From positions 1 to 30,225 of the forward strand of contig DAOLCO010000014.1 in assembly GCA_035327825.1 (NCBI GenBank): a stretch of 30,225 nt of DNA. Direction: 5' to 3'. The notes under the pieces are model-generated. The model did no database searches. It was not told the DNA's origin and worked only from the letters and a program-made list of their open reading frames with translations. Below are positions 1-30,225 of the stretch, piece by piece. This DNA is from Oligoflexia bacterium (lineage in GTDB: Bacteria; Bdellovibrionota_C; UBA2361; SZUA-149; DAOLCO01). The position numbers were made by a program, and so were the translations under genes. Each line of letters begins with the position of its first letter. Position 1 is the stretch's first letter.

Positions 1-257
1 CGTAATAAACGAACCAGTCCCTTCAGGGTAGTCTATACGAAGGGGTTGGGATTGTCTCATAAGGGGATCGCCGGAATAGTATTCTTATTTGATCGGGTTT
101 TCTTCTCTAGTACTCCTGTATGGTTACATTTCGTTATCGCAGAAATTGAGGATGCGTTTCAGACAGGGAGAAATTTTTTAATTATCTGGTGGAACAGCTG
201 ATTGCTTTAATGAGAATTAAAGTTTTGAATGGGGATGTACCTTGAGAATAATAAAAT

Positions 258-292
258 GAGGGAGTTTTGCCTTACGGCAACGCTCTCATAAA
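258..292 (-). terminator. Probable rho-independent terminator for the minus-strand gene ending at 308
   Basis: On the minus strand, an imperfect hairpin (ATGAGAGCGTTGCC GTAA GGCAAAACTCCCTCAT) is immediately followed by TTTTATTATT, directly downstream of the stop of the 308..769 gene. Confidence 0.4.
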
Positions 293-307
293 TATCCGTT
301 TTGTTAT

Positions 308-769
308 TTAATCCAGGCCATTTTTCCTGCTCCACCACCATTTCTTTAGCTCATAACAGGCAATTGCAGGTAGGTAAAATGTTATGTCAGCAGCAAATTT
401 ACCAATTACTGTGCCTGAGATTGGATCATTTGTAAGAAGAATTGCTCCGTACATGCAGGCTGGTCGAAGAAGGAGGCTGTCCATCATTTCTGCAATTCCA
501 AATTCCATAAAGAGAGATCGTCCAATGTGAGATAGCTTCCAGATTGAGTGCAGATCTCTTTTGTCTTCTGGAAGGCTGGAATGTTCTTTATGTATCATCC
601 AGCCGTAAAAACCAAGATTTTCACCCAATGTGGCTAGGTACGCAGTAAGAACCAGCGCAGGTTCCCCGGGAATGCTTGTGGAAACAATGGTACCTGAAAG
701 GGCACCAATTGTGCCCAGTATTTCGGCGCCAACATATCTGCTAGACCATTCTTTTATTTTTTCAAGCAC
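308..769 (-). CDS. Small integral membrane protein (153 aa), function unknown; probably co-transcribed with the upstream pyruvyl-transferase-like gene
   Basis: Clean ORF with several hydrophobic segments (GTIGALSGTIVSTSIPGEPALVLTAYLATLG, SLLLRPACMYGAILL). The 31-nt gap to the preceding minus-strand gene suggests an operon. The resemblance to PgpA or GtrA-type small membrane proteins is weak, so I make no family call. Confidence 0.55.
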   Translation of the reverse strand: MLEKIKEWSSRYVGAEILGTIGALSGTIVSTSIPGEPALVLTAYLATLGENLGFYGWMIHKEHSSLPEDKRDLHSIWKLSHIGRSLFMEFGIAEMMDSLLLRPACMYGAILLTNDPISGTVIGKFAADITFYLPAIACYELKKWWWSRKNGLD

Positions 770-800
770 GTTTGGAACTTATCAAATATGACCAAACAGA

Positions 801-2084
801 TTATGCAGCTTTTTGTAATTCAAGTTTCTTGTACTTGTTAATTATTGGCTCTACTGATTCTCCTCTGTAAAGAGCCGCAACCAGCTCTCCTGCCCTGTCT
901 GCTTCTTTTTTCATTTGGGGAATCTTTCCTTCAAGAGTCTTTCTGATTTTAGATCTGTCTTCCCAGGCTTTTAGAAGATGCCTTGATATGTCTTCAGTTG
1001 AGAAGTTTTCAAATCCAAGACTGTAATCAGTTAATCCAAGGCTTTTCATATAGGTATGAACCTTGGGCAGGTAATTAAGTGATGCAATTGGTGTCAGCGC
1101 GGATGATGTAAGTATGAGGCAGTGAAGTCTCATGGCAAAAAGCAGAGAAGCTTTTGCCATAACCCCTTTAATATCGTGGTGAGAGTATACCTTATTGCTG
1201 AAATATACTTTTCTGTTTGGAGTTCTTACTCCTGCCATGATTTCACGAGTCAGGGATTCATCAAGGTGCTGAGTGGAAACGAACAGGATGTTGGCATTTA
1301 TATCTTTAATCGCTTTATTAATTGCCTCTGTATAAGTTCTTACAAAGATCTCCTTGGTTATTGGCGAGCGATTAAGACCGGCCCAGCTGTCAAAGTAAGG
1401 GTTTACATTAAGGGCAAGTATCTCCTTGTCCTCAGGAAGACCGATTTCTCTGCAAACTGTACTTATTCTTTCAGGAGAAGATGGGCGAGTGTTCAGGGCT
1501 ACGTCGTTGGTGATTATTACATTTGGGTTTTCTACTCCCGCTTCTCGCATTTCATCAATAGAATCCTGGTCACGAACCGTTATAAAGTCCATCATTTCAA
1601 GCACTGTTTTAAGCATTTCCCTTCCTCTTTGGGTTCTGCATGGGCCAACTGTAACGGTGTAGCAGGCCATTTTTTTACCCTTCTTTTTTGCAAGAGGAAG
1701 AAGTGCGTAGTACGAAGATAGAAAATTGAATAATGGATTGTATAGGGATCGATCAAACAGTGTCGCGTCAAATACAAGTGAAAGATCGGTTCGCATGAGC
1801 GACTGATAAGTAGTCAGCCCAAAAAGTTTTGCAGAGAGGTTCCACGGCATGATACTTACGGGTCTGACCCTGTTCTCGTAGGTTCTCCATATGAATTCAG
1901 GGTTAATTGTTGGTATTTCGTAAAGAAGTCTTTTTCCGCAGGCTTCGTCTACTGTGTCCATAATAGAAGAGATAAGGGCTGCATCTCCAGCATTTCTTCC
2001 AGAAGCCGAACCAAGCAGGGTCATAGATTGAATCATTCTTTGTAACCTCGATAATTTAGAAAGAAACCAGACTAATTCTGCCAA
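801..2084 (-). CDS. Polysaccharide pyruvyl transferase family protein (CsaB/WcaK-like)
   Basis: 427 aa. N-terminal GSASGRNAGDAALISS matches the Gly-x-x-N-x-GD start typical of pyruvyl transferases, and the C-terminal MRLHCLILTSSALTPIASLNY..PK matches the MRLH..I.A...G.P...i.Y..K motif of that family. Assignment is from motif memory only. Confidence 0.65.
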   Translation of the reverse strand: MAELVWFLSKLSRLQRMIQSMTLLGSASGRNAGDAALISSIMDTVDEACGKRLLYEIPTINPEFIWRTYENRVRPVSIMPWNLSAKLFGLTTYQSLMRTDLSLVFDATLFDRSLYNPLFNFLSSYYALLPLAKKKGKKMACYTVTVGPCRTQRGREMLKTVLEMMDFITVRDQDSIDEMREAGVENPNVIITNDVALNTRPSSPERISTVCREIGLPEDKEILALNVNPYFDSWAGLNRSPITKEIFVRTYTEAINKAIKDINANILFVSTQHLDESLTREIMAGVRTPNRKVYFSNKVYSHHDIKGVMAKASLLFAMRLHCLILTSSALTPIASLNYLPKVHTYMKSLGLTDYSLGFENFSTEDISRHLLKAWEDRSKIRKTLEGKIPQMKKEADRAGELVAALYRGESVEPIINKYKKLELQKAA

Positions 2085-2308
2085 TTAAATTGGTAATGTT
2101 AATAATATGATTTCCCTTGGTTTAGAGTGTTGTCAAGGGCCACATATGTATATAATTATAGAGGAATAAACTCAAATTTTTCCTGTATTTTGCCATTTTC
2201 TTTATTGATTTAGAGAAATTAGTTGATGCCTGTCTCCTTGAATTTAGTTAGACTTGCCCTGCTGTTAATTCAGGTTAAATGATTTACCAAATATTTAAAG
2301 AAAATTTC

Positions 2309-2338
2309 CTAGCCTGGATTATGAATAATCCAGGCTAG
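2309..2338. promoter_or_regulatory. 30-bp near-perfect palindrome (CTAGCCTGGATTAT ga ATAATCCAGGCTAG), 18-47 bp upstream of the ABC operon start codon
   Basis: 14-bp inverted arms with one central mismatch, sitting in a divergent promoter region. Candidate operator or RNA hairpin. Confidence 0.35.
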
Positions 2339-2355
2339 AGCTATCCACTAAACCA

Positions 2356-3063
2356 ATGATTGTTTGTAAAAATCTTAGTAAAATTGCTGGAGAGCACCGA
2401 ATACTCGAAAATATTACCTTTTCTACTGGTACTGGTGATCTTGTGGGTATACTTGGTCCAAACGGAGCCGGAAAGACTACAACAATGAGAATTCTGTCCT
2501 CTTATATCAAGCCGTCAGGTGGTTTTGCTACAGTTGGTGGCTTTGATGTTGTTAAAGAAGCAGCTAAAGTCAGATCCATAATTGGTGTTTTGCCTGAGAA
2601 CCCTCCTCTGTATGGAGAGCTTACCGTCAGGCAGTATGTTACATTCATGGGACAACTAAGGGGACTTTCCGGAAAGACTCTTGGTATTGAAGTTGAAAAT
2701 ACTATTTCCAGATGCCGATTATCCGAACGAACTGATTCTCCTTGCGGAGTTCTCTCAAAGGGACTCAGGCAGAAGGTCGGTCTTGCTGCTGCTTTAATTG
2801 GTGATCCCAAGGTACTTTTTCTAGACGAGCCAACCAGTGGTCTTGACCCCCGTGAGATTACGGAAATAAGGGCTTTAATAAGGGAACTTAAAGAAGGCAG
2901 AACTATACTTTTTAGTAGTCATATATTATCCGAGGTTCGGGAGTTGTGCGATCTGGTTGTTATGTTTGTTGGTGGTCGAACTGTTCTTGATGGCAAGATT
3001 TCGGATCTGTGCAAAGAGGACAGTCTTGAGAACTTGTTTTTGAATGCACTTAGTCATGATTAA
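2356..3063 (+). CDS. ABC transporter ATP-binding protein (ABC-2 / GldA-like exporter ATPase)
   Basis: Walker A GPNGAGKTT, ABC signature LSKGLRQKV, Walker B VLFLDEPTSGLD and an H-loop SSH. 235 aa. Confidence 0.9.
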   Translation: MIVCKNLSKIAGEHRILENITFSTGTGDLVGILGPNGAGKTTTMRILSSYIKPSGGFATVGGFDVVKEAAKVRSIIGVLPENPPLYGELTVRQYVTFMGQLRGLSGKTLGIEVENTISRCRLSERTDSPCGVLSKGLRQKVGLAAALIGDPKVLFLDEPTSGLDPREITEIRALIRELKEGRTILFSSHILSEVRELCDLVVMFVGGRTVLDGKISDLCKEDSLENLFLNALSHD

Positions 3064-3086
3064 TTTTGGATTGATAAGTTGAGTAA

Positions 3087-3854
3087 ATGATAAACACTTT
3101 TTTTGCCATCTTTCTTAAAGATCTTCGCATTGCCATAAAGACACCTGTCGGATACGTGCTTTCTGCAAGCTATCTGTTTATATCAGGCTTTTTCTTTTTT
3201 AATTATCTTGTGGCATTCAATCCCGCTCAAAAAATGTCTGCCATTACTGGAGAAAATATTCTTAATTTTAATACGGGCGTTATTGTTCCACTTTATCAGG
3301 CCCAGATGGTGATACTTCTTTTTATCATACCGCTTGTTGCCATGAAGGCTATTTCCGAAGAAAAAGCTCGTGGCTCACTTGAGCTTATATTATCAACCAG
3401 GATTTCTCTTCTGTCTCTTGTTCTTGGCAAGTGGTGTGCTGTTTATTCACTTCTTGCAGGTGTTATTTGTCTTGGTTTTGTATATCCACTTTCCATAGTG
3501 ATTTTTGGAGATCCTGAAGTTCTTCCGGTTTTTTCTGGTTTACTTGGACTTCTTTTGTATGCTGCTGTGCTTTCTGCAATGGGAATATTTATTTCAAGCA
3601 TGACCCATAATCAGTCCGTTGCTGGAATTGTAACACTTATTCTATCTTTTGGTTGGTTTCTTGTTGATGCTCCATTTTCATCGGATGGTAGTGACATTGC
3701 AATTTTTGTAAGGTCTATTTCCCTTGCTTCCTCTACTGACAGACTGCTTCATGGAGTTATTTCCCTTCCTGCTGTTTATTTATTTGTTTCTAGCAGTGTG
3801 TTTTTTATTTTTCTTGCTGTTCAAATGTTGTCTTTACCAAGAGGTTCGCGGTGA
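3087..3854 (+). CDS. ABC-2 family transporter permease (GldF-like)
   Basis: 255 aa polytopic membrane protein with about 6 TM segments, placed immediately after the ATPase as expected for an ABC-2 exporter operon. Confidence 0.8.
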   Translation: MINTFFAIFLKDLRIAIKTPVGYVLSASYLFISGFFFFNYLVAFNPAQKMSAITGENILNFNTGVIVPLYQAQMVILLFIIPLVAMKAISEEKARGSLELILSTRISLLSLVLGKWCAVYSLLAGVICLGFVYPLSIVIFGDPEVLPVFSGLLGLLLYAAVLSAMGIFISSMTHNQSVAGIVTLILSFGWFLVDAPFSSDGSDIAIFVRSISLASSTDRLLHGVISLPAVYLFVSSSVFFIFLAVQMLSLPRGSR

Positions 3855-3855
3855 T

Positions 3856-5457
3856 ATGAGTGCTGGGGCTAAAAAATTTAAAAAATTGTCTTCAATGTTT
3901 GGGGCTCTTTGTCTTGTAAGTGCTACTACTGCTATTCTGCTATTTTCTCTTTTTGATCAGACTTTTCACCTGATAAGTATTTTTCATCTTGCTGTTTCCT
4001 TTTGTTCTCTTGTCTTGTTTCTTTTTCTTGGTGGTTTTCGGGCCTTGTTTTTAAGGCCCGAAGGGGAAGTGGATCAAATTTTGAGGGGAGAATTCTGGCT
4101 TCAGCAGGTTTATACGGTTCTTTTTGCTGCAGTATTAATTCTCGTTGGCCTGATTATAAACAGGTATGCATATTTTGGTTTGGATTTAACTGAGAATAAT
4201 GCTTATTCGTTATCTGATCATTCACAGAAGGTGCTAAAGAAACTGGATAAGCCCGTTCTTGTTCGAGGCTTTTTTTTGGGTGCAGAAGTGCCGCCCAGAG
4301 TCAGGGAGTTACTTGACAGGTATTCCGCTTTCTCTCCAAACTTTAGGTGGAAAGCACTTGACCCGGACAGAAACAGGCCTGTGGCCGAAGCCCTTGGAAT
4401 TCAGGAAAAAGATACATTACATTTTTCCTTTTCCGGGCAGACTTCTATTGATGCCGGAGGTGGTAGTAACTTATCTGGACGCGGAATTACTCTCGTGCGG
4501 GATCTGGATGAGGAAGGAATAACCAATTCTCTTATCAAGCTTTCAAGTGGTGTGAGAGCTCAGGTTTATGTAAGTAGTCTTAATGGAGAGGGGGAGGTTG
4601 ATAATACTACCGAGGTTGGTTTCAGCTTTCTATCTGAATCGATTTCCGGTGAAGGATTTGACATTGTATCTCTTGATATTGACGAGAGGGAGTTTATTCC
4701 TGTTGAGTCGTCAGTGCTTCTTGTGATTTCACCAAAAAGACCATTTATAGAAGCTCAGGAAAAAAAAATAAGTCAGTATTTGCTAAAAGGAGGAAGTGCA
4801 GTATTTCTGGTCGAGCCTTTATCTGTTCCCATTCTGAGAGGAATTCTGGAGCCCCTTGGTTTTGTGCTTGGTGAGGATACTATTGTTGACAAAGAGGCTT
4901 TTACTTTTCAGGGTACTTCTCTGGGAGTTCAGCCTTTGATTGATACATTTTCTGATCATCCGGCGGTTAGGGGTTTTAAAAAGACCATAATTTTTACCAC
5001 TGCAAACTCTGTAAGAAAGGCTGCAATGGCTGATGAGGTTAGAGAGCTTGCCTTTACCAGTACAAGCAGCTGGGCTGAAACAGATCTGCAAAGACTATAT
5101 TCTGATGATCCTGTTGCTGAGATGGGAGAAGGTGATATCAAGGGGCCTGTTTCTGTTGCTGCTGCAAGGGAACAAATAACCGGTTCTAAAACTGGAAGGA
5201 TTGTAGTCATTGGGGATTCTGATTTTTTAACCAACATAAATATTAGGCAACTATTCAACCGTGATTTTTTTCTCAATATTCTCAATTGGGTTTCGGGTGA
5301 GCAGGAAGTTTTGGCTATCAGGTCAGGAACGCTAAAGCGCTCTCAGCATATTATTACTCCGGATCAACTAAAAGGTATTTTTATTATTGTTGGAATACTT
5401 CTTCCCGAGATTCTGCTTGTGTTTGGTCTATCTGCATGGATAGGCAGGAGAGGTTGA
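3856..5457 (+). CDS. GldG-like ABC-transport auxiliary component (ABC_transp_aux family), with N-terminal and C-terminal membrane anchors
   Basis: The frame is open from 3724, but that start overlaps the permease by 130 nt. ATG at 3856 lies 2 nt after the permease stop. LDLTENNAYSLSDHSQKVLKKLDKPVLVRGFF matches the conserved start of the GldG family periplasmic domain, and there is a C-terminal TM (IFIIVGILLPEILLVFGLSAWI). Atypically, about 3 hydrophobic helices precede the GldG-like domain. Confidence 0.7.
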   Translation: MSAGAKKFKKLSSMFGALCLVSATTAILLFSLFDQTFHLISIFHLAVSFCSLVLFLFLGGFRALFLRPEGEVDQILRGEFWLQQVYTVLFAAVLILVGLIINRYAYFGLDLTENNAYSLSDHSQKVLKKLDKPVLVRGFFLGAEVPPRVRELLDRYSAFSPNFRWKALDPDRNRPVAEALGIQEKDTLHFSFSGQTSIDAGGGSNLSGRGITLVRDLDEEGITNSLIKLSSGVRAQVYVSSLNGEGEVDNTTEVGFSFLSESISGEGFDIVSLDIDEREFIPVESSVLLVISPKRPFIEAQEKKISQYLLKGGSAVFLVEPLSVPILRGILEPLGFVLGEDTIVDKEAFTFQGTSLGVQPLIDTFSDHPAVRGFKKTIIFTTANSVRKAAMADEVRELAFTSTSSWAETDLQRLYSDDPVAEMGEGDIKGPVSVAAAREQITGSKTGRIVVIGDSDFLTNINIRQLFNRDFFLNILNWVSGEQEVLAIRSGTLKRSQHIITPDQLKGIFIIVGILLPEILLVFGLSAWIGRRG

Positions 5458-5461
5458 TTGT

Positions 5462-7033
5462 ATGAAAAAGAAACTTATTGTAACTGGATTTGTTTTTATC
5501 TTGTTGTTGTTTGTTCTTTATTATCTTGAATTCATATCCAGAGAAGTTGAGCTTGATAAAGGTTCAGAGCGGGAAATTTTTCTTTCCCTGATTCCGGCTG
5601 ATAAAATTACCCGGCTCAGATTAATTTCGGGTGATGGCTCTATTGATATTACGAGATCTGAAGCAATTAACATTTCTTCTCCTCTTGTTCATCGTTCCAG
5701 CTGGATTTTAAAAGACCCTTCCTTTGCACCAGCTTCTGATGAGGTTGTTGGAGAGCTTTTAAGTAAAATCATGGAACTAGGTGCTGTTCGGGCTGATATT
5801 GAAGAAGAAGGTATCGGGGATCTTGATGTAGACAGTAATTCTGGAAATCAATATGGCCTTACTCCTCCGGATATGGTTCTGATTATTGACTCGGATGAAG
5901 TTTCAAGGGTTATAAGTTTTGGCTCAAAGAGCAAAATTTCCGGAAAGCGTTTTGTGCAAGTTGAGGGAGACCCTGATCTGTATCTGGGGAGTTTTGATTT
6001 TCCTCGTTATTATTCAAGTATTAGGGAGCGGATCAAGAGCAGGGAAGTTTTAAAAATAGACCCATTTCAGATAGTTGGTATTGATGTTCTGGAAGGTTCC
6101 AGATTTTTCAGATTATATTCTTTTGATTGCTCATCTGGAGAAGATTCATGGAGACTGAAGACGGGCGGAAGTGTTCCTGCAAAAGTTGATGGTGATTTTG
6201 TATTGAGGAAACTTAAAGAGCTGTCTCTATTAAAGGTTCGAAGAATTTTTGAAGATGGTCAAAGCATATATCAATATACTGGTCTTGAATCCCCTTTTTT
6301 AATAATCAATATGGCACTTGATCTCAGGAAGGGCAGGGAGGCCGGGTGTCAACCTGGCACTCCTACTGTTGGTCTAGGTTCGGATTCCAGCAGTCAGGAG
6401 CTGCTTCTTCAGTTTGGAAAAGGTATTGGATTTGAAGTATCTGCTACTTCATCCGGAGCTAATTCAGAAGATAATTTACAGGTTTCGGCTCCGGGGGTTG
6501 TTCCAACCCAGTCTTATTTTCTGAAAATTGGCGGAGAAAGGCGAATTTATGAAGTTGAGAAATCCTTTATTGCTGACTGGCTTCAGGGTGGAGATCATTT
6601 CAGATCGAGAAAACCATTTAATGATCTTTCTGTGGGTAGCATAGAGGAAATTGAGGTTCTTGTACCTGAGTCTGGGTGCACTATTATGGCGACTGGTGAG
6701 TCTGTCTCGGGTTTTTCTTCCAGTCTTCGTGAAATCCAAGATGTTATGTCAAAGTTCAAACTTGATGCTGTGATATTACCCGAAGAACTTGATCTTTATC
6801 CCCCCATAGCTAAAAACGGGATAAGACTTGCTACTGCTGAGGGGTCTTATGCCCTTAGGGAGCGTAGTGCTATTCTTGCTGAAGACTCCGGTGATGGTGC
6901 GGGGATGAGAAGGCCATCGGTTGTGGAAATTGAGAGGCCTTCTGAGGAGATATATTACGGGGTGCTTGGTGGAGATGATATGTCGGGTTTTGACGGTCTT
7001 ATTGGCAAAATCTGCGCTGAAGGGTTAAAGTGA
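5462..7033 (+). CDS. DUF4340-like protein (the usual fourth gene of GldG-type ABC-2 modules); N-terminal TM anchor
   Basis: 523 aa with an N-terminal TM (LIVTGFVFILLLFVLYYL) followed by a large soluble domain. Position and start 5 nt after the GldG stop match the conserved ATPase-permease-GldG-DUF4340 order. Domain call is by context plus general sequence character only. Confidence 0.5.
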   Translation: MKKKLIVTGFVFILLLFVLYYLEFISREVELDKGSEREIFLSLIPADKITRLRLISGDGSIDITRSEAINISSPLVHRSSWILKDPSFAPASDEVVGELLSKIMELGAVRADIEEEGIGDLDVDSNSGNQYGLTPPDMVLIIDSDEVSRVISFGSKSKISGKRFVQVEGDPDLYLGSFDFPRYYSSIRERIKSREVLKIDPFQIVGIDVLEGSRFFRLYSFDCSSGEDSWRLKTGGSVPAKVDGDFVLRKLKELSLLKVRRIFEDGQSIYQYTGLESPFLIINMALDLRKGREAGCQPGTPTVGLGSDSSSQELLLQFGKGIGFEVSATSSGANSEDNLQVSAPGVVPTQSYFLKIGGERRIYEVEKSFIADWLQGGDHFRSRKPFNDLSVGSIEEIEVLVPESGCTIMATGESVSGFSSSLREIQDVMSKFKLDAVILPEELDLYPPIAKNGIRLATAEGSYALRERSAILAEDSGDGAGMRRPSVVEIERPSEEIYYGVLGGDDMSGFDGLIGKICAEGLK

Positions 7034-7113
7034 GATTCCTTAACCCGCATTAAAGCTTTTATTCGTATGCTGAATTATAATTTCCATTTATTTAAGCAGA
7101 TAAATTTGGGATC

Positions 7114-9540
7114 TTGAAGTTGGAATCGTTTTTTGCATTTTTTCGTTTAGTGTTTCGATTTTTTGTGTGGATACTTGTCACAGGCGGAATACTTTCAATT
7201 ATTGTGGGTGGATTTGCGGGGCTATATTTTTATAATCGCCTGAACCGTGATTTACCAAGAATTGAAAAATTAAGTGACTACAAGCCCAAGGCTGTTACCA
7301 GTTTTTATGCCGAAGATGGTACCCTTCTTGTGGAAGTTTGGGACGAAAGACGCTATCCTGTAGCGCTTTCTGAAATACCCCTTCATGTCAAGAATGCTTT
7401 TCTTGCTGCTGAAGATGCCAGCTTTTATGCTCATGGAGGTATTGATTTTCTAAGTATTGTTCGGGCGGCATGGGTAAATCTGACGTCTAAAGCTACAAAG
7501 CAGGGAGCTTCTACGATCACTCAACAGATTGTAAAAGAATTATTATTAAGTCGGGAAAGAACTTATCAAAGAAAACTGAAAGAGGCTCTCCTTTCCTATC
7601 GCCTTGAAAAGTATCTTACAAAAGATGAAATTCTTTCTATTTATTTAAACCAGATTTTCCTTGGTTCTGGTGCTTATGGAATTAAAGCAGCCGCAAAAGT
7701 GCATTTTCACAAGGAGTTGGAGAATGTTTCAATTGCAGAAGCTGCATTTTTGGGAGCTCTTCCCAAGAAGCCAAGCGAGCTTACCAGACCGGCCAATCGT
7801 GAGATGGCGATGAACAGGCAAGCGTATGTACTTAGGCAGCTTCGTGATAAGGGTTTTATTACTGAAGAAGAGTACCGAGTTGCACGTGAAGAAAAGCTGA
7901 CAATCTATCCTCAGGAAGAGGAAAATCTTTTTGCATCTCCATATTTTGCTACTCACTCTGTAAAGCTTGCAGAAGAAATTATACAAAAAGTAAACAGTGA
8001 TTATACCTTGAGAGATCCAGGAGGATTCAAGATTGTTACTACAGTTAATGTCAGGGCTGATAATCTGGCTCAGGAATCACTAAGATTGGGTTTGCTATCT
8101 CTTGATAAAAGACAGGGTTGGCGCGGAGCGCTTGGTAATATAAGGGATGACACTCGAGTACCTCCAAAATGGGATGAGTTAAAGGAGGGCGAGCCTCTTT
8201 CCCTTGGTCGCATATATAGGGCTCGTGTTGTATCTGTTGATCAACCCAGGGGGCGCGTTAGAATCGAGATGGGTGAGTTTAAGGGTGAGATTGATGTTGG
8301 TAATGCAAAATGGGCTTTTTCTTTTGCTGAGCTAGTACCTGGGGCTTCCGACATAAAAAGATCAGTTGTTAATCCTCTGAAAATTTTAAAAATTGGAGAT
8401 ATTATTGAGGTTTCTGTAAAAAAGCGTGAGTCCAAAGAACAGGAATCAAAGCCTGTATATTCTCTTGAGCTTGATCAAACTCCTGCTGTTCAGGGAGCAA
8501 TGGTTGTAATGAATGCCATAACAGGTGAAGTCAAATCAATTATTGGCGGGTTTGATTTTAAAGAAAGCAAGTTTAATCGTGCAACTCAGGGAGATTTGCA
8601 GCCTGGATCATCATTTAAGCCACTGATTTATCTCGCTGCAATTGAAGAGCTAGGATATACGCCTTCTACTATTGTGCCAGATGAGCCAATCAGCTTTCCT
8701 ACGCTTGATGGAGTATGGGCTCCAAAAAATTTCGACCAAAAATTTCTGGGTCCAATTTCTTTTCGCGTTGCTCTTCAAAAATCAAGAAATGTTGTTTCTG
8801 TGTATCTGGTGCAGAAAATCGGGATTGATAAAACTATAAGAAGCGCAAGGCGTCTTGGCATAAGTACACCTATACCCAGAAACATGTCGATCTCTCTTGG
8901 TACCCCCGAGGTCAAAGTTATAGATATGGTCAGATCATATGCTCCGTTTGCTAGTGGTGGTTATCTTCCCGATCTTTTAATAGTTAAAAGTATTTCTGAG
9001 AGGGATGGAAGAGAGATTTATCGTGCAGAGCCAAGGCAGGAAAAGGTTATAGAGCCTGCACCTGCGTTTATTATGGCGCATATGATGAAGGGGGTGATTG
9101 AGAGAGGAACTGCGCAGGTATTAAAAAAGCTTGGAAGACCTGTGGCTGGGAAAACCGGTACTACGAATGATCATATGGATTCCTGGTTCATTGGATATAC
9201 TCCGGACTGGGTTGCTGGGGTTTGGGTTGGTTTTGATTCAAAGAGGAGTTTGGGAAAGGCAGAAACTGGAGGTCGTGTTGCTGCGCCGATTTTTCTTGAT
9301 TTTATGGAGGATTTTTTAGAGGGGACACCCGCTTTGGATTTCATTCCTCCAGATGATGTAGTTCCGGTTTCCGTTAATGTTCATACAGGTGTTCCTGTCC
9401 CACCTGGATCAGAAGGTGCATTTATTGAATATTTTCAAGCGACGGGGGGGCAATATTCTGATATGCTCGGACGGAATAGGGATCCCTATCAGCAGAAATC
9501 ACATGAAGTTGAGGATTATTTGACTAATAGCGATTTTTAG
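7114..9540 (+). CDS. mrcA: Class A penicillin-binding protein (PBP1A; glycosyltransferase GT51 + transpeptidase)
   Basis: N-terminal TM. GT51 motifs EDASFYAHGGID, QGASTITQQIVKELL and RKLKEALLSYRLEKYLTKDEIL. Transpeptidase motifs SSFKP (SxxK) and KTGTT (KTG). 808 aa; an apparent TTG start at 7114. Confidence 0.9.
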   Translation: MKLESFFAFFRLVFRFFVWILVTGGILSIIVGGFAGLYFYNRLNRDLPRIEKLSDYKPKAVTSFYAEDGTLLVEVWDERRYPVALSEIPLHVKNAFLAAEDASFYAHGGIDFLSIVRAAWVNLTSKATKQGASTITQQIVKELLLSRERTYQRKLKEALLSYRLEKYLTKDEILSIYLNQIFLGSGAYGIKAAAKVHFHKELENVSIAEAAFLGALPKKPSELTRPANREMAMNRQAYVLRQLRDKGFITEEEYRVAREEKLTIYPQEEENLFASPYFATHSVKLAEEIIQKVNSDYTLRDPGGFKIVTTVNVRADNLAQESLRLGLLSLDKRQGWRGALGNIRDDTRVPPKWDELKEGEPLSLGRIYRARVVSVDQPRGRVRIEMGEFKGEIDVGNAKWAFSFAELVPGASDIKRSVVNPLKILKIGDIIEVSVKKRESKEQESKPVYSLELDQTPAVQGAMVVMNAITGEVKSIIGGFDFKESKFNRATQGDLQPGSSFKPLIYLAAIEELGYTPSTIVPDEPISFPTLDGVWAPKNFDQKFLGPISFRVALQKSRNVVSVYLVQKIGIDKTIRSARRLGISTPIPRNMSISLGTPEVKVIDMVRSYAPFASGGYLPDLLIVKSISERDGREIYRAEPRQEKVIEPAPAFIMAHMMKGVIERGTAQVLKKLGRPVAGKTGTTNDHMDSWFIGYTPDWVAGVWVGFDSKRSLGKAETGGRVAAPIFLDFMEDFLEGTPALDFIPPDDVVPVSVNVHTGVPVPPGSEGAFIEYFQATGGQYSDMLGRNRDPYQQKSHEVEDYLTNSDF

Positions 9541-9674
9541 CTCTAGCGGATATTTGGCATAAGAGTAGTGGTGAAATATTTGGTTTTTGAGTACGGGATT
9601 TTATGTAATCCAACACCTATTAACTTGCAAATGCATTTAGTCTGGCAGTTAATTACCGGTTTTATTTCTTAATA

Positions 9675-11978
9675 ATGTTTTCTGCGACCACTGACGAATT
9701 AAGAAGCATGGTATACTATAAGGAAATATCGGCCAGTTTACGTGGATACTTGTCAGGGCTATTGAGGCTCTGGCTTTATATTTTTTCACTAGTATTTTTT
9801 TTAAGCGTTAATTCGCTAGTTGATAATTACCCTCCTTCTATCCGAATCATCTCTTCACTTGCCTATGCTGCCGACAAAAAACCTTCAAAACCTTCAAGTG
9901 GCGGAAAGCGGGTCGTAAAAAAGAAACGAGCACCTGTTTCAAGTGAAGTTTTAACTCCTGAAATCGCGCCAACTCCCATTGGAAGTGGCAAGTCATTTGA
10001 CGATAGGTCCAGTATTGCAAAACCGGTAGATGCAATTCTTGTTCTTGATTCTTCAAGGAGTATGAAGCGTAATGATCCTGAACGACTGAGAGACCAGGGT
10101 GCAAGACTATTCCTTCAGTTTCTTGAACCAGGTGACAGGTTTGCCATTATAGATTTTGCAGAAGAGGCATCGGTACTTTTTCCTTTTACTCCTGTTCAGA
10201 ATACTACTCCAAAAGAAATATCAGATCTCCTTGAATCAATCGAAAATGAAGGAAATTTTACTGATTTTTTAAGTCCTCTGGAGCTTTCCCTTGAGCTTTT
10301 TGAAACTGATCTTCGTCCTGGCTCGGAGAAAGTGATAATTCTTCTTTCTGATGGAGAGATGGATCCTGATCCTGCGGTTGGAGGCAAAAGTGAAAGAACT
10401 GCTATCCTGCTTGATGAGGTCATTCCAAAGCTCTCAAAGCAGAATATTCGTCTTCACTCTCTTGGTTTTAGCAGGGATGCTGATGCCAGAATTCTTAAAT
10501 TAATGTCCTCAAAAGCAGACGGGTTAAGTTGGTATACAAGAGATGTAAATACAGTTCACCGGATATTTTCTGATCTTTTTCTTTCTATAAAAAAACCTCA
10601 GGTTCTTGAGCTTACAAAAGACGGTTTTGAAATTGATAGCAGTACAGAGGAAGCAACATTCTTTGTTAACAGAAAAAACAAGGAAGAGTCAGTTACTGTT
10701 GTTGATCCTCTGGGAAAGGAATTTGTAAATCGTGATTTTCCTTCTGATTGGAAATGGTTTAGGGGAGATTTATTTGATGTAGTTACAATACATTCACCTA
10801 CGCCTGGTGTTTGGGGAATTCGTATTGGTAATGATACCCCCAGTGGTTTTGCAAAGCTGATTTCCAATCTTAAACTTGAACACAGTTGGCCCGGTAGTAT
10901 GATGAGTATTGGGGATGTTGCACTACTAAAAGCCAGACTAACAGAAAATGGATCGGTACTTTCTTCTCCTGAGCTTGCAGGGTTGATTTTCTACTCATTT
11001 AAAATAGTTAACATGTCTACCGGCAAGGTATATCTTCAGGGCAGGCTGAATGAAACGGGAGATGGTGTAGCTGAAGGTACAATAAGCCTAAATGAGGAGG
11101 GTGACTTTAAACTCTTTCTTTCTGTAACCTCCCCTACTTTTACACGTCAGGCTCATATCCCTTTTTCAGTTTCGAGGGGACTTATTTCACTTGAGCATAT
11201 TTCAGCCAATGAATTTACGGGAGCAGGTGATTCCTATCGGGTAGTGCTTCACCCAAATGCGATTAAGCTCAAGGGGCTTGTTGTTGGACTTCTTGCAAAA
11301 TCAGAGAATTCTTCCGAAGAAGTGAAAGCCATGAATATAACAAAAAGCAAAATAAGTGATACCGAGTATGAGGTTCCTCTTGGAAAATTTGCTCCGGGTA
11401 CATACATGGTTTCAGCGGTTGTAAACGGCATGGGAGATGATAAGAAAAAAGTGAGCGCTAAGAGCGAAGAATTGAAAATAGTTATTTCTGAGTCTGATAG
11501 TAAAGCAGATGAGTCTGATTATAACGTAGGCCTTGATGGCCTGGAGAATTTTGAAGAGAAAGAGCCCGAGAAAAAATCTGACTGGCCTTATGGGGTTGGT
11601 GCTATTATATTTTGCTTGATTGTTTCTGCTGGTGCGTCTCGATTTTTCATAAAAAAATCCCTATTAACAAGCGCAAGTACCGTTAAGACAAGAGAGCCAT
11701 ATCAGATGTCAAGTGACTTGGCTTCCAGGCTTGAAGTTATTAAAGAGCGCGTATCGGAAGAAAAACGTCAGGCAAACGAGACAGAGTTGGAACTATTTGC
11801 TGTTCTTCCTGATTTACAAAAAGTTCTTTCTGAAATCATCATGACAAAGCCTGATGAGCCAGGAGAAAGTGTTTCCGTTGGTGGTGATTCACCTGATGAT
11901 GAAACCGGTGTAGATAAGGAGTCAGATTCCCTAACTTCTGGTTCAGTAGAGGAGGCACAGGAAGCAAAAGCAGAGTAG
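9675..11978 (+). CDS. Membrane-anchored von Willebrand factor type A (vWA) domain protein with acidic C-terminal tail
   Basis: MIDAS motif DSSRS in ILVLDSSRSMKRND, followed by ...FAIIDFAEEASVL..., typical of vWA. Hydrophobic N-terminal segment (LWLYIFSLVFFLSV) and a predicted TM near the C-terminus (GVGAIIFCLIVSAGA), then a Glu/Asp-rich tail. The true start may be the internal Met at 9708. Confidence 0.7.
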   Translation: MFSATTDELRSMVYYKEISASLRGYLSGLLRLWLYIFSLVFFLSVNSLVDNYPPSIRIISSLAYAADKKPSKPSSGGKRVVKKKRAPVSSEVLTPEIAPTPIGSGKSFDDRSSIAKPVDAILVLDSSRSMKRNDPERLRDQGARLFLQFLEPGDRFAIIDFAEEASVLFPFTPVQNTTPKEISDLLESIENEGNFTDFLSPLELSLELFETDLRPGSEKVIILLSDGEMDPDPAVGGKSERTAILLDEVIPKLSKQNIRLHSLGFSRDADARILKLMSSKADGLSWYTRDVNTVHRIFSDLFLSIKKPQVLELTKDGFEIDSSTEEATFFVNRKNKEESVTVVDPLGKEFVNRDFPSDWKWFRGDLFDVVTIHSPTPGVWGIRIGNDTPSGFAKLISNLKLEHSWPGSMMSIGDVALLKARLTENGSVLSSPELAGLIFYSFKIVNMSTGKVYLQGRLNETGDGVAEGTISLNEEGDFKLFLSVTSPTFTRQAHIPFSVSRGLISLEHISANEFTGAGDSYRVVLHPNAIKLKGLVVGLLAKSENSSEEVKAMNITKSKISDTEYEVPLGKFAPGTYMVSAVVNGMGDDKKKVSAKSEELKIVISESDSKADESDYNVGLDGLENFEEKEPEKKSDWPYGVGAIIFCLIVSAGASRFFIKKSLLTSASTVKTREPYQMSSDLASRLEVIKERVSEEKRQANETELELFAVLPDLQKVLSEIIMTKPDEPGESVSVGGDSPDDETGVDKESDSLTSGSVEEAQEAKAE

Positions 11979-12001
11979 GCTTTTATTCGGATATTTATTT
12001 T

Positions 12002-12745
12002 ATGATTTGGATTCTTGTTACTATAGTTATTTATGTTGCTTTTGCCTTGATAGTCTTCTTAAAGATAAGAAGCAGTAAGGGTTCGATCATTGAGACACAG
12101 AAAAAAAATCTGGAAGTTGCTGAAGAAGATCTAGTAAAAATGGAAGAAGTTCTTAAACAGATTTTATCTTTATCTCTTGGTTTAATCAGGAAAGAAGACA
12201 TTCTTGCACTTGATGCCATGCTTGATGATCTTGAGGCGAGTATAGGAGCGGAAAAGGGGCGTTTTGCGATTACTCAGGCAGAGCTTGATTCTGTGGAGAT
12301 TCGCTTAAGAGAGCTTGAAGAGTTAAAGAGAGAGCTTGAAGTAAGCACTATGGATGCCATACGTGAAATTGAAATGCTAAAAGCCCAGGAGCGAGATGTT
12401 TCGAATCAGAATGAAGTAATCAAAGAACAGATTGGATCTGCTAATGACCAGATTGATATACTCCTTGACATGTTTAATGATGATGGAATTGTTACGGAGC
12501 AGTTAAATGGGGCTAGAGCTCAAATGAAGCAAGTGGAAACAAATATTCTGTTTTATGAAGAGGAGGTTGCGAAAATAAATCAGCAATATGTTGTGCTTAA
12601 AAAAGCATACGATGCACTTGATATAGAATACGCGCAGCTTTATGAAAAAAGACAACAGGAACTTGATGGTAAACCAGCGCTAACTGACAGGCCCACAGCT
12701 GCTGATGAAGGCGAAGCTGAAGCTGAAACAGATTCTGCAGAATAG
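12002..12745 (+). CDS. N-terminally membrane-anchored coiled-coil protein (hypothetical)
   Basis: N-terminal TM (MIWILVTIVIYVAFALIVFL), then about 200 aa of heptad-like, E/K/L-rich sequence with an acidic tail. Sits 23 nt after the vWA gene, so likely co-transcribed. Confidence 0.55.
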   Translation: MIWILVTIVIYVAFALIVFLKIRSSKGSIIETQKKNLEVAEEDLVKMEEVLKQILSLSLGLIRKEDILALDAMLDDLEASIGAEKGRFAITQAELDSVEIRLRELEELKRELEVSTMDAIREIEMLKAQERDVSNQNEVIKEQIGSANDQIDILLDMFNDDGIVTEQLNGARAQMKQVETNILFYEEEVAKINQQYVVLKKAYDALDIEYAQLYEKRQQELDGKPALTDRPTAADEGEAEAETDSAE

Positions 12746-12759
12746 AAAATCGCCAAAAT

Positions 12760-12945
12760 CAGTTAGCAATTCAGCCTAATGGGAGTGTTGCGAAACGGCT
12801 TTTTTAAAAATCATGCATTCAAGATTGGAGAAAAAGGGCTTAGGTAAACTTTTTTGTTTTACTCCTTGGGTCTGGTGATTCCGGGGCCATCCGGGTGTTC
12901 GGGCCTGTTTCACAACAGGCCCCTAATGTAAACTTTTATCCCATA
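12760..12945 (+). repeat. Copy 1 of a dispersed intergenic repeat family (conserved 70-nt block + hairpin GGGCCTGTTTCACAACAGGCCC + TAATGTAAACTTTTAT)
   Basis: Aligns with 14490..14760 at roughly 70-80% identity over the shared blocks. Both start ..GGCTTTTTTAAAAATCA.GC.TTCAAGATT.. and end ..TTCGGGCCT.TTT..CAACAGG..TA..TAA.TTTT. The hairpin core recurs at 20073..20120. Confidence 0.7.
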
Positions 12946-13051
12946 GACTGGCCTTTATTTGTCTAGTGGTACTTGTGACTGACCAGCTTGATTGATTAAT
13001 TGTCAGGTGTTCGTTTAAACCACTTTAAATATGTGTAGACTTTATGACCCA

Positions 13052-13085
13052 CCGTTACTGAAGTAACGGCTTTTTTAGGTTTTTT
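13052..13085 (+). terminator. Intrinsic-terminator-like hairpin + T-tract in the 5' leader, ending 1 nt before the Shine-Dalgarno of the 13098 gene (possible attenuator)
   Basis: CCGTTAC tgaa GTAACGG followed by CTTTTTTAGGTTTTTT, then GGAGG (13087-13091) and ATG at 13098. Confidence 0.45.
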
Positions 13086-13097
13086 GGAGGTCTAAAG

Positions 13098-14324
13098 ATG
13101 AACACAAAACTGCTTTATCTGGTATCGATTGCAATTGCCTTGTATTCAGGTGTGGTGTTCGGGCAAAGTGATGAAATTGTCAGATACATTAAAGACCTTG
13201 ATTCCGATAAATTCAGCATTCGTCAGCAGGCTACTCGCAAGTCAATAGAGATTGGGACTCCCGTTATTGACAAGATTGTATTCGCGCAAGAGTCATCTTC
13301 TCTTGAGGTCAAAACCCGTGCGCAATTAATTGAGAAGGAAATCTTGATTCCAATCCTGCTGGAGCCATCTCTCGTGCATTTTGAGGGTTATGCGACGGTA
13401 ACAGAACTTCTGAGCGAAATTAGTCGTCAAACTGGAAATCAAATTGATTTCGATGAATCTGTAAATAATACGATTTGCTTCTGGAGTATTGAGAAAAAGA
13501 CGTTTTGGGAGGCGATAGTCCAGGTCTGTAAGCAGTCAGAAAACACAATTGCAACAGAGAATAACATGAATGGATGGAAAATTGTTCCGGGAGAATTTCA
13601 GGGAGATTATGTTGCTACAAATGAAATAGCTCTTGGCTTTCTATATAGTATTAACGAAATGCCTGATGTTAGAAAAGGGCGTATACTTGCTCAGATGAAT
13701 ATGTTTAGGGTGGTAAAGATACCCCCCGAACAGGGACTTGGTTTTTACTTTCATGTCTTTCTTGAGCCTCGCCTGAGCATTGCATCAGTTTTGAATCAGG
13801 CAGAGCTTCTTGAGTGTAAAGCGGATATTGGTACAAAAATAGGCCCTGCATCAGATGGTAATCCTCAATTTGTTGACGTTATCAACGGAAATAGCAGAAT
13901 TGTTGGAATCTTTTGTGGTCTTTATATGCCGAACAGAAGTCCTTTGATTCTAACTAGGTTGAGTTGCTGTTTTCGTTTTTTATTACTTGGCAACACAACG
14001 GAGATTATCTTTTCTGAGGTTAGTCAGAAAAATCGGCTGTATCACGACTGGATAGAACTTGTGAAAGTTGACTCAACCGAAGATTTTTTTATCTATACAT
14101 TCAGAGCGAGTACCAAGCGCCTAATGCATTTTGAAGTTGTTGCAAAATTAGATGAAATCTACAGAACCGATTATTCAGTAAGCTCTGGGATCAATATTTA
14201 TTCAGTGGTTCTGGCAAGAGATGGCAGACTGGAATTTCCGCCTATAAAGCTGAGGGCGCACAATTTTATACAATCAGTCATCGTAGAATTAAACTTCAAA
14301 AACATGCCTATTCCTGCCTGGTAA
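13098..14324 (+). CDS. Secreted hypothetical protein with N-terminal HEAT/PBS-lyase-like repeat
   Basis: Good SD (GGAGG, 6 nt spacer). Signal peptide MNTKLLYLVSIAIALYSGVVFG|QSD. DLDSDKFSIRQQATRKSIEIGTPVIDKIV resembles a HEAT-type repeat. The remainder is unrecognised. 408 aa. Confidence 0.65.
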   Translation: MNTKLLYLVSIAIALYSGVVFGQSDEIVRYIKDLDSDKFSIRQQATRKSIEIGTPVIDKIVFAQESSSLEVKTRAQLIEKEILIPILLEPSLVHFEGYATVTELLSEISRQTGNQIDFDESVNNTICFWSIEKKTFWEAIVQVCKQSENTIATENNMNGWKIVPGEFQGDYVATNEIALGFLYSINEMPDVRKGRILAQMNMFRVVKIPPEQGLGFYFHVFLEPRLSIASVLNQAELLECKADIGTKIGPASDGNPQFVDVINGNSRIVGIFCGLYMPNRSPLILTRLSCCFRFLLLGNTTEIIFSEVSQKNRLYHDWIELVKVDSTEDFFIYTFRASTKRLMHFEVVAKLDEIYRTDYSVSSGINIYSVVLARDGRLEFPPIKLRAHNFIQSVIVELNFKNMPIPAW

Positions 14325-14414
14325 AGTTTATTTGTCTACTCATGCTGCTGATGATTTGGTAATTTCAATCTTGCTATACTCATGTTCTTAAAGAAAACCT
14401 ACAGAACACTGGTC

Positions 14415-14444
14415 GGGTCGGATGGAGTTAATTCTATCCGACCC
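14415..14444 (+). terminator. Hairpin (GGGTCGGAT ... ATCCGACCC) about 90 nt downstream of the 13098..14324 gene; possible terminator
   Basis: 9-bp perfect stem with a 12-nt loop. A T-rich run (TTGGTTTTT) follows after about 12 nt rather than immediately, so terminator function is uncertain. Confidence 0.3.
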
Positions 14445-14489
14445 ACTTTGAGTTATTGGTTTTTAATTATATAAGCAACGGTGGATCTA

Positions 14490-14760
14490 CTTAGCTACTT
14501 GTTCTGTTGGTATTGCTAAATGGCTTTTTTAAAAATCAGGCCTTCAAGATTTAATAAGCAGGCATTAGGCAGACTTTTCTTGTTTTATTCCTTGTATACA
14601 GTGCATTTTGTACAGTGCATTGTATGCTGTGCATTTTTGAACCTAAGTTCCGAAAATGCCCCTTCAGATAGTTAACGGGTCATACGGACATCGGCGAGCT
14701 CTCAGTCTAGTTCGCATTCGGGCCTTTTTTGCAACAGGTTCTATATAAGTTTTTCTATTT
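14490..14760 (+). repeat. Copy 2 of the dispersed intergenic repeat family, with a 120-nt insert containing three CAGTGCATT sub-repeats
   Basis: Shares the GGCTTTTTTAAAAATCAGGCCTTCAAGATT...GTTTTATTCCTT block and the TTCGGGCCTTTTTTGCAACAGGTTCTATATAAGTTTTT block with copy 1, in the same orientation. Confidence 0.7.
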
Positions 14761-14824
14761 ATGAAATAGGTTTTAAGAATTTCAGATTTATAATAATGGC
14801 AAGAGATAATAAGGAGATTTTCAT

Positions 14825-16609
14825 TTAGCTGTTATAAGAAGTAAAAGATGCAACATGTTTTTTATACGGACTTTTGAAATTCTTAATTTGATATAAGTGG
14901 TAGTTATCTTTCTCCATTAGATGAAGTCCTCCTGACGTACTTAGAAACTTAACATATTTGGAATCATTAATTATTTCTCTTATAGCACGTATAAGAATTT
15001 TAGGATTTCTAATCAGAGTAAGCCAGGCATCGCGAATTGCAGCCTCCAGAGCCCTTACTCCGCTGTTATTGCTTGATAGGGCAAGGCTACCAACAAGAAC
15101 GTTTCTTCGGTATCTTTTATCATCGTCAAAATCAAGCTCAAGTTCGCAGCCATTAAATAGTTGGTTAAAATTATAGTAAGGAAACCACTGAATTGCCTTA
15201 ACGTTTTTTTCGCCACTCAAAAAATACGATGTGATTTCATGTGGTGCAGCAAAGGTGAGTTTTGAGTTTCCTTTGGACACTCGCCCATCTTTTAGTAGCT
15301 CCCTATAATATTGCAAAGAACTACTAACCCCATCACCTAACACCAGATGATCTCCAGACTTAAGCGAATCAGATTGCTTCGGGTTCGATTGCTCTCTGCA
15401 TTTACTAACTATCTGAAAGGAAATGTCCGGCATAGACATAACTGCGGTATAGTTTCTAGAGATAGTCTCACATAGTAACTGCGAAAGATGCCCTGTTCCA
15501 AGAATGAATAACTCGCCAGGATGCAGGGAGTACTGCCTCATTTTCTGAAGAATCTCCCCTGCATGGACATATGAGTAGTTGGCTCTAATCGGAAAACCAC
15601 ATATTCGCTCAAGGTAGAATATAAGGGACAATGACCCGATACAGGAAGCGGGCAGGTTGATAATAACCTCGCCACAAAAAGCCTTATCAAGTTCCTTTTG
15701 AATAGCTTTTGAGCTCATGCCCAGGTTTTCACTAGCTCCAATATAACCCCCATTTATGGTAAAAAACTTATCGCTATTTCCAGTGTAGTATTTAAAAATA
15801 GGATCATGAGCCAGCTCCAGCAGTGTTGACTGACTGGAACCTTGGCGGAAAATATGCCTGGTTTTCAAGACCGCTGACAGCTCGTGATAAACCATACCAA
15901 ACAATAATTTTTGGTAACATTCATCGTCAAAGGGAGGTGGATGCGAATTGTCAACTTGCAGTATCTCCATTTCATCATTTGCGAATGCTCTCTTTGTAGT
16001 CTTATATTGTATTTTATCTACGCGTATGATTTTATTATTAATGAATTTCTTTTTAGATATCCGACCATGCTCAAGCATTTCTGCTAAGCACTGTAGTGCC
16101 CCAGGGGCACTTACCTTTATATCATCCAGATATACATCAATGTTAGAGTAGGGCAGATTCTTTGAAGTGACGTATATAGTTACCGGTCCAGGACGTTTCC
16201 GCTCAGGATTATTTCTTTCAAAGATACTCCTCGCCCTGCAACCTCCTTTTTGGTCAATACCAAACATGTTCAGAAGCCAAGGAGATTGCCTGGCCAGAGC
16301 ATAGTCGAACGAAGCGGCCGGTGTTTTTCCTTCTCCCTGTAAACCAATGATGGTAGTCAGTTTCCCATCCGATTTAAGATTTCCAATCACAACCCTCACA
16401 AGGCAAATGGCCATTGCCTTTACTGAGGAGGTCCAGTTAAAAGTGTTACTTGCCATTGTAGCAGAGAACGTTTTGCCACGAACTGAATGCCACTTTTCAC
16501 CAGAATCTCCGGGGGTAAAGATAACCGCATCAAGCTCGGGGGATTTGCCACTTAAAAACCTGAGTTCGATTTTGGGGTCGGGCATGGTTTTCTCGTAATT
16601 TAATCGCAA
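14825..16609 (-). CDS. Large hypothetical protein (594 aa) immediately downstream of, and co-oriented with, the HTH-NACHT gene; candidate partner or effector
   Basis: The ORF is open to a TTG at 16609; the first ATG is at 16585 (MPDPKIEL...). It contains a P-loop-like segment (TTIIGLQGEGKTPAAS), a possible Walker-B-like IDVYLDDI, and two Rossmann-like GxGxxS segments (ELFILGTGHLSQLL, HLVLGDGVSSSL). I recognise no family with confidence. Confidence 0.6.
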   Translation of the reverse strand: MRLNYEKTMPDPKIELRFLSGKSPELDAVIFTPGDSGEKWHSVRGKTFSATMASNTFNWTSSVKAMAICLVRVVIGNLKSDGKLTTIIGLQGEGKTPAASFDYALARQSPWLLNMFGIDQKGGCRARSIFERNNPERKRPGPVTIYVTSKNLPYSNIDVYLDDIKVSAPGALQCLAEMLEHGRISKKKFINNKIIRVDKIQYKTTKRAFANDEMEILQVDNSHPPPFDDECYQKLLFGMVYHELSAVLKTRHIFRQGSSQSTLLELAHDPIFKYYTGNSDKFFTINGGYIGASENLGMSSKAIQKELDKAFCGEVIINLPASCIGSLSLIFYLERICGFPIRANYSYVHAGEILQKMRQYSLHPGELFILGTGHLSQLLCETISRNYTAVMSMPDISFQIVSKCREQSNPKQSDSLKSGDHLVLGDGVSSSLQYYRELLKDGRVSKGNSKLTFAAPHEITSYFLSGEKNVKAIQWFPYYNFNQLFNGCELELDFDDDKRYRRNVLVGSLALSSNNSGVRALEAAIRDAWLTLIRNPKILIRAIREIINDSKYVKFLSTSGGLHLMEKDNYHLYQIKNFKSPYKKHVASFTSYNS

Positions 16610-16804
16610 TTAAAAATTATAGCCAAACACTGCAGTTTGAGTTGTGAGTAGTGGCGTGCGTCAAATACGAAGTTACCGTTTTCTGAAAAGCTAATCAAGT
16701 GCTAAATGTAATTATTGAAAGCTCTAACACTTTGATATTACTATGATCTAGTGGTGGAAAGTCAAAATTTTATAATGTCTATATGGAATTTGAACCTTAG
16801 TGTT

Positions 16805-19708
16805 TTATAAAGGTAAGTCTTTCTTCATAGAAACTGGCGCCAGCATGGACAGCCTTCTTAGTACATTAAAGATATGGTCATACATCGGAGCTCCATACAT
16901 CGAAAAGGGACGAGTATAGTATCGCTCATGTTCTTTATCTAGGGTTCTTTCTGCCTCAAGTTTAAGTAATTTTCGAAAGCACTCCATCAGATGATAGTAT
17001 TGATCTTGAGAAAGGAGCCTTGGAATATCCAGATAAAAATTATAAATAATAGACAGGCGATTACCAAAGGTTATCAGGTCGAATTTGTCTGATTCGCCCA
17101 AGTTAAAAATATAATTGCAACAAGCCTTCAAGCTGTACTTTTCGTTAAGCGGTAAAATTTGTGTATAAAAATCCACTTCCCTGTCAGAATCCGGCAATGA
17201 ACTATGTTTTCTGCCAAGCAAGGAAGCTAGCACCTTAACCTCGCTTCTGTCCTCCGGTACTGTCTGCAAAAGCATATCAAAGCGACCAATCAGGGATTCT
17301 CTTAATTCAATGGGAATGAGATGAGGATGAGTAAATGCTACCTTCAAAAATTGGTGAAAATGCTGTAGATGAGGATAATCGAAATAGATATCGTCAAAGC
17401 ACTCATTCACAATTTTTGAAGTCTTTTGGACTATTCCCTGCATATCCTTGAAGTAAAACAAAGACTCCTGGGTTACAACGAGAGTTGTAAGAACATCCCA
17501 AAGATGCGTACTATCTACACTTTGAGACCTGACGCTATTTTCAAAATCATTTAAAATAAGATTAGCAAATTCATTAATTGAATTGCGAACCCGACTAATA
17601 TCTGCCGACCTGGAATCACTTCTTCGAGAATCATCGTCCAGGGAGAAAATCCTACCTACCTGTCTTATGCTCCAGAATAGACGTCTCATCGAAAGCCTCT
17701 CCTTGGAAGTAATCAAACGAACATCGGTTCTAAATAGGGATATTCCATTGGCTATCTCATCAACAAGAAAATCGCTTCTCATTCCTAACTTTGCTAGCGA
17801 AGAGACAAGTCTCCACTTTTTCTCAATGGGCAGCGAATCAACGTCACCACGCTGAATCTTTGTATAAGCTTGAAGAAAAAACTCTCTCAGTGAAGGAGAG
17901 CCACAATATTCTCCAAGAATATGAAAACTCTCTCGAAGCTCTGTCTCAAAACTGGAGTTCAGGCAGCAGTTAATGAATGGCACAATTATATTATCCCAAA
18001 ACTCTTCAAAATTATAACTTGCTATTGCTCGGGTAGCTGAAAAAAGATTGAAGTGAGTGATGCGTTCCGTCAAATCAAAACCTAAGGCATCATCTACTTT
18101 TAGTAAATCAAGGACGATTTCTCTACCAAGTTGTTCTTCATATTTTCGATCGCTGCGACCAAGTTCCTGAATACAAATAGGCACGATGTCATGCCATACG
18201 GGCAGCCGAAATCGCTCAAGGAGGATATTTTTAATGGACCCCAGATCTCCTATCAGTGCCTTCGCAAAATAAAAGATTCCAAATATATCATCCAGAAATA
18301 CAAATTCTTCAATGACTTTTACTGATCTACTTCGGTGATCAAATGAACGTCGAAGATAAAGAGGACCAATAGAGGTTTTGCTCTCCAGCAGAGCAAGGAG
18401 TCCCGCATTCTCCAAATTTTCAATATCAACCCCCTTACTTTTTAAGAAATCCTCCCAGACTGCCTGTAAATCGCCTCGAGAAAATGCTGGTACTTTATTA
18501 AGATGATAATTTTCCTGTTTTAAATACCAAGATGCGAGATGAACAAGAAACTGACGCTTGCTAAGCCAACTAAATTCACCATACCGCTCTGCTCGGGTTA
18601 GTGTTGTCTCGTAGTAGGTAATTCTTCTTTCGGACCAACTTCGCTCCAATATCTCACAACAAGCATCACATAGTCCCGAAACTTCCTGGAAAGGACGAAT
18701 ACCAAAAGCAGAATATAGCGTTGTTAATAGGTGAAAAAGCAACGGCCACTTTGCAAGTTTGAAGAGAACGTCATTAGATTGAACCATCAACCAGAACTCA
18801 TCAGCATCACTTGCAACCTCCCATGGCCACCTTTGACAGCCTTCAATCATCTGTCGCATGCTCCATGAATCCATGAGCCAGGTAACAAATCCGTTATAAT
18901 GTCTATCTCGAGAATAAAATGCCTCTGGTTGACCAGTAATAATTAACTTGGATCCAGTTAAGCGAACACTACTCTCGTAAATCCTTTGTAAATAAGCCAG
19001 TGTTTCAGCTCTTTTGTAATTACAATTTATTTCATTAAGTCCATCAAAAAGAAGAAGTGCATTACCACGAGAAATGCATTGATCGAAGAATATTCCAAGC
19101 TGTTGCTGAGACCCTTTAAATCCAATATTTATAAAATAGCTTGCAAGTGATGTTGATAGAGAGGCAGGATTGAGTTGGAAATTTTCCAGCGAAACAAGTA
19201 TTGGTACAAATCCTGATCGAGAAGGCGAAACATTGGATAGATTCTCAGTTTCGAGCGCAAGCGTCCGCAGAAAAAAGCTTTTCCCTGATCCCATCGGGCC
19301 CGAGAGCAGAACGGCTCTGTTAGCTGGATCTTCAATGAATTCTTTTAAAAAAGCTTCCCATTTTAATCGGGTTCCGTCTTCCTTAACAAGTTCAGGTGCT
19401 ACCCAGATATCTTTTGCGAGACTGGCAACTGCTGGAACCTTGGGCATAAGGAAGCGAGAATCCCACCACTTGATAAGCTCGCGCATCCAGATAATAAAAT
19501 TCCCTTTATCCTGGGGTATCGGCTGGACTAGTGATTCCACACTTAACCCGTAGAGGTTGGCAAGCTTTTTTGCAATCTCCTGGTTGAGTGGTTTGTGTCC
19601 TAACTCAAGAGCGGAAAGGTATGGATGAGTAACTCCTATACTTGAAGCAGCATTTCTTAGTGAAAGATTTGAATTCTCTCGCGCATCTCTCAGGGTAATT
19701 GTCTGCAT
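16805..19708 (-). CDS. STAND-class NTPase with N-terminal XRE-type helix-turn-helix, central NACHT domain and long C-terminal alpha-helical sensor-like region
   Basis: HTH: ITLRDARENSNLSLRNAASSIGVTHPYLSALELGHKPLNQEIAKKLANLYGLSVESL. NACHT motifs: Walker A VLLSGPMGSGKSFFL, the post-P-loop FVPILVSLENF, Walker B ALLLFDGLNEI, and the sensor-1-like KLIITGQPEAF. About 600 aa of helical sequence follow. The frame is open to a TTG at 19723; the first ATG at 19708 gives MQTITLRDAREN, a typical HTH protein N-terminus. Confidence 0.8.
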   Translation of the reverse strand: MQTITLRDARENSNLSLRNAASSIGVTHPYLSALELGHKPLNQEIAKKLANLYGLSVESLVQPIPQDKGNFIIWMRELIKWWDSRFLMPKVPAVASLAKDIWVAPELVKEDGTRLKWEAFLKEFIEDPANRAVLLSGPMGSGKSFFLRTLALETENLSNVSPSRSGFVPILVSLENFQLNPASLSTSLASYFINIGFKGSQQQLGIFFDQCISRGNALLLFDGLNEINCNYKRAETLAYLQRIYESSVRLTGSKLIITGQPEAFYSRDRHYNGFVTWLMDSWSMRQMIEGCQRWPWEVASDADEFWLMVQSNDVLFKLAKWPLLFHLLTTLYSAFGIRPFQEVSGLCDACCEILERSWSERRITYYETTLTRAERYGEFSWLSKRQFLVHLASWYLKQENYHLNKVPAFSRGDLQAVWEDFLKSKGVDIENLENAGLLALLESKTSIGPLYLRRSFDHRSRSVKVIEEFVFLDDIFGIFYFAKALIGDLGSIKNILLERFRLPVWHDIVPICIQELGRSDRKYEEQLGREIVLDLLKVDDALGFDLTERITHFNLFSATRAIASYNFEEFWDNIIVPFINCCLNSSFETELRESFHILGEYCGSPSLREFFLQAYTKIQRGDVDSLPIEKKWRLVSSLAKLGMRSDFLVDEIANGISLFRTDVRLITSKERLSMRRLFWSIRQVGRIFSLDDDSRRSDSRSADISRVRNSINEFANLILNDFENSVRSQSVDSTHLWDVLTTLVVTQESLFYFKDMQGIVQKTSKIVNECFDDIYFDYPHLQHFHQFLKVAFTHPHLIPIELRESLIGRFDMLLQTVPEDRSEVKVLASLLGRKHSSLPDSDREVDFYTQILPLNEKYSLKACCNYIFNLGESDKFDLITFGNRLSIIYNFYLDIPRLLSQDQYYHLMECFRKLLKLEAERTLDKEHERYYTRPFSMYGAPMYDHIFNVLRRLSMLAPVSMKKDLPL

Positions 19709-20072
19709 ACTTGATAGTTTCAAAATATAAAAGATGGTTTTTATTTTTAGACTTTTTTGATCTCAGTAGAACAGTAAAAAACGTAATTGCGAATTGAATG
19801 AGCAATTACAATTAATTTAAAGACAAAAAGGAGAGCCTAAATAGTTAAGACTAGATCTGGCACCTTATTAACAATACTTGTCTAAGAGGCTTCCGTTTTC
19901 TGAAAACAAGTTACAATTATGATTAAAGTCTCGATTTTGTCAATTTTAACTCTATAAAATTTTATTTCTCTAAAATTTTAATACCCTAAATTTAAATATT
20001 CAGAACCCGTATCCAATGGGCCCGTATCTATGGGGGCTGGTTCAGTTTTAGGATATCTTAATATATTAAATA

Positions 20073-20120
20073 GGGCTTGTTTCAAAACAGGCCCCAAGGA
20101 AATTTTTATAATAAAGATAG
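20073..20120 (+). repeat. Copy 3 (hairpin core only) of the dispersed repeat: GGGCTTGTTTCAAAACAGGCCCC AAGGAAATTTTTAT
   Basis: Same orientation and about 80% identity to the hairpin-plus-tail segment of copies 1 and 2. It lies in the AT-rich region upstream of the HTH-NACHT gene. Confidence 0.55.
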
Positions 20121-20319
20121 GGCATTATCGAGTAGATCAAGTTGTCATCTTGTCCTTACTCTATTTTGTCTTTGTTCTATCTCTTCTTTCGATACCAAGC
20201 ATCTTTTCCAGATACTATGAAAACGAAAAATCAATTTTGCGATAATCATAGGAGTGGGCTTATTGCTTTAGTGTTCTATTAATATTTTAGAAATCTTTTC
20301 TATAATTTCAGGAGTTATT

Positions 20320-20691
20320 ATGACTACAAAAATGACAAATGCAGCTGTTGGTTCTGCAGTTCAGGCTTTAGCCAATTTTGAAGCAGGAAGAGTTCAATCT
20401 CCTTCTCGGCCTGAAGAAAATGTTCTTCAGGCTTTAAATAATATTTCAAGTCCACCCTCCAGTCACAAGCCTGCACCAATGGAAAAATTACCCGAGCTAC
20501 GTCAGGGGAATTCGGGTAAGCCAAAGAAACCAGGAATCGGAAAGCCAAAAAATCCAGCTCAGATTCGTTCTCAGGTACTTGATCACGCAAGGCAAACTGG
20601 GGGACGACTTGAAGGTCTGTACGAAGCCGGAAAAGAGCAAAGAAGGAATTTTCTTTCTAATGCCAGAGATTTTTTCAGGGGAATTTTTTAG
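20320..20691 (+). CDS. Small low-complexity hypothetical protein (123 aa; Pro/Lys/Gly-rich)
   Basis: Strong SD (AGGAG, 7-nt spacer). The sequence is disordered-looking (KPKKPGIGKPKNP). No family recognised. Confidence 0.5.
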   Translation: MTTKMTNAAVGSAVQALANFEAGRVQSPSRPEENVLQALNNISSPPSSHKPAPMEKLPELRQGNSGKPKKPGIGKPKNPAQIRSQVLDHARQTGGRLEGLYEAGKEQRRNFLSNARDFFRGIF

Positions 20692-20715
20692 TCGAGTACG
20701 CTAAGCTGCAAAAAC

Positions 20716-21927
20716 TTATTTTGTTGTGCCAATTCTCTTTCTCGAATCTTGAATCATTGAAACTTCGGCCAAATCGGGGACTGGCTCAAATTCAGCATTT
20801 AATTCCTTAAGACTGCTCACGGGTACTTCTTTAGAGTCCGTGAGCGGAAAGGGAACCATTTTCTTGGAAACGGGTTTTGTTCTTTGGGCAAGGTAAATCC
20901 CAAGTGTTCCAAGAGAAAAAAGAAGGGTGAGTAATTTGGCGCCATGGGTAAATCTGAGTTTCCAGGTTATAACAATAAGGGCAAGGTTAAATAAAACAAG
21001 ACAGATGCTTAACCTTCCATGGGTCCATCCTCTTCTTAGAAGGAGATGATGGACATGATTCTTTTCTGCAGTAAAAGGTGATTTTCCACTAAACAGGCGA
21101 AGTGTAAACACCCGAATGGCATCAAAAAGTGGCACAAAAAGTATAACCATTGCCAGTATGGGGGCGCTTGAAGGCAACATGATATCCCTAAATCTATCAC
21201 TGCCCGCAACTTCAATGAATTTTATTGCAAGAATTGAGGAAATTAACCCAAGAAGAAGCGACCCTGTGTCGCCCATGAATATTCGGGCTGGAGGCAGGTT
21301 GTAAATTAAAAATGCAATTAAACTTCCAAGCATTGAAAATGAAATCACTGCATAAGTATGTACTCCGGCCCAGAAGAAAAATAAACCAAAAGTGGCCATG
21401 CAGAGAATGCCAAAAAGAGCACATAGGCTGTCAACGCCATCAATGAGGTTAAAAGCATTAATTATAAAAATTATGGTAAGCATTGAAAAAACGATGACCA
21501 GTGCCGGGGGGATTTGATAGAGACCAAAAAGACCATAAAAACTTGTGACCTCAAGATTTAATTTGAACACAATAATTCCTGCGGCAATTACTTGCGCTAT
21601 GAACTTTCTGGAAGCGCTTACGCCTACAATATCGTCCTTAACTCCCAGAAAGAATATTATTAATGAGGCTGCGACAATACTTGAAAGGGTACCATCGCTG
21701 ACTTCTGGCCAAAGCATACAAAGGCCCATAAAGAAACCAGCAAAGATTGCTATGCCCCCAAGAGAAGCGATAGGTTTTGAGTGAATTTTTCTTGATTCAG
21801 GTTCATCAACCAGTTTTTTTTTGTGCGCTACTGCAATAATTACCGGGAGTCCTCTTAGAGTTACAATGAACGAAACGACCGCAGAGAAAATCATCAGGAA
21901 AGATTGAGTTGAAATTTCTGATACCAT
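20716..21927 (-). CDS. wecA: Undecaprenyl-phosphate sugar-1-phosphate transferase of the MraY/WecA (GT4 polyprenyl-phosphate N-acetylhexosamine-1-P transferase) family
   Basis: 403 aa polytopic membrane protein. It has the hallmark INAFNLIDGVDSL motif and the (V/L)GDTGS-type motif (IFMGDTGSLLLG). Its size fits WecA/WbpL rather than MraY. Confidence 0.8.
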   Translation of the reverse strand: MVSEISTQSFLMIFSAVVSFIVTLRGLPVIIAVAHKKKLVDEPESRKIHSKPIASLGGIAIFAGFFMGLCMLWPEVSDGTLSSIVAASLIIFFLGVKDDIVGVSASRKFIAQVIAAGIIVFKLNLEVTSFYGLFGLYQIPPALVIVFSMLTIIFIINAFNLIDGVDSLCALFGILCMATFGLFFFWAGVHTYAVISFSMLGSLIAFLIYNLPPARIFMGDTGSLLLGLISSILAIKFIEVAGSDRFRDIMLPSSAPILAMVILFVPLFDAIRVFTLRLFSGKSPFTAEKNHVHHLLLRRGWTHGRLSICLVLFNLALIVITWKLRFTHGAKLLTLLFSLGTLGIYLAQRTKPVSKKMVPFPLTDSKEVPVSSLKELNAEFEPVPDLAEVSMIQDSRKRIGTTK

Positions 21928-22156
21928 TAAAAGTGCCGTTATTGTCCTGACTCTAAAGAACTAATCATAAAAAAGAACCAGGGCAAAAACTGCTGCGCCG
22001 CCCTGTAAAAATATGCGCCCAAGCCGTGGCAAATCAGTATATGAGAAACTATTTACGGAATGCAATTATATTTAAGCTGAATACTCCAGTTTACATCGTT
22101 CTTTTAAGGTGGTTTACTTAGAACTGTTGGATTCGAAAAAAGATGTCTAAATTAGT

Positions 22157-23134
22157 ATGAAAAACTTTGCTCTAATTGGTGCCTCGGGTTTTATTGCTCC
22201 AAGGCATTTAAAAGCTATTAAGGATACTGGAAATTCTCTTCAAGCTGCACTGGATCCATTTGACAGTGTTGGTATATTGGACAGTTACTTTCCTGATTCT
22301 GCATTTTTTACGGAATCAGAAAGATTCGATCGCCATTTAGATAAAATCAGAAGAACCAATAGTTCCCCAATTGATTTTGTAAGTATTTGTTCGCCTAACT
22401 ATTTGCATGACGCTCATATCAGGCTTGCTCTTAGAAATGGTGCGAATGCCATATGTGAAAAACCCCTGGTATTAAATCCATGGAACGTGGACGCCCTGTC
22501 AGAAATAGAAAGGGAAAGTGGAAAGCGAATTTATACCATATTGCAACTTAGACACCATGACGCCGTCAGGATGCTTAAAGCGCAGGTGTCTGAAGCTCCA
22601 AAAGATAAAACATTTGATGTTGATCTTACATACATTACTTCTCGCGGATTATGGTACGGCAGATCATGGAAGGGTAATGTTGAAAAGAGCGGTGGTATTG
22701 GTACGAATATAGGAATCCACTTTTTTGATATGCTTTGCTGGATATTCGGCGATGTAAGAGAGAGTGTTGTTCACTTAAGTGAAGCTGGTACAGCATCGGG
22801 TTTTCTGTGTCTTCAGAAGGCTCGCGTTCGCTGGTTTCTTAGCGTTGAAAGAGATAATTTGCCTGATCATGTTCGGGAGCTTGGAAAGACTACTTACCGA
22901 AGCCTTACGCTTGATGGTTCAGAGTTCGAGTTTAGTGAAGGGTTTACCGAGCTTCATACTGTGAGCTATAAAAGTATACTTTCAGGATATGGATTCGGCC
23001 TGGAGGATGCAAGAAAAAGCATTGAACTAGCTCATGTGATAAGAAATGCAGAAGCTGTTGGTCTTCGAGGTGATTATCATCCGTTTTTGCTTGAGAATAA
23101 AAGAAAAGTGGTAAATATCAATAGCGGGCGTTAA
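22157..23134 (+). CDS. Gfo/Idh/MocA-family NAD(P)-dependent sugar oxidoreductase (WbpB/WlbA-like)
   Basis: N-terminal Rossmann GxGxxA (LIGASGFIAPRH), the EKP motif (AICEKPLV) characteristic of Gfo/Idh/MocA, and a 325 aa length. Context is next to a WecA-like gene. Confidence 0.75.
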   Translation: MKNFALIGASGFIAPRHLKAIKDTGNSLQAALDPFDSVGILDSYFPDSAFFTESERFDRHLDKIRRTNSSPIDFVSICSPNYLHDAHIRLALRNGANAICEKPLVLNPWNVDALSEIERESGKRIYTILQLRHHDAVRMLKAQVSEAPKDKTFDVDLTYITSRGLWYGRSWKGNVEKSGGIGTNIGIHFFDMLCWIFGDVRESVVHLSEAGTASGFLCLQKARVRWFLSVERDNLPDHVRELGKTTYRSLTLDGSEFEFSEGFTELHTVSYKSILSGYGFGLEDARKSIELAHVIRNAEAVGLRGDYHPFLLENKRKVVNINSGR

Positions 23135-23155
23135 ATATAGAATTGGACTATTATT

Positions 23156-23196
23156 AAAAACTAGTGGGCCACAATTTTTGTGGCCCACTAGTTTTT
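23156..23196. terminator. Bidirectional rho-independent terminator between convergent genes
   Basis: Perfect 14-bp stem CTAGTGGGCCACAA / TTGTGGCCCACTAG with a 3-nt loop, flanked by AAAAA on the left and TTTTT on the right. Confidence 0.85.
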
Positions 23197-23213
23197 GTGA
23201 GAAAATGATTTCT

Positions 23214-24698
23214 CTATCTGTATCTCTGACTTGCCTTATATAGCGTGTAATTTATATCTGTAAGAACTGGCTCTCCACCCAGGTCTTCATCGTATCCGAG
23301 TACTGCATTACCATTAACTTGTACTGTGTTCGATCTGAGTGCACCATAAAATGAAAAATTTCCCAATAACTCAATTGTGTGCCCCACATTACCGGTTATA
23401 ATTCCATGAAGCGCAGCAGTTCCATTTAATCTCAGTAGTCCTCCTGCAGTTATGTAAATCTCGAGCTGATGTGGCGCCAGGTTTGTTCCAACAAGCTGAT
23501 TGCCATTAATCGATCCGTTAGCAAGGTTATCTATATACAATTGATACTTTTTATCCGGAGTTACAGTGTCAAAGTGAATTCTTGAATTACTGTTATTCTG
23601 TGGCAGCAGGTTTTTTATATAATATGGTTTGTCGGGAGTAGTAAATCGAACACCCCTGTTTGCCCCTATTGATATTGTGTGAAAGCATTGTGAAGCAAGG
23701 GTATCACCTGATGCGATTAGGTGATTAGCACTTGCTGCTGTAATGTTAACTTGAGGAACTCCACCGCAACGATCATCCCAGCTTGGTTCGTTTGGAAGGG
23801 TAAACGAGACAGGGCAGCCTGGGCCAGCACAAACATCACCGGAAACTGAACCTCCATTTAATTGCACCCCATTATTTACAAGGCTTGCAACTGAACCGTG
23901 AATAGCACTTTTCAGGCTTATATTACTTCTACTAGTGATAATACAGTTACTTCTTGGAGCACCTCTTGACCATGTTTGAGTTCCTTCATTCCATGTAAAT
24001 TTATATGACCAACACTGGTTATTAGGCGAGCCTGTGGAAAAAGGAGCGGCCTGACTGTAGTAACCAATTCCACCATTTGCAGTAACAAGTGAGGATTTAA
24101 TAAAGTTAATTCCGTGAACTCCACGTTCCGGATCGGAGCCAGTAACAGCATCAATTCTGAAGATAGGTTGATAATTACCATTTGTTTCAGTGGCCCAGAC
24201 CATGAGGAGTCTTACGCTTACATCGTTTCCAAAGTCCATGCTTTGAAAGGCCGTAACGGGATTAAATGATGCCCCTGTTACAAGATTTGATGTTGTAGGA
24301 AAAGCAGATGATCCGAAGAAAGCATTATTTGTAAGTTGTACAGCTTCGCCGCTCCCTTTCATTTTAACCATGGTAGGAATGATAAAAGCTTCCCCCTGGT
24401 TGCTTGCGCCACTTGGGCTTGAAAGATTAAAATTAGATTCAAATGAATCCTTTTTAAATCCTCCCACCATATTGGCCGAGTTTTCTTGAAGCCATGCAGT
24501 TACTTTATTAATTGTACTTTCGACGTTATAAAAATTCTCAGCGTCTTTTTTTAAGACGTATCGAACCTTATTTGAGCTTTCTGAGGTTTGAAGCATCGAG
24601 GAGCTTACAAGCATTGCAAGACCTGTTAATACCATTACTCCAAGCAGAATATATCCTTTCTGATTATTGTCTTCCTGAATATAGTTTGCCTTTTTCAT
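23214..24698 (-). CDS. PilX_N-like type IV pilus minor component / large pseudopilin-like secreted protein
   Basis: N-terminus QKGYILLGVMVLTGLAMLVSSSMLQT fits the PilX N-terminal domain pattern (Q-R/K-G, hydrophobic helix, then an MQ/LQ motif). The rest is a Gly/Asn/Ser/Thr-rich, beta-type sequence. It is the third gene of the pilin-like operon. 494 aa. Confidence 0.5.
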   Translation of the reverse strand: MKKANYIQEDNNQKGYILLGVMVLTGLAMLVSSSMLQTSESSNKVRYVLKKDAENFYNVESTINKVTAWLQENSANMVGGFKKDSFESNFNLSSPSGASNQGEAFIIPTMVKMKGSGEAVQLTNNAFFGSSAFPTTSNLVTGASFNPVTAFQSMDFGNDVSVRLLMVWATETNGNYQPIFRIDAVTGSDPERGVHGINFIKSSLVTANGGIGYYSQAAPFSTGSPNNQCWSYKFTWNEGTQTWSRGAPRSNCIITSRSNISLKSAIHGSVASLVNNGVQLNGGSVSGDVCAGPGCPVSFTLPNEPSWDDRCGGVPQVNITAASANHLIASGDTLASQCFHTISIGANRGVRFTTPDKPYYIKNLLPQNNSNSRIHFDTVTPDKKYQLYIDNLANGSINGNQLVGTNLAPHQLEIYITAGGLLRLNGTAALHGIITGNVGHTIELLGNFSFYGALRSNTVQVNGNAVLGYDEDLGGEPVLTDINYTLYKASQRYR

Positions 24699-24716
24699 GC
24701 AGCGCCTCTTTATTGT

Positions 24717-25634
24717 TTAATATTTGTAGTTTAAATTTCTTATTCCGACGACTTGAGAAACTTTTGCCAGATACGGTTTTTTAGTTCCGCTTAGTAAAGT
24801 ATCACTTTCAACTTCAACTGTTATCATTACTGATTGAACATTTTGAATGGCAGAATTTGGAAATGGATGGGCTGAAGTTGCAAGAAGGGGAAGTGTGATC
24901 GGATTTCCTGATGAATTAATGTAAGAGAAGGTGAGGCGTCCAAGGGGGACAAGTTCGTCTTCCAGGGATTCCTTTTGTCTGATAATTGGGCTTAGCTCTT
25001 CTTCTGAATGATATGAAATTACCGATACTACTTCAAGAAGGCTTCCTGAAGGAAATATTGCTCCGGGGTGAAATTCCCTGTTAATTGCAAGGGTCACCGA
25101 AGTGTTGTTCAGGCTTGCTACTGTACCATATAACCCATCATCAAGACCAACAGTGGAGTTTGTAATATAAATAGTATCACCCTGAGATATTTTTTCAGTA
25201 GATGTCAGATGTATCGTGTTTTGAGTTTCGGGGTTAAGATCTTGGGTCAGAATATAAGTTTCACCTGATTCGTTTAATCGAAAAGTAAACTTGTGTTCAG
25301 TAGTGTCTGAAACGAGGATTGGCTCTGTTACTGTTTTATCGTTAAGAGTTGCCTGATCTATAAGGAAATTTGATTGATGGAATGGCACTCCGTTTCCAAG
25401 CATCCGGATTTCGGGAGTGATCATTTCTATAATTGTTTGTGCTTTCAATTGTGTAAGAACTCTGACTTCATTGTCATGTGAAAGGGTGGAGAGAGAAAGG
25501 TATCCAGAGAGGGTTGCTCCCATTATTAGCGATGAAATCAGGAGTACAAAAAGTGATTCAATAACTGAAAAACCGTTCTCCGTCAGAATAAAATTATTTC
25601 CGGATTTTTGCTGCATAAGATTCAGGACTCCCAT
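24717..25634 (-). CDS. Prepilin-type minor pilin / pseudopilin (PilW- or GspJ/K-like size)
   Basis: Class III signal peptide ...ILTENG|FSVIESLFVLLISSLIMGA, with G at -1, F at +1 and E at +5. 305 aa. The 13-nt overlap with the upstream gene suggests translational coupling. Confidence 0.7.
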   Translation of the reverse strand: MGVLNLMQQKSGNNFILTENGFSVIESLFVLLISSLIMGATLSGYLSLSTLSHDNEVRVLTQLKAQTIIEMITPEIRMLGNGVPFHQSNFLIDQATLNDKTVTEPILVSDTTEHKFTFRLNESGETYILTQDLNPETQNTIHLTSTEKISQGDTIYITNSTVGLDDGLYGTVASLNNTSVTLAINREFHPGAIFPSGSLLEVVSVISYHSEEELSPIIRQKESLEDELVPLGRLTFSYINSSGNPITLPLLATSAHPFPNSAIQNVQSVMITVEVESDTLLSGTKKPYLAKVSQVVGIRNLNYKY

Positions 25635-26059
25635 GCTGCAAAAGTTGTTGTGTATGTAATAGGATTAGGAAGATATTTATCAACGCTGGAGACTGATATG
25701 TTGATAGTCCGAGAGCCGTCAGGATTTGTTGTAACAACAGTGGTTCTGTAAAATTCAATGTTTCCTGTTTCTGATGTTACTGGTTCATTGGTTTCGTTAT
25801 AAGAGTTGTTTAGTTGATCTATAAAAACACCGGCCAGAGATTCGGCTTTGCTTATGGCTATGTTCATAGCCACATTTCCGAGTTCAACCTGTTTTTGAAA
25901 CCTGGTTGCGGATACTCCTGACCATAGAATATTAAGACCGACCAGGCTCAGGAAGACAAGTCCAACAAGCATTTCAAGCATGCTGGAACCTTTTTCGTCC
26001 ATTAGCTCACTTTGATTAAAAGTTTCTGTTGTGGAAATTTTGTTAATAAGTGGTTTCAC
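25622..26059 (-). CDS. Prepilin-type minor pilin / pseudopilin (PilV/FimT/GspH-like)
   Basis: Class III signal ...DEKG|SSMLEMLVGLVFLSLVGL (G at -1, E at +5). The start is ambiguous between GTG at 26059 (AGGAG 12 nt upstream) and ATG at 26002 (short MDEKG leader). Confidence 0.65.
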   Translation of the reverse strand: MKPLINKISTTETFNQSELMDEKGSSMLEMLVGLVFLSLVGLNILWSGVSATRFQKQVELGNVAMNIAISKAESLAGVFIDQLNNSYNETNEPVTSETGNIEFYRTTVVTTNPDGSRTINISVSSVDKYLPNPITYTTTFAAWES

Positions 26060-26396
26060 AAAAGCAGATTGCTCCTAAAGTTTCTACAAGGAGCTGAATC
26101 GTCCCTTTTTGAAGCTTTCTTTACTAATGGGTGTGCTTCTAAGAATTTTTTTGGCTTTAAATAGTGATAATTATTAGTAAGTGAGCTTAACTATCTGATA
26201 ATTATTGAAAAATTGCCTTTCCGGAGTTTTTTAACTGATTCTTGTCTATCATTAATTTCGACTTTCAAGTTTTTCCCTACGGACCTGAGTACTGACTTTC
26301 GAAACGCACAAGCTTACTGAGTATCCCGCGACCCAGAAAGAAAATAGGTTCAACCCTCTGTCTCCCCTGGAATGATGGGCTTAATGAGATTTTTGG

Positions 26397-26605
26397 TATA
26401 TAGTGAACGTGATTAGAATTTCCGTATTTGAAGAATCTGTCGTCGCGTTCACTATATTGTGCGCCCAGAGGGTGCACCAGATACAAATATACCCCACATA
26501 AGATAAGCTGAGGGCCGTTAGGCCCTTCAAGAAAGGAAACATAAGGGTTGGACGACATTTCTTGACACCCTCCGGGTGACTGATATCTGGAACGTTCACT
26601 ATACA
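26397..26605. mobile_element. Putative MITE-like element: 12-bp terminal inverted repeats ATATAGTGAACG / CGTTCACTATAC with TA flanks, plus an internal extra copy of the right repeat
   Basis: Left repeat 26398..26409, right repeat 26593..26603 (11/12 match), and an internal copy at 26446..26457 (12/12) forming a 12-bp-stem hairpin with the left repeat. TA dinucleotides abut both ends, as with IS630/Tc1-type target duplication. No transposase is encoded. Confidence 0.35.
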
Positions 26606-26630
26606 TTAATCTGGTTCACCTCTGGCTCAC

Positions 26631-26678
26631 ATACCCCAATTTAATTTTCCTAACGGAAAATTAAATCCCGTGGGGTAT
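26631..26678. other. 48-nt extended hairpin (8-bp + 12-bp stems with a 4-nt bulge and a TAAC loop)
   Basis: ATACCCCA-ATTTAATTTTCC-taac-GGAAAATTAAAT-cccg-TGGGGTAT. It lies about 110 nt downstream of the truncated SPFH fragment on the minus strand. Confidence 0.5.
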
Positions 26679-26786
26679 AAATAGTTATAAAGATGAATAG
26701 AGAACGGTAGTCGTCAAGAACCAAATATTAAAAAGGGAGTAAGCTAACTGACTTATTAATAGAATCCTTAAAGTTAATAGTTTTCT

Positions 26787-27074
26787 TTATTTTCTTGTGG
26801 CTATGTCAATTATTCTTGATCTTAGCTGATCTTCCCTTAGCATGCTCCAGCCAGAAATTTTGTCATCAAGGTTGATTCGTTCCATTTTATCTATAAATGG
26901 AACTATAATTACTAACCCTGGGCCAAGCACATTTTTAAGTCGACCAAGTCTGAAAATCACACCTCTTTCATTTTTAGCAAGCATTTTTATGGATTTTGAT
27001 GCCATAAATGAAAATGCGAGAAGAAGCACAATCGGGAAAAAAATTAGCACGGCAGACATTAAATAATTCTCCAA
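26787..27074 (-). pseudogene. 5' fragment (95 codons) of an SPFH/band-7 (stomatin/HflK/C-like) gene; the rest of the domain is missing
   Basis: N-terminal TM, then NERGVIFRLGRLKNVLGPGLVIIVPFIDKMERINL, matching the conserved start of the SPFH domain (E-R-A/G-V-x-F-R-L-G-R...GPGL...PFID). The sequence then diverges and stops. Full-length family members run about 250-320 aa. Confidence 0.5.
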
Positions 27075-27162
27075 ATAGAATTTAGAATTTTCGGGTTTGC
27101 AGTTATATCTTATAGTTAGTAGTGTTAATGTTCAATATAAAAGATATAGGGCTAGAAAACAT

Positions 27163-27729
27163 ATGAAAAATTCAGGTAATTGCACCTTTTTTGTTAAGCG
27201 TTGTTTCTCTTGTGTTGTAAGTTTGTTTGTTTTTACTGCTTTTTTTGTTTTTTCTTCTTTGCCTTACGTGCAGGCAGAGGATTCGGTAAGTGGGATTTAT
27301 CGTTATCAGAAGAACAAGCTTGATCTATCTTTTGGCTGTGCGATTTTGTTACCTGGAAGTGTTTCTTCTGAAGCTGGCGCAAAATATGTTGTTACTTTAA
27401 GTGATAAGTCTTTTGATTGTAAAAAGGCCATTTCTGCATCTGATCCAAAGCAGGCAGTTGGTGATATTCTGATGGAACTTGATCAGGGAAGTGTTGAATT
27501 TGTGGTGAATTCCAGCTCGGAAATAGAGAATAATACGATATTTTTTCAGACCTGGTCACCGCTTGATAGCCTTAGTCTTCAGGGAGTTTATGAAACAAAG
27601 GTTTCTGTATCTGCAGATGGCAGCAGAATTAAGGGTAAATTCAGCAGTGGTGGGGTTAAAACAATTCAAATGGCCACTGAACGCGAGATTGAGGTTGATT
27701 TAAGCTTTGATTTGGGGATTTTGAAATAG
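27163..27729 (+). CDS. Secreted hypothetical protein (signal peptide; beta-rich)
   Basis: The frame is open from 27097, but ATG at 27163 yields a canonical signal peptide MKNSGNCTFFVKRCFSCVVSLFVFTAFFVFSSLPYVQA|EDS. No family recognised. Confidence 0.55.
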   Translation: MKNSGNCTFFVKRCFSCVVSLFVFTAFFVFSSLPYVQAEDSVSGIYRYQKNKLDLSFGCAILLPGSVSSEAGAKYVVTLSDKSFDCKKAISASDPKQAVGDILMELDQGSVEFVVNSSSEIENNTIFFQTWSPLDSLSLQGVYETKVSVSADGSRIKGKFSSGGVKTIQMATEREIEVDLSFDLGILK

Positions 27730-27864
27730 ACCCGACTGTCATAGGGCCGATATCTTGATGGTTGTGGTTAATTAGCACATAACTACTAGTGATTTTCCCT
27801 GTATAGATAATGATACGTTAGTGTGCTAACTCTTTTGTAGTTGAACCATGCTGGAGGGTAATCT

Positions 27865-28605
27865 ATGAATCACATCAGAGTAGGGCAGCCAAAGAGAAGT
27901 AAAATATTGTTTGTAGTTGGTGGTTTTTTAATTTTATTCAGCTTGGTATTTATCTCGGTCGGTTATTTTTCTCTAAAGAATGAATCGGAGTATGCTGCAA
28001 ACGGTGAGACTGTTGATGGAACAGTTCTTTCCAGGACAGTTGAAGAGAGGTGGAGTACTGATTCTTCAACAAAGCGCCAGACTAAAACTACTTATTACAA
28101 TATTTCTTATAATTTCATTGCTCCTGACGGAAGAGAGATTGAATCTACCAGTGGTGTGTCCCGATCGGTTTACGAAAGTGCTCAAGAGGGTGCTCCGATT
28201 ACTATTCAGTATTTAAAGCAAGATCCAGATACAAATCGTGTTTATCAGGAACCTGATTATATCTTTGGGTCGGCGTTTTGTGCATTTGGGTTGTTAACTA
28301 TTCTTGCTGGCCTTGGGACTCTCTGGTTTGAGATAAAGACTCGTGCGTTCACTGCTCGTCTGATGCGGGATGGCGTGCGTGTTGATGCTGTAGTGGAATC
28401 GGTTGCGCCTGGAAATCTTAGCATTAATAATGTCCAGCAATGGCAAATTGAATATTCATACACGGATCTCAAGGGAGTAAAGCGTATCTGCAAGAGCAGC
28501 CATGTTCCTCCTCAAGTTGCCGGTGAATGGAACCCCGGAGACAAAGGCGCCATTAGATATGATAAGGATAACTCTGAAAAGAGTATTTGGATTGGACGTG
28601 TGTGA
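27865..28605 (+). CDS. DUF3592-like membrane protein (two tandem TM + beta-domain modules)
   Basis: Strong SD (GGAGGG). It has two repeats of TM helix + G-x-V-x-G-x-V-type domain (TM1 ILFVVGGFLILFSLVFISVGYF then GETVDGTVLSR...; TM2 FGSAFCAFGLLTILAGLGTLWF then DGVRVDAVVESV...), the architecture I associate with DUF3592. Not verified. Confidence 0.55.
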   Translation: MNHIRVGQPKRSKILFVVGGFLILFSLVFISVGYFSLKNESEYAANGETVDGTVLSRTVEERWSTDSSTKRQTKTTYYNISYNFIAPDGREIESTSGVSRSVYESAQEGAPITIQYLKQDPDTNRVYQEPDYIFGSAFCAFGLLTILAGLGTLWFEIKTRAFTARLMRDGVRVDAVVESVAPGNLSINNVQQWQIEYSYTDLKGVKRICKSSHVPPQVAGEWNPGDKGAIRYDKDNSEKSIWIGRV

Positions 28606-28621
28606 AAAACGGGGTAGTAGG

Positions 28622-29764
28622 CTAGTCTCTCCTAAGCAATTCCTTGTAAATTTTAAGAGTTTCACTAATCACGATCTCCTCGTCAAATTCTCTTAGTACT
28701 TTCTTTCTTGCGTTCTTCCCCATTTCATTTCTCATTTGTGGATTGTCAATAAGTTTTTGTATGGCGCATTCTAATGCATCAATATCTTGTGAAGGAACAA
28801 GAAATCCGTTTATTTTATCTTCAATAATTTCTCTACAACCTGGAACATCGGTAGCTATAAGAGGGAGTCCACAGGCACCGGCTTCTATAAGGCTTCTTGG
28901 CACACCTTCTCCGTATGTTGTTGGTAAAATAAAAATATCAACGCTCCTTAAAAGCTCAGGCATATCATCTACCTGCCCAAGAACCTGAATAGCGCCATCA
29001 TTTTTCCATTCTTCAATCGACTTGGTATCAATAGCTCTTGGATTTCCTTTATCTGGGACTCCTGCAAGCATAAACAGAGCTACTTTACCAGCAGCTTTCA
29101 TGCTATACGCAACCTCAACAAACTCCCCAATCCCCTTATCCCAGAGGAGCCGTGCAGCAAGGAGAATTTTTATTTTCTGATCAGCATGATTCTTTCTCTC
29201 AGAAGGATAAAATTTCTTAACATTAACTCCAGAACCTTTAATCACCCGAATCTTATCCCTCTGTAACACCCCGGACGAACCAAATGCTTTTTCATCGTCT
29301 GTATTTTGAAGTATCAGAAGTGATCTCTTGTCATTCAGAACCCAACTGAGAAGTATTTTTACTACAGGCCGTAACATCCTTGCCTTTACTGCATCTGAAA
29401 TAAATACGTACCCCAAGCCCGCAACCGCATTAACTCGTCCCTTTACCCCTGCAAGCTTAGCAGCAATTGAACCAAGGATGACACACTTGATGGTAAAGTG
29501 ATGAACCAGTACTGGCTTTTCTCTTTTATATAAATTCCTCAAATACCATATCAGCTTGAGTTCTCTTAAAGGATTCAGACTTTTCCTCTCCATAGGCACT
29601 GCCTCCCACAGAAAGCCCTCATCCTGTAAGCGTTTAGCATATTCATCAGCAGGAGAAATCAAAAGAAGATCATACCCTGCATCTCTAAGTGCTCTTGCCA
29701 GAGATAATCTGAAATTAAAGAGATACCAGGCAGTATTTGCAAATAGGATTATTTTTTTATTCAT
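28622..29764 (-). CDS. Glycosyltransferase family 4 (GT-B; WcaI-like)
   Basis: N-terminal KIILFANTAWYLFNFRLSLARAL (typical GT4 start) and the C-terminal EGVPRSLIEAGACGLPLIATDVPGCREIIEDKINGFLV sugar-donor-binding motif. 380 aa. Confidence 0.85.
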   Translation of the reverse strand: MNKKIILFANTAWYLFNFRLSLARALRDAGYDLLLISPADEYAKRLQDEGFLWEAVPMERKSLNPLRELKLIWYLRNLYKREKPVLVHHFTIKCVILGSIAAKLAGVKGRVNAVAGLGYVFISDAVKARMLRPVVKILLSWVLNDKRSLLILQNTDDEKAFGSSGVLQRDKIRVIKGSGVNVKKFYPSERKNHADQKIKILLAARLLWDKGIGEFVEVAYSMKAAGKVALFMLAGVPDKGNPRAIDTKSIEEWKNDGAIQVLGQVDDMPELLRSVDIFILPTTYGEGVPRSLIEAGACGLPLIATDVPGCREIIEDKINGFLVPSQDIDALECAIQKLIDNPQMRNEMGKNARKKVLREFDEEIVISETLKIYKELLRRD

Positions 29765-29939
29765 TTTTTAGCCGCAGATGAACGTAGATGAATCCGGATA
29801 AAAGAAAACTGAAGAAATCACTCAGCCCCACAGAAACCACCAAATCGCTAATGACCCATTCCCGACAATGCTCAAAGGTTCTGTTGAGTGGTGTATTGGT
29901 TTCGGGTGGAAAATTATCTGTTAGGAAGAAAATGTGCAT

Positions 29940-30224
29940 TTAGTTAGTTTTAATCAAAAGATTAATACCTTTTTCTGTTAGGCGGTATTTTTGTAAAGGA
30001 CTCTGAGGTTTTTCAGGTAAAGTCATTTCAATTAAACCCTCTTTCAGTGCTGGTTTAAGATATGCACTATGAATATGTGATTTGTCCTTTAAGGAAAGTA
30101 ATTTTCTTATTTCAAAGCTACTTAAATTCCCTTCATTTTTTATGAGAGTTAAAAGATATAAAACCTGAGCGGTGACTGTAGGGGTGACTGTAGGGGTGAC
30201 TGTAGGGGTGACTGTAGGGGTGAC
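29940..30224 (-). CDS. 3' end (last 94 codons) of a gene continuing beyond the window: (TPTV)4-5 linker followed by a C-terminal winged-helix-like domain
   Basis: Minus-strand frame read from the window edge: VTPTVTPTVTPTVTPTVTAQVLYLLTLIKNEGNLSSFEIRKLLSLKDKSHIHSAYLKPALKEGLIEMTLPEKPQSPLQKYRLTEKGINLLIKTN*. The ...IEMT.P.KP.S..QKYRLTEKG... tail resembles the C-terminal wHTH seen on Fic-family and AlbA_2/Schlafen-type ATPase proteins in Bacteroidota-like genomes. The start lies outside the window. Confidence 0.55.
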   Translation of the reverse strand, partial: VTPTVTPTVTPTVTPTVTAQVLYLLTLIKNEGNLSSFEIRKLLSLKDKSHIHSAYLKPALKEGLIEMTLPEKPQSPLQKYRLTEKGINLLIKTN

Positions 30225-30225
30225 T
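30169..30225. repeat. Tandem 12-nt repeat (GGGGTGACTGTA)n, at least 4.75 copies, truncated by the window end
   Basis: A degenerate first copy GCGGTGACTGTA at 30169, three perfect copies, then a partial fifth. In frame within the partial minus-strand CDS it encodes (TPTV)n. Confidence 0.9.

Follow-up and report, generated by a model that had tools for sequence, protein, structure and literature searches.

Two non-coding modules repeated across three intergenic gaps of an uncultured Oligoflexia contig

BOX and BIME elements number about 100 copies or more and are built from modules that fold stably. The locus analysed here lies in a 30,225-nt metagenome contig (the window) of an uncultured Oligoflexia (Bdellovibrionota) MAG and holds two repeated modules, A and H. 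Like BOX of Streptococcus pneumoniae and BIME of E. coli, these are short, non-coding and intergenic, are separable, include one stem-loop, vary in the length or number of their internal parts and occur in any gene geometry. They differ from BOX and BIME in that only two to three copies are seen (at least one further copy is inferred) and in that the larger module, A, is unstructured.

Two further families invite comparison. Module H, a GC-rich intergenic palindrome of ~22 nt, recalls the RAYT-mobilised REP and REPIN sequences, but its copies all share one orientation, with no inverted doublets and no GTAG head, and no RAYT was identified in the 41 kb of this genome that we searched. A gene fragment at window positions 1-68 (- strand), where every assembly breaks, looks HUH-like by eye; as a Y1/RAYT candidate it is unsupported, having no match in Pfam (including PF01797), NCBIfam or PDB, no transposase family match and a single homologue that is itself unannotated. 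MITEs such as the Correia elements of Neisseria are similar in size to one A+H unit (~165-255 nt) and likewise intergenic and non-coding, and effects on neighbouring transcription are possible for both. However, an inverted-repeat search of each intergenic region (seed 6) showed that the unit ends do not pair. No target-site duplication was visible at the approximate unit boundaries, which only two copies define, and an identity between copies of only ~80% gives no sign of recent mobility.

Table 1. Positions in the window of the repeated modules and neighbouring features
Feature	Position	Strand	Details
Module A, copy 1	12762..12877	+	AT-rich, unstructured, non-coding; 115 bits vs model R1
Module H, copy 1	12898..12941	+	58.8 bits; -17.4 kcal/mol, z = -2.38
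Canonical intrinsic terminator	13052..13075	+	CCGTTAC-TGAA-GTAACGG + CTTTTTT
408-aa signal-peptide protein gene	13098..14324	+	bracketed by two A+H units
Strong 13-bp stem-loop	14415..14444	+	-23.6 kcal/mol, z = -5.4
Module A, copy 2	14488..14603	+	112 bits vs model R1
Variable A-H insert of copy 2	14604..14716	+	113 nt, read from sequence
Module H, copy 2, degenerate	14717..14760	+	50.8 bits; -6.5 kcal/mol, z = -0.14
Module H, copy 3, solo, without module A	20073..20112	+	52.8 bits; -13.5 kcal/mol, z = -2.57

The initial annotation had placed repeats in three intergenic gaps, and both their presence and their positions relative to the genes were borne out (Table 1). Copy 1 separates the 247-aa gene from the 408-aa gene, two + strand genes, and its module A starts 17 nt past the 247-aa stop codon; copy 2 occupies the convergent gap between the 408-aa gene (+) and the 586/594-aa gene (-); copy 3 falls within the 596 nt that separate the divergent HTH-STAND (-) and 123-aa (+) genes. 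The first two A+H units are direct repeats in the same orientation, 1725 nt apart. Module A had been described as a 70-nt block; it is indeed repeated (local alignment score 87; highest score among 200 shuffles, 27), but it spans ~115 nt and begins ~35 nt before GGCTTTTTTAAAAATCA. Its copies are 78% identical without gaps (12785-12860 versus 14510-14585) and ~80% identical over their full extents once a 3-nt and a 1-nt indel are allowed; the longest exact run is 17 nt. A near-invariant 34-nt core, AAAYGGCTTTTTTAAAAATCAKGCMTTCAAGATT (AAACGGCTTTTTTAAAAATCATGCATTCAAGATT at 12793-12826, AAATGGCTTTTTTAAAAATCAGGCCTTCAAGATT at 14518-14551), is followed by 13 variable nt and then by ~40 nt at ~85% conservation. 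Also conserved are a T-rich segment, CTTTTYTTGTTTTAYTCCTTG, with an anti-Shine-Dalgarno-like CUCCUU/UUCCUU, and an AATC-N10-GATT inverted repeat.

Module A is non-coding. One frame reads AFLKI..SR..K..LG.LF in both copies, and we ruled it out because a 1-nt frameshift indel separates the copies, a start codon is missing from copy 1 and the mismatches show no third-position bias (2/4/5 at codon positions 1/2/3). Nor does the module fold any better than shuffled sequence, with z-scores from -0.3 to +1.9 over both strands (copy 1: -0.29 on +, +0.21 on -), so that of the proposed REP/BIME-like structured repeat the stem-loop alone has structure: a REP unit is an imperfect palindrome of 20-40 nt with a stable stem-loop, and such a stem-loop forms in H copies 1 and 3 but not in H copy 2 or module A. 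Neither a sigma-70-like promoter nor a canonical terminator coincides with the modules. A scan found no sigma-70-like promoter in module A on either strand; the best hexamers by eye, TTCAAG-17-TAGGTA/TAGGCA, lack the conserved final T. No sigma-70, sigma-54, sigma-28, sigma-32 or ECF consensus fits both copies of the core by eye, and the scan returned none. As an intrinsic terminator module A was likewise rejected: its T-run is preceded, at a distance of 4-5 nt, by mini-hairpins of little stability (-9.8 and -6.3 kcal/mol, z ~ -0.4). If module A acts at all, its want of secondary structure makes a putative protein-binding site in duplex DNA most likely.

Module H carries the structure. Copy 1 contains a perfect 9-bp GC-rich stem, GGGCCTGTT-TCAC-AACAGGCCC (12901-12922), and an A/T-rich tail ending TTTTAT; copy 3 reads GGGCTTGTT-TCAA-AACAGGCCC with a tail ending TTTTTAT. 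The hairpin held to be shared by the copies thus forms in these two (z -2.4 and -2.6), whereas copy 2, TTCGGGCCTTTTTTGCAACAGGTTC, has two G·U pairs and one mismatch and barely folds. Alignment of copies 1 and 2 (12898-12919 versus 14717-14738) gives 19 of 22 matching positions and a score of 29, against a null maximum of 27, colinear with module A. The third, hairpin-only copy is firmer: 12901-12939 versus 20073-20109 reaches a score of 42 where the null maximum is 28, and the likeness reaches ~16 nt past the stem into the A/T-rich tail (39 nt in total). The module heads are TTCGGGCC, TTCGGGCC and ATAGGGCT, all on the + strand. On that strand 26 of 27 stem cells are paired, the three one-sided changes all giving G·U; read on the - strand they become A·C mismatches, a pattern that favours a + strand RNA. 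T-runs start 7-10 nt past the stems, and a scan for intrinsic terminators, defined as a GC-rich stem-loop followed directly by a U-tract, listed none of the three stem-loops; its sole match in the H region (14710-14723) is a different, weak 5-bp stem using the 5' arm of H copy 2. Module H may be a candidate + strand RNA stem-loop for 3'-end formation or transcript stabilisation.

The constant A-then-H order and orientation, with a spacer of 20 nt in copy 1 versus 113 nt in copy 2, indicates modularity, and the solo H 5.3 kb beyond the two A+H units shows that the modules are separable. The variable insert of copy 2 contains three tandem copies of TACAGTGCATT(TT)G (~14597-14640), and stem-loops were detected there as well. 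Our preferred reading, to which we give a probability of roughly 45%, is a lineage-specific, non-coding, mosaic intergenic repeat with two separable modules, an old and diverged short interspersed element. It would be of the BOX, BIME or MITE kind, at ~80% identity, persisting where it is tolerated, in intergenic DNA, and for that reason its copies would appear to 'delimit' genes. On the best reading the repeat is decaying. Nothing shows the modules to be mobile or cassette-delimiting, and the cassette-boundary idea is unproven. If it proves to occur throughout the genome, the element would be the first interspersed repeat described for a poorly known uncultured Oligoflexia lineage and a possible genome-plasticity marker, cause of assembly breaks or regulatory element; a literature search on Bdellovibrio intergenic repeats and on the SRA runs returned nothing. 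On present evidence the repeat is small and restricted to its lineage, and its wider significance is limited.

Within the 41 kb of the same genome that we searched, two A and three H copies all fall within 7.4 kb, with none in the other ~34 kb. Assembly graphs point further afield. Two Logan k=31 contigs from two runs (L002 and L003) both end at 14547, and a third (L018) begins at 14522. All 31-mers are distinct within a Logan accession (PMC12424806), so the 26-nt overlap implies a separate 34-nt node at 14518-14551, branching and shared with other sequence. The ends of this node coincide with positions where copy 1 differs from copy 2 (12792/14517 and 12827/14552). Copy 1 differs from the 34-mer at three positions and is therefore not the node's partner, and a co-occurring close strain is an unlikely source because the contigs cross conserved genes for 6-13 kb without a break. 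Judging from this graph geometry, at least one more copy of the module A core almost certainly exists elsewhere in the same community, and the family thus very probably exceeds a two-copy local duplication. The closest orthologue (72% amino-acid identity) has no module A beyond its stop codon, and the composite pattern of the module had no matches in GTDB representatives or IMG/VR. A core 20-mer gave 25 single matches in unrelated phyla with random flanks, several in apparently conserved orthologous coding regions, and these were discarded. The stem-loop had no match in IMG/VR; two exact matches in JGI metagenomes were not taken as family copies, since their flanks are unrelated and, as at an ordinary terminator, a T-run comes after each.

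A repeated transcription unit or regulatory module has a modest chance of being the right explanation. Module A would be a promoter or operator, the transcript would start from the T-rich CTTTTYTTGTTTTAYTCCTTG and H would form its 3' stem-loop; the units could be a family of small-RNA genes, or copy 1 could be a 5' leader of the 408-aa gene ending in the attenuator-like terminator at 13052-13075. Every copy is on the + strand, in the sense in which the neighbouring 247-aa and 408-aa genes are transcribed; the G·U-only variation fits such an RNA, and an unstructured module A with a conserved inverted repeat is what a DNA control region would look like. H copy 1 precedes the start of the 408-aa gene by 175 nt, and H copy 3 precedes another + strand gene start by 225 nt. 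A terminator 22 nt before the 408-aa ATG makes sense only if the leader is regulated or an RNA gene lies upstream. This terminator and the core of module A copy 1 have a 13-mer, AACGGCTTTTTTA, in common. Yet module A has no recognisable sigma-70-like promoter, the H stems stand off from their T-runs and are not called as terminators, and no + strand gene follows copy 2 in its convergent gap. The stem-loop at 14415-14444 is probably the real terminator of the 408-aa gene and lies upstream of module A copy 2, which places that copy outside the 408-aa transcription unit. Co-directional, convergent and divergent settings together argue against a single dedicated regulatory role. Rfam gave no matches at gathering thresholds over the whole window and, at E <= 1 over 12700-14900, only a spurious miRNA match (E = 0.89).

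That the copies are instead a relic of one local event, for instance the arrival of the 408-aa gene by Campbell-type or illegitimate insertion, with duplication of the intergenic region that received it, has a small chance of being correct. On this view the third stem-loop, a terminator-like hairpin, would resemble the others by coincidence, and neither a dispersed family nor a function would exist. The two direct repeats bracket exactly one orphan gene, whose protein recovered only itself among 5.8 billion proteins (best remote homologue 32% identical); their identity and short exact runs fit neutral decay of one duplication, and the 41 kb hold no other copy. The exact H stem-loop in two unrelated JGI contigs, each with its T-run, indicates that such hairpins can arise independently. 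Against a single event stand the 34-nt node shared in two independent runs and the likeness of H copies 1 and 3 over 39 nt, including a tail outside the stem. Two other forms of duplication were rejected: a tandem segmental duplication, because the 408-aa protein shows no relationship to the 586-aa protein and their genes run on opposite strands, and an insertion duplication marked by the 12-mer TTTATTTGTCTA (12954, 14327), whose score of 24 equals the null 95th percentile and is not significant.

Site-specific recombination sites, of the attC/CALIN type or another, that capture or shuffle cassettes of orphan genes are very unlikely. As in integrons and CALINs, direct same-orientation repeats bracket a promoterless-looking orphan ORF; the sites recur at successive gene boundaries ~1.7 and ~5.4 kb apart, the genes in between are orphans or have no family assignment, and synteny with relatives stops exactly at the first site. 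A CALIN comprises at least two same-orientation sites <4 kb apart, and a complete integron has an integrase nearby; the two A+H units share an orientation and are 1725 nt apart, and no recombinase domain was found among the genes called in 41 kb, nor any transposase near the modules. Unlike attC sites, these repeats lack both an integrase and the R''-L''/L'-R' palindromic organisation, long untranslated spacers come after them and the next unit lies on the opposite strand; folds of whole gaps and of units gave no attC-like bulged hairpin, as A and H do not pair and A is only as stable as shuffles. The second 'cassette' would comprise two large opposite-strand genes with only module H at its far boundary. 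A defence-island label for this 586-aa/STAND pair was dropped, PADLOC giving no significant matches beyond generic HTH and P-loop, and a PHROG search of the pair gave no informative matches. It is highly improbable that the modules are boundary sites of an Oligoflexia gene-capture system, integrase-independent or served by a recombinase encoded elsewhere, that inserted or exchanged orphan genes, such as that of the 408-aa secreted protein and the 586-aa/HTH-STAND pair, between repeated sites beside the conserved envelope operon.

Comparison with relatives bears on the same point. The source MAG's nearest relatives share only 61-72% amino-acid identity with it, and the three with usable contigs share 57-65% along the aligned stretch. 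Synteny with these three stops at the 247-aa gene. To its right each relative compared has different content, the presumed conserved right flank included. Neither the accessory segment partitioned by repeats that the initial annotation envisaged nor a pattern of conserved flanks and variable middle can thus be made out. Same-species contigs crossing the region are all identical to the window and show no presence/absence polymorphism, and GC content (40% genome-wide) has no discontinuity. One relative (L015) carries its own 54-nt palindromic intergenic repeat, unrelated to modules A and H, which indicates that intergenic elements of this kind occur in the lineage.

The intergenic repeat reported in the initial annotation comprises an AT-rich block (block A), present twice, and a GC-rich stem-loop (module H), present three times. 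Block A precedes a stem-loop in copies 1 and 2, with spacers of 20 nt and 113 nt, and the third stem-loop stands alone. That the repeat is real was borne out: against a null of 200 shuffles, the two copies of block A align locally with a score of 87 (null maximum 27), and a repeat finder recovered the stem-loop triple (12901-12923, 14720-14742 and 20073-20095). The size of 70 nt first given for the block was too small. The repeat finder gave an ungapped match of 76 nt, 78% identical, between 12785-12860 and 14510-14585, and gapped alignment moved the start earlier and lengthened the block to the extents in the table. Block A consists of a 34-nt core in which the copies differ at three positions (AAACGGCTTTTTTAAAAATCATGCATTCAAGATT versus AAATGGCTTTTTTAAAAATCAGGCCTTCAAGATT), a 13-nt stretch with little similarity between copies and a third part of about 40 nt with approximately 85% identity (TTAGG.A.ACTTTT.TTGTTTTA.TCCTTG). 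An extra 12-mer match (12954 and 14327) was rejected as not significant because its score of 24 lies at the null 95th percentile.

Genes, repeat modules and local sequence features of metagenome contig ENA ERZ794932 NODE_493_length_30225
Feature	Position	Strand	Remark
ABC transporter/GldG-like/DUF4340 cluster	2356-7033	+	
Hairpin in GldG-like coding region	4037-4062		perfect 10 bp, GC-rich; TTCGGGCCTT-GTTTTT-AAGGCCCGAA
PBP1A	7114-9540	+	
VWA protein	9675-11978	+	
247-aa coiled-coil protein	12002-12745	+	identical NCBI protein: 'MAG TPA ... PKA63_07755 [Oligoflexia bacterium]'
Block A, copy 1	12762-12877	+	
Module H, copy 1	12898-12941		
Terminator	13052-13075		7-bp stem + T6, canonical intrinsic type
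408-aa signal-peptide protein	13098-14324	+	
Terminator	14415-14444		13-bp stem, -23.6 kcal/mol, z = -5.4
Block A, copy 2	14488-14603	+	
Tandem triplicate	14597-14640		TACAGTGCATT(TT)G x3
Module H, copy 2	14717-14760		
586/594-aa protein	14825-16609	-	without family assignment
HTH_3 + NACHT/STAND protein	16805-19723	-	
Tandem 15-mer	20007-20036		CCCGTATCCAATGGG / CCCGTATCTATGGGG
Module H, copy 3	20073-20112		
123-aa ORF	20320-20691	+	
GT4 glycosyltransferase	20716-21927	-	
Perfect 19-bp stem	23156-23196		A5 and T5 flanks

Folding on both strands disposed of the suggestion of a structured repeat as far as block A is concerned. As + strand RNA its copies reach -25.6 and -16.5 kcal/mol (z = -0.29 and +1.88), the - strand folds are no better, and small hairpins immediately 5′ of its T6A5 tract have shuffle-level stability. 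Coding was likewise rejected: the single frame that is alike in both copies is interrupted by a 1-nt indel, copy 1 lacks a start codon in that frame, and mismatches fall 2/4/5 at codon positions 1/2/3. The modules have no Rfam match and contain no tRNA, and the unit formed by block A and its stem-loop has no inverted repeats linking its two ends.

Stem-loops 1 and 3 align over 39 nt, tail included, with a score of 42 (null maximum 28), and stem-loops 1 and 2 with a score of 29 (null maximum 27). Copies 1 and 3 form stable folds (-17.4 and -13.5 kcal/mol; z = -2.4 and -2.6) and copy 2 a degenerate one (-6.5 kcal/mol; z = -0.14). Pairing on the + strand holds in 26 of 27 stem cells across the three copies. 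All three one-sided changes yield G.U or U.G, there are no compensatory double changes, and the same changes read on the - strand would give A.C mismatches; these three events weakly suggest that the stem matters as RNA or single-stranded DNA of the + strand. Two unrelated JGI metagenome contigs contain an identical stem-loop sequence, there followed by a T-run as in an ordinary terminator and with no flank similarity, so the hairpin alone is not diagnostic of a family. The first 9-10 nt of the hairpin in the GldG-like coding region (TTCGGGCCT) recur in stem-loop copies 1 and 2, which could be chance.

We assign a probability of roughly 0.45 to the repeat belonging, as a new member, to the broad class of short interspersed intergenic repeats. 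It would be an old, lineage-specific mosaic of two separable modules with a variable spacer, its copies occupying co-directional, convergent and divergent gaps, with at least one further copy elsewhere. Neither coding capacity nor similarity to a described family was found. In lifestyle it is of the same kind as BIME, BOX and MITE repeats, but several of their defining features are missing: block A has no palindromic structure, terminal inverted repeats and inverted doublets are absent, and the 41 kb of this genome that were covered yielded no RAYT, transposase or integrase. We therefore file it in the broad class only; the first interpretation is partly supported.

A repeated promoter, small-RNA or leader module is an unlikely reading that retains some weight. 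The common + orientation of the copies, the G.U pattern in the stem and the terminator immediately 5′ of the 408-aa gene speak for it; copy 2, however, has no downstream gene, and there is no promoter or terminator consensus. A promoter/terminator scan detected no sigma-70-like promoter within the modules, nor did it list any of the three stem-loops as terminator-like, at odds with the earlier proposal of duplicated terminator-promoter modules. Within the H region the scan marked only 14710-14723 + CTTTTTT, a weak 5-bp stem distinct from H that borrows the 5′ arm of copy 2. Both terminators in the table are true ones. The first has an odd site, 22 nt 5′ of the ATG of the 408-aa gene and abutting its GGAGG ribosome-binding site, and this position suggests that the gene is controlled by read-through or an attenuator, or that an upstream RNA gene terminates here.

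Other local features lie in the intergenic gaps. The tandem triplicate is within the variable insert of repeat copy 2, and its three units jointly form a long imperfect hairpin. The tandem 15-mer sits where the HTH-STAND and 123-aa genes diverge, in their promoter region, and could be an operator for the HTH protein. The perfect 19-bp stem separates the convergent GFO/IDH and 494-aa genes; it has the textbook form of a bidirectional terminator and no relation to the repeat family.

Assembly graphs bear on copy number. Logan contigs use k=31, with each 31-mer distinct within an accession and contigs under 150 bp unreported (PMC12424806). Contigs L002 (SRR2107179, starting at 8547) and L003 (SRR2107178, starting at 11337) share an end at 14547, and L018 (SRR2107179) begins at 14522; each of the three is identical to the window sequence. 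The 26-nt overlap is shorter than k-1, so four 31-mers (14518-14548 to 14521-14551) fall in a separate 34-nt node (AAATGGCTTTTTTAAAAATCAGGCCTTCAAGATT) that branches on both sides, the signature of sequence in at least two contexts. A single-variant bubble would end the left contig before the start of the right one, which was not observed, and two runs would not have a coverage gap at one and the same base. Copy 1 has three differences from the node and is crossed unbroken by the same contigs, so the partner is a third sequence; a co-occurring near-relative is an unlikely source, because Logan contigs run unbroken for 6-13 kb across conserved genes. Both ends of the node fall at sites that distinguish copies 1 and 2 as well (12792/14517 and 12827/14552), as expected of a family with a conserved core. 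We infer a third copy of the block A core elsewhere. This evidence, together with the 39-nt similarity of stem-loops 1 and 3, makes it improbable that the copies reflect a one-off local duplication. At 27721-27774, L018 (whole-contig end inferred at 27750) and L007 (start 27745) overlap by just 6 nt, and by the same logic a 54-nt node there is common to another sequence, which implies another short repeat with its partner outside the window.

BLASTN-short, a block A sequence-only model and an H covariance model found no further copies of either module elsewhere in the window, or in an additional 9.5 kb rightward (L005) and 141 nt leftward (L008) in the same genome. A composite block A pattern had no match in 185,579 GTDB species representatives or in IMG/VR. 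The core 20-mer gave 25 single matches in unrelated phyla, with flanks that agree with block A at 15-47% of positions, essentially the random level; several lie inside apparently conserved orthologous coding regions.

The proposal that the repeats delimit cassettes of an accessory segment was compared with related loci. GC content is flat at about 0.40 over the region, with dips confined to intergenic gaps, and more envelope and polysaccharide genes follow the GT4 gene. The 408-aa protein is an orphan (self-match only among 5.8 billion proteins; top remote homologue 32% identical). Searches of Pfam, NCBIfam, PADLOC and PHROG returned nothing for the 586-aa protein and only generic HTH and P-loop parts for the STAND protein. 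For the 247-aa protein, identity to the nearest homologues is 72% (on a 997-nt contig) and then at most 61%, no close strain was present in the collections searched, and block A is absent from the 95 nt 3′ of the stop codon in the 72% relative. Among relatives, L013 keeps the order ABC/GldG/DUF4340/PBP1A and L015 and L016 keep PBP1A/.../VWA, each followed by the 247-aa gene. To its right they diverge wholly, into SPL/SecA (L013) or DUF218/HTTM (L015, L016), and carry no 408-aa, 586-aa, STAND, 123-aa, GT4 or GFO genes. The synteny break thus coincides with the first repeat, but the right flank is itself unconserved, so the comparison does not define an insertion between two conserved flanks; same-species contigs crossing the region all equal the window exactly, leaving no polymorphism to compare. 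The cassette-boundary idea is unproven, and with position as its sole positive point we regard cassette recombination sites as very improbable. L015 (JGI Ga0645785_00710), also transposase-rich, carries a 54-nt near-perfect palindrome twice at 89% identity (ATACCCCTATTAGTAT...ATACTAATAGGGGTAT), one copy intergenic (7514-7567) and one overlapping a 42-aa ORF at the contig end (19682-19735); it is a different, REP/MITE-like repeat within the same lineage.

The left end of the window (1-106; L008 11931-12177) holds the beginning of a - strand gene that starts at 68 and opens with MRQSQPLRIDYPEG...YAYTIFGSHDHP. Every assembly breaks there (Logan contigs of both runs at 77, ENA contigs at 1 and -140), which suggests an element that is variable or present in several copies. 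Pfam, NCBIfam and PDB gave no match for the gene, a single homologue was found (P0121, 76% identity), and the likeness to HUH Y1 transposases seen by eye is unsupported. At the right end (30168-30225; L005 9573-9596), a 12-nt tandem repeat (GGGGTGACTGTA) corresponds to VTPT repeats in a 489-aa AlbA_2/Fic-like_C gene. The unit is present in 2 exact copies in a 98.8-kb MEGAHIT contig, and two SPAdes contigs stop within the array at no fewer than 4-5 copies. The array, which is a variable-number repeat or else an artefact of assembly, is the cause of the window's right end.

Follow-up and report, generated by a model that had tools for sequence, protein, structure and literature searches.

Bacterial NACHT and NLR-like proteins are nowadays taken for antiviral sensors almost as a matter of course, and most of those characterised are antiviral (Kibby et al., bioRxiv 10.1101/2022.07.19.500537). 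The locus described here raises the question of whether a NACHT protein with a DNA-binding N-terminus belongs to that group or acts on transcription. It lies in a stretch of 30,225 nt (the window), whose source is an Oligoflexia/Bdellovibrionota MAG. An earlier reading, made from the sequence only, left two alternatives: an undescribed defence system in which a neighbouring protein is the effector in trans, or a regulator of that neighbour's gene. The two genes are:

16805 to 19723, minus strand: HTH-NACHT gene (XRE-HTH plus NACHT STAND; ORF list, translation)
14825 to 16609, minus strand: gene of the 594-aa two-domain cytoplasmic protein (ORF list, translation)

The gap between them is 195 bp (16610 to 16804). 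The coordinates and the shared orientation given by the sequence-only reading are confirmed.

Architecture of the HTH-NACHT protein and its relatives

Read from a TTG start, the HTH-NACHT protein has 972 aa; the public gene call (P0001, identical in sequence and assigned to an Oligoflexia MAG) begins at the ATG at 19708 and has 967 aa. Three regions are distinguished:

19526 to 19696, minus strand: XRE/Cro-C1-type helix-turn-helix, aa 10-66 (Pfam HTH_3, HTH_31)
18149 to 19318, minus strand: NACHT module (NBD, helical and winged-helix region), aa 136-525 (PF05729, hhalign)
16808 to 18148, minus strand: C-terminal ~445 residues, presumed sensor region (family alignment)

The N-terminal Cro/C1-type HTH claimed earlier is borne out by Pfam (HTH_3, E 1.1e-9 at aa 11-63; HTH_31, E 6.7e-7), and a PDB search with the family profile finds the HTHs of DdrO, ClgR and SinR. 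A sequence-specific DNA-binding domain is thereby fused to a STAND module. No further domain was detected at the N-terminus beyond this HTH, neither an enzymatic effector nor an EAD/Death-like adaptor.

All four motifs quoted for the NTPase core (GPMGSGKS, FVPILVSLENF, LLLFDGLNEI, LIITGQPEAF) are found in the translation. The core had been called a textbook NACHT. The assignment holds, as PF05729 matches 14 of 14 family members at E <= 0.01 (best 1.9e-11) and the alignment to XssQ, discussed below, reaches a probability of 97.7 %; the word textbook does not, as the window protein scores 22.0 bits against PF05729, under the curated cut-off of 26.7, and AAA_22 scores 28.0. Walker A (GPMGSGKS) occupies aa 142-149, with G142, G145, G147 and K148 invariant in the 14-member alignment, and Walker B reads LLLFDGLNE. 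The NACHT clade is marked by a D[GAS]hDE signature that follows the Walker B aspartate (Kibby et al., bioRxiv 10.1101/2022.07.19.500537). Thirteen of the 14 members have DGLDE here (consensus LLLFDGLDE); the DGLNE of the window protein retains the small residue and the final E and has N for the first acidic residue, so its NTPase cycle may be altered. Past the NTPase domain, the profile alignment to XssQ continues through residues 301-525, a predicted helical and winged-helix extension that contains a conserved WPLLFHLL block in the family alignment. The C-terminal ~450-600 residues match no Pfam family, repeat families included, in agreement with the earlier remark that this part has no recognisable repeat signature.

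Fourteen full-length members, 26-45 % identical, make up the family. It is rare, small, conserved over its full length and confined to one lineage, the Bdellovibrionota (predatory-type bacteria). The HTH is its most conserved part (55 % mean pairwise identity), which is in keeping with a conserved DNA target. The C-terminal region is the most variable, with few alignment gaps and only 23-32 % identity. A metagenome scan with the family alignment returned only generic NACHT proteins, matching aa ~135-430 (the generic Walker-B pattern).

XssQ (slr5058, WP_011153595.1) of Synechocystis sp. PCC 6803 is an N-terminal-HTH STAND activator of the sulfated-exopolysaccharide (xss) genes. Genetics, qPCR/RNA-seq and EMSA established this role (Maeda et al. 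2021, PMC8205485). Encoded on plasmid pSYSM, XssQ carries a NACHT NTPase annotation (Pfam NACHT 5e-11). In both proteins the NACHT module comes after a DNA-binding HTH at the N-terminus, and the modules are homologous (XssQ residues 196-562; hhalign probability 97.7 %, E 2e-12, 335 columns). Both are found among envelope or polysaccharide genes (here in the window and at family locus L005), and both are associated with a short conserved DNA site in target promoters, EMSA-proven for XssQ and predicted here. However, they are not orthologues: only the NACHT module aligns, and the N-terminal 100 aa of XssQ, its HTH region, do not. XssQ has 783 aa and ends in Pfam NCH2, whereas the HTH-NACHT family has ~970 aa and an unrelated ~445-aa C-terminus without NCH2. 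XssQ also acts below the two-component pair XssS/XssR, which is absent at the HTH-NACHT locus; its site is AAGTTXXAC rather than TTTTCNGAAAAYGGTAAC; and its host is a cyanobacterium, not a member of the Bdellovibrionota.

Other STAND transcription factors, activated in a ligand- and ATP-dependent manner, are GutR of B. subtilis, MalT of E. coli and the AfsR/SARP-LAL regulators. They share with the HTH-NACHT protein the combination of a DNA-binding domain, a STAND NTPase switch and a C-terminal sensor, and in GutR the HTH is N-terminal as well. Their NTPases, however, belong to STAND clades other than NACHT (MalT-type, AP-ATPase-type), they bind DNA through LuxR- or SARP-type domains, and no sequence relationship to the HTH-NACHT protein was detected beyond the P-loop.

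A conserved motif upstream of both genes

An 18-nt motif, TTTTCNGAAAAYGGTAAC, often extended to GGTAACCATGG, is present upstream of both window genes:

19916 to 19943, minus strand: promoter-like site upstream of the HTH-NACHT gene (TTGACA, 16 nt, CATAAT; consensus scan, 11/12 matches; predicted only)
19889 to 19906, minus strand: operator-like site 1, TTTTCAGAAAACGGAAGC, beginning 10 nt downstream of this best sigma-70-like promoter match
16672 to 16689, minus strand: operator-like site 2, TTTTCAGAAAACGGTAAC, 62 nt upstream of the TTG start of the 594-aa gene

The 18-mer has two matches in the window, against 0.11 expected, and is the sole sequence common to the two upstream regions. A duplicated promoter segment was considered for these regions and rejected, the 18-mer being all they have in common. 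The 596-nt region upstream of the HTH-NACHT gene contains no RNA gene according to Rfam, tRNA and tandem-repeat scans.

The motif recurs with the family. Among the nine family loci with DNA that were counted (P0003, P0014 and one copy of P0013 were left out), eight have the 18-mer upstream of the HTH-NACHT gene or operon. It occurs with three mismatches or fewer in the window, L001, L002 (two copies), L003, L004, L005 and L007. L180, obtained after the motif had been defined, has it with one mismatch; its best site lies 343 nt from the NACHT start, beside a divergent gene. The exception is L008, whose operon reaches the contig edge, so its promoter may lie off the contig. The proteins of the motif-bearing loci are only 31-45 % identical to the window protein, and flanking DNA is therefore not expected to stay alignable. 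The window and L001 are closest relatives, and some motif copies may share ancestry. The 594-aa homologues that are linked to an HTH-NACHT gene all have the motif within 90 nt upstream of their start (3/3: the window; L001, 12986-13003; L003, 13671-13688).

Control DNA is nearly free of the motif. With up to three mismatches there is no match in ~745 kb of loci from Bdellovibrionota-type MAGs that carry the 594-aa protein or its N-terminal domain but no regulator, and one match in 934 kb of generic NACHT loci, which came from the metagenome scan and serve as the negative control. The exact core GAAAACGGTAAC occurs five times in 141 kb of family loci and not at all in the 1.68 Mb of controls. 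GAAAACGG is a core of the operator-like motif.

The motif is found both ways round (L004, L003), and its distance from the start codon varies, as expected of an operator more than of a promoter element. Being one contiguous block that occurs in either orientation, it was also rejected as a sigma-54 or ECF-type promoter element. The site is a putative operator of about 18-22 bp.

The 594-aa neighbour and its link to the HTH-NACHT gene

The 594-aa protein (TTG start; 586 aa in the public gene call) has two parts:

16067 to 16582, minus strand: N-terminal ~170-aa domain (N-domain), aa 10-181 (hmmsearch, separable domain)
14930 to 15922, minus strand: C-terminal type-2 periplasmic-binding-protein (PBP2) fold, NrtA/SsuA/TauA class, aa 230-560

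The sequence-only reading described it as a protein of unknown function in no recognisable family. It indeed matches nothing in Pfam, NCBIfam or PADLOC, but it is no orphan: an exhaustive HMMER search gives a family of 1,175 cluster representatives at 50 % identity, and the C-domain has a PBP2 fold. An initial count of only three relatives from a word-indexed search (four with a 45-sequence profile) was overturned by the HMMER result.

The AlphaFold2 model, built from a 45-sequence alignment, has a mean pLDDT of 85.6, and its C-domain shows the PBP2 class topology of two alpha/beta lobes. Structure search against BFVD returned PBP2-type matches only, and none for the N-domain. No Pfam NMT1-type sequence match was found for the C-domain, and no signal peptide was seen in the protein. 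Cytoplasmic NrtA-like regulatory domains (the C-terminal domain of NrtC/CmpC, PDB 9uai) and the type-2 binding proteins of the NMT1/SsuA/TauA class differ from the C-domain in sequence, with only 7-15 % identity. Pfam, profile and fold searches found no enzymatic or pore-forming signature in the 594-aa protein, and its recognisable fold, as modelled, is a ligand-binding fold and not a toxin fold. Some PBP2-fold proteins are enzymes (THI5, MqnD, DszB). An enzymatic role of the C-domain would be compatible with the model.

The N-domain carries an invariant NPERKRPGPV motif, and its profile has no match in Pfam, PDB sequences or PADLOC. According to hmmsearch it is mostly stand-alone, and it is also fused to nSTAND1-FGE and other C-termini. 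The family is multi-copy with variable fusions and is expanded in Bdellovibrionota; at L018, L055 and L071 the N-domain forms the N-terminus of nSTAND1 plus FGE-sulfatase proteins. Dozens of the stand-alone copies end in an SsrA-like -LAA tail.

EAD-type nSTAND1-FGE proteins are predicted to be conflict systems (Kaur et al. 2021, PMC8195603; Doré et al., bioRxiv 10.1101/2023.09.22.558884). The N-domain behaves like such an effector-associated or output domain, since it occurs on nSTAND1 plus FGE-sulfatase proteins, alone and on other C-termini, often at the same locus. It differs from the described EADs in size and predicted structure (~170 aa and mixed alpha/beta, where EADs are smaller and mostly helical), and it matches no known domain. 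The rule that both partners carry the same adaptor applies to nSTAND1-FGE proteins and neighbouring stand-alone N-domain copies; it does not extend to the pair in the window, as the HTH-NACHT protein has no N-domain.

The pairing of the two genes is loose. A 594-aa homologue lies near the HTH-NACHT gene in 3 of the 11 family loci with a readable neighbourhood (the window, L001 and L003), so the two homologues do co-occur, and the pair is retained in the closest relative L001 despite different flanking genes. In the other direction, 59 further loci of the 594-aa/N-domain family were examined, and no HTH-NACHT gene lies within 8 kb in any of them; the N-domain loci were sampled through a 16-sequence subset sharing NPERKRPGP and cover only members with that exact motif. 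Of the two-gene module proposed from the sequence, the co-oriented pair with its short gap stands and the fixed module does not. The two family profiles have no domain in common (hhalign probability 1 %), and on that value a shared adaptor domain on both proteins was rejected.

Transcriptional switch or defence

The HTH-NACHT protein is probably a nucleotide-switched STAND transcription factor that acts on TTTTCNGAAAAYGGTAAC sites at its own promoter and at that of the 594-aa gene. It would combine three parts, an XRE-type HTH, a NACHT NTPase module and a C-terminal sensor region peculiar to the family, with TTTTCNGAAAAYGGTAAC most likely recognised by the HTH. A signal sensed by the C-terminal region might drive nucleotide-dependent oligomerisation, by analogy with XssQ, MalT, GutR and AfsR, and oligomerisation might in turn change the occupancy of the sites. 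What the analysis shows is the domain make-up, the motif with its distribution and the fold of the target's C-domain; that the HTH binds the motif, which way regulation runs, what is sensed and what purpose the protein serves in the cell are what we infer. The motif copy at the protein's own promoter points to autoregulation, and the second copy suggests that the 594-aa gene is a local regulon member and not an obligate protein partner. This target is probably built like a one-component signalling protein, with an N-terminal output or adaptor domain and a cytoplasmic NrtA/SsuA-like small-molecule-binding domain. Of the two original alternatives, regulation of the 594-aa gene gains support from the conserved operator-like site at both promoter regions and at other loci, and the defence system with an effector in trans loses ground on PADLOC, gene context, adaptor and fold alike. 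The prior odds, with most characterised bacterial NACHT proteins being antiviral, are not in favour of a housekeeping regulator.

Gene context bears on this choice. In the family loci read, a small sample, the neighbours are housekeeping, envelope, biosynthetic/metabolic or unknown genes. Those adjoining the regulator vary between loci, with a predominance of metabolic functions (methyltransferase, aminotransferase, radical SAM, SnoaL); in the window, GT4, GFO/IDH/MocA, GT1 and pyruvyl transferase genes lie nearby, and L005 has GT2 and ATP sulfurylase/APS kinase. Most loci of this sample contain no integrases, transposases or known defence genes, and the only defence-like neighbour is an AbiEii-like/DUF6922 gene pair adjoining L004. 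The G+C content of the pair equals that of its flanks. PADLOC gives no Avs or bNACHT match for the window protein or the 14 members, its matches being only to the HTH (HTH_VI, RmrA, capH) or a bare P-loop. No tested feature supports membership of the locus in a catalogued antiviral system.

A rival reading, an immune sensor with a transcriptional output, keeps the operator mechanism and gives it a defence role; it is unlikely without being negligible. Here the C-terminal region would sense an invader and switch on the 594-aa protein as a conflict gene, with the N-domain as effector or adaptor, roughly a bacterial counterpart of the CIITA-like NLR regulators of transcription. Phage protection is common among bacterial NACHT proteins, whose listed architectures include DNA-binding "adaptor" N-termini (bioRxiv 10.1101/2022.07.19.500537). 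The antiviral NACHT and Avs proteins have a comparable plan of N-terminal output, NTPase with a D[GAS]hDE-type Walker B in the NACHT core (DGLNE in the window protein), and C-terminal sensor. The N-domain, multi-copy and variably fused, occurs in the predicted conflict architecture of nSTAND1 plus FGE-sulfatase at L018, L055 and L071; the C-terminal region is the most variable part of the HTH-NACHT protein; and L004 has its AbiEii-like/DUF6922 pair. Against this stand the PADLOC results, without a match for either protein, the 14 members or the N-domain relatives, and the lack of an enzymatic effector and of a defence-island context in a small family from one lineage. Most family loci are without mobility or defence genes, neighbours differ per locus and are mostly metabolic, G+C does not deviate, the recognisable fold of the 594-aa protein is ligand-binding PBP2, and a scan of viral contigs with the family alignment gave nothing beyond generic NACHT NTPase matches.

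The remaining rivals turn on how the two genes are coupled. Adjacency, co-orientation, the 195-bp gap and the retention of the pair in L001 with different flanks would suit a two-protein STAND defence system, in which the 594-aa effector is recruited in trans through physical contact with an oligomer of the NACHT protein. This is highly improbable: the proteins have no common domain for homotypic recruitment, the pairing is missing in most family loci and in 59 of 59 other 594-aa/N-domain loci, the 594-aa protein lacks an enzymatic or pore-forming signature, and its gene has an operator-like copy of its own, which points to transcriptional and not physical coupling. At the other extreme, the two genes might be unrelated neighbours and the motif the site of a different regulator or a lineage-specific promoter part. 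Most HTH-NACHT loci have no 594-aa homologue, most 594-aa homologues have no regulator, and HTH binding to the motif is putative. We nevertheless regard this as quite unlikely, as the motif follows the HTH-NACHT gene in 8/9 loci whose flanks are otherwise unrelated, hardly occurs in 1.68 Mb of controls (~745 kb of them from Bdellovibrionota-type MAGs), and is present in either orientation, a freedom that a promoter element would not have.

The transcription-factor reading makes the HTH-NACHT family a candidate counter-example to the antiviral default, and its conserved operator-like site offers an immediately testable regulon. Together with XssQ, from which it differs in its XRE-type HTH, its sensor region and its phylum, the family suggests more than one origin of "transcriptional NLRs" in bacteria. 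The target gene also brings to light a family of ~1,175 clusters without annotation, Pfam entry or solved structure. Its N-domain connects one-component-like PBP2 proteins, stand-alone proteins (possible proteolysis targets) and nSTAND1-FGE proteins, a link that could clarify the role of N-termini in the predicted nSTAND1-FGE conflict systems. A bolder and rather improbable extension is that the HTH-NACHT protein is a bacterial NLR which answers an intracellular danger or invader signal through transcription and not through a fused toxin, as one CIITA-like input among others of a new, lineage-wide Bdellovibrionota immune or cell-fate signalling network. If true, the target would carry a previously undescribed ~170-aa output domain common to nSTAND1-FGE "antigen-receptor" proteins and dozens of stand-alone -LAA copies.

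One further element lies beside the pair:

14508 to 14760, no strand assigned: ~170-nt intergenic repeat ending in a hairpin, downstream of the 594-aa gene (repeat comparison)

Other copies are at 12783 to 12945 (full) and 20073 to 20095 (hairpin part GGGCYTGTTTCANAACAGGCCC only). The pair had been described as bracketed by a dispersed repeat, which holds for the hairpin part at 20073 to 20095; the two full copies flank the neighbouring 408-aa gene instead. No evidence was found for the repeat as part of the two-gene locus, and it is probably a terminator or REP-like element. The 408-aa neighbour has a signal-peptide-like N-terminus, as judged from its translation.

The gene pair and the HTH-NACHT family

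Among the 40 open reading frames (ORFs) of at least 80 aa in the window, the two under study lie 195 bp apart on the same strand.

Genes of the pair
16805..19723, minus strand: HTH-NACHT protein, 972 aa from TTG; 967 aa from ATG at 19708 in the public gene call (P0001, 'MAG TPA: Oligoflexia bacterium')
14825..16609, minus strand: 594-aa protein; 586 aa in the public call (P0015)

The G+C content of the pair is ~0.40, equal to that of its flanks. The 594-aa protein, a 408-aa protein with a signal-peptide-like N-terminus and a 123-aa ORF have no match in Pfam, NCBIfam or PADLOC. The remaining genes have envelope functions (pyruvyl transferase; ABC-2/GldG-like set; PBP1A; VWA protein; GT4 sugar-phosphate transferase; GFO/IDH/MocA oxidoreductase; GT1).

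An intergenic repeat of ~170 nt lies on either side of the 408-aa gene, at 12783-12945 and 14508-14760 (78 % identity over 76 nt, plus hairpin GGGCCTGTTTCACAACAGGCCC); its hairpin part is seen again at 20073-20095, upstream of the regulator. The element could serve as a terminator or be of REP/MITE type. The convergent genes 22157-23134 and 23214-24698 are separated by a perfect inverted repeat (19-nt arms, 3-nt loop; 23156-23196), probably a terminator for both directions. At 30171-30225, 4.6 perfect copies of the 12-nt unit GGTGACTGTAGG stand in tandem, and the array continues past the window end.

Every motif quoted in the sequence-only reading of the HTH-NACHT protein is present in the translation, and the proposed N-terminal Cro/C1-type HTH is recognised by Pfam (HTH_3, E 1.1e-9, aa 11-63). 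The proposed NACHT core holds at the level of the family: in the window protein the NTPase region scores 28 bits with AAA_22 and 22 bits with NACHT (PF05729), under the 26.7-bit cut-off, but all 14 relatives match PF05729 at E <= 0.01 (best 1.9e-11). These 14 are the only relatives in a collection of 5.8 billion sequences; they are 963-990 aa long, alignable over their full length and 26-45 % identical to the window protein, and the named members derive from Oligoflexia, Bdellovibrionales or 'Deltaproteobacteria' MAGs. Walker A is invariant across the family. The Walker B signature that defines NACHT is D[GAS]hDE (Kibby et al., bioRxiv 10.1101/2022.07.19.500537); 13 of the 14 members have DGLDE there, and the window protein has DGLNE (residue 230 of 972 aa, codon 19033-19035), where Asn in place of the acidic residue might slow NTP hydrolysis. 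Mean pairwise identity is highest in the HTH, at 55 %, drops to 45 % in the NTPase and is lowest in the C-terminal third, at 23-32 %. The family profile matches only XRE-type HTHs among PDB sequences, and no member has a PADLOC match to Avs or bNACHT.

An operator-like site upstream of both genes

A repeat search first picked out 24 matching nt in the regions upstream of the two window genes, which have nothing else in common. Upstream DNA was then taken from every family gene and a fuzzy search (<=3 mismatches) run over 912 kb, with DNA available for nine family loci. Within these 912 kb and at this threshold, TTTTCAGAAAACGGTAAC is confined to HTH-NACHT loci.

Operator-like sites (window or locus coordinates)
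Window 19889-19906: site 1, upstream of the regulator
Window 16672-16689: site 2, upstream of the 594-aa gene
L001 9471-9488: ahead of a SnoaL_2 gene, which is itself followed by the regulator
L001 12986-13003: in front of the gene for a 582-aa homologue of the 594-aa protein
L002 9871 and 9943
L003 1348
L003, 32 nt before a 594-aa-type gene: inverted, 1 mismatch in the 12-nt core
L004 1664-1681: perfect, inverted, 182 nt upstream of an AsnC-type/regulator/radical-SAM operon
L005 9930
L007 5579

The window holds 2 matches against 0.11 expected, and L180, a family locus fetched after the motif had been defined, carries a site with 1 mismatch upstream of its regulator. L008, whose operon extends to the contig edge, has none. 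Family loci (141 kb) contain 5 exact copies of the core GAAAACGGTAAC, against none in 745 kb of 594-aa/N-domain loci (Bdellovibrionota-type MAGs) and none in 934 kb of generic NACHT loci; at <=1 mismatch the counts are 10 in family loci vs 8 in controls. In many copies the motif is lengthened to GGTAACCATGG(TTAC), whose left part is a palindrome, TTTTC-N-GAAAA.

The motif is orientation-independent, stands at a variable distance from the start codon (23-343 nt), is restricted to family loci and accompanies a conserved HTH. These four properties favour a putative operator of that XRE HTH over a promoter element, the link to the HTH being drawn from co-occurrence. The best promoter-like match (TTGACA, 16 nt, CATAAT; window 19943-19916) lies 10 nt upstream of the start of site 1, so that the site would be well placed for autorepression. 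AT-rich 16-nt tandem repeats with TAAAATTTTA-type palindromes (19942-19998, 2.5-2.8 copies) abut the -35 hexamer of this promoter-like match on its upstream side, and a similar AAAATTTTGAC stands at 16757-16767, ahead of the 594-aa gene; such repeats might act as an UP element or offer a second binding site.

Linkage of the pair and the 594-aa protein family

The neighbourhood survey covered 11 distinct HTH-NACHT loci (the window and ten others). The window and L001 are the only ones in which a 594-aa homologue directly follows the regulator; L001 holds the nearest relative (45 % identity), and its flanking genes otherwise differ from those of the window; in L003 a homologue lies 9.4 kb from the regulator, at the end of the contig.

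Next genes in other family loci
L002: 716-aa coiled-coil protein
L003: methyltransferase-like protein, then aminotransferase
L004: radical SAM/SPASM protein
L005: 246-aa protein
L007: second HTH-NACHT paralogue, in tandem
L008: 93-aa ORF on the other strand, then a peptidase-like gene
L180: 720-aa protein
P0003 locus: proteins of unknown function beside the regulator
P0014 locus (judged by gene listing): small Pfam-annotated enzymes, no called gene of 594-aa-protein size

No HTH-NACHT gene lies within 8 kb in 59 further loci of the 594-aa/N-domain family. Three independent-looking co-occurrences within 10 kb, both families being rare, are far above chance in few-megabase genomes. The pair had been described as a two-gene module; the linkage is real but facultative, since the partner varies among family loci and those 59 loci lack the regulator.

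The 594-aa protein had also been said to lack a recognisable family. Yet an exhaustive profile search returned 1,175 cluster representatives, with E below 1e-30 for 587, which are mostly 500-600 aa long; none of 45 family sequences scanned matches Pfam, and none of 10 records looked up bears a name. A genome scan, using only members with the exact invariant NPERKRPGP motif and so possibly biased towards Bdellovibrionota, gave 60 loci, with 3-5 in each of several genomes; named lineages are Bdellovibrionota, Bdellovibrionales, and 'Deltaproteobacteria' or 'Proteobacteria/Pseudomonadota' MAGs. By hmmsearch over the ORFs of these loci, the first ~170 aa behave as a domain of their own (N-domain), found in ~55 stand-alone proteins (167-228 aa), with the PBP2 C-domain in about a dozen, with other C-termini lacking a Pfam match in seven, and fused N-terminally to nSTAND1 (E ~1e-95) and FGE-sulfatase in three (L018, L055, L071). 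Searches of PDB sequences, Pfam and PADLOC gave no match to it.

The three fusions keep one arrangement (L018:2010-8561, L055:2033-8576, L071:247-6838): genes for a PRTase-like protein (~240 aa), the fusion (1182-1281 aa) and a SIS-domain protein (~371 aa) on one strand, with a divergent stand-alone N-domain gene alongside; these proteins have no PADLOC match. Most stand-alone proteins (171-200 aa) end in LAA or AA (EQIAA, QSLAA, GELAA, AKAA, LRAA, QHLAA; e.g. L018:7980-8561, L021:1448-2011, L027:2402-2974, L063:7983-8552). The resemblance to the SsrA-type degron of ClpXP substrates suggests that they may be proteolytically unstable; the window protein has no such tail. In L056:3217-13995 and L038:242-7357, 3-5 N-domain genes cluster within 10 kb, and between them lie genes for SAM-dependent methyltransferases, a SET-domain protein and a cytosine/purine permease; the methyltransferase association recurs after the L003 regulator. 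A ~500-aa family without Pfam match lies near 594-aa-type genes in two unrelated loci (L003:9675-11240, L009:7164-8624; 20 % identity, E 3e-7).

Proposed regulatory role and its alternatives

With operator-like sites before both genes, the best-supported reading, one of two offered from sequence alone, is that the HTH-NACHT protein would act as a nucleotide-switched transcription factor, autoregulating and controlling the adjacent gene. The 594-aa gene would then be a local target that has several alternatives across the family. The other proposal, the classical model of an effector recruited in trans, finds no support, and the N-domain is absent from the HTH-NACHT protein. A role in conflict is conceivable through the target, whose N-domain is linked to nSTAND1-FGE proteins, an architecture predicted to be a conflict system with the N-terminal domain as effector/adaptor (Kaur et al. 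2021, PMC8195603; Doré et al., bioRxiv 10.1101/2023.09.22.558884). It is nevertheless considered unlikely for this pair: the chromosomal envelope/metabolic surroundings, the lack of compositional anomaly and of defence neighbours, and the precedent of XssQ together favour physiological signal transduction as the probable role of the regulator.

XssQ of Synechocystis carries an N-terminal HTH and was introduced by its authors as 'a new type of STAND protein'. Knock-out, over-expression, qPCR/RNA-seq and EMSA showed it to be an activator of the xss exopolysaccharide genes, acting via a short consensus site (PMC8205485). A tblastn search of the window protein against plasmids matched its gene on pSYSM, annotated 'NACHT domain-containing NTPase'; in Pfam, XssQ matches NACHT (5e-11) and NCH2. 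Residues 196-562 align to the HTH-NACHT family profile (probability 97.7 %, E 2e-12), whereas its N-terminal HTH region and C-terminus do not align with those of the family. Given this precedent, an HTH-NACHT transcription factor is an already known kind of protein, of which the present family is an independent variant.

Several family loci have distinctive layouts. L007:5620-10831 holds two tandem paralogues, 40 % identical, with a 17-nt gap and an operator-like site before the first only. In L004:1864-6949 the gene for a 383-aa double AsnC/Lrp-type protein runs into the start of the regulator gene, and the next gene is of radical SAM/SPASM type; these neighbours resemble siroheme-decarboxylase/AhbD-type haem-biosynthesis genes. 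An AbiEii-like/DUF6922 gene pair adjoins this operon. In L005:5479-9808, and likewise in L006, the regulator is divergent from an 893-aa triple-GT2 glycosyltransferase gene beside ATP sulfurylase/APS kinase, surroundings that recall the sulfated-polysaccharide context of XssQ.
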